Positions 1 through 64,000 of a stretch of DNA of 64,000 bases are shown one piece after another. Below the pieces are notes generated by a model that worked only from the letters and a program-made list of their open reading frames with translations, did not search any database and was not told the origin of the DNA. Origin of the DNA: a virus (taxonomy: Duplodnaviria > Caudoviricetes). Where the stretch lies: positions 64,001 to 128,000 of the IMG/VR virus record IMGVR_UViG_3300033066_000778. The stretch is one strand, 5' to 3'. Position 1 is the first letter of the stretch. The number at the start of each line of letters is the position of its first letter. Position numbers and translations under genes: made by a program.

Positions 1-492
1 CAATTCCACATCAACAAAAAGCTGCTGAGATCCGTAAAGGTATAGTTTTAATCTAAACGTTTCTGGATCAATGACGTAAGCCCAATCAGGATCAGATGCT
101 AGTTCACGCGAAACAGTCTTAATCCATCTACGGCGTAAGTCTAGATACTGTATATCCATATAAGTATCACCAACACCGTAATAGACAGGAACACCAGATA
201 GTAATTGGGATTCAACAGCTAAACCAGAATTCATTCCTGGTTGGATACCAGGGGAAATCATTATGTCTTTAACACCAGTAGCACCTTCGGGACAAATGTG
301 ATATGTCATACCGGCTAAAGGTGTAACAAAGTTTTCTTTCTTGGTAAAAGGTTTATACCGCGAGAAAACTTCAACTGTTCTCTTGATGGCTAGGTTAAGA
401 CCGGCTTCGCCTATTTCGATAGGAACACCAACACCCGCCTCGCCACCAAGAGCTACTGGTAGTTCCTGTTTAAGAACTGTAGCATTAAACAT
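1..492 (-). CDS. Neck/head-completion protein (T4 gp13-like), runs off left edge
   Basis: Hand translation from ATG at 492 (TAATG overlap): MFNATVLKQELPVALGGEAGVGVPIEIGEAGLNLAIKRTVEVFSRYKP..., resembles gp13 N-terminus; lies downstream of MCP. Confidence 0.65.
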   Translation of the reverse strand, partial: MFNATVLKQELPVALGGEAGVGVPIEIGEAGLNLAIKRTVEVFSRYKPFTKKENFVTPLAGMTYHICPEGATGVKDIMISPGIQPGMNSGLAVESQLLSGVPVYYGVGDTYMDIQYLDLRRRWIKTVSRELASDPDWAYVIDPETFRLKLYLYGSQQLFVDVEL

Positions 493-968
493 TAGTCAGC
501 AAATTTCTTTCTTAGCTTGCTTAAGAGTTCAGGACGTGTCTTGAAGTCAGTAATGTTGTACTTGACAGCGAATTCCTTAAGCTCTTCAAATGACATCTTT
601 CTCATCTCATTAAAAGAAGGAATAACGCTACGTCCACCAGCCATAGCTTCTTCAAGAATCTGTGCGATATCTTTCTTAGGTTCGTCTTTAATCTCTGGTA
701 AAATTGGTGTTGACCGAGATTCCTTTTCAGGAGCAGGATCTCTTGTTTCGGTTGGTGTACTAGCTGAATCTACAGATAAGAGTACTAAACCACGATCAAC
801 CGCTTTAGCTTCCTCTTCTGATAGTTTATCGAGATCCATACCTTTCTTCCAAGCAGAAAGGAAGTACTCCCCTTCCACCATGTAACCAGGAGCAACGAGC
901 TTTCCGATCCCAGATGGAGTTGGTACTTGTACTCTATAGTGTTTGTTATTTATAAAGATTGGCTGCAT
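492..968 (-). CDS. Virion-associated protein: shared N-terminal module plus C-terminal Rho-N/HEH-like helical domain
   Basis: N-term FINN..Y.V.VP...PG..V.G.YF shared with four other genes; C-term KMSFEELKEFAVKYNI..KTRPELLSKL. Confidence 0.55.
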   Translation of the reverse strand: MQPIFINNKHYRVQVPTPSGIGKLVAPGYMVEGEYFLSAWKKGMDLDKLSEEEAKAVDRGLVLLSVDSASTPTETRDPAPEKESRSTPILPEIKDEPKKDIAQILEEAMAGGRSVIPSFNEMRKMSFEELKEFAVKYNITDFKTRPELLSKLRKKFAD

Positions 969-983
969 TTGTAAATCCTTTAT

Positions 984-1184
984 TTATTTAGGTAAAATAC
1001 CTATACCCATTTTTTCTAGATTCTTCTCAACATCTGATTTTTCAGATGAAAGATCAATAGTTTTACGATTGTTTTTTAAGGCATTTGCCATTCCTCTTGT
1101 ACCGAGTTTTCCTTCTTTTTTGTCTTTTTGGATTTGCTTAATTACATTATGCATTGCAACTTGTAGTGCGAAATCTTCATTCAT
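984..1184 (-). CDS. Hypothetical protein
   Basis: ORF in operon downstream of MCP. Confidence 0.6.
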   Translation of the reverse strand: MNEDFALQVAMHNVIKQIQKDKKEGKLGTRGMANALKNNRKTIDLSSEKSDVEKNLEKMGIGILPK

Positions 1185-1257
1185 ACTAAGTCCTAAAAAG
1201 AGTAAAGGTGGTTGCTGTTATACAACCACCTTTACCAACCTCTAGCCTATGAGGCTA

Positions 1258-2670
1258 TTAGGCATTGTCAATGAGGCCCTTGGCGTAGAATAGACCGTTA
1301 ACCGCTTTTCTTCCGAAATGCGTCATAACAGCCTTTCTGAACATTAGGTCATCAAGCTGTACAGTAGGTGTTGAGTAGAATGGAATCCATGGTGCGTAGA
1401 CGTATCCGGCATCATAGAAGTTCTGACCCTTATAGCCAAGAAGGAAGTTAGCGGAACCGAAGTCACCAACAGTGGTTGAAGTTAGGAAGGGGTTCTTCCA
1501 AACCTTCCACTTACCAGCGAGAACGCCAGAGAAGACAACACCGGGGCCGTTGAGGTTTCCAGCGGATTCGAAGAGAGGATGGGACTCAATGATCGTAGCA
1601 GCGTCAACTCCACAAACGATCCAGTTAGCGAACCCTCTACGTGTCTCTTGGAATACCATGTTACTACCAGACTGTAGTGTCTTTACTAGAGCCATCTGGT
1701 GAGTAAACCATGGGATTGAAGGGCTAGAAGGAGCCGCGTCGAATACAACTGATCCAGCGGAAGCGATTCTCCATAGGTCATTGATAACAATGTTGTCGAT
1801 GGAGAAACGGATCTGTTGGGCAAGAGCTTCCGTAAGTTCCTGTTCCGCGTCGAGGCCATAGATCGAACGAAGCTGTGCAGCAACGTCGGCGGACCAGATG
1901 ATACGGAGGGCTTCCTTACGAGAAACGACTGGGCTATTGGTTAGCTGGGCGTCGATCTGTGGGATTGGGTTGTTAGCGAAGTTTGGTCCTTCACTGTTGT
2001 AATCATACGTAGCCTGAGCGGTAGCGACAGAACCACCACCGGAAACTGTCCACGTATAAGCACCAGTCATATAGTTGATATGGAGCGTAACAGTTTCACC
2101 AGCTACTGTGGTAGTTGGAGCACCGTTGCCATTGTCAACTAGAGTACCGGAATTGCCTAGCCCTGACGTGTAGGTAACAGTCATTGAACCAGGACGGATT
2201 GGAGCGTAAGAAGTGCTTGAACCACCACCAGAAAGCGTTTCAACGTCGATGGTTTCTGATGGGTAGTTGTAAGCATTCTCGTTCATACCACGGCGAGCCC
2301 CGGCAAGTACGTCACCCTTCTTGATCTTACCCTTGGTAGAACCAGCGGTAAAGTCAAAGTAGAAGATCATACTTACTGGGCCGTCCATAGCCTGAACAGA
2401 CACGAGGTCAAGAGAGGCAAGATTAGGCCATACGGTCCTGATCATTGGGAAGATGAACTTTTCGAACGTCGCAATGTTGGACGTACGGACATCTTCGTTT
2501 AACTGAGAAACGTGTTTATACTGCTCTTCAAGGATCATCGCAAGGTTACCCTTTTCCCAGGGATTCTTGATGTCCTCTACATAGCCCGCCCACTCTTCAA
2601 TGAGCTTTGCGCGCTTATCAGTAACTTGTTCGGAAATATCCTGTAGCTTCTTCATATTTTTAATCTCCAC
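1258..2670 (-). CDS. Major capsid protein, T4 gp23-like
   Basis: gp23 motifs PMIR..PNL...LVSVQAM.GP...IFY, GLDAEQEL, LLGYKG..YDAGYVYAPW.P. Confidence 0.95.
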   Translation of the reverse strand: MEIKNMKKLQDISEQVTDKRAKLIEEWAGYVEDIKNPWEKGNLAMILEEQYKHVSQLNEDVRTSNIATFEKFIFPMIRTVWPNLASLDLVSVQAMDGPVSMIFYFDFTAGSTKGKIKKGDVLAGARRGMNENAYNYPSETIDVETLSGGGSSTSYAPIRPGSMTVTYTSGLGNSGTLVDNGNGAPTTTVAGETVTLHINYMTGAYTWTVSGGGSVATAQATYDYNSEGPNFANNPIPQIDAQLTNSPVVSRKEALRIIWSADVAAQLRSIYGLDAEQELTEALAQQIRFSIDNIVINDLWRIASAGSVVFDAAPSSPSIPWFTHQMALVKTLQSGSNMVFQETRRGFANWIVCGVDAATIIESHPLFESAGNLNGPGVVFSGVLAGKWKVWKNPFLTSTTVGDFGSANFLLGYKGQNFYDAGYVYAPWIPFYSTPTVQLDDLMFRKAVMTHFGRKAVNGLFYAKGLIDNA

Positions 2671-2686
2671 TTTTTTCTATCTTAAA

Positions 2687-4354
2687 TTAAGACGCACGAG
2701 AATAACTGAGGCTCTTGGAGAGCTTCTTAGCTAGAGAAAGACCATAATCGGATACACTGTTGGATTCATTAAGTTTCGCTACAGAACCTTCGATGTTCTG
2801 AACTGACTCAGTGAGTTCCTTCTTTTCCTGCCTCATGCCCTTAACAGAAGCCATACCCATGATTGCTTCGTCAATAGCTTTCTTGGTAGGTGAACGCTGA
2901 ATTGCTTCAGCAATGACCTTACGTGCAGCATTGTTGTCCTTTAGACCAGCCTTATCAAGCTCTTGTAGAGCATAGACTTTGGCAGCTAGGAGACGATGAC
3001 GAGTCTGTAGTTCATCAAAGGTTTCTACAAGCTTGTCATAATTTGCACGAAGATCGGAGTCCTCAGAAAGAACGATTTTTCCGGTTTTTGCGCCTTCTTC
3101 AATCTTTTCTTGAAGCTTCTCAACAACGCGGGAATACGCTTGATTCTCAGTCGTTCTACGATCATGCTCAACAAGATAAGCGGCAGCAAATGCACGAGCT
3201 ACAGCATTGTTTTCAGTTTCCTGAAGCTGAACAAGTGTAAGTGCGATATTGGTTAGGGCTTGAACGCGGGTATCTTCGTCAACTTCTGATTCATCTTCAC
3301 GGCCTTCCATGAAGTTGTTTACAGAGTTATTGATGTCAGCAAGAACGCCAGCGTCGCCGGGGTTAATAGCCCAACCTTCACCTGGAGGTGGAGGAGGCTC
3401 CATAGGAACGGTACGAACGAAACCTTGATCGGCAGACCCCTGCGTATCTTCTTTTACGTCCTCGTCCTTTTCACCCTTCTTCTTTTTCTTCTTCTTTTTC
3501 TTATCCTCGTCGTCGTCCTCATCCTCGTCAGACTCATCGTCTTTCTTCTGGAATGGGAACTCTTCAACTAAGTCGAACTTAATTCCGTTGCGCTTAGTGT
3601 TGAGGTTGTGGATAAGAGATTCAGTAAGTCCGCGAAGTTCAGGGGCCTCAGAGCTTAGTTTGGTTAGTTCGATAACCAAGTCAGTAATCGTAGATTCAAC
3701 AAAGGGCTTCGTTGATTCATTTAGATCATTGCTCTTGAGGCAAAGAACAGTAGCAGCCTTCTGCTCAAGGTAATTTAACTTTTCCCTTGCACTCATGTAA
3801 TTCTCCTGTATTTCTTTAATTTCTTCATTTTCTGTAGATTCACTAATTACTTTGGGATAGGCACCTGGAGTTGAAGGAGCAGCTACAAAGTCAAAAGTTA
3901 AAAGCTTGAAGTCAGATTCCTGTACGATGAAAGTTCCGTCTGGTCCTTTAGTCAAAGAACCCTTAGCGCGTGAAGAAATACCAACTGGTACTCCCGCTTC
4001 TAAGAGTTCTTTAATCAACTTACCATCTTCTGTTTCTAGGATTTCTGCTTTACCAATTACTGTTCCATCTTGCATCATCTCAAGGAATGTGATAATGTGA
4101 GAGGCACCTTTTAACCTTGGCGTAGAATCTGCTGGGTGATCGACGTTACCCAACATTCTTTTTGTTTCTAGGCATTCAAGAATGTTTCGATCCTTTAGGA
4201 CGTTCTCCCAAAGTTTCCGTGGATAAATACGACCGTTTGCGTTTTTTACGTCTGCTTTTTGAAATACTCCTTCAACGACAAGTCTCCCGTTCCCCGATGA
4301 GTTCTCAAGAATCTTCGGAGTGAAAGAAATTGTGTCAACTAGTAATTCAGCCAT
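2687..4354 (-). CDS. Prohead protease (T4 gp21-like) fused to scaffold-like C-terminal region
   Basis: EGVFQKA..KNANGRIYP, G..DHP, SH.I, VGISSRAKGS, TFDFVAAPSTPGAY; long helical/acidic tail. Confidence 0.92.
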   Translation of the reverse strand: MAELLVDTISFTPKILENSSGNGRLVVEGVFQKADVKNANGRIYPRKLWENVLKDRNILECLETKRMLGNVDHPADSTPRLKGASHIITFLEMMQDGTVIGKAEILETEDGKLIKELLEAGVPVGISSRAKGSLTKGPDGTFIVQESDFKLLTFDFVAAPSTPGAYPKVISESTENEEIKEIQENYMSAREKLNYLEQKAATVLCLKSNDLNESTKPFVESTITDLVIELTKLSSEAPELRGLTESLIHNLNTKRNGIKFDLVEEFPFQKKDDESDEDEDDDEDKKKKKKKKKGEKDEDVKEDTQGSADQGFVRTVPMEPPPPPGEGWAINPGDAGVLADINNSVNNFMEGREDESEVDEDTRVQALTNIALTLVQLQETENNAVARAFAAAYLVEHDRRTTENQAYSRVVEKLQEKIEEGAKTGKIVLSEDSDLRANYDKLVETFDELQTRHRLLAAKVYALQELDKAGLKDNNAARKVIAEAIQRSPTKKAIDEAIMGMASVKGMRQEKKELTESVQNIEGSVAKLNESNSVSDYGLSLAKKLSKSLSYSRAS

Positions 4355-4360
4355 AGTACC

Positions 4361-4771
4361 TTATCTATCTATGTAAACCGTTCTTACTGGTGGTCCACCA
4401 GAAGCCGGTAATGGTGGTAAACTTGGAGTGTTATCATTGAATGGTTCAAACTCACCTGTAGCCTGATTGATCAGTACCTTTGGGAAGTTCCAGGCCATTT
4501 TAATAATTACATCCACTACTTCAGGACTAAATCTAGGACCAAATTGTGAAAGGATTATCTTAGTTTGAAACCGATCAAATCTGGCCGAGATCTTATAGTC
4601 GGAGGTAAAGAAGTCATACTTCTCGTCCTCCTCCCCTTCCATCTCATCGAAGTCATAAGCCCGTTTGAAGATGATACACTTGGACTTATTACCTTGAAGC
4701 ATCCTAACGCCGGGTTTTTCAATGTCGCTAGTTAGCTTTTCGATGAAAGCAAGGAGCCGTTCTTTAATCAT
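4361..4771 (-). CDS. Hypothetical protein
   Basis: Coupled ORF in head operon. Confidence 0.7.
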   Translation of the reverse strand: MIKERLLAFIEKLTSDIEKPGVRMLQGNKSKCIIFKRAYDFDEMEGEEDEKYDFFTSDYKISARFDRFQTKIILSQFGPRFSPEVVDVIIKMAWNFPKVLINQATGEFEPFNDNTPSLPPLPASGGPPVRTVYIDR

Positions 4772-5130
4772 TAGTCTTGTTTACCACAAATTGCGGATAG
4801 AGCGGTCATACGCTTGTTTACTTCGTTTAGAAGCTGAACAAGACCAGCAGAGGCAAGTACATCAGACTTGTCTAAAAGCTGTTCATAAGCTGACTTATTC
4901 GCTGTCTTTAGACGTTCAGGGTATGGATACGTACCCGTTGTAAACGCTACGCCTGGGGCCTTACCATTTACAGTAGCAGTAGACATGTTGTGCGTAAGGT
5001 TATAGAGAACACTCTGCATGAGTCCAGCAGCTTGGTCAAGAGAATCTAACTGGCGATCAATAGGATCAGTTGGATCATAAAGATCGTAACGAGCAGGATT
5101 CTGGGGAATTGTAACATTAAAAGCTGGCAT
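4771..5130 (-). CDS. Hypothetical protein, first gene of head operon
   Basis: GAGG RBS; TAATG coupling to next gene. Confidence 0.7.
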   Translation of the reverse strand: MPAFNVTIPQNPARYDLYDPTDPIDRQLDSLDQAAGLMQSVLYNLTHNMSTATVNGKAPGVAFTTGTYPYPERLKTANKSAYEQLLDKSDVLASAGLVQLLNEVNKRMTALSAICGKQD

Positions 5131-5171
5131 ATTAAAAACCTCTTTCTTAGTATGTGATTAGTGAATAACCC

Positions 5172-5201
5172 TAAATATATAGGACGAAAAGTAGACGAAA
5201 A
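5172..5201 (-). promoter_or_regulatory. Candidate late promoter: TTTTCGTC x2 then TATATATTTA
   Basis: Intergenic gap before head operon; same 10-mer at 50031-50040. Confidence 0.35.
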
Positions 5202-5226
5202 TTATGGATTTATTGAAAATACAACA

Positions 5227-5802
5227 TTACTCTGCATTACGAGAAAGTTCTGAAATTTCAACCTCACCGTATTGAGGTAGTTTCCTCGTAATCTGAAAAT
5301 GTACTTCGGGAATAGAAACCGTAACTTGTGTATCTCCAGGTAGTAAGGCACTGAAAAACCCGTGTTGATTCGTTACTATAACCAGATCATTTTTTGAGAG
5401 TAATAGGTTCTTTTCATATTGAGGAATTGGACTCAGGCGAATGAACACCTTTGCGTTTTGAACAGGAGCTAAATCAAGATACTTTATATACCCGTAGAGT
5501 AAAACTTTGTCTTTAATGTTCTCATTGAGAAAACGCGTACTACCATACATTGTTAGATTAAGTGGCGTCGTACCAACAGTAATGACTTGAGGTTGGTTGA
5601 ACGTTACTTTTTCTTTATAAGCAAACACCTTATACGTAGCATTCTGTGGTAAAGAAGTTGTAGCAATACCCTCAATGTTTGAAATTAGATTAGGTACGAT
5701 TGACGCAGTTAGTACGTTTGTCCATATTGACAACGTAGTATCTGCAATAGGCTCTTCGTTCAAGCTATTTTTAACAGTAATTGTAACAGGTATTAAAGAC
5801 AT
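5227..5802 (-). CDS. Beta-sandwich (carboxypeptidase-regulatory/Cna-like) protein
   Basis: Two repeats of PI..T.L / PVQNAKV..TNQHGFFS pattern. Confidence 0.6.
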   Translation of the reverse strand: MSLIPVTITVKNSLNEEPIADTTLSIWTNVLTASIVPNLISNIEGIATTSLPQNATYKVFAYKEKVTFNQPQVITVGTTPLNLTMYGSTRFLNENIKDKVLLYGYIKYLDLAPVQNAKVFIRLSPIPQYEKNLLLSKNDLVIVTNQHGFFSALLPGDTQVTVSIPEVHFQITRKLPQYGEVEISELSRNAE

Positions 5803-6134
5803 TAGTTTCTCTTTAAGTTAGCAATGCAGGGCGAAGCCCATTGAAGGAAACAGTCCTCACCGTTAAAGACGTAAACGTCTTTCTGGACCATAACACCATT
5901 TTCTTTAATCTCAATAGTAATACGCCATTCCCTTGCTACGTATGACGGTGTTGTAGAAGGAAATGGCGTTGGTGTTACATACGGAGGATTAGTTGGGACT
6001 GGTGTTTGGTAAATTGGAATAGTTGCTGTAGGTCTTGGGGTTGGCCTAACCGTAGGAACGGGTGTGGGAGCCCTATAGTACTGCCCGTATAAAGGCATCG
6101 TCGCAAGACCTAACAGCAAGACTAATCTCTTCAT
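5802..6134 (-). CDS. Exported Pro/Thr-rich protein
   Basis: Signal peptide MKRLVLLLGLATMPLYG, PT repeats; start refined to 6134. Confidence 0.6.
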   Translation of the reverse strand: MKRLVLLLGLATMPLYGQYYRAPTPVPTVRPTPRPTATIPIYQTPVPTNPPYVTPTPFPSTTPSYVAREWRITIEIKENGVMVQKDVYVFNGEDCFLQWASPCIANLKRN

Positions 6135-6141
6135 TGTAGGT

Positions 6142-6780
6142 TTAGTTACCCCCACCTTGTCCTGGTCCGCCACCTTGATGGGTATTGAAGTAGTCACGAG
6201 CAAGGACTTTATCCAAACTCATATCCTGTAGTTTGTCAGGACGATTAGTGTCAGTACCAAAGTTTGACCAAGGATTCGTTGGGTCGAAGTGTTCTACATA
6301 GGTAAGGAACGCAACAAGGTCTGGTTCAATGTTATACTTGGCATAAATGGAATTCTGCCAATCTTCCTCGGACATCTTTAGAATGAAGTTTACGTTATTC
6401 CAAACTTTCTGTAGATCCGTAAGATTCCAAGCCGTTGGTGTAGCAGGATCCGATGGAGCGAAACCCCATCTTGCTAGTTTAACAATGAAGGACTTTTGAT
6501 CAGCTGACGTTACTCCAACTGAGATTGGATTAGCTACAGTGATGATTCCATCCTTATTCCAAGGGAATGGACCCCATGAAGCATCCCACTCGTCAATAAG
6601 AGGAGTCTTCCAAACTTTTCTGAATACATCGAGCCAACTGTTTGGTGGTGTATTCGGTGGCTGTGGGGGTGCAGTTGGTCCATTGACTTTATCAGAGAGG
6701 GCTTTTACCTCTGCTTTTAAAGCGTCAAGGGAATCTGCTAGTTTCTGTAGAATGTCGAAAAGTTGTGAATCGGTAGGCAT
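6142..6780 (-). CDS. Hypothetical protein (coiled coil, Pro linker, Trp-rich domain)
   Basis: AGGAG RBS, 212 aa. Confidence 0.75.
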   Translation of the reverse strand: MPTDSQLFDILQKLADSLDALKAEVKALSDKVNGPTAPPQPPNTPPNSWLDVFRKVWKTPLIDEWDASWGPFPWNKDGIITVANPISVGVTSADQKSFIVKLARWGFAPSDPATPTAWNLTDLQKVWNNVNFILKMSEEDWQNSIYAKYNIEPDLVAFLTYVEHFDPTNPWSNFGTDTNRPDKLQDMSLDKVLARDYFNTHQGGGPGQGGGN

Positions 6781-6794
6781 TGTTTACTCCTTTA

Positions 6795-7306
6795 TTAGGC
6801 CCATGTTGCAAGGGTTGTTTTAACCCAAGTATCTGTTGCAGTACATACGTAAATTGCATCAGCTGTAATACGAATTTCACCTAAAGTCCCGGCTGCTGAT
6901 GCTGATGCTGGCGCGGTATCGAGACTAGAAAAACTTAATCTGCCAACACCATCACACGTATCTATTACGACTCGCCCTGGATTGCCGCCGTTGATACCGG
7001 AAGCGCCACGTATACTAACGTTTCCGCCATTCTCAGCTGTATGTGTATCAATTCCATCGACGGCTGGAGCGGCCTGTATTGTTACGTACCTGTGCCAGAA
7101 ACAGTATCTGGATCGGGTGGAATTTCATAGTTATAGACTACAGTAACATTTAAATCGTCGGCTAAACGAGTTAAGTTTATTTTGTCATATAGTCCTAAGT
7201 AGTAGTTACCACTGATAATCCCTTGTCTTGGGACTTTTACTTCCTTTTGGTAACCGGGAACTATAATTTCGTAGTCGTTGTCGTTTCTAAAAAAAGCTAT
7301 TGCCAT
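6795..7306 (-). pseudogene. Frameshifted decoration/fibre gene (shift near 7085)
   Basis: 74-aa ORF continues in the -1 frame as VTIQAAP...PASASAAGTLGEIRITADAIYVCTATDTWVKTTLATWA* with no start of its own. Confidence 0.7.
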
Positions 7307-7314
7307 AATTACCC

Positions 7315-7689
7315 TTAGAAGTATTGAGGTCTTACAGTCACATCCACAACGTCGAGAATCGTTTCCCCTTGGTCAGAACTAGTACAAGTAAGTGTAGCTG
7401 TTCCTTCAGCATTGCTTTCTACGTCGATTGTCGTATAAGAAGCAGAAATAACAGAAGCTACAGCGGTATTAGACGAAGTCCAATTTACTGTTCCACTAGG
7501 AGTAGGAGAAAGTACAACAGGTAGCGTAAATGTGAATGGAGTATTTAACGTACCACCAGTAAAGGATTCATTCGTTAGTTTAAAAAGAACTCCTGGGTTT
7601 GATCCTGATGTCGGCCTATTGATAACAACACGGGCGTCAGTTTCATAAACAGGGTTACTCACATCGTAATTTACGCTAATGGTTGTCAT
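7315..7689 (-). CDS. Ig-like (Big_2-type) domain protein
   Basis: VNWTSSNTAVASV...GTATLTCTS. Confidence 0.75.
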   Translation of the reverse strand: MTTISVNYDVSNPVYETDARVVINRPTSGSNPGVLFKLTNESFTGGTLNTPFTFTLPVVLSPTPSGTVNWTSSNTAVASVISASYTTIDVESNAEGTATLTCTSSDQGETILDVVDVTVRPQYF

Positions 7690-7697
7690 ACTTCCTC

Positions 7698-8285
7698 CTA
7701 GAAGATTTTTCCTAAAACAAAACCGTATGTAGTTCTGTCATAACTTTTATCGTGGTTATTGCTGTCTAAGAAGTGGTACACATTACCATTTAGTTTAATA
7801 TAAGCTCCAAATGGCTGATATGTCAAGCGAAGCTCATATTCCTGACCGTTTAGTTCGTTTATCTTATCTGTACCAGAGAAAATCTGTCGTGCAGTAGCCA
7901 AAACAGACACTTGTTGACTAATTGGTTGATCTATTCCAAGTACTACACAAGGGCGGAAAGAACTTTTACTCCATAAAGGTGCTTTTGTATAAGAGTAACC
8001 TACACAACCTCCACCAATAATTGGAGTTTCAGGAACGGAGTAAAAAGCGTTTAAGTGCGACGTTCCACTCCACCCAAATTCTTCATTAGTTTTTCTGTTA
8101 GGGGACCAATCACCATCAAAAGAAAAAGTAAACTGGTTTAATTTATACTTTACTTCTGCACCTAACGTGTAAGTAGGTGACGTGTAACCCAATCCAGATA
8201 AATTAGCCATACCAATAAACACAGAGTTATTCCACTGCGCATTTAGAGGTAAAGCAAGTAATAAGAGTAAAAGAAGTTTTTTCAT
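7698..8285 (-). CDS. Outer-membrane beta-barrel protein
   Basis: Signal peptide MKKLLLLLLLALPLNA, amphipathic strands, C-terminal YGFVLGKIF. Confidence 0.7.
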   Translation of the reverse strand: MKKLLLLLLLALPLNAQWNNSVFIGMANLSGLGYTSPTYTLGAEVKYKLNQFTFSFDGDWSPNRKTNEEFGWSGTSHLNAFYSVPETPIIGGGCVGYSYTKAPLWSKSSFRPCVVLGIDQPISQQVSVLATARQIFSGTDKINELNGQEYELRLTYQPFGAYIKLNGNVYHFLDSNNHDKSYDRTTYGFVLGKIF

Positions 8286-8318
8286 AATAGCGTTTTTGAC
8301 TCTCAGTTCTTGGCATAG

Positions 8319-10100
8319 CTAAAATGTCCACTCACCTGTGATTTGTCCAAACCACTCTGTTGCATTTATAGCAGTTAACTTGATAATGGACCCTACGAAG
8401 TTTGATGTAATACTTCCCCCAGGTGCAGTCACTGAAGCCGCTACACGAATCGTGTCACCTGTAGCTGCTGTAACAGTTACTGTTTGAGCAGCTTGTACTG
8501 CAATTGTGTATTCAAGACCAGCTACTGCTGAAGGAAGTGTAATAGTACTTCCATCCGCATCACCTTCATTGGTATAAACCGTCCTTGAATCCGTTGCTGC
8601 TGGTGTTGCTGTTCCTGTATTTGGGGTTACTTTGACTTGAGCGAAAGTAGGTCCATTTAAGTAAATTCCGCATGTACTCTCTAAGGAAATTCCGCCTCCA
8701 CCATTACCACTCTCTAAGGAAATTCCGCCTCCACCATTACCAATCTTGATTCTTTCCCGTGTCAGGGAACTGTGGGCAGATAACGTTAGATACCCCGTCC
8801 CCAAAGTATAAATACTAGGAGTAGTACTTTCCTGAGAAACAATTAGTGATCCATACCCCGTTGAACCATCAGTGACTTTTACAACACCAGCTGAGGAACG
8901 GGCTAGACCAACGTCTTGAGAATTTCCAAAGATGATTCCATCATTGGGGATATCGACAGTAATGGCAACATGGCTGCCAGTATCAGCAAAGTAAGCGTAC
9001 TGTGGAGATGAGATTATGGGTATAACGGTTGGCCCACTGACGTATATGTTGTAACCGTAGTGATTATCACCACAACCAAAACCAAGTGTTCCAATAGTAC
9101 CTTGTTTAATGGCTGCAACTTCAACCCCTTCACATAGGAAGGATACGTGTTTAGTGCTGTTTGGTACATTGACATCAACCTGTCCAGTACCAGCAACTTT
9201 GAACACCGTAGCAGTAGTACTGTCTATGATCTCAAATGGACTAGCAGTCTGAGCCGCTGTCATTCCAAGACGTAGGTTTGGTTTCGTTGTGTACCCAACG
9301 GCAGGAATTTCCATTACAGGAGTAGTGTTGGCTTCTGTACTGAATGTTATGAAGTTAGCGGAGTTTGTTCCAAATGCTGCAGTTGTCGATGTGAAAATGT
9401 GGGGAATACCGTTAAAGAACCCATAACCGTTATAGACAGTAGTGGAAGCAAACGCGGTTCCTGCAAACATTCCAGGGCCTAGACTGTTGTAACCTAAGTT
9501 TAGGTATTCATCTCCAGCGTATTTGAGACTAAGCCACTTTGAAGATAATGCGGGATTCAGTGTTATGGTATCTGTTCCGCCTAATGTAGTTCCATTTATC
9601 CAATAAGCCATTTGATTTGCAGTGCCAGATCCAAGAATCCCTGATGCCGCTGCTAGTGTTTTCCAGTGAGCATTATCTGTTGCAGGGGATTCAGCTAGGA
9701 TATAAGTAAACCCATTATCCGTTTGAATGGCAACGTCGCCAACCTGAACATTTAGACCTAGACGCTCTGCTTGAGTTGTTACAACGTATGTATCTGAAAT
9801 TGCTAATTGAGGTAATTGATCTAAATCAAGTTTACCTGTAGCGTCTAATGTAGCTAAACCTTCTGGTACTGCTGGGTACATGTCAGCACCAGTTACAGTT
9901 TCAACGTAATCGTAAACTAAATCTGTAATAGGGTCTACAACAATATCGTTACCAACAGATGTCAGTCCATATTTTTCATACTCAGGTAAATAAAAGTTAC
10001 CACTAACATACTTTCCTGGTTTAACGATAATACCCGGAATTTTATATCCAGGTACAGAAAGTGTGTATAGATTATCGTTTCTAAAGAATGCTTTTGCCAT
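8319..10100 (-). CDS. Head/tail fibre-like protein
   Basis: Shared N-module, GLATLDATGKL and GDVAIQTD fibre motifs, shared C-terminal beta domain. Confidence 0.75.
   Translation of the reverse strand: MAKAFFRNDNLYTLSVPGYKIPGIIVKPGKYVSGNFYLPEYEKYGLTSVGNDIVVDPITDLVYDYVETVTGADMYPAVPEGLATLDATGKLDLDQLPQLAISDTYVVTTQAERLGLNVQVGDVAIQTDNGFTYILAESPATDNAHWKTLAAASGILGSGTANQMAYWINGTTLGGTDTITLNPALSSKWLSLKYAGDEYLNLGYNSLGPGMFAGTAFASTTVYNGYGFFNGIPHIFTSTTAAFGTNSANFITFSTEANTTPVMEIPAVGYTTKPNLRLGMTAAQTASPFEIIDSTTATVFKVAGTGQVDVNVPNSTKHVSFLCEGVEVAAIKQGTIGTLGFGCGDNHYGYNIYVSGPTVIPIISSPQYAYFADTGSHVAITVDIPNDGIIFGNSQDVGLARSSAGVVKVTDGSTGYGSLIVSQESTTPSIYTLGTGYLTLSAHSSLTRERIKIGNGGGGISLESGNGGGGISLESTCGIYLNGPTFAQVKVTPNTGTATPAATDSRTVYTNEGDADGSTITLPSAVAGLEYTIAVQAAQTVTVTAATGDTIRVAASVTAPGGSITSNFVGSIIKLTAINATEWFGQITGEWTF
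8676..8741. repeat. Perfect 33-bp in-frame tandem duplication (GNGGGGISLES x2)
   Basis: actctctaaggaaattccgcctccaccattacc at 8676-8708 and 8709-8741. Confidence 0.95.
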
Positions 10101-10103
10101 CTG

Positions 10104-10436
10104 TTACTCACTATTGAAAGTTGTTCGAGGCTTCTTTTCTTTTACAGGAGGTTCTTGTCCTTTTATCATCTTAACTTTTTTACTGACTTTTCTCGACACA
10201 GTTTTATCTGAAGGGATGGAATTGATTGGACCCCAAAGGTTACCGGCTAAAGTATCACCGATGTCTACTATAATAGACGCGATTAAAGGACGGGTTTTGG
10301 GGTTCTTATAGCGAAGGCGTATAACATTGATAACGATTTTCGCTATAAAGAAACCAATAATTACATTCGGGTGTTTTTGCAGAAAGGCAATAACAACCGT
10401 AGTAAAATCAATTTGGTTAAGAACAGCTGGATCCAT
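10104..10436 (-). CDS. Putative holin-like membrane protein
   Basis: Hydrophobic N-half, basic C-tail. Confidence 0.45.
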   Translation of the reverse strand: MDPAVLNQIDFTTVVIAFLQKHPNVIIGFFIAKIVINVIRLRYKNPKTRPLIASIIVDIGDTLAGNLWGPINSIPSDKTVSRKVSKKVKMIKGQEPPVKEKKPRTTFNSE

Positions 10437-10651
10437 TATCCTGGTATAACCTCATGCTTTTTGAAGATGGCTTCGGCAGCATCTTGACGCTGTTTAGTCT
10501 CTTCTGGTGTTTCCCCGGCTACCTGTGACATAAGAGGAATAAGCCCTTGGATGATTGGGGCGATATGTATCTCTAGATCAGGTTTACGAATTACAGCTTT
10601 GATTAAAATATCAGCCGCTTGTCCAATTAGGAAAAGTAGAATAGGACTCAT
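10436..10651 (-). CDS. Hypothetical protein
   Basis: Coupled ORF. Confidence 0.65.
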   Translation of the reverse strand: MSPILLFLIGQAADILIKAVIRKPDLEIHIAPIIQGLIPLMSQVAGETPEETKQRQDAAEAIFKKHEVIPG

Positions 10652-11052
10652 TATTTGTTCTCCTTCTTAACTGGAGGGTTTACAACAAGGTCTGGTCCAC
10701 CATTGGCTTTTACCAAAGTCGTTAAACTGATTAAGAGCTTCTGTAAGGCATCGAACTGAACGGATAGGTCATTTGTCTTTCCAGCCTTGTAAAGCTGTAA
10801 GGCACTATCGGTTGCTCGATAAGTATCAGGAAAGTTCTTATGAACAAACTTAAATACATTCTTTGTATCTTCAGAAAGCTTTAAGTAGTTCTGCTCGTAC
10901 CAATCCATACCTTCGTCATAGATTATTGTACTACCTTTTAAAGTTTGTTCTACTTTAATTACTAGTTTGTCTTCACCAGGATTTGGTGGTAAGCACCCAA
11001 TAAGGAAAATAGGAAGAAGTAAAGCTATGATGTACCTTTGTGCTGTTTTCAT
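10651..11052 (-). CDS. Lipoprotein (possibly lysis accessory)
   Basis: Lipobox-like LLPIFLIGC after basic N-terminus. Confidence 0.6.
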   Translation of the reverse strand: MKTAQRYIIALLLPIFLIGCLPPNPGEDKLVIKVEQTLKGSTIIYDEGMDWYEQNYLKLSEDTKNVFKFVHKNFPDTYRATDSALQLYKAGKTNDLSVQFDALQKLLISLTTLVKANGGPDLVVNPPVKKENK

Positions 11053-11060
11053 ATAAGTCC

Positions 11061-12377
11061 TTAGTACGTAATAGGAATTCTTATTTTAGATAGGTTAATT
11101 GATGCTGTTTGAGTTCCGTCAGAAGCTAATCTTGCGTAAAGAGCAAAGTATCTTCCCGTACCGCTCACGGTTACAGAGCCAGCAGCTTGATAAGTACTTG
11201 CAGCAGGAGAAGGAGATCCGCCTCTTACAGCGCTATATGTAACAGTACCTAAATCTCTATACCGTGTATTTGTAGCATTAACCAACGCATTTTGAATATC
11301 CGTATTAGATATTGTTGTACCAGAAGCTGTAAGATCTACAGAAGCAACTAGAGTTACATCAGTACTTGCAGCAAAACCAGCCGCAGAATCGCCTGGAATA
11401 CTTATTCCTCTATTACCTGGATACATACTGCTGTAATAATCTTTAAAATAACTTACTTCTCCTGTTGGAGTTCCAGTACCTGACCCTCTAAACAAAGAAA
11501 ATCCAAAAGCTATTGCTCCATTTATGCGTCGTGTTGCAGTTGCGAAAACAATATTATTTTCTGCTATTTTTACCCAAGAAGAAGGAGAAGTAGGTGGAGT
11601 TGTTACAGCATCTACGGAAACAGCTAGCCCTATATTAGATCCATTTTTCCATGCCCAAACCCATTCAGCTTGATCATCGGCCGCCGTTATATTCGTAAAA
11701 GAAGAAGTGTCTACTTGAGATCCAACTCCGTAACCATTTCTATAAATATCTGTCCGCACCATTGACGCTACATCTGTAGGGTCAGCAACAATAAAAGCCA
11801 TTCCTGTAGAAGTATCACTTGCTTGTAAACAATGAATACGTGCTATACAAGAATAATCATCGTTGTAACTTATCAACTTATGGAGTAACGGTGCAGTACC
11901 TGCTCCGGACCACCAATCATATGATCCAGAAGCTGTTCCAACTAAGTGTAATCTATTAGCAGTAGTAACATTTGCATCAATAGCAGAAAAATTAGTTGGA
12001 TTTTTTATAGTCCAACCTGTTCTAGGATTAGCTTTCGCATCAGCAATAGTTGTAGAAAAAATAGTCGTTGGAGCTAACTCTAGTAAATCTCCTGAATAAA
12101 GAGACCTATTAATTCCTGCTGGTAATGATCCTATTACATCTGGAAGAATGTAACCAAGAACTATTGAGGAGCCCGCGACAGGTGTATCCCATGTAACAGC
12201 ACCTGCTCCGTCTGTTTTTAGAAACTTGCCACCGTTTCCTGTTTGAGTAGGAAGAATGGAGGCTTGGGCGTCAGCCTGGGAAGTAGATCCTGTACCACCA
12301 TCAGTAACAGCGACAGTACCAGGAAGGTCTACTACACCACCCGTTGTGGTTAATCCGTATGTTTTAGTATCTGACAT
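11061..12377 (-). CDS. Fibre/decoration protein with lectin-like beta domain
   Basis: VTDGGTG and GKFLKTDGAGAVTW fibre motifs. Confidence 0.7.
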   Translation of the reverse strand: MSDTKTYGLTTTGGVVDLPGTVAVTDGGTGSTSQADAQASILPTQTGNGGKFLKTDGAGAVTWDTPVAGSSIVLGYILPDVIGSLPAGINRSLYSGDLLELAPTTIFSTTIADAKANPRTGWTIKNPTNFSAIDANVTTANRLHLVGTASGSYDWWSGAGTAPLLHKLISYNDDYSCIARIHCLQASDTSTGMAFIVADPTDVASMVRTDIYRNGYGVGSQVDTSSFTNITAADDQAEWVWAWKNGSNIGLAVSVDAVTTPPTSPSSWVKIAENNIVFATATRRINGAIAFGFSLFRGSGTGTPTGEVSYFKDYYSSMYPGNRGISIPGDSAAGFAASTDVTLVASVDLTASGTTISNTDIQNALVNATNTRYRDLGTVTYSAVRGGSPSPAASTYQAAGSVTVSGTGRYFALYARLASDGTQTASINLSKIRIPITY

Positions 12378-12386
12378 AGATTTTCC

Positions 12387-13505
12387 TTATATCGTCCAAG
12401 TTCCAACGACGCTAGTAGCTACCCACTCAGTGTCGTTTATAGCTACAAGTGTAATAGCCGAACCTACAGTTGCCGACGTAATAGAGCCAGCGACGGCTGT
12501 AACAGAAGTATCAATTCTAATTGTATCGCCGGTATTAGCCGTAATTGTAATAGTCTGTGCTGTTTGTACATAAACTGTATACGTAATTCCAGATGCAGCA
12601 GTCGGTAATTCTAAGACACTTCCATCAGCATCACCAAGGTTAGTAAAAACAGCACCAGAGTCTTCAGGAGTTAAAGCAAGAGTAGTATAATTGTCTATAA
12701 TAGCAACTATCCCAATCGTATTCCACTGCGCAGCCGAACCGTTATTAGAAAGGTACTGCCCTTTAGTACCAACAGACATTGCTGGAAGTTCTACTGGTAT
12801 AGCCGCCCATGAAACATTACTACCGTTAGTAGTAAGGAACTCTCCACTATGTGTAGCTTGATCTGGTATATCTGTTGGAATATCTGCCCAAGAAGCCGCA
12901 GATCCATTAGTTGTTAAAAACTTACTTCCATTACCCGACTGGTCTGGTAAAATACCATCAGCTGTGATGGACGCCCAATCTGCTGTTGTAGCTGACGTAG
13001 CTACTAAAGCCTGTCCGGCAGTAGGAACTGTAAAGCTTGCGACGCTTACTTCGTCACCATTAGTGTTTTTTAAACCCTGCGTAAAGTAAGAAGTACCGTT
13101 TAAAACACCGATAAACTGTCCGTCGCATCGAATAGATCCGGCAACGTCAATTTCATACGATGGTGTTGGTGTTTTAATACCTAATCTAAAATTTGTATAG
13201 TCCCAAACCAAATGCTGAGATTGTGCAAAAGTACCAGAATTATTAGCGAAGTAAATTTGTTTTTCTACCGCACTAGCTAAACCTGTTCCGCCTTTATTGA
13301 CAGGAACAACGTTTAATGAAATAGTGTTTACACTACGAGATAAAGGAGCCGAAAAGGTTAAGACACTTTCGGCTCCAATAATACTCGGAGTAGCACTAGA
13401 GAAGTTTATTTTGGTGTAATCAATAGCCGCCGATGGAGAAACTTTAGCATTGACTATAGCTCCATCTTTGATTTGATTACCAGAAATCTGTGTGACATCA
13501 CTCAT
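12387..13505 (-). CDS. Fibre protein
   Basis: Three [KEQ][FY]L..NGS..[SQ]W repeats, RLGIKT.TPSY.IDVAG motif, shared C-terminal domain. Confidence 0.75.
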   Translation of the reverse strand: MSDVTQISGNQIKDGAIVNAKVSPSAAIDYTKINFSSATPSIIGAESVLTFSAPLSRSVNTISLNVVPVNKGGTGLASAVEKQIYFANNSGTFAQSQHLVWDYTNFRLGIKTPTPSYEIDVAGSIRCDGQFIGVLNGTSYFTQGLKNTNGDEVSVASFTVPTAGQALVATSATTADWASITADGILPDQSGNGSKFLTTNGSAASWADIPTDIPDQATHSGEFLTTNGSNVSWAAIPVELPAMSVGTKGQYLSNNGSAAQWNTIGIVAIIDNYTTLALTPEDSGAVFTNLGDADGSVLELPTAASGITYTVYVQTAQTITITANTGDTIRIDTSVTAVAGSITSATVGSAITLVAINDTEWVATSVVGTWTI

Positions 13506-15052
13506 TATGCTTTTCCTACTGTAATCCAGAACGTAGCTGGAGAGGGTGATGACTGAACCACAGCCATTATATTAGCCGATTGCCCTTGAGTACTTAGTGT
13601 CAAAGTCGTTTGTCCGTTAATCTGCTGACCATTCGACGGCGCAATTAAAACAGCATTAGTAGTAGCGTCGTACTTAGCAAACGTATAGAGCGTACCGTTC
13701 TTTACCACTCCACCGACTGTTAGTTCAGGTAGTTCAACCGTAGTGGCTGTCGATGCACAGTCGAAGATAAAGACTTTTTCATCGTAGTTATCAACGGCGT
13801 AAGAACCACCGACTAAAAAGATTGGTGGTGTACTTATCCCAGCTACGTCAATACTCTTGACAAAGAGATTTCCGTTGGTATCTAATTGCGCTGTAATTGC
13901 GTTTGTATTGTCTTTTGTTTGTAACGCAAGAGCATTAGCTGTATTGGTTACGTTTTCTACTAGTATAGCTGGGACTGTTACAGAGGAAGTAGTAAAGGTT
14001 TCTAAAGGAAGGCTAAATACCGTTCCCTCGATTGATGCACCTTCCTCTAACGTAATGGTATTGAAGGCATCAGTTTTTGCGTAGAAAGAAATAGAACTGT
14101 TTGCTAACGTGTCTAAGGCATCTACAGCAAATACTTCATTTAGATCTTCTGCATACGCAGTTATATTCCCGTACGATATTAAACCAGCTGCTCTAAAAAG
14201 ACCTGTTGGGCTTAATGACGCAACGATCGGGAGGTCATCAGCGTCGTCTACAAAGATGGTTGCGTCTTTATTCAAGAACGCAGCAAGGTATCTATAGTCA
14301 GAGTGGACAAAGGTCATTAACCGAGCAATAGTATCTGCAACAACAGTAGTATCGTCCTCAGTTGAGTTTAAGCGAACGATACCGTCTATATCGTAGATAT
14401 TACCTGTTAAACCAATATGTCCGGTTTGGCTTATGATTGGTAAGGTTTGCTTTGCTATTGCTCCACCATCGTGGGTAGCAGTAATAGAAATCGAACCGTT
14501 TAGTGTTTGATTTCCATTAGAAAGTGAAAGAGATAAAGGCGTTACAGCAGCAGTTGCTGTTAAACCTGGAGCGTCTACGTCAATAGCGAAGCGAGTTTCA
14601 CCTTCAGCAAACGTAGTTACAACCGTTGACCCTGCGCCGTCAATCAGTACGATAGCATCATGGTATCCGTTGACTGATTTAACTACTTCGCCGCCTGCAA
14701 TATCATCGGCAACGATAGTTCCATCAGCAATCATCGAAGATGTGATAGAGCCAGGAGACAAGGATATCGTTGCTTCAGTACCTACAATGTCAACAGTGAT
14801 TCCAGTTCCGGCAATAATATCTGTGATACCATCTGAGCCTGAACCGGAACCACCTCCACTTCCTTCGGGGTAGACGTAATAGACGTTTAATGGATCAACT
14901 ACACCATTATACTCGTCTAAAAGTCCAATTAAAGCGAGATCATTATAATATGTACCCTTTACTAATCCCCCTGGAGGGACTGAAGTGGATGACCCCATTG
15001 CATTAGGAACTGCAATTCTAAATTGGTGGGGATTAATAAAATAAGGTATCAT
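13505..15052 (-). CDS. Decoration/fibre protein
   Basis: Shared N-module, AGTGITV repeat, C-terminal VELP..G..YTF..D...GQQING domain. Confidence 0.7.
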   Translation of the reverse strand: MIPYFINPHQFRIAVPNAMGSSTSVPPGGLVKGTYYNDLALIGLLDEYNGVVDPLNVYYVYPEGSGGGSGSGSDGITDIIAGTGITVDIVGTEATISLSPGSITSSMIADGTIVADDIAGGEVVKSVNGYHDAIVLIDGAGSTVVTTFAEGETRFAIDVDAPGLTATAAVTPLSLSLSNGNQTLNGSISITATHDGGAIAKQTLPIISQTGHIGLTGNIYDIDGIVRLNSTEDDTTVVADTIARLMTFVHSDYRYLAAFLNKDATIFVDDADDLPIVASLSPTGLFRAAGLISYGNITAYAEDLNEVFAVDALDTLANSSISFYAKTDAFNTITLEEGASIEGTVFSLPLETFTTSSVTVPAILVENVTNTANALALQTKDNTNAITAQLDTNGNLFVKSIDVAGISTPPIFLVGGSYAVDNYDEKVFIFDCASTATTVELPELTVGGVVKNGTLYTFAKYDATTNAVLIAPSNGQQINGQTTLTLSTQGQSANIMAVVQSSPSPATFWITVGKA

Positions 15053-15540
15053 TATTGAGCCTTAATTCCAAACTGGTATTCGGGAGCTTGTTCTCTCCCT
15101 GGGTTAACATCAAACATCTCAGGGTCGCCAGTTGACGCTAAGTAGTACTTTCCACATGTCTTGTAGTCTAAAGCAGAGAATAAACAAGGTTTAGAATCTA
15201 CTCTGCAAATCCCAAGTAAAAAAGCCGGACATGGGTTATAGTCAGGATTAGTTGACATTACATTAGGATTTTTTGTATTAGCCTCAACAGGCTGCTGTGG
15301 TTGGACCGCGTCTTCTTTTAATGTTTTCATAACTTCCATACTCGGGTCCAAAGTGTAGTCAGTCTTTGGTATGTTAGGAACGTAGTCAGCAGTCAACTGA
15401 ATAGGGTTTGTTTTCCTACGCTCAGTTGGCTGCTGACCAGCACTTATCCAATTCATACCGTAACCCTCCATATCCTTGTTCAAAATCATATTGGACAAGG
15501 TTAGAGGGTCTACGCCATCGTTTTCTTTAATGTTGGACAT
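15052..15540 (-). CDS. Hypothetical protein with C-terminal Cys cluster
   Basis: Coupled ORF, four Cys. Confidence 0.65.
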   Translation of the reverse strand: MSNIKENDGVDPLTLSNMILNKDMEGYGMNWISAGQQPTERRKTNPIQLTADYVPNIPKTDYTLDPSMEVMKTLKEDAVQPQQPVEANTKNPNVMSTNPDYNPCPAFLLGICRVDSKPCLFSALDYKTCGKYYLASTGDPEMFDVNPGREQAPEYQFGIKAQ

Positions 15541-16355
15541 TAAGAAATCGTTACTCCAGCACTAGAAGTCGTGTACCATACACCCTGATAAGCAACGAGA
15601 GTAACGTGGCTTCCAACGTTGGTGTCAAAAGTAAGCGTGGTGTTGGTTCCACCATTTACTTTCCCAGAGGCAACACTAATTACGTGAGCGTAACCAGTTG
15701 TCGAAACGAAGGTCATTGTATAACCATCATGCGTGGTGACCGTTGGGGTTGCAAGCGTTGAGGAGCCTAGAGCGGACCCCTTGGTGATAAAATACGTGAT
15801 GTTATTAGCAGCTGCGATAGCGCCATCCGTTAGCTTCGCAGAAACAGTTGGAGGCGTTGCAAGGGCAATGGTATACGTTCCAGCAACTGGAGTTACTGTG
15901 ATACCCGTACCTTGCGCAATGTCAACGACATCAGCTGCAACTTCAAACGTTCCACTTGTTGGAGTTACGGTAATACCGTCGCCAGCAGTTACTTCAACTA
16001 CGTCAGCCTTAACTGTGTATACGCCGTTTAGCTTTGTTACTGCAATGCCGTCGCCTGCATGGATGTCAACTACGTCAGTAGAAATTTCCCCACCAGCAGT
16101 GATGTTGACTCCATCGCCAGCGGAAATCGTAGCTGTTTCGACTTCAGAAGATTCCGTATAGGCTAGAAGTGTTGGATCAGCAGTTACTTCGGCAGGCGTT
16201 CCAGTTCCTTCGTCTGTTAAGAAACCTAGCTCTGCCATAGGAGCAAAAGAGTCACCCTTAACATACTGACCTGGGTTGATCTTGATCGTACCACTGACAC
16301 CGAGAGGTAGTTCTAGTCTAGTGGTCTTTGCGTTCTTGTAGTAGTTATTAGCCAT
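15540..16355 (-). CDS. Decoration/fibre protein with AGDGI.V repeats
   Basis: Shared N-module; four AG[DT]G[IV].[IV]-like repeats. Confidence 0.7.
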   Translation of the reverse strand: MANNYYKNAKTTRLELPLGVSGTIKINPGQYVKGDSFAPMAELGFLTDEGTGTPAEVTADPTLLAYTESSEVETATISAGDGVNITAGGEISTDVVDIHAGDGIAVTKLNGVYTVKADVVEVTAGDGITVTPTSGTFEVAADVVDIAQGTGITVTPVAGTYTIALATPPTVSAKLTDGAIAAANNITYFITKGSALGSSTLATPTVTTHDGYTMTFVSTTGYAHVISVASGKVNGGTNTTLTFDTNVGSHVTLVAYQGVWYTTSSAGVTIS

Positions 16356-16370
16356 TTTTGTCTCCTTGTT

Positions 16371-16856
16371 TTATTCCATGTTGGAAATAAACTTAAACGT
16401 TTTTGATAATCGGTTAATCCACCCATAGCGGAATACTTCTAGTTTGTCATTCATTTGTAACAGTGTTTTAAGTACATTATACTGAAGCGTTAGATAAAGA
16501 AAACATAACGAATCTTCAGTAAGTGATTTACGTGTATTTTGTAGGTCATTAACGTCATTTAGAATCTTGTTAGCTCTAGTTTTCCAAAGAAGAACAACAG
16601 CTTGAAAGTGACAAATGGCTAATTTCGGCGTTAGCTTATCGCAGCCACCTTGGAGCCAATACTCGCTATAGTAGATATCCTTGGCTTCTTGTTCTGTTAT
16701 GTTATAAACGTCAGCTGGAGGTTGAGCTTTCTTTACTCGCCAAGCATCATATGTTTTTTGAGTAATACCGAAACTAGTTTTACCACCAGGGTCGTTTGGG
16801 TTGTTACTTTTTTTGCCTTCAAGATAAAGGATTAGGTCAAACGCTTGATCAAACAT
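16371..16856 (-). CDS. Glycoside hydrolase family 108 lysozyme (endolysin)
   Basis: EG..SNNPNDPGGKT.FGIT, IYYSEYW, F..GW.NR. Confidence 0.9.
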   Translation of the reverse strand: MFDQAFDLILYLEGKKSNNPNDPGGKTSFGITQKTYDAWRVKKAQPPADVYNITEQEAKDIYYSEYWLQGGCDKLTPKLAICHFQAVVLLWKTRANKILNDVNDLQNTRKSLTEDSLCFLYLTLQYNVLKTLLQMNDKLEVFRYGWINRLSKTFKFISNME

Positions 16857-17311
16857 TAAACGCCCATTCCAATGAACTCTATAAATACAGGCTCAATTTC
16901 AGGCTGTGTAATAATCTGATTAGGAGGAGTACCAGTTATAATCGGTCCTGTAACTAAGAGATCATTTACTTTTGTACCTATAACAGCTATTTGCGCAATA
17001 TTCACCCCCGACATCAGTAACGTACCAGAAAGATCCAAGTCAATATACTTAGCTAGGCTGTTACCTTGCTTTTGTGTTAAGCGTATAACTGCCGTACCAC
17101 CTGTTACTTGTGCAAAAAGAAACTTTACTGTTTCTATTCCTGGCGTTAAGACTAGAAGGGGAAACGTTGGATAAGGAAGTTTTGTCAAATCAACGGAAGA
17201 GTAAAACTCTTTATCCGCTGAAGAGCCTGATGTGAGAGCAATCTTCCTAAATGTCGTACGATCGAATTTAGTTGCTCTAACCAACTGTCCAGTAGCGGTA
17301 TAAGTTATCAT
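16856..17311 (-). CDS. Hypothetical (likely structural) protein
   Basis: Coupled ORF. Confidence 0.7.
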   Translation of the reverse strand: MITYTATGQLVRATKFDRTTFRKIALTSGSSADKEFYSSVDLTKLPYPTFPLLVLTPGIETVKFLFAQVTGGTAVIRLTQKQGNSLAKYIDLDLSGTLLMSGVNIAQIAVIGTKVNDLLVTGPIITGTPPNQIITQPEIEPVFIEFIGMGV

Positions 17312-18351
17312 TAGTACTTATTCACTTTTTTGATGAATTTATCGAAAGAAATGGTATCTTTTCTAACCAGTAAGCTTTCCGCTATCAGGGTAGAAAGAAG
17401 ATCAGCTACTTTTTCGTACTTACTCTCGTTCGTTGTATTCAACCGTTTTTGGATTGAATAGAGTAATGAATTAAGACTTTTTATACTAATCTCGTTTGTA
17501 TTGGAGTATATTTGGTTAAGCTCTGACTTAGAAAAGACATCTTCTAAAATACTCTGTTTAGCCTGCTGTACTGGTTTTGGCTTAGCTACTTCTTCAAATT
17601 CGATATTTTCAGAAACACCAAACTCATTATCTTTATACAGAAGTTCTTTTACTTTACTTGTCGGTACGTAAAGAGGCTTAATAGCTGTTTCTTTTTCCGT
17701 ATCGTCATAGTCGTCTTCATCGTAATCAGGGTTTAATCCAGTATTAGCAAAAGCTTGAGGATCGTCGGAAGGCATTGCTCTAAAGAGATTTCCTGCCTTA
17801 TCGGCTTTTACTAAAAACTTCGTTCCCTTTTCACCCAGTAATGCTCTTGAAAGACCCGGTTGCTGTATTACCGTATGTACAACCGTATATACGTCGCTGA
17901 TAGCCGTAGACTGAGGGTAAGATCTAACAAGGTTTCCAAATGTAATGGGCTCCCATTGGAGTTCAGTTGGTTCGTGTTCATTATTTACAGCTGGACTGTT
18001 TGGAATTGTTGGAGAAGGAGTATCATCGCATTCATTAAGCGGCTGCTGAGAAACTAAGTTTTTTAGTTTACCTGTCTTTCCACTCTTAATGTTCGTGAAC
18101 AGCTTTGATAAACTTTGCTTTTCTTCTTCAAGTTTTTGCTGTTCTTGCTGTTGAAGTTTACCTTCGTTTACACGTTTCTTTTGCTCAAACATTTCTTTGA
18201 GCTTTTTCTCATCAGCTTTGAGCATGTGTTCTAAAAGAGGGTCAGTTGTTTCGTCCATACTTTCTCTTGATCTCTGTGTTCTTGATCTAACCTTATCCAA
18301 TACCCTTATTTGCTGTAGGAGCATTAGCGTAGGAGTTATAGAACTTACCAT
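17311..18351 (-). CDS. Hypothetical protein, possible internal head protein
   Basis: Low complexity, several [ILV]xE sites. Confidence 0.65.
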   Translation of the reverse strand: MVSSITPTLMLLQQIRVLDKVRSRTQRSRESMDETTDPLLEHMLKADEKKLKEMFEQKKRVNEGKLQQQEQQKLEEEKQSLSKLFTNIKSGKTGKLKNLVSQQPLNECDDTPSPTIPNSPAVNNEHEPTELQWEPITFGNLVRSYPQSTAISDVYTVVHTVIQQPGLSRALLGEKGTKFLVKADKAGNLFRAMPSDDPQAFANTGLNPDYDEDDYDDTEKETAIKPLYVPTSKVKELLYKDNEFGVSENIEFEEVAKPKPVQQAKQSILEDVFSKSELNQIYSNTNEISIKSLNSLLYSIQKRLNTTNESKYEKVADLLSTLIAESLLVRKDTISFDKFIKKVNKY

Positions 18352-18390
18352 AACTAATATCCTAAAGTTTTTTGCAAATGGAAAAAGTTA

Positions 18391-19143
18391 TTATTGTTTC
18401 AATTGACTTAGTTGGAGGGGTAATAAAGATGCCCGAGTTCTCAGTTGTTTGGGGACTATTTTTATCTTGCAAGTACAAAGTTTCCCACAAGTACATAACC
18501 CTCCTCGTGGTGTTGTCACCATGCATTCTTTATCAATAGGAGAGGAATACTGTAACTGCTCGCAGGTAGTACAATGAGGATGATCCTCTGGCATAATCCA
18601 GTAAACAACTGAATTAGAAGGAGCACCAACGACTCTACCTGCGAGGTAATGTGAGTCAAGTCTTTGTACATACTGTTGTAGTATCGACTTAGAGATAAAA
18701 CGGTCTACATGCTTAAGAAACTCAACCCAAAATTCTTGCTCAATTTTAGTTGCTTCAGCCGACCATAGCGTTTCTGTTTCATAGATCTTTGGTTTACCAT
18801 ACACGTTATGGGCAAAAGAAAACGTATGAGAAACTAAACCAGCACCAGAAGACTTGACTCCGAGGAAGTAAGACTTCTTAAAGAACTCATGAAAGATATT
18901 ATATAACTCCTGGTGCTTTGTTTCTTTATCGTCAGCTTTCAAGTACTGCTTAATGAACGTATACAACTGTTGTACTAGCTTATTCTGTAGAGCTTGAAAG
19001 CTCTTATTTGCAATCGTTTGTAGCTGTGTTTTTTGCCTAGACCATTCACCAGTACCGAGAAAATTACGGTGAATTTTATGAAGATTCGCCCTTCTCGTTA
19101 TTTGTGACGCTGTGACTAGATCTTTGCTTGTTAGTAGATCCAT
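18391..19143 (-). CDS. Head morphogenesis (MuF/gp7-like) protein
   Basis: W.M.ED..HCTTC..L and C.CGK.C.CKI; next to portal. Confidence 0.55.
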   Translation of the reverse strand: MDLLTSKDLVTASQITRRANLHKIHRNFLGTGEWSRQKTQLQTIANKSFQALQNKLVQQLYTFIKQYLKADDKETKHQELYNIFHEFFKKSYFLGVKSSGAGLVSHTFSFAHNVYGKPKIYETETLWSAEATKIEQEFWVEFLKHVDRFISKSILQQYVQRLDSHYLAGRVVGAPSNSVVYWIMPEDHPHCTTCEQLQYSSPIDKECMVTTPRGGLCTCGKLCTCKIKIVPKQLRTRASLLPLQLSQLKQ

Positions 19144-19459
19144 ATTGTTTTAATTTCTCCGAAATTGTGTTCACTTTTTTGTTTGCAGTAGACGAAGGAG
19201 CAAAACCGAGATGATACCTATCTGGTATAGTGAACTCACGGTTTTGAAGCCACGGGATTCCTGTCTTTTTAATCTGCTTTCCTTTTATGAAGCGACTATA
19301 AAACTTCCCTAGACCTAATAAGGAACACTCTTCTCCGTTAGCTGTTGCATCTAAAACAGTGAGAGTAAGCGCCTTGATTATATCGTTCACATCCTGCTGT
19401 GAATACTTATAGTTTAGGGATACCCGTATACGCGCAATTAGTTCTTGTTGGTTTAACAT
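19076..19459 (-). CDS. HU/IHF-like DNA-binding protein
   Basis: LNQQELI..I, GEECSLLGLGKF, IP.R..LGF.PS. Confidence 0.8.
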   Translation of the reverse strand: MLNQQELIARIRVSLNYKYSQQDVNDIIKALTLTVLDATANGEECSLLGLGKFYSRFIKGKQIKKTGIPWLQNREFTIPDRYHLGFAPSSTANKKVNTISEKLKQYGSTNKQRSSHSVTNNEKGESS

Positions 19460-19467
19460 ATCGTTCC

Positions 19468-22400
19468 TTAATCAATCGTCTTATTTACTTCTTCGACAAT
19501 AGTTCCTTCTATTGTTTCTGTATTGTTATAAGCTTTCTGTAGAAATTCTTCTGCTTCAGTCAAGTAATAATCAGGTGACTTGGACTCTGGGTCGATGATC
19601 TCAAAAACGTTTTCAATCTTCTTACTCCAAGACTCTTGTGGCGTATACTCATCAATATACCTGTCTTTGTAGTTATCCCTGTACGCAATTACCTCAGCCA
19701 TTTCCTTCTTATTGAATCCATTTAAAACGTTCTCGATAAGGTCACCAGGGCGGACATTGGGGTAAAGTTCCTGAAGTTCTTCCTGTTTTTGCCTGAACTC
19801 TTCAAGAAGCTCAGAATTAGGATCCAACGGGTCATCTACCTTAGCTTCCCCATAACCAAATGTTCTTAGACCGAACTTAAGACTATCGGCAGTAACATGT
19901 TTATTAGGTTTCTTAGCCTTAATACCATCAGCGGTTTTAACCTTACCTTTATCTCCACCGTCTGCAACAGCTAGTTCTTTTTCCTTCTCGAATTCCATGT
20001 TTAGAACTGGATCAGGTGTACAGAGTTTTGCTCTTGTTTCGGCAGGAAGAGGGAAGATTTCGTCAAGGAGGTAATCGCCCCAAACCCAACGGTTCCATCC
20101 AAGAGTATTAGCAACACCAGCTAGGATCTCTAGGATTTGAGACTTACGGAGAAGAACATCTTCTCTTTGTCTTTCAGCTGTTTCCGAGATCGTTCCTAGT
20201 TGAACTTGGAAACGCTGTGGATCGAGGAATTCACCATGTACAATTGACCAGTGTAATTGACAAAGCTTTACGACACCTTCTCTAAAAGCTTCTTGTAACT
20301 TTTGAATCTTCTTACTAAAACGAACATCCTGTAACATTAGAGATTCTTTTGAGTTCCACCCACCAGTTTGAACACCTTCTAAGTATTCTTTTGGAATACC
20401 TAGTCCGGTTCGAATCTTATCCTTGAGTTGTTCATAGTCTTCAAGAGGTCCGATGTTTGGACTGTTTTGAAGAGGTTCTACCTTAGAGAGCGATCCAGCC
20501 CTAACCGGCCAAATAATGTCTTGTAAGAACATCGCGGGGTCAAAGTCTACTTTAAACTCATTAGTCTTAGGATCAGTAAAGTAATTCTTGTTCTTTAGGA
20601 ACTTCTTGTAATCCGCTACGAGCTGATGCGTTTCTTCAACCGATGCCTGACCTACGTCAACATAGAAAATGTTACGTTGGACCGTCCTGGCAATACGGTA
20701 TAGGATAATCATCGTGTTACCAGTCCAGGCCGATTTTCCATTCCTACGAACGTAAACGATGGTATTAGGAACTTTTACACAATAAACCATACCGTTGTAA
20801 GAAACTTTTTCGGCAGCAAAACTATTAGCCTTGGAGTATTTAATACTTACGAGATAAGACTCCTTACATGTCATTATACGTGTTTGTCCTTTTTTATTTA
20901 CGTATTCCTTACTGTAAGCTTTTCTTGTATTTACTGAAGCGGACCATCCTAGCTTCTGGGCTATCTCAACAAACTGTCCAGCCATCCTCTTGCTAACAGT
21001 AGAGATATTAACTGATTTCTCTCTAGCACAATTTTTATATTTTCTGAAATGCCCATCACCAAGAACAAAATGATCAAAGAAAATAGTGAGTTGCTCTTTT
21101 GTCGCATCCATAATTTCATCTGGAATGAACTTATCAGCTGCTTTTCCAAACTGCATAAAGTAAGGTACAACAGCCCCCCAGTTCAGATGAAAAGCATGAC
21201 CGTCATGGCTAACATCTTCGCCATTATTAATAGCATTAAGTGTAGCCTTAAATGTTTCGTAACCTTTAGAGTCTACCTGCTGGGCGATACGGAGTCCACT
21301 TGAACGTCCTTTTTTACGTGATCCATTGTTTATACAACCTTCTGAAAGGTACATTCCCATAAGCGCGCAGAAATTATCACCGCTTATCCTCCGTTCAGGT
21401 GCTCCCTTTGTCTGGAATGACATAGTCTTTCCATCACGAACGGAAACTACATCGTTTGGAATATTAGGAAATACTTTTTCTCCGATAGGAGTCCCAGTCC
21501 ATTCAGACGTAGTAGGGATTCCTACAGCGCGGCTTGTATTGCCAAGAAGTTCTTCAGCCCTAACAACGTACTCCCCGTTTGCTTGTGGCTCTATGGGGCC
21601 TACTGTGGCACATGCGGGTTTACTATTTAGCAGAATCCTGTGATTAGGCGTAACCAGTAGGTCAACAGACTTACTAGAGAGCTTAATCATATCGCCATCA
21701 TGGGGCCTGGCAACAATTTCTGTTGGTACTTGCCATTCAAATTGTTTAGTATCTGGATTTCGTGTGGCTACTTCCGTGCCTTCTTGGAGATCTTTGAAGT
21801 ATATCCATCCATCTTTTGTTAGAATCTCTGTTTCTTCGTCAAGGCACTCTAACATACTAAACGATTTCCATGCTTTACGGACATTATCAAGCATTGACTT
21901 CCCGTAAACAGATTCCTGGTCATAGGCAAGAAGTCTAAAGTGGATGAACTCCCAAGGTTTAAAGATTCCCTTATTATCAGTCGGGAGCAAACTTGCTAGT
22001 TCAGGTGCCTTAAATCCTAATAGTGAAGTAGTTTGAATACGTTCAACCCTAGCAGGATGAATGAACTGTGTATCATGGACTCCGTAAGCACCTAAGAGAA
22101 GATAGAGGGGAACGTCACCGTATTTGGCTAAATTACGGTAAACACCGTAAGCTTTAGTTTCAAGCTTGATCCTTTGGATCATTGCGTTTAGTTCGCTAGC
22201 TACAACATCTTCAGGAGAGTCAATCCAAACACGTAATCCTGTTTTACTATCTTTCTGGGCTGCTTCTTCGGCGTAGATATCGAGAGCAACACCGCATTCA
22301 GTTGAAGCAACGTCCATTCGGTCAAAGTCTCTATACTTGGAAATACGATCCTGCGAAAGCTCGATACTTCCTACATAGAGTTTACTCAGACGTTCTTCAA

Positions 22401-22545
22401 ACGTTGCTCCCGGTACGTACTTAGATTCATCAGGAGTTTGACCTTTTAGATAGCTAACCTGCTTATCAGAAAGGCCAAACAGTACCTGAAACGATTTGAT
22501 AATCGGGGTTAAAACCTGTTGTACTGGTTTGTTAAAATCGTCCAT
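19468..22545 (-). CDS. Portal protein (T4 gp20-like) with intein
   Basis: YGKSML, exteins rejoin as MLE/TMIILYRIART.QRNIFYVDVG, QDVRFSK.I..LQ. Confidence 0.92.
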   Translation of the reverse strand: MDDFNKPVQQVLTPIIKSFQVLFGLSDKQVSYLKGQTPDESKYVPGATFEERLSKLYVGSIELSQDRISKYRDFDRMDVASTECGVALDIYAEEAAQKDSKTGLRVWIDSPEDVVASELNAMIQRIKLETKAYGVYRNLAKYGDVPLYLLLGAYGVHDTQFIHPARVERIQTTSLLGFKAPELASLLPTDNKGIFKPWEFIHFRLLAYDQESVYGKSMLDNVRKAWKSFSMLECLDEETEILTKDGWIYFKDLQEGTEVATRNPDTKQFEWQVPTEIVARPHDGDMIKLSSKSVDLLVTPNHRILLNSKPACATVGPIEPQANGEYVVRAEELLGNTSRAVGIPTTSEWTGTPIGEKVFPNIPNDVVSVRDGKTMSFQTKGAPERRISGDNFCALMGMYLSEGCINNGSRKKGRSSGLRIAQQVDSKGYETFKATLNAINNGEDVSHDGHAFHLNWGAVVPYFMQFGKAADKFIPDEIMDATKEQLTIFFDHFVLGDGHFRKYKNCAREKSVNISTVSKRMAGQFVEIAQKLGWSASVNTRKAYSKEYVNKKGQTRIMTCKESYLVSIKYSKANSFAAEKVSYNGMVYCVKVPNTIVYVRRNGKSAWTGNTMIILYRIARTVQRNIFYVDVGQASVEETHQLVADYKKFLKNKNYFTDPKTNEFKVDFDPAMFLQDIIWPVRAGSLSKVEPLQNSPNIGPLEDYEQLKDKIRTGLGIPKEYLEGVQTGGWNSKESLMLQDVRFSKKIQKLQEAFREGVVKLCQLHWSIVHGEFLDPQRFQVQLGTISETAERQREDVLLRKSQILEILAGVANTLGWNRWVWGDYLLDEIFPLPAETRAKLCTPDPVLNMEFEKEKELAVADGGDKGKVKTADGIKAKKPNKHVTADSLKFGLRTFGYGEAKVDDPLDPNSELLEEFRQKQEELQELYPNVRPGDLIENVLNGFNKKEMAEVIAYRDNYKDRYIDEYTPQESWSKKIENVFEIIDPESKSPDYYLTEAEEFLQKAYNNTETIEGTIVEEVNKTID
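20716..21846 (-). mobile_element. Intein with LAGLIDADG-type endonuclease in portal
   Basis: CLDEETEILT...VTPNH...VYVRRNGKSAWTGN/T; MGMYLSEG and FVLGDG. Confidence 0.9.
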
Positions 22546-22554
22546 ATAAATCCT

Positions 22555-25500
22555 TTAGGGCTTAATTGAGAATGGATTCAATTTATCAATATGTTCATTG
22601 AGGAGTTTAGTCTCTTCGTGTTCAGACGCGAAGTAACTATTTAGATCATCTTGTTTGTAAAGTGAATTTATGATTTTACTTGCAATATCAAGGTTTGCAG
22701 TATTAGGATGTTTTTTATTATCTGTTAGCATCGAATAAGAATTTGCTATTACTCCAGTTACCGCATCGGATATGTCTTTGCTTCCGGCACCCCCTGTAAA
22801 GTTTCTTACAGGGTGATCTACTTTAGCTTTCGCACCGGAATAATCATGAATAAGATTTAGTAATTCCATCTCTAAGATCTTGTTATATGGACACTTAACG
22901 TTATTCTTGTGTACAGCATCTCTGAATAAGACATAGGGAATATCGGTTCTATCCACCGATAGATTATCAACAGTAAAGTTGTCTTTAATCAACATCTGCA
23001 TTGGACCAGTAGAGAAGGCTTGGTCAAACGTAATAAGATGTATTTTAAACTTCATCTTCCGTAAGAAGCTAAAAAACTGCTGGATCTTTTCGTAGTCGAT
23101 CTGATCTCCTTGAGGAGCCTTGATTGCTATAGCAAAGTCAATGAAAAACTCTGGTGAATAGGAACTTATGATTTTATTTCCTAGTACGTTTGATCCGACA
23201 TTCTGCTTAATGTAAGCAACGCCACCCATTGCTATACCAGTACTATCACCACTTTTAGATAAGTCTACATGGATAGTTCTTAGCATATCTGGGTGGTACT
23301 TTGGTATTACTGCGAAACCAGCATCGAAAAAGAAATTGTTTTGTAGTACGTAACTGGAAATGCTTCTGTTTGTCCTAAGTCCAATTTCAATTTGATCCTC
23401 AAGGAATGGAGAATACCGTTCTCTATCCCAAAGGTTCTTAAGAAGCGTTGGATCATCAAACAACAGACTAGTTGGTGATGAAGAGATACCCGCAAGTTCT
23501 CTAAGGGCCGCATTTACATCGTGTTCAAAGTGACGACGGGTACTTTCTGGAACTTCAAGAATGTTAGGGCTACCTTCTGGGAAATCTTTCTCATCCTCTT
23601 CAGTAAGTATTCTGGATGATCTGGCAGAAGATCCAATGAATACCTTGAACGTCTTTCTGTTCATATCAAAGAAGTTATCCGGCTTAACGTCCCACTGAGA
23701 GTAAGAGGAGATGAAGGCATGACGATCTTGTCTAGCCACCCAACTACCTGTACGGTTAGAAAGCTGTCCATCCAAGGCTGCGATACGTGCTTCAAGGAAG
23801 TCTGACGATGTCTTTCTTGAAGAGATAACACAAAGTAACCCTGGCGTATAGGAGAGACGTTCGAAACGTGACGTGATACGATAACGAACTTGTTTGTATA
23901 GGTTTTCGGCTGAGTTCTCATCTTCGCCAGACTTAATCGTACGCTTACCTCGGAAATTCATTTCGTCCAAAATAGCCGAAACTACAGCGTAAGAAAGGGC
24001 GTGAGAGACTTTTGAACCAACTAGAATCTGTAAGCCTTGAGGTAGGATGATCTCATAGTCAGTCATATCTCGCATGTTACCAGAAGCAGCGTTATTCATT
24101 GCCTTTCTTATCTTGCGAGACTTCTTGATAGGAAATACGTTTTTGAAGTAAGGGCTTTCATTGATAATAGTCTTGAAGTCATCAGAGATAGCACCTTCAG
24201 CCTTATCAATAGAAAGAGAAAAAAGACCGAATGAGATCTTAGTAGCAGAGTCCAATGTGAAATACGCTTGAATATTACGAAGACAAGTAAGTACATGGAG
24301 CTTATACAATTGTGAAATAATAGCAATACGTGTATTATGAGATATAAACCCATTTGAAATATAGGAAGGGTCATCTTTTACTGTTAGATCATAGCAGTGT
24401 CCACGGCTAGTTTCTTTCGTAACTACAGTATCAAAGGTATACCGTTCTTTATAAATCTTCTTTAGTATCTCTGGAAGGTATTGTTCACCATATATTTCTA
24501 CTATTTTATCAAGAGCTTTATACGTGAATGCCTGTTTTCCTTTTGTTTTGACACAAACAAACATATCACGATTTTCTTTTAGCCCCAGTCCTTTACCACG
24601 GACTGCGTCTCTTACTTGGGAAACAATTTGCCAATCAATTGGGATTACTTCGTTGTCATTATGCCGCCAGGTAGTTGCTTCTCGTTCTAGTAATGCCTTT
24701 AACCGTTCAGCTTTCTTTGGATGTCTAAATCCTACCTCTTTTGCAAAGATCTCTTTAGACTCTCTACCAATTAACCGTACTGTCCAAGCACCTCTATACT
24801 TGTTACTCTTAAACTTTCTGGACGAGCGAATCCCAAAGTTAAGAAACAATAATTGAACTTGTTCCGCTAAATCCTTTGAACAAGTAGTAAATTCAATAGC
24901 ATTTCCTCGTTCATATACAGTTCCATCAGTATCAAATAAACCTCGGAGAAAGGCTCCTACAACCTCTTTAGTTCCCATACGAATAGCAATAGGTACTTTC
25001 TTCTCCCAAGATCTTCCTGATAGTCCAAGCTCTTTCCATTCCGCTATTAGTTTGGTTCCATTGAAGCTAACGCGGTGTACTATTTGTTTCGTATCTGCTC
25101 TCTGATACTTATGTGCATACATTTTAAGAGAGAGTCGTTCACCAAGAGTTATTACATGGCTTTGATATTTTTGTTCATCTTCGGCTGGTCCAAATGTTAG
25201 TTCAACTGTTGCTTCTTTTATACATCCATCACCAATAATAGCTCCCCAAAGTTCAGCTTGTTCTAACGAAATATTATAAGGGTTTTTACCCCATACATTA
25301 TTTTTGTAAGAAAGCAAAACTACATCATCTATTTCGATCTTTTCTGTTTCTTTCCATAAAATTTCTGTTCCATTAAATACTCTTAGTCTATGATTAGGTC
25401 GAGCCTCGATTTCATGTCCTAAAGATGTAAATAACTTAAATGTATCTGTCTCCCCTTCATCATGGAACTCTTCTACCTGCTTCAATCCAGACTCGGCAAG

Positions 25501-26046
25501 GACGGCATTTATTTCATTGCGCTTAGCATAAACTTCGTCAATACGTAAAACGCCTAAGTCCGTTAGAATGAATGAATTACAAGTACATTTCCCAACGCCA
25601 ATTCCTCCGCTCAAAACCCATTCGTGTATCTCATTCTTAGGGTCTAATACAAAGATAAGATCCTTTCTCCATGGAGCATAAATCCTAGTAGACATCTCTT
25701 CGCCTAGGTATTTAGGATCATTTACGAATTCTTCTGGCGTTGCAGGAGTACGAAACCAATCGGCTTCTCTTAATGCTTTGATAGCTTGAAGTTCATTGGT
25801 TCCTGAGATCGTTGCTTCTACTATTGTATTAGTAATGATCCCACGTTCTGCTGGAGTGAAAGCTTCCCAGTCAATTTCTCCTTTAGCACAACGGTCAACG
25901 AAAGCTTTCGCTGCATTTGGATTCCGTCTAAGAAGAATTTCAACTTCTGTTTTTTCAAGTTCCGGTAAAAAGAATGGGAATTTTTCTAGGTCAACCTGTT
26001 GGTCATCCTCTAGATTACTCTTCGTTGTCATCATTTGACGCTTCAC
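22555..26046 (-). CDS. Terminase large subunit with intein
   Basis: Walker A GGIGVGK/T, ILDE, HVDLS..GD, DHP...SKDISDA. Confidence 0.92.
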   Translation of the reverse strand: MKRQMMTTKSNLEDDQQVDLEKFPFFLPELEKTEVEILLRRNPNAAKAFVDRCAKGEIDWEAFTPAERGIITNTIVEATISGTNELQAIKALREADWFRTPATPEEFVNDPKYLGEEMSTRIYAPWRKDLIFVLDPKNEIHEWVLSGGIGVGKCTCNSFILTDLGVLRIDEVYAKRNEINAVLAESGLKQVEEFHDEGETDTFKLFTSLGHEIEARPNHRLRVFNGTEILWKETEKIEIDDVVLLSYKNNVWGKNPYNISLEQAELWGAIIGDGCIKEATVELTFGPAEDEQKYQSHVITLGERLSLKMYAHKYQRADTKQIVHRVSFNGTKLIAEWKELGLSGRSWEKKVPIAIRMGTKEVVGAFLRGLFDTDGTVYERGNAIEFTTCSKDLAEQVQLLFLNFGIRSSRKFKSNKYRGAWTVRLIGRESKEIFAKEVGFRHPKKAERLKALLEREATTWRHNDNEVIPIDWQIVSQVRDAVRGKGLGLKENRDMFVCVKTKGKQAFTYKALDKIVEIYGEQYLPEILKKIYKERYTFDTVVTKETSRGHCYDLTVKDDPSYISNGFISHNTRIAIISQLYKLHVLTCLRNIQAYFTLDSATKISFGLFSLSIDKAEGAISDDFKTIINESPYFKNVFPIKKSRKIRKAMNNAASGNMRDMTDYEIILPQGLQILVGSKVSHALSYAVVSAILDEMNFRGKRTIKSGEDENSAENLYKQVRYRITSRFERLSYTPGLLCVISSRKTSSDFLEARIAALDGQLSNRTGSWVARQDRHAFISSYSQWDVKPDNFFDMNRKTFKVFIGSSARSSRILTEEDEKDFPEGSPNILEVPESTRRHFEHDVNAALRELAGISSSPTSLLFDDPTLLKNLWDRERYSPFLEDQIEIGLRTNRSISSYVLQNNFFFDAGFAVIPKYHPDMLRTIHVDLSKSGDSTGIAMGGVAYIKQNVGSNVLGNKIISSYSPEFFIDFAIAIKAPQGDQIDYEKIQQFFSFLRKMKFKIHLITFDQAFSTGPMQMLIKDNFTVDNLSVDRTDIPYVLFRDAVHKNNVKCPYNKILEMELLNLIHDYSGAKAKVDHPVRNFTGGAGSKDISDAVTGVIANSYSMLTDNKKHPNTANLDIASKIINSLYKQDDLNSYFASEHEETKLLNEHIDKLNPFSIKP
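24334..25587 (-). mobile_element. Intein with LAGLIDADG endonuclease in terminase P-loop
   Basis: GK/CTCNSFILTD...ARPNH...GAIIGDG...LRGLFDTDG...YISNGFISHN/T. Confidence 0.92.
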
Positions 26047-26581
26047 CTAATAGATTTTCGCTTTCCTCAACGTCAGAGATAATACTGGTAAGGATACCTA
26101 GCATCTTTTGTCGTTTATCTGACGGCATCTGTTTAACTGAATTGTACACTTCTTTTTGTACTTTGAACTCCGATACAGATTGAATTGTCTTTTGAACTGT
26201 TTCAAAGATATCGAATCCGTATAACTGTGCTTCTAAACGTTTAAGCTTCTTTTCATTAGACTCTGCAAATGTTTTCAAAGCATTCATCTGCTGATTCGTA
26301 GTCATAAAGGGATAATTCTGTTTGAGCATTCGGCGCATCTCATTTTCAAACTCTACGTCTGAAGCGATTGCTGTTATACTCTTCCTTTGCATCTCTACAT
26401 AAATAGCTTGCATTTTGATTCTGAGATCTTCAGAACGTTCGATGAAATACTGTTTAATACTTGGATCAAGTGTATCTTGTGAATTGAGCCACTCTAGGAG
26501 TTTCTCCCATACAAGATTTGCTACTTCATCTTGCGATAGCTCTTCATCTGTATGTATAGTTGAATCTTCAATGTATGTCAT
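26015..26581 (-). CDS. Possible terminase small subunit
   Basis: Helical protein directly upstream of TerL; positional only. Confidence 0.45.
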   Translation of the reverse strand: MTYIEDSTIHTDEELSQDEVANLVWEKLLEWLNSQDTLDPSIKQYFIERSEDLRIKMQAIYVEMQRKSITAIASDVEFENEMRRMLKQNYPFMTTNQQMNALKTFAESNEKKLKRLEAQLYGFDIFETVQKTIQSVSEFKVQKEVYNSVKQMPSDKRQKMLGILTSIISDVEESENLLGEASNDDNEE

Positions 26582-26611
26582 GTTCTATATCTCGAATATA
26601 AAAGATGTGTT

Positions 26612-26640
26612 AATATAATCCCTTGAAGTATCAATGTCAA
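26612..26640 (-). promoter_or_regulatory. Sigma70-type promoter TTGACA-N17-TATATT
   Basis: Upstream of 26581 and the terminase/portal operon. Confidence 0.75.
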
Positions 26641-26657
26641 ATTTACTGCCAAAACGC

Positions 26658-26684
26658 AAAAAAGGGAGCCAAACGGCTCCCTTT
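26658..26684 (-). terminator. Intrinsic terminator
   Basis: GGGAGCC/GGCTCCC stem with T-run on - strand. Confidence 0.8.
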
Positions 26685-26706
26685 AGGTCTATGTAGTCTT
26701 TTATTT

Positions 26707-26932
26707 TTATGCTTTTATACTTAGTAGTTCTCTAAGGGCTAGATTTTCCTCATGAAGAGCTTTTACAGCGTTAAACAGTAAGATATCTTTTTGTTTGAGT
26801 TCGGCAATTTCTTTCGAGGTTTCTTTTATACGTAAGTAAAGACTCCTGTACTTCAGACGATGCTTTAAATGCTTCGTAACTAGCTGAAACTTGTTTTTCT
26901 AGTGTACTAATCCTACTAGACGTATCAAACAT
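26707..26932 (-). pseudogene. Coiled-coil gene broken by 4-bp duplication
   Basis: GTAAGTAA at 26832-26839; removing one copy gives a continuous 73-aa ORF. Confidence 0.6.
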
Positions 26933-27400
26933 TATGCTGTCTTACTTCCCTTTACCTTATTGCCTGTTACCATATCTGGAGTAACATCCCATTTATATGA
27001 AGCATCTTTTTCACTAGAGCCTCGATATGTACTGACGTTATTAGAAAGAGAAACGAACGCGGCGTTTACTCCAATAGAGTCAGCCGAGTAGTTAGCGACG
27101 CCTCTAAGGCTAATGCCAATACTACCCGCTTCAGCAAAGGAATCCTGGTTCGCACCGAGGAAGACAAACTGCCAATTATAGTTCTTCTCTTGATGTTCGA
27201 TCATTTCCTTGATCTTATCTTTAGAGAACTCTGTACTGGAGTTTTCCTGTCCATCAGTAATGATAATAACCATTACTTTCGACGGACGATCTTCTTCCTT
27301 GGTGTTACTAAGGCGGGTTCCTGTCCAACTGATAGCCTTGCCAACTGCGTCGAGTAGAGCCGTAGATCCTCTAGGGACATAGGTTCTCTCGTTGAGAGTA
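26932..27400 (-). pseudogene. N-terminally truncated vWA-domain gene
   Basis: Frame reads YVPRGSTALLDAVG...VIIITDGQENSS, but DxSxS half is missing; TAG upstream. Confidence 0.7.
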
Positions 27401-27748
27401 CTCCTTATATCTATTCCGTAGTTCTGTCTCTAAACAAGAAACGATACCGTAGTGCTTAACTCTGTATACATAGTCAAGAAATTCTGAATCTGTAAGTTTT
27501 CCTTTTGCTGGACCTCCCGCTTTTCTAAGTTCAGAAAGAAGAGCGTTCTTTATATGTTGTGTATCCATAAGGCGTATTGGAGTAATTCCTTTAGACTCGG
27601 AAAAGTATACTTTTTCTTCGCCAAGGCTATTTATAGCATTAACAACATCGTCAGGATGCCCTGTAAGCGTTAGGCCATTAGAAAGAACGTAGTTTACATT
27701 GGTTCCAATATATGGAATATTTTCAGTAAGTTTCTTCGTCGCTCGCAT
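27371..27748 (-). CDS. Hypothetical protein
   Basis: MDTQHIKNAL motif; tail overlaps the vWA remnant. Confidence 0.65.
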   Translation of the reverse strand: MRATKKLTENIPYIGTNVNYVLSNGLTLTGHPDDVVNAINSLGEEKVYFSESKGITPIRLMDTQHIKNALLSELRKAGGPAKGKLTDSEFLDYVYRVKHYGIVSCLETELRNRYKEYSQRENLCP

Positions 27749-28028
27749 GTTTCTCTATACTCCTCATTAGCCCTTCCATAGCTTTCGTATGACACAGACC
27801 ACCACGATAAGATCCACTAATTTCACACCAGTCCACAATTGCACCAGCTTCATTAGATGGAAAAATATATGTTTCTGGACCAGTATACGGAGCTACTACG
27901 GCTGAAACAATAACAAAATTTGTTTTCTCATCCTCGTCATTATTGCCTCTGTAAGTAATTGCTTCATCTAGTTCATACAGGACAGCTTTACCGCGCATAC
28001 CTTCGATTGCTCTTATACGCTTATACAT
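27723..28028 (-). CDS. Hypothetical phage protein
   Basis: VIVSAV..PETYIFP...G.I.DW.E..GS. Confidence 0.75.
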   Translation of the reverse strand: MYKRIRAIEGMRGKAVLYELDEAITYRGNNDEDEKTNFVIVSAVVAPYTGPETYIFPSNEAGAIVDWCEISGSYRGGLCHTKAMEGLMRSIEKHASDEETY

Positions 28029-28029
28029 G

Positions 28030-28284
28030 TTACTCCCTTGCTAATGGTGCAGCCATATTGATTGCTTCGTGGATTGACGTAATAAAAACCTCAATAGCTT
28101 CTTTTCCATGTATTTTTTCGAGATTTAAAACGAATTCTATATTTACTTGAATAAGAGGATTTTTCTTACTCGCAGCTATCTTAAAAACGTGATTCCTTTT
28201 AGTTCCATCGGGCATTGGTTCCCATTCAGAAATACCATCAGGAAAATCTACTAAGAGTCTTTCTACTAGTTCTTCGTTTGTCAT
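28030..28284 (-). CDS. Hypothetical protein
   Basis: AGGAG RBS. Confidence 0.7.
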   Translation of the reverse strand: MTNEELVERLLVDFPDGISEWEPMPDGTKRNHVFKIAASKKNPLIQVNIEFVLNLEKIHGKEAIEVFITSIHEAINMAAPLARE

Positions 28285-28389
28285 GTTACTCCTTTTGAAC
28301 TTTCAATATTATGTACTATTTATTCTTCTTCTAACAGAGAATAATAGTCTGGGTGACAATGTTCGACAGTTTAAACGAAAGGTTTTTTT

Positions 28390-29013
28390 ATGACAGAAAT
28401 TACAGAAGAGTTTATTGCATCTCTTATAGGTCTTCCGTATAAAAGTAAAATATGCGTAACATGTAAGCAATGTAAAAAAGAAATTTACAGAACAAAACAT
28501 GCTATCCTTCGTCGTTACTGGGCAAAAGCTAAGTTGATCTTCTGTGGGGCGACTTGCTACGGGTTATTTAACGATAAACGTATTGTACGTACTTGCGTGA
28601 ACTGCCAGAACAAAACATTTACTCGTTTTTGCTCCCAGTCTTGTTCGGCTATATATAATAATATGCATAAGAAAACTGGGCATCGTCGCGCAAAGTTAGA
28701 AATCGCTATTGAAAAAAAACTTTTAGAAGCGGGCGTTACCTTTGTATGTAATGACCGAAAAACTGTTGGGTATGAACTTGATTTTTTCTTTCCTACCTTA
28801 CGTAAGGCAATTGAAATAAACGGTATTTATCATTACAAGCCAGTACATTCGGAGGCTAAATTCAAGCGTATACAAGAGATAGATAATGAAAAGATACAAC
28901 GCTGTGAGAAAGCTAATATTCAATTACTAGTAAAGCCAAATTTATATATTCGTTTTACTCCAGAAATAATAGAAAAAACTTGGACAGAGATAAAAGAATT
29001 CCTAGATAGATAA
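28390..29013 (+). CDS. Free-standing endonuclease (Zn fingers plus Vsr/DUF559-like PD-(D/E)xK domain)
   Basis: CKQC, FCSQSC; YELDFFFP...AIEINGIYHY...D..K. Confidence 0.8.
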   Translation: MTEITEEFIASLIGLPYKSKICVTCKQCKKEIYRTKHAILRRYWAKAKLIFCGATCYGLFNDKRIVRTCVNCQNKTFTRFCSQSCSAIYNNMHKKTGHRRAKLEIAIEKKLLEAGVTFVCNDRKTVGYELDFFFPTLRKAIEINGIYHYKPVHSEAKFKRIQEIDNEKIQRCEKANIQLLVKPNLYIRFTPEIIEKTWTEIKEFLDR

Positions 29014-29021
29014 AAACTTCC

Positions 29022-29084
29022 GTAAGCGGAATAGACTCTTTTAATTTCATGTGATTTTATTTTACTGTTATCTATTCCGCTTAC
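29022..29084. repeat. 14-bp perfect inverted repeat between endonuclease and tRNA cluster
   Basis: gtaagcggaataga / tctattccgcttac. Confidence 0.8.
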
Positions 29085-29098
29085 CACTCAATTAAAAT

Positions 29099-29183
29099 TG
29101 GTGGGACTGACGCGGTTCGAACGCGTACGACTTTCGTCACGATTTTTTGAGAATCGCGTGTATTCCGATTCCACCACAGTCCC
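29099..29183 (-). tRNA. tRNA-Leu(CAA)
   Basis: Cloverleaf, loop CT-CAA-AA, long variable arm, encoded CCA. Confidence 0.93.
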
Positions 29184-29184
29184 A

Positions 29185-29259
29185 TGGAGCGTGTAACAGG
29201 ATTTGAACCCGTAACCTACAGCTTGGAAGGCTGAGACTCTACCATTGAGTTATACACGC
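29185..29259 (-). tRNA. tRNA-Gly(TCC)
   Basis: Cloverleaf, loop CT-TCC-AA, CCA. Confidence 0.95.
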
Positions 29260-29466
29260 ATTATAGTTGAATGACGATCAGCTAGTACAATACCTGCAAG
29301 GGCGGAATGCCCCAGACGTATAATATTACGTTACCATGCTCAAACATCACTAACGAAACCAACTAATTCCGGCATAATTATATGCTTAGGCGGCATAGGA
29401 ATCACCCTACTTCGTCGTATCCGCCTCATGTACTATCCGGTGATTAACCGGCACGTATTAAGATAT

Positions 29467-29555
29467 TGGTAAGAGTGGGTGGGGTCGAACCACCATATAC
29501 CTTGTAAGGGCATCCAGCTTATAAGGCTGGGGCTATACCATTTAGCTACACTCTT
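29467..29555 (-). tRNA. tRNA with TAT anticodon (nominal Ile) and long variable arm
   Basis: AAGAGTG/CACTCTT-A-CCA; CCAGC CT-TAT-AA GCTGG; about 19-nt variable region. Confidence 0.88.
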
Positions 29556-29566
29556 ATAATTGAAAA

Positions 29567-29643
29567 TGGCGGGTATGAGGAGATTTGAACTCCCGTTCTC
29601 TGACGTGACAGGCCAGCGCTTTTGACCGCTAAGCTACACACCC
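29567..29643 (-). tRNA. tRNA-Asp(GTC)
   Basis: Cloverleaf, loop CT-GTC-AC, CCA. Confidence 0.95.
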
Positions 29644-29738
29644 GTAAGTAATGGACTAGGTAGGGTTACTGGCAGTACTTGCTCCCTACTCCTCAAAGTC
29701 TGAGTGACCGCGATCATTGAAATCTACTAGTCCAAAAT

Positions 29739-29814
29739 TGGCTGGAGCGGAAGGATTCGAACCTTCATTAGCTGGGTCAGAGCCAGCGTTCCTGACCAAT
29801 TGAAAGACGCCCCA
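29739..29814 (-). tRNA. tRNA-Gln(CTG)
   Basis: Cloverleaf, loop CT-CTG-AC, CCA. Confidence 0.93.
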
Positions 29815-29817
29815 ATA

Positions 29818-30045
29818 TTACCTTGCTATGTCTTTACCCTTTTCATAGATTGAAATTCCGTCGTTACAGTTACGAGTAGGGCACTTAACTATCATACTTC
29901 TTAACCTACCGTTGAAGTACATTACTTGTGTTAATGAAAGTGCTTCTTCCTCGTCTAGTTCTACTTCACACTTACAGTTATAGCATTTTCCTGCGTAAAT
30001 AACGTTGACTTTTTTTGGGAGAATGCCTTCTTTAATTATTCGCAT
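29818..30045 (-). CDS. Small Zn-ribbon protein
   Basis: CYNC...CPTRNC. Confidence 0.7.
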   Translation of the reverse strand: MRIIKEGILPKKVNVIYAGKCYNCKCEVELDEEEALSLTQVMYFNGRLRSMIVKCPTRNCNDGISIYEKGKDIAR

Positions 30046-30217
30046 TTCTTTTTCCTACTGCGCCAGAAAGCCACAGTCCAAAGTTCCATGCACCAAACAT
30101 TGCGAATAATGTATGAACGATGTCAACAGCAATCATAGCCATGGTATAGTTTAGGAGAGTAAGAATGAGTATTGAATACATCAAAATAATTACAACGTAA
30201 ACTTTTTTATCAGTCAT
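30032..30217 (-). CDS. Small two-TM membrane protein
   Basis: Two hydrophobic segments. Confidence 0.65.
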   Translation of the reverse strand: MTDKKVYVVIILMYSILILTLLNYTMAMIAVDIVHTLFAMFGAWNFGLWLSGAVGKRNANN

Positions 30218-30252
30218 GGTTTTTTTACTATTCCTTACAACAAATACAAAGT

Positions 30253-30342
30253 TGGTGAAGCGAGTATGATTCGAACATACGATGGGGTTATTAGTCCTAC
30301 GGGGTTACAGCCCGTTTCCTTCAGCCACTCGGACATCGCTTC
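30253..30342 (-). tRNA. tRNA-Tyr(GTA)
   Basis: Cloverleaf, loop CT-GTA-AC, long variable arm, CCA. Confidence 0.93.
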
Positions 30343-30375
30343 GTTATATTAAAATGGCGGGAGAACGAAAATCTT

Positions 30376-30936
30376 CTACTGAGAATTTTCTAATTGTAAT
30401 AGCTGGTAAATAGCGTAATTACTTTCTATTTTATGCCTACGCCTATGACAATTAGAGCACCGAACGTCACACTTAGCAATTTCTTTTTCTACTAATTCCC
30501 AAGTACAGTTATTTTTGGCCATACTGGAAATGTTGTACTCTTTATTTCCTTGATGATCAAATTCTAAGACTAAAGGATCTTTCTCTCCACAGTCAACACA
30601 AAAGTGTGTTTTAAAGTAAGCCAAGATATTTTTGTAAATTAAAAATTTACGATTATTACTGTAGAGCTTAGCCCTATCAATATATTTAGCTTGATTACGC
30701 TTATAGTGTATATTACCCGCTGCGTTTTGACAAGTCTTGCACACATTTTGTATACGCCCAGACTTACTATCTTTTAAGTTAAAAAATGCCCTGTCAAAGT
30801 AGCCTTTACAAGCTAAACAGATTATTTTACCATCTTCTCTTATCCTTGATGCTCGGCGCTTTTTGCTATTACATTCTCTGCAAGACTGTGCTCTTTTACT
30901 TTTTTCTTTAGTGCATATCGGACATATATTATTCAT
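30376..30936 (-). CDS. HNH homing endonuclease
   Basis: CVDCG...LEFDH...EIAKCDVRCSNCHRRRH. Confidence 0.88.
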   Translation of the reverse strand: MNNICPICTKEKSKRAQSCRECNSKKRRASRIREDGKIICLACKGYFDRAFFNLKDSKSGRIQNVCKTCQNAAGNIHYKRNQAKYIDRAKLYSNNRKFLIYKNILAYFKTHFCVDCGEKDPLVLEFDHQGNKEYNISSMAKNNCTWELVEKEIAKCDVRCSNCHRRRHKIESNYAIYQLLQLENSQ

Positions 30937-30943
30937 ACAAAAT

Positions 30944-30972
30944 AATGTACACTAAAAAAAGCAAAATGTCAA
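30944..30972 (-). promoter_or_regulatory. Sigma70-type promoter TTGACA-N17-TACATT for HNH
   Basis: ATG is 7 nt after the -10 box; adjoins 16-bp IR at 30971-31012. Confidence 0.7.
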
Positions 30973-31019
30973 GGCAGTCTCTAAAATCATATAAAGTTTT
31001 AGAGACTGCCTTTCTAATA

Positions 31020-31094
31020 TGGCTCGGTTGGTAGGAATTGAACCTACGACAGTTCGATTAACAGTCGAACACTCTACCACTGAGTTACAACCGA
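31020..31094 (-). tRNA. tRNA-Asn(GTT)
   Basis: Cloverleaf, loop CT-GTT-AA, CCA. Confidence 0.95.
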
Positions 31095-31102
31095 ATGAAA
31101 CT

Positions 31103-31177
31103 TGGAGCACTGAAGTCGATTCGAACGACTGAATAGCAGGGTTGCAATCTGCCCTCTTACCACTTGAGTATCAGTGC
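31103..31177 (-). tRNA. tRNA-Cys(GCA)
   Basis: Cloverleaf, loop TT-GCA-AC, U73, CCA. Confidence 0.92.
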
Positions 31178-31188
31178 GTTATTTGAAA

Positions 31189-31267
31189 TGGGACCGGGAA
31201 CTGGATTTGAACCAGTGATCTCTAGCTTATGAGGCTAGCGTGGTAGACCAGACTGCACCATCCCGGT
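31189..31267 (-). tRNA. tRNA-Met/Ile2(CAT)
   Basis: Cloverleaf, loop CT-CAT-AA, C discriminator, CCA. Confidence 0.88.
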
Positions 31268-31536
31268 ATAGGTATTGGTAGCTCTAAGGGCAAAAGGCCA
31301 TGGTTGGTGAATTCAGCGTTAAGGAGGTCAACGTATGAAAAGAACAACCTTAAAAAGCTACCAATCTTTTAAACTAAGAAATGGTAGGAATAGCCCTTCG
31401 AAAAGGAGAGGGGGGACATCTCTGAGGAAGAGTTTCCTAAGAGCTATTCCTACCGGGGACTTACAGATTCAGTTTTCAAGGGTCCGTTGTTCGTCAACCG
31501 CGAACACTGTAAAGATGAGCCGTTTGGGTTGAGATG

Positions 31537-31740
31537 TCAAGGCTTCTTCTCAGGTTTCTCTTTTCTTTGCTTTACAAGGATATTATACGCCTCAACCATT
31601 GCTTCTAGGAGTTTTGCGTTATTTCCATAAAGTAAAATGACAGGGGTATTACTTGTATCGTCCGTATACGTCACTCCAGCAACGTAAAGCTGATCTGGCA
31701 TTTTTCTGGAACGTGGTGGTAGAACTTTAAGCTCTCTCAT
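31537..31740 (-). CDS. Hypothetical protein
   Basis: Coupled ORF. Confidence 0.65.
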   Translation of the reverse strand: MRELKVLPPRSRKMPDQLYVAGVTYTDDTSNTPVILLYGNNAKLLEAMVEAYNILVKQRKEKPEKKP

Positions 31741-32137
31741 TAATTGTATCCTTTATTACCTTGGCTTGGCGTTCACTTACTTTAGTGCTTTTCTCTTGAA
31801 TGTAAATAGTTAGTTCTTGCTGAATAGCCTGGACTAACGGGGTCATAAGCTCATAGTATTTCTGTTCATTGAGCTTAAGTCTACTTTTAAGTTCCTTGCT
31901 CTCCTTACTAGAGAAAAACAATGTACTTACATCTCCTGGTAAATCCCTTGCGGCCCATTCAGTTAGTTTGGTCATCTGAGCCTTAAACTCTGATAAGGAC
32001 TCATCCAAGATATGTTGTAAGGATTTAATTTCGTCTACATATCTTTGACGGATTTTTTCTACACTTTTAATGTGCCAGTAACGAATACTCAAAAGAAGCA
32101 TTATACAAACGACTGTAGTAGCGAGGATAGAAATCAA
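31727..32137 (-). CDS. Membrane-anchored coiled-coil protein
   Basis: N-terminal TM segment. Confidence 0.65.
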   Translation of the reverse strand: MISILATTVVCIMLLLSIRYWHIKSVEKIRQRYVDEIKSLQHILDESLSEFKAQMTKLTEWAARDLPGDVSTLFFSSKESKELKSRLKLNEQKYYELMTPLVQAIQQELTIYIQEKSTKVSERQAKVIKDTINERA

Positions 32138-32343
32138 AGGTTTTTCTCCATCAGTTGAGCTTTAGCAATAGCTACTGTGATATCCGGTGCTTTATTTGAA
32201 TCGAGTAAAACTGCTGCTCGCATGAATACTCTTATACACTTACTTAATGTCCATCCATGCTTTTCAGCGGCTAATTCAAATAGCTTTTTATCTTGAAGTG
32301 ACATTACGAGTAAAAGTTTATGAACGTTTGGATCATCTGCCAT
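32134..32343 (-). CDS. Ribbon-helix-helix-like protein
   Basis: KKLFELAAEKHGWTLSKCIRVFM. Confidence 0.55.
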   Translation of the reverse strand: MADDPNVHKLLLVMSLQDKKLFELAAEKHGWTLSKCIRVFMRAAVLLDSNKAPDITVAIAKAQLMEKNL

Positions 32344-32596
32344 GTAACCACTCTAAAAACTTAACTGGAAGGCCGTAAGCACCTATGATAATAGTGATGA
32401 AAGGAGCAAGACAAAATAATGCAATCTTATTTACATTACCTATCATCTTGTACTCTAACTTCGCTAACATCCAATTATAACTACCGATCCAAGCTGGGAT
32501 ACCGACGAGAACAAAAAGAGCAACACAAAAAATAGTTGTTAGTACCAAAATTAAAAACCTCCTATTAAATCTAGGAGGTTTTTGTTGTTTTGTCAA
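32333..32596 (-). CDS. Two-TM membrane protein
   Basis: Two hydrophobic helices. Confidence 0.6.
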   Translation of the reverse strand: MTKQQKPPRFNRRFLILVLTTIFCVALFVLVGIPAWIGSYNWMLAKLEYKMIGNVNKIALFCLAPFITIIIGAYGLPVKFLEWLHGR

Positions 32597-32611
32597 TAGT
32601 ATGTAAGAAAC

Positions 32612-34456
32612 TTACATTCTACCCGTCCAAAAGTCGAACACGAAACCTCGTCGAACGTATTCGTATGGCATTTTAAAGTAGCCTTTTAATCCCCAATTAG
32701 GCCCCCAAGAATTTCGTACTATCAGGAATCCACCGCCTTTATAGTCTTTGGTTTCTTTATACCCAGTTACGCAATTATGTACTGCTACCCCATTTGCTAC
32801 GTAGGAGTTGTCCTCTTCGACTTCAAAGTTATACACTTTTCCTTGGTAGGGTTCTTTACTTATACTACTTATTTTAGAAACTAAATAACTATCACTATAA
32901 ATACTTTTGTGATTAGTTCTTACTTGTTCTAATTCTTCGTTTGTATTATGTAGGTAAACCATGTAGTTTGGCCTACAGTTTATAGTTTTTCCTTTTATTA
33001 TAGTACTCCTTGCTTTTCGTTTGGTCACTGAAAAAAGTAACCGAAGCCTTTTTAGCATAAAAAGTAGTTGGTCTTTCAATGACTCCTCTGAAGTTGAGAT
33101 TGAGACACCCGTTGGTGTTTTGCACCCATCGGTTTGATACCATCCTGCTACAAAGAACTTTTGAAAAAAAGTAGGCGCGGTTAATATGCTATATGGAATG
33201 TTTTTCTGGTGTGCAACCCCGCAGATCCCACCAACCTTTAGCGCTAACTTAGTGTCGTAACAAACTAAGTTAATATGCTTATCAAAATTGTCGATACCAA
33301 CACTGTTTAAGCTATACTTTTTAAGCAGTTCTTTACACCTGTCTATTAGTTCAGGGTAGTCTTTTCCAAAAGAAAAACGTAATTTCGCACTCTTAACATT
33401 ACTGTTTTTACTATATCTGACAGCTACATTACCATCACCAACATACATTCCGAGCAACTCGAAGAATTCTTTTTCGTATATAACGTCGTCGTCTACTGTA
33501 ACCTCATCGTATATTGGAGAGTATAGTAAGTTACCATGCCGTAATTCTTCTGCTTTGGTCCAACCAATATTTTTTTCGAATGAATTAGTTCTTTTTGTTT
33601 GTACTAGCTTTGTTTGTACCGAATACTTTTTCGTAAAGATTGGGTGATCTCCAGTGACACATAAGTTTTCACCACAGTTATTTTGTATCGTATAAACTTC
33701 TTCGTCTATCTCCCTAGAAGAAAGGGAAAGGACTCGTCTAAACTTTCCGGTGTGCGTTAATACCTCATCTCCAACTTCTACGTCTTCGATAGGAAGAAAT
33801 CCATCTTTTGTTGTAATTGTAGTTCCCGGCAAACAACAAAGAGCGTGACCGCCTAAAGCTTGTTCTGAATTAGCTGGAATTTGAAGTACGCCCTTTTTAG
33901 CCATTTCTTGTGATTCCATATAAGGGAAAACTTCCATTCCTATTACTACGGGGTATCCGTTAGCTATACTATTCTTTAATTCTAGAATGTTTCTTAAAGC
34001 AAAGGTAGAAGGAAGTCTATACTTTTTAGCTTCTTCGATTTCTTCTGGTGAAGGAGCAACTTTAAAGTCCTTGATTATATAAGGATCTCTTTGTTCCGTA
34101 CAAGATCCATATTCTTGAATAACTTGCATTCCTACACGAATCGTCATTCCAGAGTCTTCGTTTATCGTTCCTTCTTGCCTTCGGGCCATATAGTAGTGAA
34201 ACAACCGACTTAATCTAGTTGCGTCACTATTTGTCTTGAGTAGGAGGAATTCCCTTAAACCAGAAACGATAGCATGACTACCACAACTACCCAAAGAAGA
34301 CTGGTTAGTAATAGGAGAACACTGTGAGCTTAAGTCTACAAACTTAGGAAGTTCTTTAATCTGCTTCGTAGCCTGGATCTTGAAGTCAGAAGATACTGTC
34401 CTAGAATGAGAAAGGTTGTAAATACCTTTTGTCGGAACTAATTCACTTTTAGGCAT
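32612..34456 (-). CDS. Papain-family (C1) cysteine peptidase with intein
   Basis: VDL...PI.NQ..LGSC, GGHAL/CVTGY, IVRNSWG.NWG.KGYF.MPY. Confidence 0.92.
   Translation of the reverse strand: MPKSELVPTKGIYNLSHSRTVSSDFKIQATKQIKELPKFVDLSSQCSPITNQSSLGSCGSHAIVSGLREFLLLKTNSDATRLSRLFHYYMARRQEGTINEDSGMTIRVGMQVIQEYGSCTEQRDPYIIKDFKVAPSPEEIEEAKKYRLPSTFALRNILELKNSIANGYPVVIGMEVFPYMESQEMAKKGVLQIPANSEQALGGHALCCLPGTTITTKDGFLPIEDVEVGDEVLTHTGKFRRVLSLSSREIDEEVYTIQNNCGENLCVTGDHPIFTKKYSVQTKLVQTKRTNSFEKNIGWTKAEELRHGNLLYSPIYDEVTVDDDVIYEKEFFELLGMYVGDGNVAVRYSKNSNVKSAKLRFSFGKDYPELIDRCKELLKKYSLNSVGIDNFDKHINLVCYDTKLALKVGGICGVAHQKNIPYSILTAPTFFQKFFVAGWYQTDGCKTPTGVSISTSEESLKDQLLFMLKRLRLLFSVTKRKARSTIIKGKTINCRPNYMVYLHNTNEELEQVRTNHKSIYSDSYLVSKISSISKEPYQGKVYNFEVEEDNSYVANGVAVHNCVTGYKETKDYKGGGFLIVRNSWGPNWGLKGYFKMPYEYVRRGFVFDFWTGRM
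32774..33838 (-). mobile_element. Intein with LAGLIDADG-type endonuclease in C1 peptidase
   Basis: CCLPGT...VTGDHP...GMYVGDG...GWYQTDG...YVANGVAVHN/C. Confidence 0.9.
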
Positions 34457-35529
34457 TATGGTTTAGCTCCTTTCTTTACTGGCCCTGCGGATACGTTTTT
34501 AGCATCGGGGTTGGACCGTACTGCTGCTTTACGCCGTGGTGGTGCTCCTGAAGGTGGCTTATCTGCTTTAGATGACCCGGATTGCACTGGAGTGTCTGTC
34601 GTTACCGTTGGAATACGGTGAATTTTTGCCTCTTTAGCTTCTTCTGGAGATGGATTTTCAATTGGTTCCGGACCAGAAGTTGTTGTTAGATTCGTTAACG
34701 TTGCCCCATTAACGTCCTGTACATTGTGCGCAACAGCTCGCCGTAGCCCTTTAAAAAAGCTGTGCATACTTGGTTCTGGACTTTCTTGACTCTGAGCAGG
34801 GGCAGCGGAAGGTGTCGTAGCTGGTGCCGCTGTAACAGTCGTTTGTGCTTTTGCTGTACCACCTTCCATGGCCTTAGTAGCATCCGCTACTGATTGCGGG
34901 TGCGGTGCAGAAGGAGAAGCCTGTTGCGTCGGTGTAGCAGTGGGAGGATTTGGTGTCTTTGGAGCAGGAGGTTTAGCTGTCTGTGATGGTGATGCAGACG
35001 AGCCCATTTTTAATGTTCCTCTTTGCATCGCAGATCTAAAATCAAAACCAGATGCTGGTGGCTTTGGTGAAGAAGAAGGTGAAGAAGAAGGTGAGGAAGA
35101 AGACCGCCCTGAAACTGGTTTATAACCAGAAGCAGCTTCTTTCTTTAATGCCTCCTCATCTCTAGACGTAGAGATTGGTGCAGAAGCATTCATTACACGA
35201 TCTCTTAGAGGATTAAGGACACTTTTCCTAAACTCAACTGGTTCTTGAGCAATTCGCGCTGTTTCTGTATTAGCCCTATCCTGCCTTTCAAGGTTCTTGG
35301 CTTCTTTTTTATACCCCTTCATTATATCTCCAACATTTTTTTTAGCCGCTCTAACTTGAGGATGATCTATAATGTCGTTATCAATAGCAAAGTTCTTTAC
35401 GCCAACACCAATATTCTTTAAACCAGTAAGAAGTTTATTCCCTGTATTTTTTAATCCTGTTCGAACATTTAGTTCGTTCAGTTCCTGCTGTTCCTGTATT
35501 ACTCTAAATAATGTTTCGTTAAAACTCAT
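34456..35529 (-). CDS. Low-complexity Pro/Ser/Ala-rich protein, probable internal head protein
   Basis: N-terminal IQE/LNE sites; SSSP repeats. Confidence 0.65.
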   Translation of the reverse strand: MSFNETLFRVIQEQQELNELNVRTGLKNTGNKLLTGLKNIGVGVKNFAIDNDIIDHPQVRAAKKNVGDIMKGYKKEAKNLERQDRANTETARIAQEPVEFRKSVLNPLRDRVMNASAPISTSRDEEALKKEAASGYKPVSGRSSSSPSSSPSSSPKPPASGFDFRSAMQRGTLKMGSSASPSQTAKPPAPKTPNPPTATPTQQASPSAPHPQSVADATKAMEGGTAKAQTTVTAAPATTPSAAPAQSQESPEPSMHSFFKGLRRAVAHNVQDVNGATLTNLTTTSGPEPIENPSPEEAKEAKIHRIPTVTTDTPVQSGSSKADKPPSGAPPRRKAAVRSNPDAKNVSAGPVKKGAKP

Positions 35530-37235
35530 TAGGATTTTCCTCTTTTAATTAGGTCACGCGGATTATTAACGGAAGCAATGAGTTCATTGCGTTTTTCCTC
35601 AGGTATACCCCGTTGTGCAAGAACGCGGTGAACATAAGAAAAACTACGCTCATTTTTAAGGGCTCGCCATTCAGCGGCCATACTTTTTCTATCGCCCATT
35701 TTTTCTTCGCGTCTCTTTACGTCAGCTGCCTTGTCTAACTGGACACGAAATGCTTTTGCCGGTTCATCAGACTGTTGAACGGGTCTATCTGCAAAATGCT
35801 TAGCAGCTAGTGAAGCATAAACAGGATCGTGCTTTAATCCTTGCGGGTGCGGTAAGTGAAGACCAGATACATAATCTGAAAGTGTTCTATCCTGGCTATT
35901 TGGGTCTTCTTTTGTCTTTTTTAGAATATGCCGTTCGCCAGTTAAGTACCTATCCGTTAAAAACCGACCTGTTCCTGCTGGATAATGCTCTTCTGGATTA
36001 AACCCTTCAAAATAACGCCTTACTATTTTTACTGCGTGTTCTGGACTCGTTGGTTTCTCACCATACGTAGACTCAATATGCCCTTGTAATTTAGCTGTTG
36101 CTTTTGGATCTCGGAAAGAAGCATTAGCTAGTCTTTCGACGTGATCATAAAAATGCCCTTTTAGCTCTTCATCGTCGTGTAACGTCGCGGCCATATCATG
36201 AAGACCTAAAGACTTAACGGCATGGTCGCGTACCTTAGCAGCTTCCAAAGACGATTCAGTAAATCGCTTCATAAACTTGCGACCGGCTGCCCTTTGTGCT
36301 GATGCTCCTGCTACTCTAGCTCTATACGCTTCAAGTGACCCTAATGACCTTCCGGTTCCTACACCTCTTAATAGTTTAGAGTTAGGATTTTTACCTGCTG
36401 TACCTGCCGTAGCGGAATCTTGTACAGACATAACACCTGTACTGAGTCCTTCTTTACCTCTCGTTAACCCTTCTATCGCTACGTCCTTATCTCCAGTTGT
36501 TCGTACACCAGGACCAGATGCAATAAGGGTTTGACGAGTAGCATGTTGTCTACTACCATGAAGAGCTTCGTCAGCCATACCAAATGCTGTTGAACTTTTC
36601 TTTGGAATTGTTGCTTTTGGTTCAGTTAAGTTAATTACATGCTTAACAACACTACCTAAATGTTCGGTTGGCGACTTAAACATATGTGGATTCATTCTAA
36701 GTGCAGCGCCGTGTGGTGTAACTTCCGTAGAAAAGATTTTTCCGTTAAACGGATGATCATCTGGAAGATCTAATGCGCTAAAATCTACGTGTATTTTCAT
36801 TGGCGGAAGTTTTACTTCGCCTAACGCTTCTACCGTATCGTCAGAAAGTACTTGTTGATTATTCCTGTTGACATACTCATTTGGAATATGCTGTAAAAGT
36901 CGGGTTGCACCACCTGACCATTTATTAGTAGCAGGATCTTTTTTACCCTGCATGTACTGAACCATATGTGACTTAAGTTCTTCTTTAGCGTCCGCGTGTT
37001 GTAATACATGATTAACTACAACACGATGTGGATCTGTACTATGCGCCATTTTTTCCTGTAAAGCAGGAAGATCCTTTAGAATATCAGGATCTGTTGGAAA
37101 GTGAACAAACGTTTGTCCATGAACAAATTTTTGTTCACCTTCACTTAAGAAGATAGAAAAATCCTCGTCTAAGATGTGTTCTCTTAGATAAAGGTTCTCT
37201 TCGTAAAGTTCACTATAAGTATCGAATATGTTCAT
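35529..37235 (-). CDS. His-rich protein, probable internal head protein
   Basis: Acidic leader with LYE/LRE/LSE sites. Confidence 0.65.
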   Translation of the reverse strand: MNIFDTYSELYEENLYLREHILDEDFSIFLSEGEQKFVHGQTFVHFPTDPDILKDLPALQEKMAHSTDPHRVVVNHVLQHADAKEELKSHMVQYMQGKKDPATNKWSGGATRLLQHIPNEYVNRNNQQVLSDDTVEALGEVKLPPMKIHVDFSALDLPDDHPFNGKIFSTEVTPHGAALRMNPHMFKSPTEHLGSVVKHVINLTEPKATIPKKSSTAFGMADEALHGSRQHATRQTLIASGPGVRTTGDKDVAIEGLTRGKEGLSTGVMSVQDSATAGTAGKNPNSKLLRGVGTGRSLGSLEAYRARVAGASAQRAAGRKFMKRFTESSLEAAKVRDHAVKSLGLHDMAATLHDDEELKGHFYDHVERLANASFRDPKATAKLQGHIESTYGEKPTSPEHAVKIVRRYFEGFNPEEHYPAGTGRFLTDRYLTGERHILKKTKEDPNSQDRTLSDYVSGLHLPHPQGLKHDPVYASLAAKHFADRPVQQSDEPAKAFRVQLDKAADVKRREEKMGDRKSMAAEWRALKNERSFSYVHRVLAQRGIPEEKRNELIASVNNPRDLIKRGKS

Positions 37236-37240
37236 TACAC

Positions 37241-37813
37241 TTATTCAGACTTACCGTCACCTTCGTCAGAGTCTTCGGGTTCTTCTGTATCATTTACTTC
37301 TTCACTATCAGCGTCACCTTCTACAAGATAGCTAGCAAGAGCAATTAAAGATTCAGTAATAAACTCTGGGGCATCATCAGCTTCTAGAGCTTCAGTCATA
37401 TTGATTAGGAAATCAATATTATCTGTCGTAGGATTCTCTACGATAGTGACAAGATCCTTAGCTTGCTTCGTATAGCCAACTTCTTCTAATGAGTTGACGA
37501 TATAATCAAGGCTATTTGGATTAGTAAACATATCAGAAAGAGATTCTTCCATTGGGTTTCCGTGCATCATTACGTTATCGCCCTGACCTTCAACAGACTG
37601 ATTCTGTTGGAAGGCAACGGCTTTCTGGTAATCAGCTGAACTTGATTGCATAAAGGGCCATGAAGGACTTCCAAACCATTCGCCAGAAAGCATCTGACGA
37701 GCAGTTCCACCCTTAGCAGTTAAGTCATTATTATCGGGTGTAGTATTGTAAGGACCAGTCGTGAAGGCTTCTTTTAGAATTCTTGTTACGATCTTATCAA
37801 CGTCGATTTTCAT
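37241..37813 (-). CDS. Acidic hypothetical protein, probable head core component
   Basis: N-terminal ILKE; acidic tail. Confidence 0.65.
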   Translation of the reverse strand: MKIDVDKIVTRILKEAFTTGPYNTTPDNNDLTAKGGTARQMLSGEWFGSPSWPFMQSSSADYQKAVAFQQNQSVEGQGDNVMMHGNPMEESLSDMFTNPNSLDYIVNSLEEVGYTKQAKDLVTIVENPTTDNIDFLINMTEALEADDAPEFITESLIALASYLVEGDADSEEVNDTEEPEDSDEGDGKSE

Positions 37814-37823
37814 AGTTATTTCC

Positions 37824-40115
37824 TTATTTATTTTTTCCAGACTTTTGCTGAGCTTGTAATTGTCTGAGTAACTCTAATTTTTTAGAGTCAACTAGTCTTA
37901 ACTTTTGAAGTGGTTTACCTTCACTATCCCGTGGAATTGGTGCTTTTCCAACAGCCCAACCCTGTTTATTTACTTTAGCTTCTGGTGCTCCGGTTCCCAT
38001 ATCCTGTGTTGAGGCTCTATGACGATCATCAACCGTAGTTGGTTCTCTTAAGCTAGTTGGGTAATATTCACCCATACGATCAAGAGAAGAACGACGGGTC
38101 TTTTCCCCTGCGGAAAGCATAATGTTTACTGGATCTCTTTCTTGGGTTAAACCAGGGGTACTTCTAATACTTTGGTTTTGAGGAAGAAGTCCACCAGGAT
38201 TTCTCTGAACACGAGGGTTACCCGCTTTGTCATCGCGTACTTTAGTCTTTTGTCTTACGGCAGATATACCAGAGAACTTTAATGGTCCTTGCTTCCCTAC
38301 TGCTGATGCTTTTAGGAATCCAGTATCAGTAAAAAGACTATCGACTTCAGAAGCAGGCATTTCCGCACTATATTCAAGTGTATGCCCATGATCTAGTGTG
38401 AATGTTCCTTTTGGAGCAGAAATTCCTCTAGCACTATCTTTAGCTGTCATGGTAACAGCCCAAGGAGGAGCGGTTCTTGTTACACCATTTTTATCTACTT
38501 TTACTGAACTACCAATCCAAGGACGAACGTCTGTCGGAGCAGGAGTTTTTCCAGTAACCTGAAGATTAGGAACAAGTTTTCCTTCTTTATCTTTTACAAG
38601 AGGATTTTCAAGATTAACTTGTTTAATATCTTCTCTTGTTCTATTTCCTCTAGGTTCTATTTCTGGGATGTGTGCAACCGAAGCATTTATATCAAAATGC
38701 TCTTGCATCGCGTTATGTGTATCCCTCGCCAACATAGATGAGTTATTCATCTTGGAATGAGGAATTCTAACTTTAACACGAACGCGGCCATTACCTAGAT
38801 CTTCTTGTTCGATAGCATTACGGTGTGTACCATGCGTTGTTCCACCAGCAATCTCGGAAATCGCAGGGCGGCCACTTTCAGTCTTTACCTCAGCTAGTTC
38901 TCTATGGATATTATCTAATGTTTTTTCTTGGTGATCGAGAGCAGCCTTTACAAGTTGCTTAACATTGAAGTCTGTAGACTGTCCCGATCCATGATGCGCA
39001 ACACCTTTACCACCACGAAGGTCAGCACGATAGGTAGCACCAATGTCTTTTTGCGTTGTGCCTGTGTGTTTCTGTGGTGTTATTTTTGGATCTTGTGGAG
39101 GAAGAAATGGCTCTGTAAAATCAGCAAGAGCATTTTCTTTCTTTTTCCCAACGTAAAGAATGCCAGTTTCAGGATGTTGGGCGATCTTCATACCCTTAGA
39201 GTGTAGATGTGTAATTAACTGTCCATGAAGATCACTGACATACTCGTTATGATCAGCGTTACCAGGAATCTCGTGGATCCCATTTTGACGGAGGTAGCCA
39301 CCGATAAGAGATGATTCCTTATGTTGGGATTTAGCACCTAGCTTCGTTGCACCGTTGTAAACGAGACGAAGCACTCTACCGATTTTTGGTGAAAGTGTTT
39401 TGTGATCACCAGAAATAACAGTAGCAAGAGCGTCGGCACTATCGTGTTTATTCTGCTTTCTATACATATCATGGACACGCTCTAACGAATCACCAACCAT
39501 CTGACCCCAGTGTTCGTCATCTCTGATCCCTCCGGCTTTAACAATTTGTCCGGTTAGGTGCCTACGAACAACGTCGGCAAGCTCCTGTTGTTGGGAGTTA
39601 CTTAACGTTTTAGGAGTTTCCTCATCTTCGTTGATTTGCTTGTGAATCCCGCCATAAAGGTAAAGCTCAGAAAGAATAGGGTTACTCTTCTTAACAACAG
39701 GAGTAGCCGCTACTTCATTAGCTTTAAGTTCATCGAGCTTTACTTTTAAGTCTCTAAGCATATCAGCCTTAGACTGCTGTTGAGGAATGACATCTTCTAG
39801 TAAGAAACTAAAGTCATCCATGTTTATAACGCCTTCTTTCTGATCTTGTGAACCTTTTTTCTTTTTCTTCTTTTTCTTTTTATCTTCTTCTGAATTAGCA
39901 TCAGGAGTCGTTAAACCAAGGAACTTACTTTCGTCAGGAAGCTCCTCTTGTGTATGCATTGTCTCATCATCAAAATTAGAACCATCGGCGGCGAGAGGCT
40001 TGTCGTCACTTCCTAGTAGCTTTCCAGTAACGAGGTCTACTTTAGGACCAATGTACTTTTTTGGATTTGTATCAGTCATATCAGCTGTTTCAACTAATAT
40101 ATTGAAAAGGCGCAT
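37824..40115 (-). CDS. Large His/Gly-rich protein, probable internal head protein
   Basis: ILVE, LLE, INE sites; K9G tract shared with protease. Confidence 0.65.
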   Translation of the reverse strand: MRLFNILVETADMTDTNPKKYIGPKVDLVTGKLLGSDDKPLAADGSNFDDETMHTQEELPDESKFLGLTTPDANSEEDKKKKKKKKKGSQDQKEGVINMDDFSFLLEDVIPQQQSKADMLRDLKVKLDELKANEVAATPVVKKSNPILSELYLYGGIHKQINEDEETPKTLSNSQQQELADVVRRHLTGQIVKAGGIRDDEHWGQMVGDSLERVHDMYRKQNKHDSADALATVISGDHKTLSPKIGRVLRLVYNGATKLGAKSQHKESSLIGGYLRQNGIHEIPGNADHNEYVSDLHGQLITHLHSKGMKIAQHPETGILYVGKKKENALADFTEPFLPPQDPKITPQKHTGTTQKDIGATYRADLRGGKGVAHHGSGQSTDFNVKQLVKAALDHQEKTLDNIHRELAEVKTESGRPAISEIAGGTTHGTHRNAIEQEDLGNGRVRVKVRIPHSKMNNSSMLARDTHNAMQEHFDINASVAHIPEIEPRGNRTREDIKQVNLENPLVKDKEGKLVPNLQVTGKTPAPTDVRPWIGSSVKVDKNGVTRTAPPWAVTMTAKDSARGISAPKGTFTLDHGHTLEYSAEMPASEVDSLFTDTGFLKASAVGKQGPLKFSGISAVRQKTKVRDDKAGNPRVQRNPGGLLPQNQSIRSTPGLTQERDPVNIMLSAGEKTRRSSLDRMGEYYPTSLREPTTVDDRHRASTQDMGTGAPEAKVNKQGWAVGKAPIPRDSEGKPLQKLRLVDSKKLELLRQLQAQQKSGKNK

Positions 40116-40183
40116 AAAAATAGATCTCCATAACAGGAGATCTAAAAGTTGAAAAGCAAATTGTGAAATAATTGAAAGTATAA

Positions 40184-40564
40184 TTACTCAGATGATATTA
40201 AGCTCTCTTTTATAGCTAAAAAGGACTTTATGGTGTACTCTATAGACTTAATCTTTTCAGTCTGTACGCCATACTTCTGAGCTAACCGAGTAATCTCTTG
40301 AGGGGTGTTTTTCTCCTGTAAGGAGTAATACACGTCAAGGTCACGTAAGCAATTAAGCATCGTTTTTGTTTCTGGGATCTTGATTGTTCTTCCAGCAAAG
40401 ACGTAAAGAAAATCAAGTAGTTTTTCAAAGGGGATTAACTCCCCTAATTCTTGAACTAGTTCAAGTTCATTTTCAACGTATGCATAGAAAAGCTGCTTAA
40501 ATTCATCAGTGTTTTTTATGAGCTTATTGTACGGAACGTAATTCGTTAAATTATCGGGGGACAT
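40184..40564 (-). CDS. Mor/C-like transcription activator
   Basis: FAGRTIKIP...RD..VY...LAQKYGV..EKIKSI. Confidence 0.65.
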   Translation of the reverse strand: MSPDNLTNYVPYNKLIKNTDEFKQLFYAYVENELELVQELGELIPFEKLLDFLYVFAGRTIKIPETKTMLNCLRDLDVYYSLQEKNTPQEITRLAQKYGVQTEKIKSIEYTIKSFLAIKESLISSE

Positions 40565-40766
40565 GCTTATTCTCTAAATCAAACATTGGTTTTTCAGTGA
40601 ACATCTTATCTGCTAAAAACCTGTTTTCCTTGGTCATTAGCAAATCATGTCCTTTACAGTCTGGTTTAGCTGTTAGCTCAACACAAAAAGGACAGTAAAG
40701 TTCCATTCGACAGGCAGTACACAGATTCTTTTCTTTCAGTTTCTTACCACAGTTATAACATTCCAT
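40551..40766 (-). CDS. Small Cys-rich Zn-binding protein
   Basis: CYNC, CTAC, CPFC; start refined to MECY. Confidence 0.65.
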   Translation of the reverse strand: MECYNCGKKLKEKNLCTACRMELYCPFCVELTAKPDCKGHDLLMTKENRFLADKMFTEKPMFDLENKHVPR

Positions 40767-40777
40767 CAAGAAGCTCC

Positions 40778-40812
40778 AAAACAAAAATGGGAGTTAACAA
40801 TGTAACTCCCAT
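40778..40812 (-). terminator. Intrinsic terminator overlapping a transcription start
   Basis: ATGGGAGTTA/TAACTCCCAT then TTTTGTTTT. Confidence 0.75.
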
Positions 40813-40841
40813 ATTATATGTTGTTTACCCTAACTTGTCAA
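40813..40841 (-). promoter_or_regulatory. Perfect sigma70 promoter TTGACA-N17-TATAAT
   Basis: Exact consensus upstream of Zn protein and Mor-like gene. Confidence 0.88.
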
Positions 40842-41033
40842 CTAATTGATCGGATGCTTACCTTTTACCTTCTTTACTCGATATCGTTTACTCACGGGTA
40901 AGAGACGGAGAACTTCTTTTGGAACCAACTCATTAAGGTCTTCAACCTCTTTAATCAGTTCCTTCTTGTTGTTCTTTAATGTCGTTGGTAGTTCTTCCCA
41001 CTTGCCTTTGTCCCATACCTCGATGATGTACAT
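40842..41033 (-). CDS. Hypothetical protein
   Basis: ORF in operon. Confidence 0.65.
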   Translation of the reverse strand: MYIIEVWDKGKWEELPTTLKNNKKELIKEVEDLNELVPKEVLRLLPVSKRYRVKKVKGKHPIN

Positions 41034-41053
41034 TTAGATCATTCTATCCTTTC

Positions 41054-41323
41054 TTAGCCTCGTGTGCTCTCTAATAGTAGTTGCGTTTTTTGTTCATTAT
41101 TGTTTAAGAGTAGTGAAATATCAACGCAATTCACATTTGCTGCAACGGCATTCCAAATCTTTTCAAGCAAAGTCATAGCCTCTTTCTTGGAAGACAGCTT
41201 AAGATTCTCCTCTCCCTTTACCAGAGAGAACCGAAGTCCTGATCCATCTCCGTATGTCTCAACTTGAATACGGACCAGATTCTCCGTATTGATAATCGTA
41301 CCGTCAAGGAAGCGAATAAACAT
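41054..41323 (-). CDS. Hypothetical protein
   Basis: AGGAG RBS. Confidence 0.7.
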   Translation of the reverse strand: MFIRFLDGTIINTENLVRIQVETYGDGSGLRFSLVKGEENLKLSSKKEAMTLLEKIWNAVAANVNCVDISLLLNNNEQKTQLLLESTRG

Positions 41324-41506
41324 TTACGTTGACTCCTTAGTTTCTTCATTTTCTAAGTCAATGAGCTTGCATGACTGTTGAGAGAGGATGTCATTTAGTA
41401 ACTTTAGCCTTGCGTCAGGGTCCAAACCACCGATAAGCCCATGGATCCTAAGAGTATCATAGAGAATCTGGTAAAGGAGCAAGGCTTGATGAGAACTAAT
41501 CTTCAT
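41324..41506 (-). CDS. Hypothetical protein
   Basis: ATGA overlap with thyX stop. Confidence 0.6.
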   Translation of the reverse strand: MKISSHQALLLYQILYDTLRIHGLIGGLDPDARLKLLNDILSQQSCKLIDLENEETKEST

Positions 41507-42186
41507 ATCTTTGAGCCCATAAGGGCTTCCCAAGAAACTGGAGCAACTGTACGAACCAAAGCCGAAATCGCATCAGCGTAATCTTGACTCTCTTTTTGAG
41601 CCGTAGGTGCTGCCCTATGATTTACGATACGAGCGTAAGCGTAAAGAGAACCAGTTTCAATAAACTCGGTATAAGTTGAAACAGGAAGAACCATACGCGC
41701 TTGTTCGGGACAGACATCCTCTTCCAGAAGTCTAAGGTATAGATCCCTTGCTTCGGTGTAGAAGTCCTTAATCCGGTACTTTAGGTACGTATAGTCCTCT
41801 TCATGTAGGACACGATCTGACGACCCTTGTTTCTTATCTGATGCAGCGTGTCTTAGACTAGAAGGAAGATGAAACTCTGGATCGTCTGTAACGTAGCGAC
41901 GTGAAATCTCATTACGTGAAAGACCGACCTGATGCTTAAAGTATTGACGAGCTACGAAAAAAGGCATTTTAATACGAAGCTGGATTTGTACATGGGTGAA
42001 AGGAGAGAAGTGCGGGGGTTGACTTTGCGCTAGGTAGTTAACCAGTGACCTATCCTTCATATCAAAGATTTCTTTGTGCTTGTTGAAGGATACCCTTGCG
42101 GCATTCACAACCGAAAGGTCATTACCCATGCTGTCAATGAGACTTACGAAACCCTTATCTAATACGTAAATGGTAGGAGGGTTCAT
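41503..42186 (-). CDS. thyX: Flavin-dependent thymidylate synthase
   Basis: VNAARVSF, H.SPF, FVARQ..KH, NEISRRYV, EQARMVLP. Confidence 0.95.
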   Translation of the reverse strand: MNPPTIYVLDKGFVSLIDSMGNDLSVVNAARVSFNKHKEIFDMKDRSLVNYLAQSQPPHFSPFTHVQIQLRIKMPFFVARQYFKHQVGLSRNEISRRYVTDDPEFHLPSSLRHAASDKKQGSSDRVLHEEDYTYLKYRIKDFYTEARDLYLRLLEEDVCPEQARMVLPVSTYTEFIETGSLYAYARIVNHRAAPTAQKESQDYADAISALVRTVAPVSWEALMGSKI

Positions 42187-42638
42187 TTCTCATCCATCTT
42201 ATGAAGTCCGTGATTAAGACTATCGGGCTTAGGACCAAGGGTTACAACGTAAGCGAGGATACGATTAAGAAGCCGAAGACGATTCTGGAACAATGAACGC
42301 TGCTCTTCAGTGAAAGTAACCTTCTGAATGAACTTGGCTAGAATCCTGTACGTATTGTTCATTACGTTTGTTAGCTGTTCAGCCGTAATGTCTTCGCTTT
42401 CACAATAACGATGTACACCCTTGCATGTACCAGTACACCAAACGTAATGCATGGCATCAAGATCTAGATTCTTCTTATGGGCTGCTTCCTGTGAGATCTT
42501 GAGTTGACGACGAAGCTCTCTATTCTGTTCTTTCAGTTGTTTAACTTCGTTCTTGTAATAGTTCTCAACTTTACTCATCTTGTAAACCAGATTACTATAG
42601 TTTACAAGTAGCGCCCAGTATTTATCCAACGTCCTCAT
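42183..42638 (-). CDS. Hypothetical protein
   Basis: Coupled ORF. Confidence 0.7.
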   Translation of the reverse strand: MRTLDKYWALLVNYSNLVYKMSKVENYYKNEVKQLKEQNRELRRQLKISQEAAHKKNLDLDAMHYVWCTGTCKGVHRYCESEDITAEQLTNVMNNTYRILAKFIQKVTFTEEQRSLFQNRLRLLNRILAYVVTLGPKPDSLNHGLHKMDEK

Positions 42639-42895
42639 TTACCAACCTTCTTTCCATCAATAGTTGCCTCAAGACTTAGTTCGGCTCCAAAGAACGTATT
42701 GGACCCGAGTTCTTTCCAAGAGGTTCCGTCATCTGAGTATAGGACAAGTACTTTAAAATAGCCTTGCTTTGGCTTTTCAACTGGAGCTTCCTTTACAGGT
42801 ACAGTTGGCGTTGGGTTTACTTTACCTTTAGCCTGTACTCCAAAGAGAAGTCCGATACAAAGTGGAATGGTGGCGAAACTTAGTTTACTGAGCAT
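42635..42895 (-). CDS. Exported hypothetical protein
   Basis: Signal peptide-like N-terminus. Confidence 0.65.
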   Translation of the reverse strand: MLSKLSFATIPLCIGLLFGVQAKGKVNPTPTVPVKEAPVEKPKQGYFKVLVLYSDDGTSWKELGSNTFFGAELSLEATIDGKKVGK

Positions 42896-43023
42896 CTTGC
42901 CTCACTATATAATGTCTGATAGCCATGTTACCAGCCATGAGAAGTACTGTTACGACTGCGTAGAAAAGGCTACCTTGAACTATATCGGAAATGAAGACGG
43001 CAAGGTTAAATCCTTGCGTTACA

Positions 43024-43284
43024 TCAAGAAGCTGTATTGAGTTCTGTGTACGAGTCATCATTATTCAACTTTAGAGCGGGCTTACTGAAGGCAAGGAGCA
43101 TTTCCGTGAGTTCCTTCTTCATTGTTTCTGGAGAGAAGTAAACGTCGAATGGAACGTCCCATTGTCCGTTCGGTAGTTTAATTCCGATGAAGTACTCAGT
43201 ATTTCCGTCAATTCCATCTGGATCAATAATGATTCGGTAGTCGTTTGTTTCAGTCGTGTTGCTCATTTGGTTCCCTTTCGACAT
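43024..43284 (-). CDS. Hypothetical protein
   Basis: Overlapping operon ORF. Confidence 0.6.
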   Translation of the reverse strand: MSKGNQMSNTTETNDYRIIIDPDGIDGNTEYFIGIKLPNGQWDVPFDVYFSPETMKKELTEMLLAFSKPALKLNNDDSYTELNTAS

Positions 43285-43489
43285 TCTGTGTGTTTGCCTT
43301 GTGCCAGTCCCAAGCTTCCTTGAAGCACTCTAGGTAATCTGGTCCCTTACTGATGAAAGGTCCAGCTATTTGTTTACTAACGTTATCTTTCTTGTTTAAC
43401 GTAAGATAGTATTTAAGGTTGTTGAATCGTGTACCACTGACGAGGTCAATGGCGTAGATACTCGTAACCCTTGAAATCAGATCTTTCAC
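43250..43489 (-). CDS. Hypothetical protein
   Basis: AGGAGG RBS, GTG start. Confidence 0.65.
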   Translation of the reverse strand: MKDLISRVTSIYAIDLVSGTRFNNLKYYLTLNKKDNVSKQIAGPFISKGPDYLECFKEAWDWHKANTQNVEREPNEQHD

Positions 43490-43516
43490 GCTTATATTTA
43501 CCTCCTAGGATAATAT

Positions 43517-43693
43517 ATGACAAAAGAAGAACTTGACAAGCTCCTGAAGCTAATAAATGAGAACCCAACTGAAATTCAACTACCAAAGATTGATGATAAA
43601 AAACTACTTGATACTTATCAGGTTGGATTCTTAAACGGTTACGCTAACCTGAGAATGAAGATCAAAAGGCTGTTCATCCCACAAGGTGGTTGA
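43517..43693 (+). CDS. 58-aa hypothetical protein (not in ORF track)
   Basis: AGGA RBS; MTKEELDKLLKLINENPTEIQLPKID...FIPQGG*. Confidence 0.6.
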   Translation: MTKEELDKLLKLINENPTEIQLPKIDDKKLLDTYQVGFLNGYANLRMKIKRLFIPQGG

Positions 43694-43721
43694 TGCCATA
43701 ACTAAGCTATAGTTTATAGCT

Positions 43722-44114
43722 TTAGAACGGAACCAGATACTGATCTAGTTGTTCTGGAATTTCGTAAGTTTCTGGCCTAAGTAACAGTAGCGTTAAGCAA
43801 TTATCCGAACATACAGTACGAAGAACATAAGTATTCGCCTGTTGCCACTCTGTTCCCTTAACATGGAAATATACAAAGTGAACTAGATCTGGATACGGTG
43901 GATCTTTGTAGTAATACTCTTTTTTAGGTCCGTCACAAATACAACAACCAGCAAAAGTACATAGTGATGATGTTAGTAATACGCCGTTATCGTTGTAAAC
44001 ACTGATACCAATTTCTTCTACTTCAATTGGTAACAGGTCTAGCCTTAGTACATATCTACCCTTACTTGGGGCTAGGTCATCCAAGGCTAATACAAGAGAG
44101 AAATTACTTTTCAT
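43722..44114 (-). CDS. Zn-finger array member 22
   Basis: CCIC...VCSDNCLTLLLLR. Confidence 0.8.
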   Translation of the reverse strand: MKSNFSLVLALDDLAPSKGRYVLRLDLLPIEVEEIGISVYNDNGVLLTSSLCTFAGCCICDGPKKEYYYKDPPYPDLVHFVYFHVKGTEWQQANTYVLRTVCSDNCLTLLLLRPETYEIPEQLDQYLVPF

Positions 44115-44536
44115 TTAACGTCATTCATAAAGTTTATTAGACTATCTTTCCAAAGAAACTTTACCTTTGGGTATTCTGGCGTAACACTTTCAACCAAACA
44201 AAATAAATCCAGACATTGTTTATTACAGAATGTAAAAATTCTTTGCCAGTGACTATGTGTTGAATAAAGCTCTAAATTAGCCATATTTATGTTGCTTACA
44301 GAGACGTAAACATAGAGCTTCTTCCGGTGGTATCCAAGGTCATGACGGTTTTGGTCACAGCCCTTGCAAAACTCCCAAGGAACACGACCCCGTCCTTCAA
44401 CATAGATGCAGTCCCCTATAGCTGACTGGATTTCGTCTATGCTTTCGATTTTTTCGAATGTATAGCTGTACGTACCCGGCGAGAAAGGTGCAAAAGGCAT
44501 AGGACCAAGATGCTTCCGTAGAGGAAAAAAGATCAA
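44111..44536 (-). CDS. Zn-finger array member 21
   Basis: CKGC...FCNKQCLDLFCL. Confidence 0.8.
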   Translation of the reverse strand: MIFFPLRKHLGPMPFAPFSPGTYSYTFEKIESIDEIQSAIGDCIYVEGRGRVPWEFCKGCDQNRHDLGYHRKKLYVYVSVSNINMANLELYSTHSHWQRIFTFCNKQCLDLFCLVESVTPEYPKVKFLWKDSLINFMNDVK

Positions 44537-44835
44537 GGGATAGATGTTGGAATAATTTGATCATCTTCGCGGAGGAGCCAAAGGTTCTTACACTGTTCGG
44601 AGCAAAAGTAGAGATTAAGATTAGACACCAAAGCGTCATTAAAAGAAACAACAATAACACTTGAACTACTAACATGCTCTTTTTCACAAAAACAGCAGCT
44701 AACTTCGTGATCTAAAGCTGTAGTGAATACTTTGTTAATAACAATTTTATTATTGTTATTTCTATAAAAAGCAAGGTAACGCTGTATAGTCTTATGCTCG
44801 GCTTCAACGCGATTGATTGTTTTTGTCTCAGGCAT
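44533..44835 (-). CDS. Zn-finger array member 20
   Basis: CCFC...FCSEQCKNLWLLR; start refined. Confidence 0.8.
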   Translation of the reverse strand: MPETKTINRVEAEHKTIQRYLAFYRNNNNKIVINKVFTTALDHEVSCCFCEKEHVSSSSVIVVSFNDALVSNLNLYFCSEQCKNLWLLREDDQIIPTSIP

Positions 44836-45247
44836 CTTTGTCACACTCGCGTAATGCCCTAGCATCTGAAAGAGCATTATGTGGGATTTTGGAAGAAAAA
44901 CAAGATAACCGGCTATCTACTCTGAAGGTAAGAATAGGTGTATGTAGTTCCATCCTTATGCCAGGACCAGTTATAAGGGCATTACAGAAAAGCTTGATAT
45001 CTTCAGGCCAATCAGCAATGATCGTAATCTCCCAAAACTGCCTGAGAAACTTATTGAGCTTTTCCTGAAACTTCTTGTACGTTATGGGCTTTTTATTCAA
45101 GATTGGTATTACGTTGTCTTTAACCCAAGGAACTGGACTTCGGCAAGCTAAAACCTCATAAAACTCTTCACCAGTTTCAGCCACCAAAGCCATGGAGATT
45201 AGTTTCCCGTTGAAGCCATTAAATTCTGTATCAATATAAATGTTCAT
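44828..45247 (-). CDS. DEDDh 3'-5' exonuclease (RNase AS/DUF5051-like)
   Basis: IYIDTEF, LISMALV, ADWPED, HNALSDA. Confidence 0.85.
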   Translation of the reverse strand: MNIYIDTEFNGFNGKLISMALVAETGEEFYEVLACRSPVPWVKDNVIPILNKKPITYKKFQEKLNKFLRQFWEITIIADWPEDIKLFCNALITGPGIRMELHTPILTFRVDSRLSCFSSKIPHNALSDARALRECDKDA

Positions 45248-45639
45248 TTCTTCCTCTTACTCCTTGTCGTTCTTCCAATAACCGCTGTGTACATCCAGTA
45301 TGGTAGATTAAATGGTACGATCTGGTCACCGATCTTAATCGTTGGGTATATCCCTCTAACAGTACTGTAAAGTAGATCTACCTCTATATCTTCTTTTATC
45401 GTGTATCGTAAACAAAACATGTCGTAGCATGGTAAGGAGCAAAAAGTGGTACAAATACCGAAGTCATTATATACCGTGTAGAAACCTCGTTTTGTCTTTA
45501 TCTGTTTTTCACACATATTACAGTTAAAACTAAGTTCAAGACTATTCTCTTTGCACCTTACTATATCACGAGTAGGAAACTCCAAAAACGCATCGTACCT
45601 CGTAGGTGGGATAACCTGTTGCCAGCCAAGTGGTATCAT
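45244..45639 (-). CDS. Zn-finger array member 19
   Basis: CNMC...FCSLPCYDMFCLR. Confidence 0.8.
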   Translation of the reverse strand: MIPLGWQQVIPPTRYDAFLEFPTRDIVRCKENSLELSFNCNMCEKQIKTKRGFYTVYNDFGICTTFCSLPCYDMFCLRYTIKEDIEVDLLYSTVRGIYPTIKIGDQIVPFNLPYWMYTAVIGRTTRSKRKK

Positions 45640-45860
45640 GCGTAGTCATCCATAAATATTCTGCCATACCGGATCAAATGCAAGGACATACATTGAATAC
45701 TACAAAAATAACAGGCTGGATAGGTGCCGTCTATGTAAAAGCAAGTATAGCTGTTTGGATAATGATTCATTATAATATCAATGATCTCTGGGTCTACAGC
45801 ACAACTAATACTTAGTACTGTCCTATTATCTACTTCAGAACTACAACAAAGACAAAGCAT
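45636..45860 (-). CDS. Zn-finger array member 18
   Basis: CLCC...FCSIQCMSLHLIR. Confidence 0.8.
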   Translation of the reverse strand: MLCLCCSSEVDNRTVLSISCAVDPEIIDIIMNHYPNSYTCFYIDGTYPACYFCSIQCMSLHLIRYGRIFMDDYA

Positions 45861-45861
45861 C

Positions 45862-46083
45862 TTAACCTTCTCTCAAGATAAGGATGCGCTCACACTCTTC
45901 TGAGCATACAGCAACGGTAATTTTCTGTTTTAGGGATTTGTGTAATTGCATGGCTAAGGGAGACGTTGGCCTATACGTAATCTGCATGTACCTACCATTT
46001 TTAGACTCTAGCTTACTTTCACAAACATGGCAATGAAAGGTAAAAACAATGTTATCTTTATCGCCGCCTAGAGTAAATGACAT
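45862..46083 (-). CDS. Zn-finger array member 17
   Basis: CHVC...VCSEECERILILREG. Confidence 0.8.
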   Translation of the reverse strand: MSFTLGGDKDNIVFTFHCHVCESKLESKNGRYMQITYRPTSPLAMQLHKSLKQKITVAVCSEECERILILREG

Positions 46084-46352
46084 TAGCCTTTCCTCAAATC
46101 ATAAATACCCAAACAAGCGTCTGAGCAAATGTATATGAGGGAACTTGTTGACGACCAAGTAACATAAGTATCTGAGGATAACCGGACGTAGCACTTATTC
46201 GTACCTATGTCCTCATTACAAACCCCACAGTAAATCTTTAAGGTCATCTTTACGTTATCTTTTTGAATGTCAATAATAGAACCGTAGTTATCCGCTATAT
46301 TACTAGTTTTAGCCCAATTGAGCTTGTAATCGTCTTCGTTAGTTATTGGCAT
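46083..46352 (-). CDS. Zn-finger array member 16
   Basis: CGVC...ICSDACLGIYDLRKG. Confidence 0.8.
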   Translation of the reverse strand: MPITNEDDYKLNWAKTSNIADNYGSIIDIQKDNVKMTLKIYCGVCNEDIGTNKCYVRLSSDTYVTWSSTSSLIYICSDACLGIYDLRKG

Positions 46353-46603
46353 CAGTCATGTCCTTCTCGTAGGATAAACAACTCTAAACAACGGTCAGAA
46401 CAGATGTACACGTTACAGGATACCGTATAGCCATATTCTCCGTAAAGCGGAACATGAGTATCTGTTGATACACGACTATAGTATGTACTATCAAAGTCTA
46501 CCATTAAACCACAAACATCACAGACATGATTAACATAATACGTGAAAGACTGATTACCAGGAGGTAATGTAACAACGAGGTTATTATCCACGGCTGAGTT
46601 CAT
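46352..46603 (-). CDS. Zn-finger array member 15
   Basis: CDVC...ICSDRCLELFILREG. Confidence 0.8.
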   Translation of the reverse strand: MNSAVDNNLVVTLPPGNQSFTYYVNHVCDVCGLMVDFDSTYYSRVSTDTHVPLYGEYGYTVSCNVYICSDRCLELFILREGHD

Positions 46604-46775
46604 AAAGCTCCTTACACCGATCTGAGCAAAAGTAAATAAAAGTCTCGTAGCGAGGGGGTTTAGCTTGCACTTGCATATGCAAAGTACACAAAACCTGATT
46701 TATCGTCTTAACAGGGTTACCACACTGGAAACAAGGAGTTTCACTGATTAACGACGTATAAAAGAAGTGGATCAT
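46584..46775 (-). CDS. Zn-finger array member 14
   Basis: CFQC...FCSDRCKELYELSRG. Confidence 0.8.
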   Translation of the reverse strand: MIHFFYTSLISETPCFQCGNPVKTINQVLCTLHMQVQAKPPRYETFIYFCSDRCKELYELSRG

Positions 46776-47044
46776 ACACTCTCATTTGTATACGGTTCGT
46801 AAAACAGAGGCTTTAATACTATACCCTGTTCTACACTAAACATATCCAAACATACGTCAGAGCAAATATAACTTGGTTTAACAAAGTCTGTCTCAGAAAT
46901 AATGTGTACAGTATGTACCCATCCGCTCGTTGTTATCTTGGTTTTACAGACATAACAATACGTATCCAAAGGTAATAGTCCTATCTCTAAAGATAATAGT
47001 CCTATCTTTATAGAGTATCCCTGGCAATAGAATCTATCGGGCAT
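46772..47044 (-). CDS. Zn-finger array member 13
   Basis: CYVC...ICSDVCLDMF. Confidence 0.8.
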   Translation of the reverse strand: MPDRFYCQGYSIKIGLLSLEIGLLPLDTYCYVCKTKITTSGWVHTVHIISETDFVKPSYICSDVCLDMFSVEQGIVLKPLFYEPYTNESV

Positions 47045-47045
47045 T

Positions 47046-47231
47046 TTATACCCTCAGCATTTGTATGTTCATACACTCTTCTGAACAACAGTAATAGTAA
47101 TGTTCATAATATTGACTTCTTCGCTCTATTACTAAATAACAAATCATATCTTTTTCTACTTGTGTATCACATACTGGACAAGACATAGACCCAAACGGTG
47201 ATTTCGCTCTTCCAGTGGATACAATACTCAT
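47046..47231 (-). CDS. Zn-finger array member 12
   Basis: CPVC...CCSEECMNIQMLR. Confidence 0.8.
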   Translation of the reverse strand: MSIVSTGRAKSPFGSMSCPVCDTQVEKDMICYLVIERRSQYYEHYYYCCSEECMNIQMLRV

Positions 47232-47440
47232 TAGCCTAATCTCAGTAAAAGAAAATCTCTACAAGCAGTTGAACAACAGTAGGAAACACACTCAATTTGT
47301 ATAGCATTGGGCTTTTCATACGCTACTGAATAACATACTGATCTTGGCTTTATTTCAGCTTCACATACTGTACAAAACAACTTGTAAAAAGCATTATTTG
47401 TATAAGGGACTTTTATCGTACCAGAATATGTAATGCTCAT
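47231..47440 (-). CDS. Zn-finger array member 11
   Basis: CTVC...CCSTACRDFLLLRLG. Confidence 0.8.
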   Translation of the reverse strand: MSITYSGTIKVPYTNNAFYKLFCTVCEAEIKPRSVCYSVAYEKPNAIQIECVSYCCSTACRDFLLLRLG

Positions 47441-47637
47441 TATCCAATCCTCAGTATAAACAAGTCTTTACATTGCGTTGAACAACAAAAGCTTTTAACC
47501 CTGGATGGAACGAAAGCCCAAAGAGTATAAGTAATTTCAAAGTAGTTATAATGTGCTCTGATGTCTTTATCGCAAATGGAGCAAATCAGATCTACTGGAG
47601 TAGATCTCCAATCTACGTCTACAGCCCTTATAGCCAT
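47440..47637 (-). CDS. Zn-finger array member 10
   Basis: CSIC...CCSTQCKDLFILRIG. Confidence 0.8.
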   Translation of the reverse strand: MAIRAVDVDWRSTPVDLICSICDKDIRAHYNYFEITYTLWAFVPSRVKSFCCSTQCKDLFILRIG

Positions 47638-47999
47638 TGGATCACGTCGTCATTTTCGTCGGGAGGCATGTAACACCCCGCATTCAGACAAAACAGAGAA
47701 ACACACTGATCCGAACAAAACAGTAATGCAATCCCCATGATAAATCTGTTAGGAAACGAAGCCGGGTTAATCAAGGCCAAAATGGGTTTAAACCCCTGAC
47801 GAAGCAAGGGGTCATTAAGATTCTTACCAGAAGAGATGTCTGCTGTCAACTCAAAGAAGCACATCAAGAACGAATCGTCTTTACCAAGTTTCTCGTTACA
47901 CATAAAACATTGTTTTTTACCAGAAACCAAAGGGTCATCACGTTTTACGACGAATTTCTTGCTATACAGATCATAGATGTCTTTTATCTTAGTGTCCAT
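47628..47999 (-). CDS. Zn-finger array member 9
   Basis: CFMC...FCSDQCVSLFCL. Confidence 0.8.
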   Translation of the reverse strand: MDTKIKDIYDLYSKKFVVKRDDPLVSGKKQCFMCNEKLGKDDSFLMCFFELTADISSGKNLNDPLLRQGFKPILALINPASFPNRFIMGIALLFCSDQCVSLFCLNAGCYMPPDENDDVIQWL

Positions 48000-48289
48000 T
48001 CTGCCTTCTTTAAACCTCGCCAGTTAATCTTCGAATACGCGTCACTGGAAATATAGAACAAATCGTGGCAAGGTCTAGTACAAAAATACAAAAGCTTATC
48101 AGTAAAAGCGTTAGGATGCCTTAGCATCATATAGTAGTAAGGTTTATTACCAATTTCTTTTTTACAGTAAAAACAATATTTAATTACGTCAGGACCATCT
48201 GCCTTCATTTTATAAAGGGTATTCACGTCATGGCGAACTTTAGGTCTTTTTCGTTTAATACTCATAGTGATTCCAAAGTTATTGCTCAT
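47984..48289 (-). CDS. Zn-finger array member 8
   Basis: CFYC...FCTRPCHDLFYI. Confidence 0.8.
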   Translation of the reverse strand: MSNNFGITMSIKRKRPKVRHDVNTLYKMKADGPDVIKYCFYCKKEIGNKPYYYMMLRHPNAFTDKLLYFCTRPCHDLFYISSDAYSKINWRGLKKAEWTLR

Positions 48290-48522
48290 AAGGATCTAAC
48301 CAGCCATAATTCTAAGCAGGATTTAGAACAAAACCAAACAAACTCTAAGTTAATGCTAACCAAAGAATTATCGTTTAAACTCTCTGAGTAATATGCCCGT
48401 TTTTCTATCGAAAGTAGTTGAGTTACCATAGAATCTGAACAACCATCACACGCATAAGGGTAAGGACTGCTTAGCTTAGTGCTGTTGTACTTTCCATACT
48501 TATACGATAAGTTTTTAGCCAT
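48286..48522 (-). CDS. Zn-finger array member 7
   Basis: CDGC...FCSKSCLELWLVR. Confidence 0.8.
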   Translation of the reverse strand: MAKNLSYKYGKYNSTKLSSPYPYACDGCSDSMVTQLLSIEKRAYYSESLNDNSLVSINLEFVWFCSKSCLELWLVRSL

Positions 48523-48799
48523 TATCCAATACCCAAAGTTCCTTACACATTTTAGAGCAAAAGAACTTTATTTCCTCTGTTTTGCTGGCGGGAAACATAA
48601 TACCGTCACGCTGTACAACATGATATCTGCGTTCTATGTATAACACTCTATAATGGCAGAAACCAGAAAAGTCACATCGTTCACAAGTTCGCCACTTACC
48701 AACTTTAAGTTTTCGTATACCAATATCTACCGCACGACAAATTCTTAACCAGCCGTTTGCACTATTGATATCTTTTAATTTAATGATCTTATTATTCAT
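48515..48799 (-). CDS. Zn-finger array member 6
   Basis: CERC...FCSKMCKELWVL; start refined to ATGA overlap. Confidence 0.8.
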   Translation of the reverse strand: MNNKIIKLKDINSANGWLRICRAVDIGIRKLKVGKWRTCERCDFSGFCHYRVLYIERRYHVVQRDGIMFPASKTEEIKFFCSKMCKELWVLDNG

Positions 48800-49089
48800 A
48801 CGTGACACAAAGCCCACAACTGCTTACATTGCTCAGTACAAAAGTAATAATAAGAATGGTATTTATCCAAAAGAGTTTCTATCTCACTTTCCCCAATCAA
48901 GCTTTTTTCTGTCATCACCTTAATAGTATAAGGACACGGAACCTCTCGTCTGCAATGCGTACATACAAAAGTACCTTTGTACTTACGACGACTTCTCCTG
49001 GTATTGAGAGAAATCTCCCTAGTGTATTTTATCTTTTTTCCACTAGTATACGGAAAAAACACGTCTTTTAGTTTAAGGAATTCAGACAT
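48796..49089 (-). CDS. Zn-finger array member 5
   Basis: CTHC...FCTEQCKQLWAL. Confidence 0.8.
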   Translation of the reverse strand: MSEFLKLKDVFFPYTSGKKIKYTREISLNTRRSRRKYKGTFVCTHCRREVPCPYTIKVMTEKSLIGESEIETLLDKYHSYYYFCTEQCKQLWALCHV

Positions 49090-49315
49090 TACTCAATACC
49101 CATAAATCACAGCATAACTGGGAACAGAAGTTAAGCTGTATATTATAGAAAAACTCCTGATCACCATTAAAGCGTTTCTTATATAACTTAGTCTTTAACG
49201 TAATCAAAGTACCCACTGAATCACATCGATCACAAGTATAAGGCATGTAATCCATTTCATGACAAACGCACTTAAACCTAGCATCGAACCGTTCATCATT
49301 AAGTTTATTTCTCAT
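49082..49315 (-). CDS. Zn-finger array member 4
   Basis: CDRC...FCSQLCCDLWVL; start refined to ATGA overlap. Confidence 0.8.
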   Translation of the reverse strand: MRNKLNDERFDARFKCVCHEMDYMPYTCDRCDSVGTLITLKTKLYKKRFNGDQEFFYNIQLNFCSQLCCDLWVLSNV

Positions 49316-49575
49316 CCGCACTCCCGTAACAACCATAATTCAGTACATTGCTTACTACAAAAAAAGTAAAATAGTTTTTCTTCACAAGTTTGCTTCGTTC
49401 TCTTATACTCTGCTTTAAGTATTACCCGAAGTCTAAATCTACAACTATACTCGCCACAAAACCGACATGAAGCTTCTTCTAATCTGACTTGCTCTTCTGG
49501 TGTACAGCTAATAATTACTACTTGTCGGTAATATTGGGTATTCATAAGCTCTTCAGTAAAAAAGACTTCAGGCAT
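49312..49575 (-). CDS. Zn-finger array member 3
   Basis: CRFC...FCSKQCTELWLLR. Confidence 0.8.
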   Translation of the reverse strand: MPEVFFTEELMNTQYYRQVVIISCTPEEQVRLEEASCRFCGEYSCRFRLRVILKAEYKRTKQTCEEKLFYFFCSKQCTELWLLRECG

Positions 49576-49759
49576 TTGCTAAATACCAAAGTTTAGCACA
49601 GGATAGAGAACAAAAGTAATATCTTCTTTTATACACGAAGCCTAAATACCGAGTTTTTTCTACTATCCAGTACCTGCAACCTTTAGTATCGCAATGATGA
49701 CAGACAAAACCCCGTCGTAAGGCAATTTTACTGATTCTGGAATAAGTGATATCAGGCAT
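49568..49759 (-). CDS. Zn-finger array member 2
   Basis: CHHC...FCSLSCAKLWYL. Confidence 0.8.
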   Translation of the reverse strand: MPDITYSRISKIALRRGFVCHHCDTKGCRYWIVEKTRYLGFVYKRRYYFCSLSCAKLWYLANA

Positions 49760-50024
49760 GACTCAAATAATAGATATTAGCACATTGTTTAGAACAGAAG
49801 TATAGTCTACCCGAAGCATCACGTAAATGTCGTAAAGTATCAGGAATCCAGTAATTCTTAACCAAGGAAGTTTTAACCGTCATCTTAATACTGTAATTAC
49901 AACCGAACTTGGAGCAGGTTAAACAACTATACTCCCTTACCTTCCCTTTTCGGGGAACGCTGTAATGAGTGGTTGTTATCGTTTCGGTTTTATAATCCGT
50001 AATCATGTGAAAAGGTCTAGTCAT
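49752..50024 (-). CDS. Zn-finger array member 1
   Basis: CLTC...FCSKQCANIYYL. Confidence 0.8.
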   Translation of the reverse strand: MTRPFHMITDYKTETITTTHYSVPRKGKVREYSCLTCSKFGCNYSIKMTVKTSLVKNYWIPDTLRHLRDASGRLYFCSKQCANIYYLSHA

Positions 50025-50195
50025 CGCTCATAAATATATACCTGGGATTGTTAGTATTCCAGGTTTTTTTGTTTTTATCCTTTTAGCCCCTTGCTGCCCC
50101 CGAAGACCCCATACGCCCATTAACCCCTTTAATTACTTTTATATATCGCTTTTTAACTTGATTTCTAAAAACGACTCGTTAGGGGAAATGACCCG

Positions 50196-50226
50196 TTGAC
50201 ATCTGGGCATAGGGGGTAGCTAATTC
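50196..50226 (+). promoter_or_regulatory. Candidate rightward (early) promoter
   Basis: Perfect TTGACA at 50196-50201; -10 box poorly resolved within TAGCTAATT. Confidence 0.4.
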
Positions 50227-50230
50227 ATTG

Positions 50231-50787
50231 TCCCGGCGAACCGGGAGAGCAAGGGGCAGGTGTAGGTCACGGGCGGTTGAGAGGCCGTCTAGGGCTGACC
50301 CTGCCCAACACTGGCTCGCGCCACGATGAGGCGACAATCGTAGGCGCAGGATGTGTGTGTAAGTAAACCATCCGCCAGAACCCCCTTCCCAACATTGGAG
50401 GGGACTCTCTCTTCGCGGAGGTTAACAATCCGCGTAGTGACCCTAGCACAGATAGCGCCGGTATGGACTCACCGAACACCGTATGGTGAGGAAGTATCGG
50501 AGGTGACTAAAGGTAGTGTAAAGGTAGCACCTTACACTAGCGGTTCGTGGGGACTCCGAAACCCCAAATAACAAAAGGTTTTCTTTTTCAATGTCCTATC
50601 ACCCGATGGGGCGGTTAAGAACGCAGTGGTTTCAAGACCACAGTGTCATGCGTTCGACCATTGGGTGATAGGCTCACTCCAGGTAGCGTAACACAGCGAC
50701 GCCGTGCGATGGCGGGGGGACATAGACTAGCGACCTATGTCCCCTTTGTTGCGACGGGAGGATGGGACGAAACAGAGTTCGCCTGTA
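50231..50787 (+). ncRNA. Large multi-domain structured RNA of unknown class
   Basis: About 10 consecutive stems and junctions, e.g. tcccgg/ccggga, gggcagg/cctgccc, cctatcacccgatgg/ccattgggtgatagg, ggggacatag/ctatgtcccc; no credible ORF. Confidence 0.65.
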
Positions 50788-50818
50788 TGGCTTTGAAAAG
50801 CCACTGATGAGTCCCGTC
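50761..50818 (+). ncRNA. Hammerhead ribozyme, type II; predicted cleavage after A50787
   Basis: gatgggac-GAAA-cag..ctg-TA/tggctt-tgaa-aagcca-CTGATGA-gtcccgtc; complete core and three stems. Confidence 0.9.
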
Positions 50819-50845
50819 ATCAGACTGAAACGCAAGGAGGTTCCC

Positions 50846-51274
50846 ATGCGGAACCGCGCTTCCCTCATTGACCTGAACATCCTCGTGTCCTCCATCCCCG
50901 TGTCCGCCCCCGAGACCCGGCAGGGCCGGGTCTTCGCCGCCGCCTGGGCGAAGGCGGACGCGGCCTGCGTGGCGAGGCTGAAGGCGCGGCGGGCCGAGAT
51001 CTCCGCCGCGTGGGCGGAGAAGGAGCGGGCTGAGAAGAAGGAGCGGATCGCCGCCATCCAGGCGGCGAAGGACCGCGCTGAGGCGCGGCGGGCCGAGGCC
51101 CGGAAGGTCGGGGCGGCCCGGCTGCTGAAGGCCGAGATGGAGAGGCAGGAGGCACTCGCCCGCATCGAGGCGGGCGGGCTGCTCGATGCCATGAAGGGCA
51201 AGATCTCGGAGCCGGACGGCATCCGGCTCACCAAGGAGTTGGCGGACATGTTCGCCGCCTTCGGGGAGATCTGA
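50846..51274 (+). CDS. Ala/Arg/Glu-rich helical protein, first rightward gene
   Basis: AGGAGG RBS at 50835; very GC-rich codons. Confidence 0.8.
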   Translation: MRNRASLIDLNILVSSIPVSAPETRQGRVFAAAWAKADAACVARLKARRAEISAAWAEKERAEKKERIAAIQAAKDRAEARRAEARKVGAARLLKAEMERQEALARIEAGGLLDAMKGKISEPDGIRLTKELADMFAAFGEI

Positions 51275-51336
51275 TCTCCCCGAACAGCCACCTCACCGTT
51301 CGCAAGACCGGAACGATGTCGGTGGTCGAGAAGTAA

Positions 51337-51441
51337 ATGGAATTCATCGAGAGCAATCTGGTAGAGATTGCTTTCAGTCTGATAACGCTCATCGTGGCCT
51401 GTGCGTGCTATGTGGGCACAAAAGAAAATGAAGGAGAGTAA
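51337..51441 (+). CDS. 34-aa single-TM peptide (not in track)
   Basis: MEFIESNLVEIAFSLITLIVACACYVGTKENEGE*, stop abuts MYG1 start. Confidence 0.5.
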   Translation: MEFIESNLVEIAFSLITLIVACACYVGTKENEGE

Positions 51442-51442
51442 C

Positions 51443-52363
51443 ATGAACAAGATGAATTACGCGTTCGACGTGGACGCCCTGAACAACATGCCAGAGATCA
51501 CGCGGATTGGCACCCACAATGGCGTCTTCCATGCGGATGATGCCTTCGCGTGCGCGGTGCTGACCGCGCTGTGGCCGGATGTGTGGATCATCCGCACCAG
51601 GAACCCGAAGGATCTGGCCTCGTGCCAGCTTCGGGTGGATGTCGGTGCGAAGTACAACCCGGCGACGGGCGACTTCGACCACCATCAGGGGAAGATCCTA
51701 CGGGAGAATGGAATCCCATACTCCTCCTTCGGTCTGATCTGGAAGGAGTACGGGTGGCTCTTCTTCCCTGGCTGCCCTGAAGCCGCGAAGGAAATCGAAG
51801 AAGGGCTCGTCTATCAGGTTGACGCCACGGACTGTGGCTTCAGCCTCTTCACCCCTCTGACTGAGGAGGCGAAGTTCCCATACTCCGTCTCGTCCGTCAT
51901 CTCCTCCCTGAATCCGGGGTGGAATGAGGGAGGAGACTTCGATGCGAGTTTCGAGCAGGCTGTGAAGCTCGCCCGTCAGATCCTCTGGAGGGAGATCTCC
52001 CGCGCGAAGGGGACGCTGGAGGCCGAAGGGATCGTGAAGGATGCCCTTGCCAAGAGGGAGGATAAGCGGGTGTTGATACTCCCGCAGTTCTGCCCCTGGC
52101 AGGAGGTCGTCTCTTCCGACCCGGATGTCCTCTACGTCCTGTTCCCCTCCGAGACGGGGGACTGGCGCATCCAGACGGTGCCTGAAGAACCCGGCTCCTT
52201 CAAGGCACGGAAGAGCCTCCCGGCTGCGTGGGGTGCGAAGAGGGATATGGATCTCTTCTTCGCCACAGGGGTGGAGGACGCAATCTTCTGCCACCCAGGA
52301 TTGTTCATCGCGGGCTGCAAGTCCCGTGAAGGCGTCCTGAAGATGGCCGAGATGGCCCTGTAA
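51443..52363 (+). CDS. MYG1-family (DHH-like) exonuclease/hydrolase
   Basis: GTHNGVFHADD, VDVG..YNP...FDHHQ, SSFGLIW, FCHPGLF. Confidence 0.92.
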   Translation: MNKMNYAFDVDALNNMPEITRIGTHNGVFHADDAFACAVLTALWPDVWIIRTRNPKDLASCQLRVDVGAKYNPATGDFDHHQGKILRENGIPYSSFGLIWKEYGWLFFPGCPEAAKEIEEGLVYQVDATDCGFSLFTPLTEEAKFPYSVSSVISSLNPGWNEGGDFDASFEQAVKLARQILWREISRAKGTLEAEGIVKDALAKREDKRVLILPQFCPWQEVVSSDPDVLYVLFPSETGDWRIQTVPEEPGSFKARKSLPAAWGAKRDMDLFFATGVEDAIFCHPGLFIAGCKSREGVLKMAEMAL

Positions 52364-52446
52364 TCGGAGTGTCTGAGACATTCCACGAATTCAACCGCTG
52401 GTTTGACGAACTAGTCAACCAGATCAACAGAAAGAAGGAGTCTAAC

Positions 52447-52887
52447 ATGACGAAGATCAACACCCCCGCGATCGGCCACGGACCCGTCAGCCGCATCCCG
52501 CTCCCGGTCAAGGCCGGTGAGCACGTCGATCTCGATTTCTGGAGGATGCTGGGTGACCCGGCATTCGAGGGGGTGACCTTCCGGGTCCAGCGTGGGCTTC
52601 CGAGCGGATTCGAGGGGCCTGTGGCCGAGGCCCTGAAGGTGATCTACGGGAAGAAGATTGACGACACCTTCTTCCTGTCGATCTGGGCGGGTGAGGTGAA
52701 GCGGGAAGGAAAGACCCGCAAGAACGTCAACCTGAAGAAGGCTTCGACGGGAACTCCGACTGACCTTCCGGGTGTTGGGGCCATCCCTGTTGGGTACGGG
52801 GAGCACGACATCAGAATCCTCCTTCGCTGCATGTTGAGCGCGAAGGTTACGAACGACGATAAGAAGAACGATCAAGTCAACTTCTAA
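52447..52887 (+). CDS. Hypothetical protein, paralog of 53230
   Basis: AGGAG RBS; VQRGLP...FFLSIW. Confidence 0.8.
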   Translation: MTKINTPAIGHGPVSRIPLPVKAGEHVDLDFWRMLGDPAFEGVTFRVQRGLPSGFEGPVAEALKVIYGKKIDDTFFLSIWAGEVKREGKTRKNVNLKKASTGTPTDLPGVGAIPVGYGEHDIRILLRCMLSAKVTNDDKKNDQVNF

Positions 52888-52916
52888 CAAACCTTACAAA
52901 GAAAAGGAGTATAGAC

Positions 52917-53147
52917 ATGGCCCGTAAGACTGAACAGGAAAAGCGCAATGAAAGGCGGATTGCCAAGGTCCAAGAGCGGGTCATCGCGGCCCGTCGTCTC
53001 TGGTGGAACAAGGATGAAGAGGCAGGAATCTACAGGGAGAAGGGCTTCGTCGCCTACTCCCAACAGTTGAAAAGTGAAGCTGAAAAGCTTTACGAGGCTT
53101 ACCTCGATGAAGAGTCTCGCCTCTATGCCCTGAAGGGGAACAAGTAA
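52917..53147 (+). CDS. Hypothetical protein
   Basis: AGGAG RBS. Confidence 0.8.
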   Translation: MARKTEQEKRNERRIAKVQERVIAARRLWWNKDEEAGIYREKGFVAYSQQLKSEAEKLYEAYLDEESRLYALKGNK

Positions 53148-53218
53148 GGGCATAGGAATCGAACCCGTATCGTCGTCAGTAACAGCATCAAATAACAAAG
53201 TACAAAAAGCAGTCCTTA
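53145..53218 (+). repeat. Stem-enclosed GGAATCGAACC element, copy 1
   Basis: taagggc/gtcctta stem; core 53155-53165. Confidence 0.7.
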
Positions 53219-53229
53219 AGGAGGACAAA

Positions 53230-53613
53230 ATGAACCAGACCAACATCGACACCAACACCGCCGAGGGCTTCATCAACAAGCTGACCGCTCAGGGTCAGTA
53301 CGATTACTTCCGCCTTCACCGCTTCGCCGGTCACAACACCTTCGGGGGAACGCTGATCAAGGTTCAGCGGGGTGTCCCCGAACAGTACAAGGCCAACTTC
53401 CCCGATTGTCAGGACAGGTACTTCCTGTCGATCTGGAAGTACACCGAAGTGGCAGGGAACGTCACCCTCACCACGAGACTGTCGAAGGAGACGATGCACT
53501 TCGACAAGGACACGGCTGTCCTCATGCTCAAGCTGATGGGCCTGAAGTGGGGAGGCATCGTGGCATCGAAGCACAACCCCGTCAACACCCCGAAGGCCAA
53601 CAACAACTTCTAA
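53230..53613 (+). CDS. Hypothetical protein, paralog of 52447
   Basis: AGGAGG RBS; VQRGVP...YFLSIW. Confidence 0.8.
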   Translation: MNQTNIDTNTAEGFINKLTAQGQYDYFRLHRFAGHNTFGGTLIKVQRGVPEQYKANFPDCQDRYFLSIWKYTEVAGNVTLTTRLSKETMHFDKDTAVLMLKLMGLKWGGIVASKHNPVNTPKANNNF

Positions 53614-53626
53614 GTAAGTAGTTTAA

Positions 53627-53657
53627 CGGGGCTTAAGGCTGAAAGGTCTTAGGCCCC
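53627..53657 (+). terminator. Strong GAAA-tetraloop hairpin (terminator or processing site)
   Basis: ggggcttaaggct-gaaa-ggtcttaggcccc. Confidence 0.6.
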
Positions 53658-53689
53658 ATTATTCCTAACAAAAACTAAAGGAGAATAAA

Positions 53690-54331
53690 ATGAGCCGTTC
53701 TTACTCCACCTACAAACGGGATTACGCTTACAAGGTTTCGGACCCTTCGACTCCCGATGTGAAGGTTCGGGAATACTTCATCAAGGACAACGAAGAGAAA
53801 CTGGAACTGTTGGCAAGGAACGAACGGTCTCAGAAGTACAACTACGGGAAACGGGGATCGGCAATCATCAAAAGACAGATTGTCGAAGGTGTCTTGAGGA
53901 AGACAAAGAACGTTCGGGCTGCTTACCGGGCGTTGATCAAGAAGTCTCCGAAACGTATGTGTGCTGAAACAGCATTCGACTGGTTCGGTGTATTGGATAT
54001 GACCCATTGCACGGAACGAATCGAATGGAGACCGAAGTTCTTTGTGGATGGAGAGAACGTTCGTCCTGGTACTGAACTGATCGAGACAGAAGCCCGGAAC
54101 CCCAAGTGGAAGAGCCTGTGGAATTCCAAACCACCAACACCTGAAGAGGAACTCAAGAGAAAGAAAAACGATCTCCTCTTGAGTATCAGGGATAACAAGG
54201 ATTACCTCAGACGGCTCGAATGGAGAAAGGAAACCATCGAGAGGTTCGCCAAGGCAACTGTACAGGAAGCAATCGAAAGGACCAACGAAAAGATTGCTGA
54301 CCTTTACAAGCAACTGAGCAACCTGAAGTAA
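53690..54331 (+). CDS. Hypothetical protein
   Basis: AGGAG RBS; coiled-coil tail. Confidence 0.8.
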   Translation: MSRSYSTYKRDYAYKVSDPSTPDVKVREYFIKDNEEKLELLARNERSQKYNYGKRGSAIIKRQIVEGVLRKTKNVRAAYRALIKKSPKRMCAETAFDWFGVLDMTHCTERIEWRPKFFVDGENVRPGTELIETEARNPKWKSLWNSKPPTPEEELKRKKNDLLLSIRDNKDYLRRLEWRKETIERFAKATVQEAIERTNEKIADLYKQLSNLK

Positions 54332-54377
54332 TGGAAATCCAGCACGGTCAGTGCCGATGCTGGGATGAGGAATAAAG

Positions 54378-54470
54378 ATGATTGAAAAGTCAATCCTCTG
54401 CTTCCTGTGCGTCACAGTATGGATTCTCTTCGTCCGTGACGTCATCAACTTCTACAAGGAGTACAGGTAA
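54378..54470 (+). CDS. 30-aa single-TM peptide (not in track)
   Basis: GAGGA RBS; MIEKSILCFLCVTVWILFVRDVINFYKEYR*; TAATG coupling. Confidence 0.6.
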   Translation: MIEKSILCFLCVTVWILFVRDVINFYKEYR

Positions 54471-54826
54471 TGTTCTTTGATGTCGTTCCCCTCGATGTCA
54501 TGTATCGCCTTGAAGGGCTCTTTGCCCTTGATGAATACAAGTACGAACTAGATCCAGATGAGAAGTATGTTCAACTTGTATGCGATGATGACGTTGCATG
54601 GGAGCCCATTGAGTTTCAATACGTAACCCCAAAAGATCAATGGGATATCATGGGGTTAAGAGAAGCTCAACGGCTCTTTAATGAGCGTGAATACATGAAA
54701 GGATTAAGGATAACACAAGACTATGAGGATTACGGGACTGATGGAAACAGATGGTACTGGCCTGATGATCCACAATTCGATCTTGTAAAGCCAGGTAAGG
54801 AAAGAAGGATGCGTAGGTTTAAGTAA
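54470..54826 (+). CDS. Acidic hypothetical protein
   Basis: AGGAG RBS. Confidence 0.75.
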   Translation: MFFDVVPLDVMYRLEGLFALDEYKYELDPDEKYVQLVCDDDVAWEPIEFQYVTPKDQWDIMGLREAQRLFNEREYMKGLRITQDYEDYGTDGNRWYWPDDPQFDLVKPGKERRMRRFK

Positions 54827-54838
54827 AGTACGACTAAT

Positions 54839-54986
54839 AGGCGGATGGGAATCGAACCTTACGTATCCTTACATGTGCATAAACAGCTATAGCCCCTATG
54901 AAGGGGCTTAAATAGTATACGCACATTAAGAGTGTTTTAACTTTAGTATCTTAGGCTAATGATGTTATCACGGCCACATTCCGTCT
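54839..54986 (+). repeat. Stem-enclosed GGAATCGAACC element, copy 2
   Basis: aggcggatg/cattccgtct; core 54848-54858; nested atgtgc/gcacat and agcccc/ggggct. Confidence 0.7.
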
Positions 54987-55388
54987 TAGATCATTATGCT
55001 TATTTTACTTTAGTTTTAACTGAACTTTAAGTCATTAAGGATTAAGAGGGGCTTCGGGGTTAATGAACGCAATGTCAATGTTCCCGATTAGCTCTTTGAT
55101 CCTAATTACTTTGATTCATCTTCTCTTATGTATAAGTATCTAAGGTTACACATCACGGATTAAATAACATTGAACTTTCAAGTAACATGATTACAAACCT
55201 ATGTCGGCATGCCGACTTAAGGAGGTAATGGATGCATTGGTGTCCATTGGAGACATTGGCCCTTTCAATGCTCTTTAACCACTTTAATATCATTTGGATG
55301 GGCGTAAAGGAGTATATATACGTATTACGGAATAAAATTCTGTAATGACTGTATAGTTACAGTCCTTTCGCCTATCAAAACGAATGGA

Positions 55389-55454
55389 ATTAAAGGATTA
55401 GGGGATTAAAGGATTAGGGGATTAAAGGATTAGGGGATTAAAGGAAGTAAGGGG
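55389..55454 (+). repeat. 16-bp tandem repeat ATTAAAGGATTAGGGG x3 plus one variant
   Basis: 55389, 55405, 55421 exact; 55437-55454 variant ends at ATG. Confidence 0.95.
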
Positions 55455-55682
55455 ATGCGATATACATGGGATTTAACACCGATAGGTAGATGTAACCAAT
55501 ACTTCATATGTAAGGGAAAGGCACGAGAGTTTTCCTTACTGAAGGAGTATAACTACACTGCTTATTTCGTACGCGATTCTGGAGATAGCTACACAACGAC
55601 TGAATTCGGTGATTGGACAGAAGGATGTCTAATCATTACGTTCAAAAACGGAAGGGAAGTAAAGGAGTTAAGCTCATGTTGA
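55455..55682 (+). CDS. Hypothetical protein
   Basis: ORF after repeat. Confidence 0.55.
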   Translation: MRYTWDLTPIGRCNQYFICKGKAREFSLLKEYNYTAYFVRDSGDSYTTTEFGDWTEGCLIITFKNGREVKELSSC

Positions 55683-55984
55683 AGACGATCCTGGTTAACA
55701 ACTTCCAACCAGAAGATCTAAAGAATCAGATTGGTGTCATGAAAGATATGGACATCACTTTGATCTTCAATGTCCGTTCACTTGAAGGGTTGATTCGGGA
55801 GCTTCGTGAGTACTGTGACTGTATGGATAAAGTTCTTCAAGAACATTTGGATGCAGAAAGACCTAACTCTTACTTCATCCCTGGTGGTATAAAGGAATGG
55901 GATGAAAATCAGTATCGAATGAAGCGTGGTGATCCTCCTGATTGGGCTACGAATCCAAACCTTAAGCACATCAAGGAGATCTGA
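55676..55984 (+). CDS. Hypothetical protein
   Basis: AGGAG RBS before MLKT. Confidence 0.7.
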   Translation: MLKTILVNNFQPEDLKNQIGVMKDMDITLIFNVRSLEGLIRELREYCDCMDKVLQEHLDAERPNSYFIPGGIKEWDENQYRMKRGDPPDWATNPNLKHIKEI

Positions 55985-56133
55985 AAATGGAAATCAACCT
56001 TAAGAAGCCTTACTTCAACAAAAGGCGTCCTACCTTTGAGGAATATCTGAATTCTACATTGCTTTCATGGGACTTAACTGGCGTATCTACCAAGAGTACA
56101 TCGAGAAGTAGAAAGGTATAAGGAGTAAAAGAA

Positions 56134-56580
56134 ATGAGTAATGTTCCTTCATACTTCCTTCGTGGTTACTGCAAGGTTGGTCAACTCTTCCAGCCTAAAG
56201 CATCACATCACTCTGCATGGGGGAGTCGGCAGGTATGGGAGATTGTCTCCGTACATGAGGGAGGGAAGGACGGATTGTTTACCCTTCGCCTCTTTGGTGA
56301 TCCTGAAGAGATCTTTAATCCGGACGACGCGGATGCGAAAGACTTTGACAAGTGCGTCCGTGCTTATACTCTGTACACTGCTTACAAGGTAGTGGACAGA
56401 AAGAAGTACGTTGAGGCTATCGCAAAGGTCAATGAGGTGAAAGAGGCAACGGTCAAAGCTAACGTGAAACAGAAAAGAACTGAGTTGATTGAGGAACTGG
56501 AGAAGCAAGCGTACAGTATCCGTTTACTCTCCATCGCATACGAAGAGACAGTTAACAAACTGAAAGGATTGGAGGTATGA
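56134..56580 (+). CDS. Hypothetical protein
   Basis: AGGAG RBS. Confidence 0.8.
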   Translation: MSNVPSYFLRGYCKVGQLFQPKASHHSAWGSRQVWEIVSVHEGGKDGLFTLRLFGDPEEIFNPDDADAKDFDKCVRAYTLYTAYKVVDRKKYVEAIAKVNEVKEATVKANVKQKRTELIEELEKQAYSIRLLSIAYEETVNKLKGLEV

Positions 56581-56581
56581 C

Positions 56582-56854
56582 ATGTGGGGATTGATTGGTA
56601 TCGCTATCCGTTCGGTGGTTGATGCTTTCATTGGTGGTACGGGGGTATCGACTACCGATCGTACCTATCGTGGTAACAACTGTTATCATTGTGGACATGG
56701 ATACATGAAGGTATTCAGTGGTTACAATGGTACATCGTGGTATGCTCTCGTAACCTGTGATCGTTGCGGTCATTCTTCTCCATGCGGTTATGGAAAGAAC
56801 GAAGACGACGCCAAGAGTAACGCAGTCTCTATTTGGAATACAATGGAGGAGTAG
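56582..56854 (+). CDS. Lar-like (restriction alleviation) Zn-finger protein
   Basis: CYHCG...VTCDRCG...AVSIWN. Confidence 0.6.
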   Translation: MWGLIGIAIRSVVDAFIGGTGVSTTDRTYRGNNCYHCGHGYMKVFSGYNGTSWYALVTCDRCGHSSPCGYGKNEDDAKSNAVSIWNTMEE

Positions 56855-56857
56855 ACA

Positions 56858-57091
56858 ATGTTTGTGTTTGATGAAGTTGAAGAAGAGCCCATTGACCCTG
56901 AGAAGTTTAAGCCTGGGTCATTTGGTTGTCATGAACTGTTGGACAGAACGAACTTGATCATCAACATGATTGATAGGGAGATTCTTCAACATCCTTCCTG
57001 TCAAATGAATCCCAAGTGGCTTAAGCTTGCTAACAAAGCGTCTGAAGCCCTTGGTAAGCTGTACGTCGCTGTCGGAACAAAGCATCTGTAA
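56858..57091 (+). CDS. Hypothetical phage protein
   Basis: PGSFGCHELLDRT...HPS. Confidence 0.75.
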   Translation: MFVFDEVEEEPIDPEKFKPGSFGCHELLDRTNLIINMIDREILQHPSCQMNPKWLKLANKASEALGKLYVAVGTKHL

Positions 57092-57123
57092 TAATAACGA
57101 GTAAAGAAAGAAGGAGTAAAGAA

Positions 57124-57561
57124 ATGAAAAAGAATACCCTCACCCGTGCCCAGGCCAAGTACTTCAACGAGAAGCTCACGAGCCTTGAGTATGTCCTCCA
57201 TGATATCAAGACGGGTGGTAAGAAGGTTACCATCCCGGTCAATGAGATCAAGGATGCCATCTTCACAGCATCAACGAAGATCACTCACGATCATGAGCTT
57301 AAGGTTCCGTACACCAAGGATTCATACTGTTTTGGCGCTGGCTATAACATCCATGTTGACCTTACCACGACGCCGACATACAAGAAGGCCCTTGCTGAAG
57401 TACAGGGGAGTAAGGCTACCAAAGAAAGAAACAACATGATTGATACGTACCAGAAGCTGATTGAGGAGTTCAGGCTCAAGCTCATCTTCGGTACTGAAGC
57501 CAACGCCCTCCTCGATGAACTGAACAACCTTACCAACGCCATCAACAAGCTCATGGACTAA
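57124..57561 (+). CDS. Hypothetical protein
   Basis: AGGAG RBS, C-ending codon bias. Confidence 0.8.
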   Translation: MKKNTLTRAQAKYFNEKLTSLEYVLHDIKTGGKKVTIPVNEIKDAIFTASTKITHDHELKVPYTKDSYCFGAGYNIHVDLTTTPTYKKALAEVQGSKATKERNNMIDTYQKLIEEFRLKLIFGTEANALLDELNNLTNAINKLMD

Positions 57562-57571
57562 GGAGTAAAAG

Positions 57572-57829
57572 ATGTACGAGATCAAGAAGGTTGACGACTG
57601 TTCAGGTGACCAACTCGCTTTCGCTGTCAACCATGATAGCATGAAGATCATCGTGGGTAAGTCTGGTCACGCTAAGCTGCTTAACATCGTAGCAGCGGAG
57701 CCGATTGATTACCCAACTGGCGGATGGATCTTTCGCCGGAAGGGACAGATTGCCGACAGTGGAATGTTAAAGAAGGTTAAGCAGGATAGGGAAGAGATCG
57801 TCGAGATGCTTAAGATGATCTTCTGCTAA
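57572..57829 (+). CDS. Hypothetical protein
   Basis: AGGAG RBS. Confidence 0.8.
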   Translation: MYEIKKVDDCSGDQLAFAVNHDSMKIIVGKSGHAKLLNIVAAEPIDYPTGGWIFRRKGQIADSGMLKKVKQDREEIVEMLKMIFC

Positions 57830-57834
57830 TACCT

Positions 57835-57910
57835 TAGCATGGGAATCGAACCTTACGCTTATGTGTACTGTCATTGACTTTACTCTTGAACTACTGTCAT
57901 GCTCGTGCTA
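57835..57910 (+). repeat. Stem-enclosed GGAATCGAACC element, copy 3
   Basis: tagcatg/cgtgcta; core 57842-57852. Confidence 0.7.
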
Positions 57911-57928
57911 TCTGATTAGGGGGAAGTA

Positions 57929-58180
57929 ATGTACAGAATGGAGGTTAAGGTGGGTAACGAAAAGGTTCCTGCCATTCAATTCGTAGAGAACAATAACATC
58001 GACGTTACCAGTATCGTTGGTAAGACGGTGTTGGCTGTAAAGCTCCATAACTCTAACGACTATTGGGGGGATGATGGCTTTACTATCCTCTTCACAGATG
58101 GTAGTATCATGACTGTTGGTGCATCCGATGACTGCGGATTTCCAATGGTGAGTACTGCTGTAAAAGAAAGAGGAGATTAA
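57929..58180 (+). CDS. Hypothetical protein
   Basis: IVGKTVLAV...ILFTDGS. Confidence 0.75.
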   Translation: MYRMEVKVGNEKVPAIQFVENNNIDVTSIVGKTVLAVKLHNSNDYWGDDGFTILFTDGSIMTVGASDDCGFPMVSTAVKERGD

Positions 58181-58399
58181 ATGTGGACCTTCTTTATATC
58201 ATGGAATCGTCACCGATTTGTTTTCGCCCCTTTTTCAGGTGAACTAATCCTCGTCCTGAATTTTGGGGGATTGCAGATTGGTTGGATGAGGATGGACTTA
58301 GAGTATTACCTTGACAACCTCGCTCTATCAATTGAGGAGGAGATAACTGAACGCCTTACCAAAGAAAAGAAAGAGGAGGAAGAAGACAATGTTGGATAA
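58181..58399 (+). CDS. Hypothetical protein
   Basis: AGGAG RBS. Confidence 0.65.
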   Translation: MWTFFISWNRHRFVFAPFSGELILVLNFGGLQIGWMRMDLEYYLDNLALSIEEEITERLTKEKKEEEEDNVG

Positions 58400-58563
58400 C
58401 ATGATAATTAACGGTGATAAGATCTTGAAAGGAATGGAAGAAGATCTGATCACATTTCAAGCTGAACTTCTCGGAAGAGAGTTTAACACCATGTTAGCGG
58501 AGATGCTTAAGACCGAAGAAGCATACTCTGAACTGGTTGAGAAGATTGGAGAGGAGAAATAAG

Positions 58564-59028
58564 ATGTACGGATTTCCTACTTGGTCAGCAGATCAGAAGA
58601 AACTCCTGGTTGTCGTTGCTGAGGATAAGCTTTCCGATGCAGTCAAGCAGTGGGAAACGCTTCCTTATGACTTCGTCAGCTGCATGAAGATCGCAAAGAC
58701 ATTGGTTACTTGTGTAGATGAACGCATCGCACAAGATATCTGTACCGTTTTTGGTGCAGAGAAGAAGCCTTGCCCTGAATGTCCTCCTGATCTGAACACT
58801 TGGATCATCAGTTTCTCCACCGACCAAGACTTCTGTGAGTACCTGTCAATGAGCAACATGGCTAACGTCATCTACCTGAATGGTACTTCAGTCTTTAACG
58901 TGTCATTCGATGCGATGGCACGTAAGACAATTGAGAAACTTAAGCTCATTGACGATGGTGAGGTTAAGCACGAAGAGAAACCTATAGATGACGATGCGTG
59001 GCTAAAAGATCTTGGCATCGTATCGTAA
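58564..59028 (+). CDS. Hypothetical protein
   Basis: AGGAG RBS before MYGF. Confidence 0.75.
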   Translation: MYGFPTWSADQKKLLVVVAEDKLSDAVKQWETLPYDFVSCMKIAKTLVTCVDERIAQDICTVFGAEKKPCPECPPDLNTWIISFSTDQDFCEYLSMSNMANVIYLNGTSVFNVSFDAMARKTIEKLKLIDDGEVKHEEKPIDDDAWLKDLGIVS

Positions 59029-59177
59029 AAAGAAATGAGGAAAAGAATATAAGAAACAGTACAAAAGAATCCTACAAGCAACTGATAACACAGTAGTTAA
59101 TAACATTACTACATTACATCGTAACTAACATAATCCAAGAACAGTATAAGAAACGAACAGGCAAGAAGGAGCCTAAG

Positions 59178-59423
59178 ATGATTAAGTTTATCGTCAAGAG
59201 TTTGCACAACATTTCTGAATTCCTCCTCTGGAGATCAATCGACATCAGCGAACTCTCAATGAAGATTGACGAGTACTTCAAGGAGGATGAAGATGGAAGT
59301 ACCACCGATAACGTTGAAAGCAATTGTGCGGAGGAACGATCCACTCCGTCCAGAACGAAGAACATTGACTATAAGAGCCTTAGAGAAAACAACCATCCGG
59401 ATAAGTCCGGTTACATCAACTGA
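59178..59423 (+). CDS. Hypothetical protein
   Basis: AGGAG RBS. Confidence 0.6.
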   Translation: MIKFIVKSLHNISEFLLWRSIDISELSMKIDEYFKEDEDGSTTDNVESNCAEERSTPSRTKNIDYKSLRENNHPDKSGYIN

Positions 59424-59433
59424 AGAACCTCCT

Positions 59434-59757
59434 ATGACAATTCGTACGGAGTTTAATGAAGACGATAGCATCGACAGTGCAAGTCTTCAAACAATCATGG
59501 ATGCTAAGAAAGTCTTTCTTGGTAACATCCATGGTTATGCACTGACGAAGAGGGGACAGAACGATAACCATGTTCTAGTAACTCTCCTTAGCTATGATAA
59601 TGATCATTGGAGAGTGAAAAACGGTATGGTTGTGTACTCCACAAGTTGGATCCAAGAAGAGATTGCTTTGTTACAGGCAATCGAAACTTGGTGTGAACAA
59701 AACTGTGAACCTGATACCGTCTATGATGGCAAACAATACGGATGGGAGTTTAAATGA
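59434..59757 (+). CDS. Hypothetical protein
   Basis: C-terminal part of track ORF 59266; ATGA coupling. Confidence 0.65.
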   Translation: MTIRTEFNEDDSIDSASLQTIMDAKKVFLGNIHGYALTKRGQNDNHVLVTLLSYDNDHWRVKNGMVVYSTSWIQEEIALLQAIETWCEQNCEPDTVYDGKQYGWEFK

Positions 59758-60068
59758 AGGCATTCGCTAGACAACGCTTCTATGACATCCATCGTGGAGA
59801 AGGGTGTACTACGCGTGAGTACCTTGGTACATTAACGTGTACAACATTCGGACATGTGGATGAGTTCTATAAGTGTACATGTAATGACCAAATTTCAGTA
59901 ATTACCTTTCGAAAGAACGAATGCATCGTAGTTTTCTCTAGGCATGGATCTAACGTTGATCTCTTTGATCGTTTCTTCGATAGATTCCAACGATTCAAGC
60001 ACCTAGGGACATACCAAGCCGTAATAGAACAAATGATGGAGGAAAACAAGCGTGCAGATCAAGCTTGA
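59754..60068 (+). CDS. Hypothetical protein
   Basis: Coupled ORF. Confidence 0.65.
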   Translation: MKAFARQRFYDIHRGEGCTTREYLGTLTCTTFGHVDEFYKCTCNDQISVITFRKNECIVVFSRHGSNVDLFDRFFDRFQRFKHLGTYQAVIEQMMEENKRADQA

Positions 60069-60330
60069 AAACTTCAATAACTGTCCTGGCTATAAGGTAG
60101 CTAAGGACATCGCAGGAAGTAAAGCCTTGATGGTTGAGGATCTTCCTGACCTTGAGTACTGGCAGAACGATGAAGCAACACTTGTACTTTCAATCAATCT
60201 GAATACCACGAGGCTTAACATGACGGATGCTTTCACAAAAGTTATTGGTCTCATCTCAAGGTATAGACCAGATGAAGTCCATAGCCATCCGAAAGGTAAT
60301 CAACTCTTCTACCGCCTGTGGTGGGATTAA
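60052..60330 (+). CDS. Hypothetical protein (C-terminal RLWWD motif)
   Basis: GGAGG RBS; RPDEV...YRLWWD. Confidence 0.7.
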   Translation: MQIKLENFNNCPGYKVAKDIAGSKALMVEDLPDLEYWQNDEATLVLSINLNTTRLNMTDAFTKVIGLISRYRPDEVHSHPKGNQLFYRLWWD

Positions 60331-60340
60331 GGAGAAAGAA

Positions 60341-60574
60341 ATGGACACATACATCTACACGCCACAAAACGGAAAGCTTACAAGAGTAACAGCACCAATT
60401 GAACGATACTTTATATTGTTCTACGAGAATGATGCTGATATCTCAGATCCTCAAGTAGCATTTAAATTAGCACAGAAAAGCTTTTATACTGCTGGTGCTT
60501 TCTCCTCTCTTATTGATGAAGCACTGATGAACGATCACATCGTCGTCATCAGAAAGTTAGCTGTAACACCGTAG
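60341..60574 (+). CDS. Hypothetical protein
   Basis: AGGAG RBS before MDTY. Confidence 0.7.
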   Translation: MDTYIYTPQNGKLTRVTAPIERYFILFYENDADISDPQVAFKLAQKSFYTAGAFSSLIDEALMNDHIVVIRKLAVTP

Positions 60575-60580
60575 AAGATA

Positions 60581-60757
60581 ATGCTAACGTGTAACAAAAA
60601 CGAATACGATAAACTTCAAGAAGACATTCTCTACTTCATACGGACTATGGCAACAGACTTCGATCATTATGAAGATGCACATAAGTACCGTACACTTTGT
60701 TACGTGTGTGAAGCAGAAGAATTAAATCGTAAACTTGAAATCAAATTCATAGACTAA
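60581..60757 (+). CDS. 58-aa hypothetical protein (not in track)
   Basis: MLTCNKNEYDKLQEDILYF...KFID*. Confidence 0.5.
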   Translation: MLTCNKNEYDKLQEDILYFIRTMATDFDHYEDAHKYRTLCYVCEAEELNRKLEIKFID

Positions 60758-60856
60758 CATGGGAATCGAACCTTAACATTATTTACATAAACATAGGAGT
60801 ACGCTTAAAGCATACAATCCTCCCAACGTCCGAAGTAAAATTGAAAGTGAGCATGT
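60757..60856 (+). repeat. GGAATCGAACC element, copy 4
   Basis: Core 60762-60772; short acatg/catgt closing stem. Confidence 0.6.
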
Positions 60857-60898
60857 ATAAATATGGTACAATTTGCCTATACACATAAGGAAGAGAAG

Positions 60899-61372
60899 AT
60901 GGACGTTATCACCTACGAAGAGTTGTCTAACATCCTTCGTAAAGTCCAAGGGGCTCCGTTCGCTGAGATCATCACCGAGACAGACCTTAGTGATTACCAG
61001 TTTACGGACTCACCATTCCTTAACAGGCTTAAGAAGGTAGCGAAGTATACTGTTCAACTCGGTGCTTCCTACGAAGAAGCCATGAAGAGCATTAACCCCA
61101 ACTTCACCATTAAAGATCGCAAGTGGGGCGAACACATCAACAACATCCTTATCGAACATAAGGGTAAGTTGTATGTCTCATGTATCATCCAGAGAAAACA
61201 CTTTTCTTTCCTCAAAGTTGGAAAGGACAAAGTAACGGATGAGATGGAGAAACAAATCAAGCCTTACTTGAAACCACTGGAAGAACCTAGTAACCCTGTT
61301 GGATACCGTAGGTTTAAGATCTACAGCATCAAACAGATTTCTTTCAATAACAAATCGTATATGATCCTGTAA
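60899..61372 (+). CDS. Hypothetical phage protein
   Basis: RKWGEHI...LIEHKGKLYV. Confidence 0.75.
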   Translation: MDVITYEELSNILRKVQGAPFAEIITETDLSDYQFTDSPFLNRLKKVAKYTVQLGASYEEAMKSINPNFTIKDRKWGEHINNILIEHKGKLYVSCIIQRKHFSFLKVGKDKVTDEMEKQIKPYLKPLEEPSNPVGYRRFKIYSIKQISFNNKSYMIL

Positions 61373-61381
61373 GGAGTAAAC

Positions 61382-61570
61382 ATGAAAAGAGCTAGTGAAC
61401 TTACCTTCTTGAAATGGTTTTACTCTCACGCTGACTTTGGTCCAGCTGAAGGAGATGTAAGAGTTGGATTGAAGCTAGACTTCGTTGAACAGACGGGAAC
61501 TCTCCTACCTAAAGGGTACGAAATAGATCCTGACGAAGTTGTTGAAAACGATATCGAGGATGAGGAGTAA
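61382..61570 (+). CDS. Hypothetical protein
   Basis: FLKWFYSHADFGPA; AGGAG RBS. Confidence 0.75.
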   Translation: MKRASELTFLKWFYSHADFGPAEGDVRVGLKLDFVEQTGTLLPKGYEIDPDEVVENDIEDEE

Positions 61571-61572
61571 AC

Positions 61573-61779
61573 GTGAAAGAAACCGTTGCATACACCCAGT
61601 ACATGAAAAACTTGGAGAAGGAAGCTAAGCTCTTCAAGACTATCAAGTACATCACCGAGTTCCTCACGGATGAAAATCCTTACGATGATGACGAGAATCC
61701 GAAAGTATCGTGTGATGTAAATAACAGTACCGTTTTAATCATGTCTCCTGACCTTATTATTTCAATCTTCAAGCGTTAA
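61573..61779 (+). CDS. Hypothetical protein
   Basis: AGGAG RBS, GTG start. Confidence 0.65.
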   Translation: MKETVAYTQYMKNLEKEAKLFKTIKYITEFLTDENPYDDDENPKVSCDVNNSTVLIMSPDLIISIFKR

Positions 61780-61849
61780 TATTACACCTGAACCCCGTAA
61801 CCAAACAATAACAACAACAAGTACAACCAACAAGTAAGAAAGGAAGCAC

Positions 61850-62953
61850 ATGCTTACAAATCTCGAAACCTTCCGTACAGCCTTCGCGGTCAACGAACCT
61901 CTTCTCATCATGGGTCTTCCCGGTGTTGGGAAGACGAGAGCCCTTGAGGCTTTCCTTGAAGAGCAGAACGTTTCGTTCGTCACCTTGATTGCATCCATCA
62001 GGGAACCATCCGACTTCGGTGGTCAGCCCTTGATCGACCCCAATACGGGTGACTTCCGTTTGGCTCCTCCTGCATGGGCAAAGAAGCTGAAGGAAGCTGG
62101 TGACCGTGGACAGCGTACGGCAGTCTTCATGGATGAGATCACGACCTGTGCCCCTAGTGTACAGGCTGCTCTCCTCCGTGTCATCACTGACCGAGTGGTT
62201 GGTGAACTGAGCCTTCCCGATAACTGTTGGATGATTGCAGCGGCTAACCCGCCTGAAATCGCTGCCAATGGTTACGAGTTGACTCCTCCCCTTGCCAATA
62301 GGTTCATCCACGAAGAGTACAAATTCGATCCCAGCGATTGGGTTCTTGAATTCCCCCGTTACTTTGGCAAGGTTCCGAAAGTATTCGGAGTTGACGAAGT
62401 GACCTGGGCTCAGGCAAGATCCTCCATCGCAGGATTCTTGTACACTCGTCCTAACCTCGTCATCGACTTCCCGAAGGAAGCTACCAAGCAGTCGAAAGCT
62501 TGGCCTTCCCCTCGTACTTGGGACAAGGCTTCCAGGTGCTTGGCTGGTAACAACAACAACCTTGAGAAGGCTGTTAGCTCCATCGCTGGTGCCGTTGGTT
62601 CCGGTGCTGCTATGGAATACATCAGCTTCATGAGGACTTCTGACCTTCCCAACCCGGAAGAACTTCTCAAGGATCCTACCAAGTTGGTCCTGAAGGAACG
62701 CCGTGGAGACATCGTCTTCGCAGTTCTGTCCTCGGTTCATGCAGTGGTTGCTAACAAGCTCACTCAAGAACGTTGGGCAGCTGGTTGGAAGGTTCTCCAT
62801 CGTGCCTTCACTCTCGGCTACCAGGACATCGCAACCTGTTGGGCTCGTCACTTTGCTGATCGCTCGATGATTGTCAAGGGGTTCAATATCAACATCCCGG
62901 AAATCAAGCCCTTCCTTGATATCCTCAAGGAAGCTAACGTCGTCCTCAAGTAA
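61850..62953 (+). CDS. MoxR-type AAA+ ATPase
   Basis: GLPGVGKT, VFMDE, VQAALL, AAANPP, LANRF, PSPRTW. Confidence 0.92.
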   Translation: MLTNLETFRTAFAVNEPLLIMGLPGVGKTRALEAFLEEQNVSFVTLIASIREPSDFGGQPLIDPNTGDFRLAPPAWAKKLKEAGDRGQRTAVFMDEITTCAPSVQAALLRVITDRVVGELSLPDNCWMIAAANPPEIAANGYELTPPLANRFIHEEYKFDPSDWVLEFPRYFGKVPKVFGVDEVTWAQARSSIAGFLYTRPNLVIDFPKEATKQSKAWPSPRTWDKASRCLAGNNNNLEKAVSSIAGAVGSGAAMEYISFMRTSDLPNPEELLKDPTKLVLKERRGDIVFAVLSSVHAVVANKLTQERWAAGWKVLHRAFTLGYQDIATCWARHFADRSMIVKGFNINIPEIKPFLDILKEANVVLK

Positions 62954-63016
62954 TCTCTAAGTAAACGAGGGGGTTAATTAGAAATAGTTAACCCCCTCTT
63001 TCCTATCAAGGAGTAT

Positions 63017-64000
63017 ATGATGGCTGAAAGCAAAACGTCCCCCATCGTTCTGTTGAGGTACAAGATCTCCACAGACTTCCCGTACTTCTCTTCACTTACA
63101 TTCGGATTGATTCTTCGGGAAGTACCTGAAGACAGTGAACTCAAGACTTTTGCGATTGATAAGTACATGAGAATGTATTACAACCCGAAGATGTTCGAAG
63201 TTTGTTCACCCGAACAGCTTAAGGCAATCTTCATCCACGAACTTCAGCACATTCTCCGTGAACATCATGAGCGTGGCGAACACTTTGAGAATCAGAAGTT
63301 GTTCAACATCGCTGGTGATTGCGAGATCAATGATGATCTTGAGGCTAACTTCAAGGGACTGAAGCTTCCTGATTGGGCAGTCTTCCCCAAGAACTATGAA
63401 CTGCCCGATGACAAACTTGCGGAATGGTATTACAATAACCTTCCCAAGGGATCCGAAGGTGGTGATGGAGACGGAGACGGCGAGGGAGAAGGTAAGTGCA
63501 ACGGAACCTGTAAGTCTGGTAACCCAAAGGGTAAACCTAGTAAGAATGCTAGGTGTACTTGTCCTCATCCTCCCAAGGGTAAGGATAGCTGTGGTTCACT
63601 GAAGGGTGGATCATGGGAAGAGGGTGAGCCGACTGACAAAGCTCCCGGTCACTCCAAGGTGATGCGAGACTTCTACCGTAAGGATACGGCTGAGAAGATC
63701 GTTGAAGCTTCCAAGTCTCGTGGTGATGTTCCTGCTGGATTGCTCCGATGGGCACAGGAACACCTGAAGAATAAGATTGACTGGAAGAAAGAGTTCCGGT
63801 CATTCGTTCTTAAGAAGATCAACGAGACGATCTCCGGTATGACTGACTACACATACCAGAAGCTCTCTCGTAGGCAGAGTGCCTTCCCTAATGTAATCGT
63901 CCCTGGATTCCACACTCCGGTTATCAACGTAGCTATCATTCAGGATACATCTGGATCCATGAGTGATACCTACCTCTCTCAGTCTGTAGCGGAATTGAAC
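63017..64000 (+). CDS. DUF2201-type metallopeptidase plus vWA protein, runs off right edge
   Basis: HELQH, NIAGDCEIND, IDW...LSRRQ, QDTSGSMS; usual partner of this AAA. Confidence 0.88.
   Translation, partial: MMAESKTSPIVLLRYKISTDFPYFSSLTFGLILREVPEDSELKTFAIDKYMRMYYNPKMFEVCSPEQLKAIFIHELQHILREHHERGEHFENQKLFNIAGDCEINDDLEANFKGLKLPDWAVFPKNYELPDDKLAEWYYNNLPKGSEGGDGDGDGEGEGKCNGTCKSGNPKGKPSKNARCTCPHPPKGKDSCGSLKGGSWEEGEPTDKAPGHSKVMRDFYRKDTAEKIVEASKSRGDVPAGLLRWAQEHLKNKIDWKKEFRSFVLKKINETISGMTDYTYQKLSRRQSAFPNVIVPGFHTPVINVAIIQDTSGSMSDTYLSQSVAELN

Follow-up and report, generated by a model that had tools for sequence, protein, structure and literature searches.

A conserved signal of about 15 bases recurs at gene boundaries in a group of uncultivated large phages

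What is the role of a short sequence that follows one stop codon after another in the genome of a tailed phage, and that reads as the complement of a tRNA T-arm? The window analysed here, 64,000 nucleotides of a 154-kb phage genome, holds four such sites with the core GGAATCGAACC, which a first-pass annotation had described as stem-enclosed elements antisense to the tRNA T-loop. The cores are indeed exact at 53155, 54848, 57842 and 60762, all on the + strand, the consensus proposed for them holds, and the full form of the motif in this phage is ATRGGAATCGAACCY. Their position just after a stop codon was likewise correctly noted, since the copies start 1-18 nt past a TAA (ending at 53147, 54826, 57829 and 60757). 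The sites, and two hairpins that bear on their interpretation, are as follows.

53152..53166, + strand: motif copy 1, ATAGGAATCGAACCC; starts 4 nt after TAA 53145-53147 and ends 64 nt before ATG 53231
53628..53657, + strand: terminator-like hairpin; occupies the same post-stop-codon slot as the motif, with no promoter room before the next gene
54845..54859, + strand: motif copy 2, ATGGGAATCGAACCT; starts 18 nt after TAA 54824-54826 and heads a non-coding stretch of ~400-630 nt
57839..57853, + strand: motif copy 3, ATGGGAATCGAACCT; starts 9 nt after TAA 57827-57829, with the next start codon ~80-100 nt on
60759..60773, + strand: motif copy 4, ATGGGAATCGAACCT; starts 1 nt after TAA 60755-60757, ~125 nt before ATG 60899
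62967..62998, + strand: terminator-like hairpin at the AAA-to-DUF2201 junction

Over the whole genome, GGAATCGAACC occurs six times exactly on the + strand and never on the - strand, and it is the most over-represented 11-mer that is not of low complexity. With one mismatch allowed there are seven matches, as compared to 0.95 expected from shuffles, and none of 100 shuffles reached seven. The set, consisting of the six exact copies and one GGC variant, is confined to 117-141 kb of the 154 kb, with no copy in the leftward structural block, and a single strand carries all seven, although the genes change direction in places. Fourteen bases of the motif are invariant and the flanks are unrelated; outside ATRGGAATCGAACCY, the copies share no sequence, and neither a longer repeat nor a second box was found. 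The view of the copies as a repeated element of the early region is supported: they are a real, selected cis element. Copy 1 is followed by a gene (53230-53613) and then by the hairpin at 53628-53657, and copy 4 stands at the head of the block that contains an AAA ATPase gene. The hairpin at 62967..62998 is repeated ~2.4 kb downstream, just past the end of the window.

A scan of the whole genome and of related phages, the latter found via the neighbouring AAA ATPase gene, showed the motif in both, as the six exact copies here and as variants in the relatives. The clade comprises uncultivated phages of 150-170 kb whose capsid is T4-like and whose DNA polymerase belongs to family A. New here is that in these relatives the motif takes forms specific to each lineage (TGnGGGCATCGAACC, GTGGTAATCGAACC), around an invariant core, ATCGAACC. 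Across the relatives this core has 22 forward copies, as compared to about one expected and two for a reversed-word control, and the clade-wide form, ~15-16 contiguous nt, can be written (T)TGnGGG[C/A]ATCGAACC[Y]. The GGAATCGAACC sites are real and part of a signal of about 15 bases that is common to a group of uncultivated large phages. Beyond this group, the IMG/VR relatives obtained from an alignment of the AAA protein (at most 43% identity) lack the motif, the sole apparent match among them (L233) being a genuine tRNA array. Exact-pattern scans of IMG/VR gave only single chance matches for 16- and 17-mers, and for a 14-base variant were swamped with matches, presumably from real tRNA genes. 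DNA identical to that of the contig is present in the Logan data sets SRR32380195 and SRR32380193. Megablast against cultured phages found no match, single-protein locus searches of IMG/VR returned no relatives, no homologues were found for the neighbouring protein of 213 aa, and two orphan proteins of 763 and 568 aa gave no result in a PDB sequence search and the ESM Atlas.

With respect to placement, 24 of 28 copies point along the local genes and most lie 0-18 nt past a stop codon, in gaps that in some relatives measure only 24-34 nt. In four cases (~15% of the copies) a perfect copy in an intergenic gap is oriented against the genes, one of them (L037, 17995) in a gap of only 24 nt. Seven copies lie within genes, among them those for an SNF2 helicase, a dCMP deaminase and a CCA-adding enzyme; all seven are co-oriented with their genes and they occupy all three frames, which argues that the motif acts at the nucleotide rather than the coding level. 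The SNF2 helicase genes of this phage and of L044 have the motif at near-homologous codons. In L037, a copy stands ahead of several successive genes, and one unit consists of the motif, ~85 nt and an intrinsic terminator (6810-6833). L037 and L045 both have copies at each junction of AAA / DUF2201 / DUF932, between the stop codon and the next Shine-Dalgarno (SD) sequence, so that at the AAA-to-DUF2201 junction they carry the motif instead of the hairpin seen here. Further contexts in the relatives are gaps of 14-20 nt with an SD and leaders of 6-16 nt before tRNA-Ile. Sigma-70-like promoters occur ahead of the AAA gene in relatives, upstream of the motif in L037 and L045, and 40-100 nt upstream of the pairs of motif and tRNA-Ile; hence, the motif can sit within transcripts. 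Comparison of this phage with L036 shows that motif positions turn over together with gene cassettes.

The first-pass annotation had enclosed each core in a stem formed by its flanks. These stems are present as written, but they occur at chance level and do not suit the short gaps of the relatives, in which an enclosing stem cannot fit. When 14 nt upstream were compared with 20-140 nt downstream, with G-U pairs allowed, 44% of positions drawn at random from this region had a stem of at least 7 pairs, and the mean stem over six copies was only marginally high (p ~0.05). Folding z-scores of the copies ranged from -0.98 to +1.48 (about -1.0 to +1.5), the flanking stems were missing from most minimum-energy folds, and no covariation was seen across the conserved 15-16 nt. 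The flanking stems are chance, and an RNA module in the form of a stem-enclosed fold, which folds no better than shuffled sequence, was not upheld. No known ribozyme or riboswitch was matched in Rfam at E ≤ 5. Pairing with a phage-encoded partner RNA fared no better, the best non-self duplexes being no better than those obtained with shuffled motifs, and no guide RNA or trans-acting partner RNA encoded by the phage was found. Chance-level stems combined with a conserved sequence point to a signal defined by its sequence, and not by an RNA fold.

Could the copies nonetheless descend from tRNA genes by decay, or form a stem-enclosed RNA module that imitates the tRNA T-loop or pairs with it? The core exactly complements the canonical T-arm 11-mer, and one genome copy (140712-140726) forms a perfect T-arm-like hairpin, GATGGG/CCCATC. 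However, the earlier remark that no cloverleaf forms was correct: ARAGORN and the Rfam tRNA model match no copy. ARAGORN places nine real tRNAs elsewhere in the genome and none at the motif, and at a relaxed threshold only one of six copies overlaps any of 101 calls, 92 of which are extra to the nine real tRNAs; Rfam at E ≤ 5 gives no tRNA match at any copy, here or in relatives. Watson-Crick pairing in the T-stem averages 2.57 of 5 over 28 copies (about 2.6), as compared to 4.47 of 5, or 4.89 with G-U pairs (4.5-4.9), over the 19 T-arms of a real tRNA array. Furthermore, the L044 variant GGTAATCGAACC disrupts the G53-C61 pair, fourteen invariant bases within unrelated flanks do not look like decay, and enclosing stems are at chance and impossible in gaps of 24-34 nt. 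Neither a T-loop mimic nor a decayed tRNA is thus borne out, and this explanation, already largely refuted, is now barely credible.

A contiguous block of 15-16 nt that is conserved across copies and related phages without covariation is the signature of a protein-read site, and perfect anti-oriented copies in intergenic gaps argue that it is read in double-stranded DNA. The sites are most likely recognised by a protein and would serve to control early or middle gene expression; their reader is most probably phage-encoded or phage-modified. As to the output, we tentatively favour a compact, single-block, phage-specific promoter, to which we give somewhat less than an even chance. The clade-specific signal would then belong to a rightward early/middle expression module, the protein that recognises it would direct transcription initiation, and the first base of the transcripts would fall at the block's 3′ end or just within it, roughly at GAACC. 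New 5′ ends would thereby arise directly past the stop codon of the previous gene, and the few copies against gene direction would give antisense transcripts. The motif has several properties of a promoter type, being a contiguous conserved block that is co-oriented, present in multiple copies and variable by lineage. Copy density and layout, as in L037 or in the series of copy 1, one gene and the hairpin at 53628, resemble those of phage-specific promoter sets, and a start within the block would suit every context, including the short gaps with an SD and the tRNA-Ile leaders.

There are observations against such a promoter. Searches for a cognate RNA polymerase or sigma factor were negative, in a genome that is 83% complete and rich in unannotated ORFs: PF00940 and Sigma70_r2 (PF04542) have no match, the NADFDGD motif is absent, annotation of the large ORFs revealed no such polymerase, and the only helix-turn-helix matches are weak ones (PF04545 and PF08281) in one protein resembling a small terminase. 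The block is GC-rich and lacks a conserved AT-rich segment for melting, and the AAA gene of relatives already has ordinary sigma-70-like promoters ahead of it. The copies at the AAA / DUF2201 / DUF932 junctions of L037 and L045, moreover, resemble separators of cistrons at least as closely. Several familiar elements were considered for the motif and rejected. No -10 or -35 element lies at a fixed distance from it, no window copy has -35/-10 hexamers at the 16-18 nt spacing of a sigma-70 promoter, and neither TANNNT downstream nor any block upstream is enriched at a particular position; by eye, sigma-54, ECF, SigB and SigH-like promoters likewise lack a matching second element, and the half LexA (Cheo) box CGAAC lacks a palindromic partner. 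An integron attC-like cassette, whose core and inverse core would pair across its two ends, does not fit, as the genome contains no reverse-complement copy of the core and there is no second conserved block. A mini-ORF 'MGIEP' was rejected because the codon before GGN may be ATG, ATA, TTG, TCG, GCG, GAG or GTG, and so does not act as a start signal.

The strongest competitor to a promoter, though an unlikely one, acts in the sense transcript, where a phage or host protein with sequence specificity, either an endoribonuclease or an RNA-binding protein, would bind the motif or cut at it and so separate or stabilise cistrons, much as RNase III sites do among the early genes of T7. The 24 of 28 copies along transcription, the stop-to-SD placement at the successive AAA / DUF2201 / DUF932 junctions, the copies in leaders behind sigma-70-like promoters and immediately ahead of tRNA-Ile, and the post-stop slot that motif and hairpins share in this phage would all suit it; a GC-rich block without a melting region is no obstacle to an RNA site, and functions in RNA processing and repair abound in the clade (RtcB in L041, a CCA-adding enzyme in L044). 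Yet the four perfect anti-oriented intergenic copies would read as a different RNA, cutting at the seven in-gene copies (in SNF2, dCMP deaminase, CCA-adding enzyme and other genes) would destroy the phage's own transcripts, and there is neither RNA structure nor a guide RNA. We know of no endoribonuclease with a specificity of ~15 nt. A site of elongation control (ops-, nut- or boxA-like), at which a factor loads on RNA polymerase and causes hairpin terminators to be read through, would also act within transcripts. It would be a single, directional, GC-rich block of 12-16 nt, possible in leaders or genes; copies of the motif follow sigma-70-like promoters in L037 and L045 and precede hairpin terminators, located at 53628, at 62967 and at two places past the end of the window, after none of which there is room for a promoter, so that read-through is needed. 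It is nevertheless very improbable, since the motif has no similarity to the known boxA or ops consensus sequences, no NusG- or N-like factor was identified, copy density is far above that of usual loading sites, and the anti-oriented copies are left unexplained.

Anti-oriented perfect copies do fit a reading of double-stranded DNA, and the motif might be the target of a site-specific nuclease, nickase or recombination system, either as strand-specific nick sites or for a homing endonuclease that reads T-arms. The T4 enzyme SegB is of the latter kind, with a site of 27 bp whose essential element, GGTTCRANTCC, is T-arm sequence (PMC2330249) and is fitted by the complement of our core, GGTTCGATTCC. 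In L046, a free-standing gene of the Endonuclease_7 family (6027-6428) ends 6 nt from a motif copy (6007-6021), L037 has another such gene beside its tRNA genes, and in this phage seven of seven copies keep to one strand despite the flips in gene direction. A target of this kind is still quite unlikely. A selfish endonuclease cannot explain copies kept at orthologous junctions, nor their homogenisation within a genome, confinement to one module and bias towards gene direction; copies occur on both strands among the relatives, which sets classical one-strand nick sites apart from them, and neither GIY-YIG nor Endonuclease_7 had a match in this genome. Moreover, while the copies of this phage fit the SegB core, the commonest variant of the relatives, GGTTCGATGCC (L037, L042, L045, L046), and GGTTCGATTAC of L044 do not, and conservation does not extend to the remainder of the 27-bp site. 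It is also conceivable, if improbable, that the clade has made a T-arm sequence into a regulatory signal, be it as a gene-boundary mark for a reader whose ancestor recognised T-arms (a SegB-like protein or a tRNA enzyme), or as sense RNA complementary to host tRNA T-arms or fragments. If true, either would connect tRNA sequence with the control of phage gene expression in a new way.

The early genes of the clade are almost all unannotated, and no transcription factor is recognised among them. The motif provides a testable handle on how these phages organise expression; a 15-nt signal with lineage variants points to a co-evolving phage-encoded reader, for which it could be used as bait, and it marks transcription or processing units for the annotation of related metagenomic contigs.

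Single-block promoter sets are known from phages of the T7/T3/SP6 type and from the T4 late promoter, TATAAATA, which is read by gp55. Like these, the motif is a contiguous block with several to many copies along genes, in inter- or intragenic positions, and it has lineage variants around an invariant core and coexists with early promoters of the sigma-70 type. It differs in that its cognate polymerase or sigma gene was not found, in being GC-rich with no melting segment, and in the ~15% of copies that lie against genes. The early genes of T7 are separated by RNase III sites, double-stranded hairpins cut by the host enzyme; the motif resembles them in that intergenic junctions of an early operon, several in a row, each have a site right past the stop codon, but it has sequence only and no structure. 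In T4-type phages, PeSL (promoter-early stem-loop) cassettes combine a sigma-70 promoter with a stem-loop. The motif lacks both, but like PeSL it is repeated intergenically among small early genes, and its positions turn over with gene cassettes. SegB sites, for their part, lie inside real tRNA genes, extend over 27 bp and often have CCAR at the 3′ end (PMC2330249), whereas the sites described here are not tRNA genes, conserve ~15 nt and belong to a genome without a GIY-YIG gene. Given the precedent of SegB and the exact match of our core to the tRNA T-arm, one may ask whether the likeness is functional; the T-arm DNA element that SegB reads (PMC2330249) is, at any rate, fitted exactly by the complement of our core.

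The core GGAATCGAACC is the most repeated 11-mer of this genome once low-complexity words are excluded (IMG/VR record of 153,958 bp, completeness estimate 83%, the window being its bases 64001-128000). All four cores listed in the first-pass annotation are exact and on the + strand, and the consensus it proposed is borne out as an invariant stretch, AT[GA]GGAATCGAACC then C or T. Two further exact copies and one variant lie beyond the window, and the - strand of the record has no GGAATCGAACC.

window 53155, + strand: exact core, copy 1
window 54848, + strand: exact core, copy 2
window 57842, + strand: exact core, copy 3
window 60762, + strand: exact core, copy 4
genome 131091, + strand: exact core
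genome 134720: variant GGCATCGAACC, one mismatch, within the SNF2 helicase gene
genome 140715, + strand: exact core

All seven fall within genome 117-141 kb, that is, in the rightward early/middle block and the opening 650 nt of the leftward block that follows it, and the leftward structural genes carry none. Pairwise comparison with 1.1-kb flanks showed that the copies share a block of only 11-19 nt. After copy 2 come about 630 nt with no convincing gene (window 54827-55460). Features of this stretch are a strong hairpin at about 54868-54930, four tandem repeats of 16 nt, ggattaaaggattagg (55391-55445), and a 24-nt gap that distinguishes the near-identical strain L034; possible identities are an origin, an iteron region or a small RNA locus.

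Two other parts of the genome deserve mention. The products of four consecutive large genes on the - strand (window 34456-40115; 357, 568, 190 and 763 aa) match nothing in Pfam or PHROG. A PDB sequence search was likewise negative for the 568- and 763-aa products, and the ESM Atlas gave nothing usable for the 763-aa one. The DNA polymerase (genome 12549-16085, locus L010, - strand) belongs to family A, with a fused N-terminal uracil-DNA glycosylase domain and an interrupting intein with an HNH module, which together with a T4-like capsid makes an unusual mix of modules.

Nothing close was found among the cultured phages searched, and exact-pattern and single-protein searches of IMG/VR gave single chance matches or no relatives. 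Relatives came to light through the AAA ATPase gene, which lies about 1 kb downstream of copy 4: its homologues are 82% and 43-55% identical, and their contigs keep the gene order AAA, DUF2201, DUF932, SNF2 and carry the motif in lineage-specific forms.

contig L036: TTGGGAATCGAACCC
contigs L037, L045, L046 and L042: TGnGGGCATCGAACC
contig L044: (G)TGGTAATCGAACC

Copies within one genome share one main variant, which differs between lineages, and ATCGAACC is invariant across them, with 22 forward-strand copies in the relatives' loci versus about 1 expected and 2 of the reversed word. In an alignment of 29 instances, information is confined to -6 to +8 around ATCGAACC, with neither a second conserved block nor positional enrichment of -10-like hexamers. 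The motif is absent from contig L041 and from more distant IMG/VR relatives (at most 43% identity). As far as the literature could be traced, this motif family and its distribution are undescribed, and it would represent a new case of repeated phage-specific regulatory sites with a putative function.

Each core had been described as enclosed by a stem. The pairings named are present in the sequence, but the enclosing architecture is unsupported, because pairing is at chance level, folds are unremarkable and gaps in relatives are short. A search for the best pairing (G-U allowed) of the 14 nt preceding the core with the segment 20-140 nt downstream gave 5-9 pairs at the six copies. Of 3000 random positions drawn from the same region, 44% had stems of at least 7 pairs, and the six-copy mean was only marginally high (p ~0.05). 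Folding z-scores of the intergenic regions range from -0.98 to +1.48, and most of the claimed stems are missing from minimum-energy folds. Where the motif occurs in relatives, as little as 24-34 nt separates the stop codon from the next ribosome-binding site, which leaves no room for an enclosing stem.

The earlier statement that no cloverleaf forms holds: the nine real tRNAs that ARAGORN calls at its normal threshold lie at 29-31 kb, with none at the motif, and no copy in this phage or its relatives matches a tRNA or ribozyme in Rfam (E<=5). At a lowered threshold, only one of the six copies overlaps any of 101 ARAGORN calls. The proposed T-loop mimicry fails on the T-stem, which is not kept: across 28 copies, the five-base flanks of the 7-nt 'loop' make a mean of 2.6 Watson-Crick pairs, versus 4.5, or 4.9 with G-U, in 19 true T-arms from the tRNA array of IMG/VR locus L233, and a perfect hairpin is seen solely at genome 140715. 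The likeness is weaker in relatives, where GGTTCGATGCC is still T-arm-like and GGTTCGATTAC is not. A tRNA relic or T-loop module is thus largely refuted and highly improbable, tRNA remnants being negative by ARAGORN, Rfam and T-stem pair counts alike. The resemblance may be a coincidence, or a trace of origin from proteins that read T-arms.

With respect to placement, 24 of 28 copies point with the local genes, a strong though not absolute bias. Lineages of ~40% GC have almost all their copies between genes, starting 0-18 nt after a stop codon. The short gaps at the AAA / DUF2201 and DUF2201 / DUF932 junctions of L037 and L045 are both filled by the motif, 3-11 nt before the Shine-Dalgarno sequence (contig L039 shows one more copy, masked by Ns in L037), and it lies 6 nt (L037) and 16 nt (L045) upstream of a + strand tRNA-Ile(UAU) gene, with sigma-70-like promoters 40-100 nt further upstream. 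Seven copies are within genes, either of the AT-rich contigs L042 and L044 or, in this phage, SNF2; all point with the gene, and all three frames are used between them. The SNF2 copy is common to this phage and L044, at a near-homologous codon in a variable protein stretch. Four perfect copies, all intergenic, point against the local genes.

genome 140715, this phage: between two leftward genes
L037 13560: intergenic
L037 17995: inside a 24-nt gap
L045 9048: intergenic

At the junctions that the motif fills on L037 and L045, this phage has a hairpin in its place. The same 32-nt GC-rich hairpin (GAGGGGGTTAATTAGAAATAGTTAACCCCCTC or near) occurs at window 62967-62998 and genome 129371-129402 (65371-65402 in window numbering, past the window end; 1371-1402 of locus L009), directly after the stop codon at the AAA / DUF2201 and 344-aa / DUF932 junctions, with no space for a promoter ahead of the next gene. 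L037 also carries two copies (~8330-8410 and ~13430-13510) of a structured-looking intergenic element of ~80 nt (..ctgacaa[a/c]gcttcggctaaatca..gaaaccggggaatcaa..) that adjoins motif copies and has no Rfam match. Four relatives (L037 9947-9975, L045 4582-4610, L046 6757-6785, L041 ~6606-6634) retain a good sigma-70-type promoter shortly before the AAA ATPase gene (TTGAC[A/T], 17 nt, then TATACT, TACGAT, TAAACT or TAACCT); the corresponding 70-nt gap of this phage lacks one. Free-standing endonuclease genes of relatives (Endonuclease_7 family, PDDEXK_5; L046 6027-6428 (-), L037 1189-1608 (-), L045 475-900) directly adjoin motif copies or tRNA genes, and homing endonuclease genes of T4-type phages are placed likewise.

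Most likely, the motif is a protein-read cis signal for gene expression. Its contiguous invariant sequence, lack of covariation and fold, per-lineage variant, restriction to one module, orientation bias and tolerance of any coding frame all point this way, and the existence of perfect copies in the opposite orientation suggests a reader of double-stranded DNA. A signal at cistron boundaries acting in RNA would fit the junction-by-junction placement and the leaders, but it leaves the anti-oriented and in-gene copies unexplained, and we consider it rather doubtful; no phage-encoded RNA complementary to the motif was found beyond chance. A DNA nuclease or recombination site has a real precedent in the 27-bp site of T4 SegB, whose essential element GGTTCRANTCC is the complement of the motif core (PMC2330249), and on L046 only 6 nt separate one copy from the end of an Endonuclease_7-family gene. 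Such a site is nevertheless unlikely, as conservation, module restriction and orientation bias would go unexplained and neither a GIY-YIG nor an Endonuclease_7 gene is present in this genome. Less likely still is a site of elongation control, even though it would account for read-through of hairpins with no promoter after them.

Within the preferred reading of a protein-read signal, the copies may quite possibly be a set of promoters belonging to a phage that has transcription specificity of its own. Transcription would then begin within the block, in its 3' end, which fits every context: gaps of 14-20 nt with a Shine-Dalgarno sequence in them, short leaders ahead of tRNA genes, and a unit on L037 in which the motif is followed by ~85 nt and a terminator. 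We hold this promoter reading only tentatively, because no polymerase or sigma gene was found in this genome (83% complete), the GC-rich block lacks a melting segment, and copies of the motif can follow ordinary promoters. Promoter sets of this kind are dense, co-oriented, located between or inside genes and variable between lineages, and they occur alongside host-type early promoters. Among familiar patterns, it is these sets that best match the properties of the motif.
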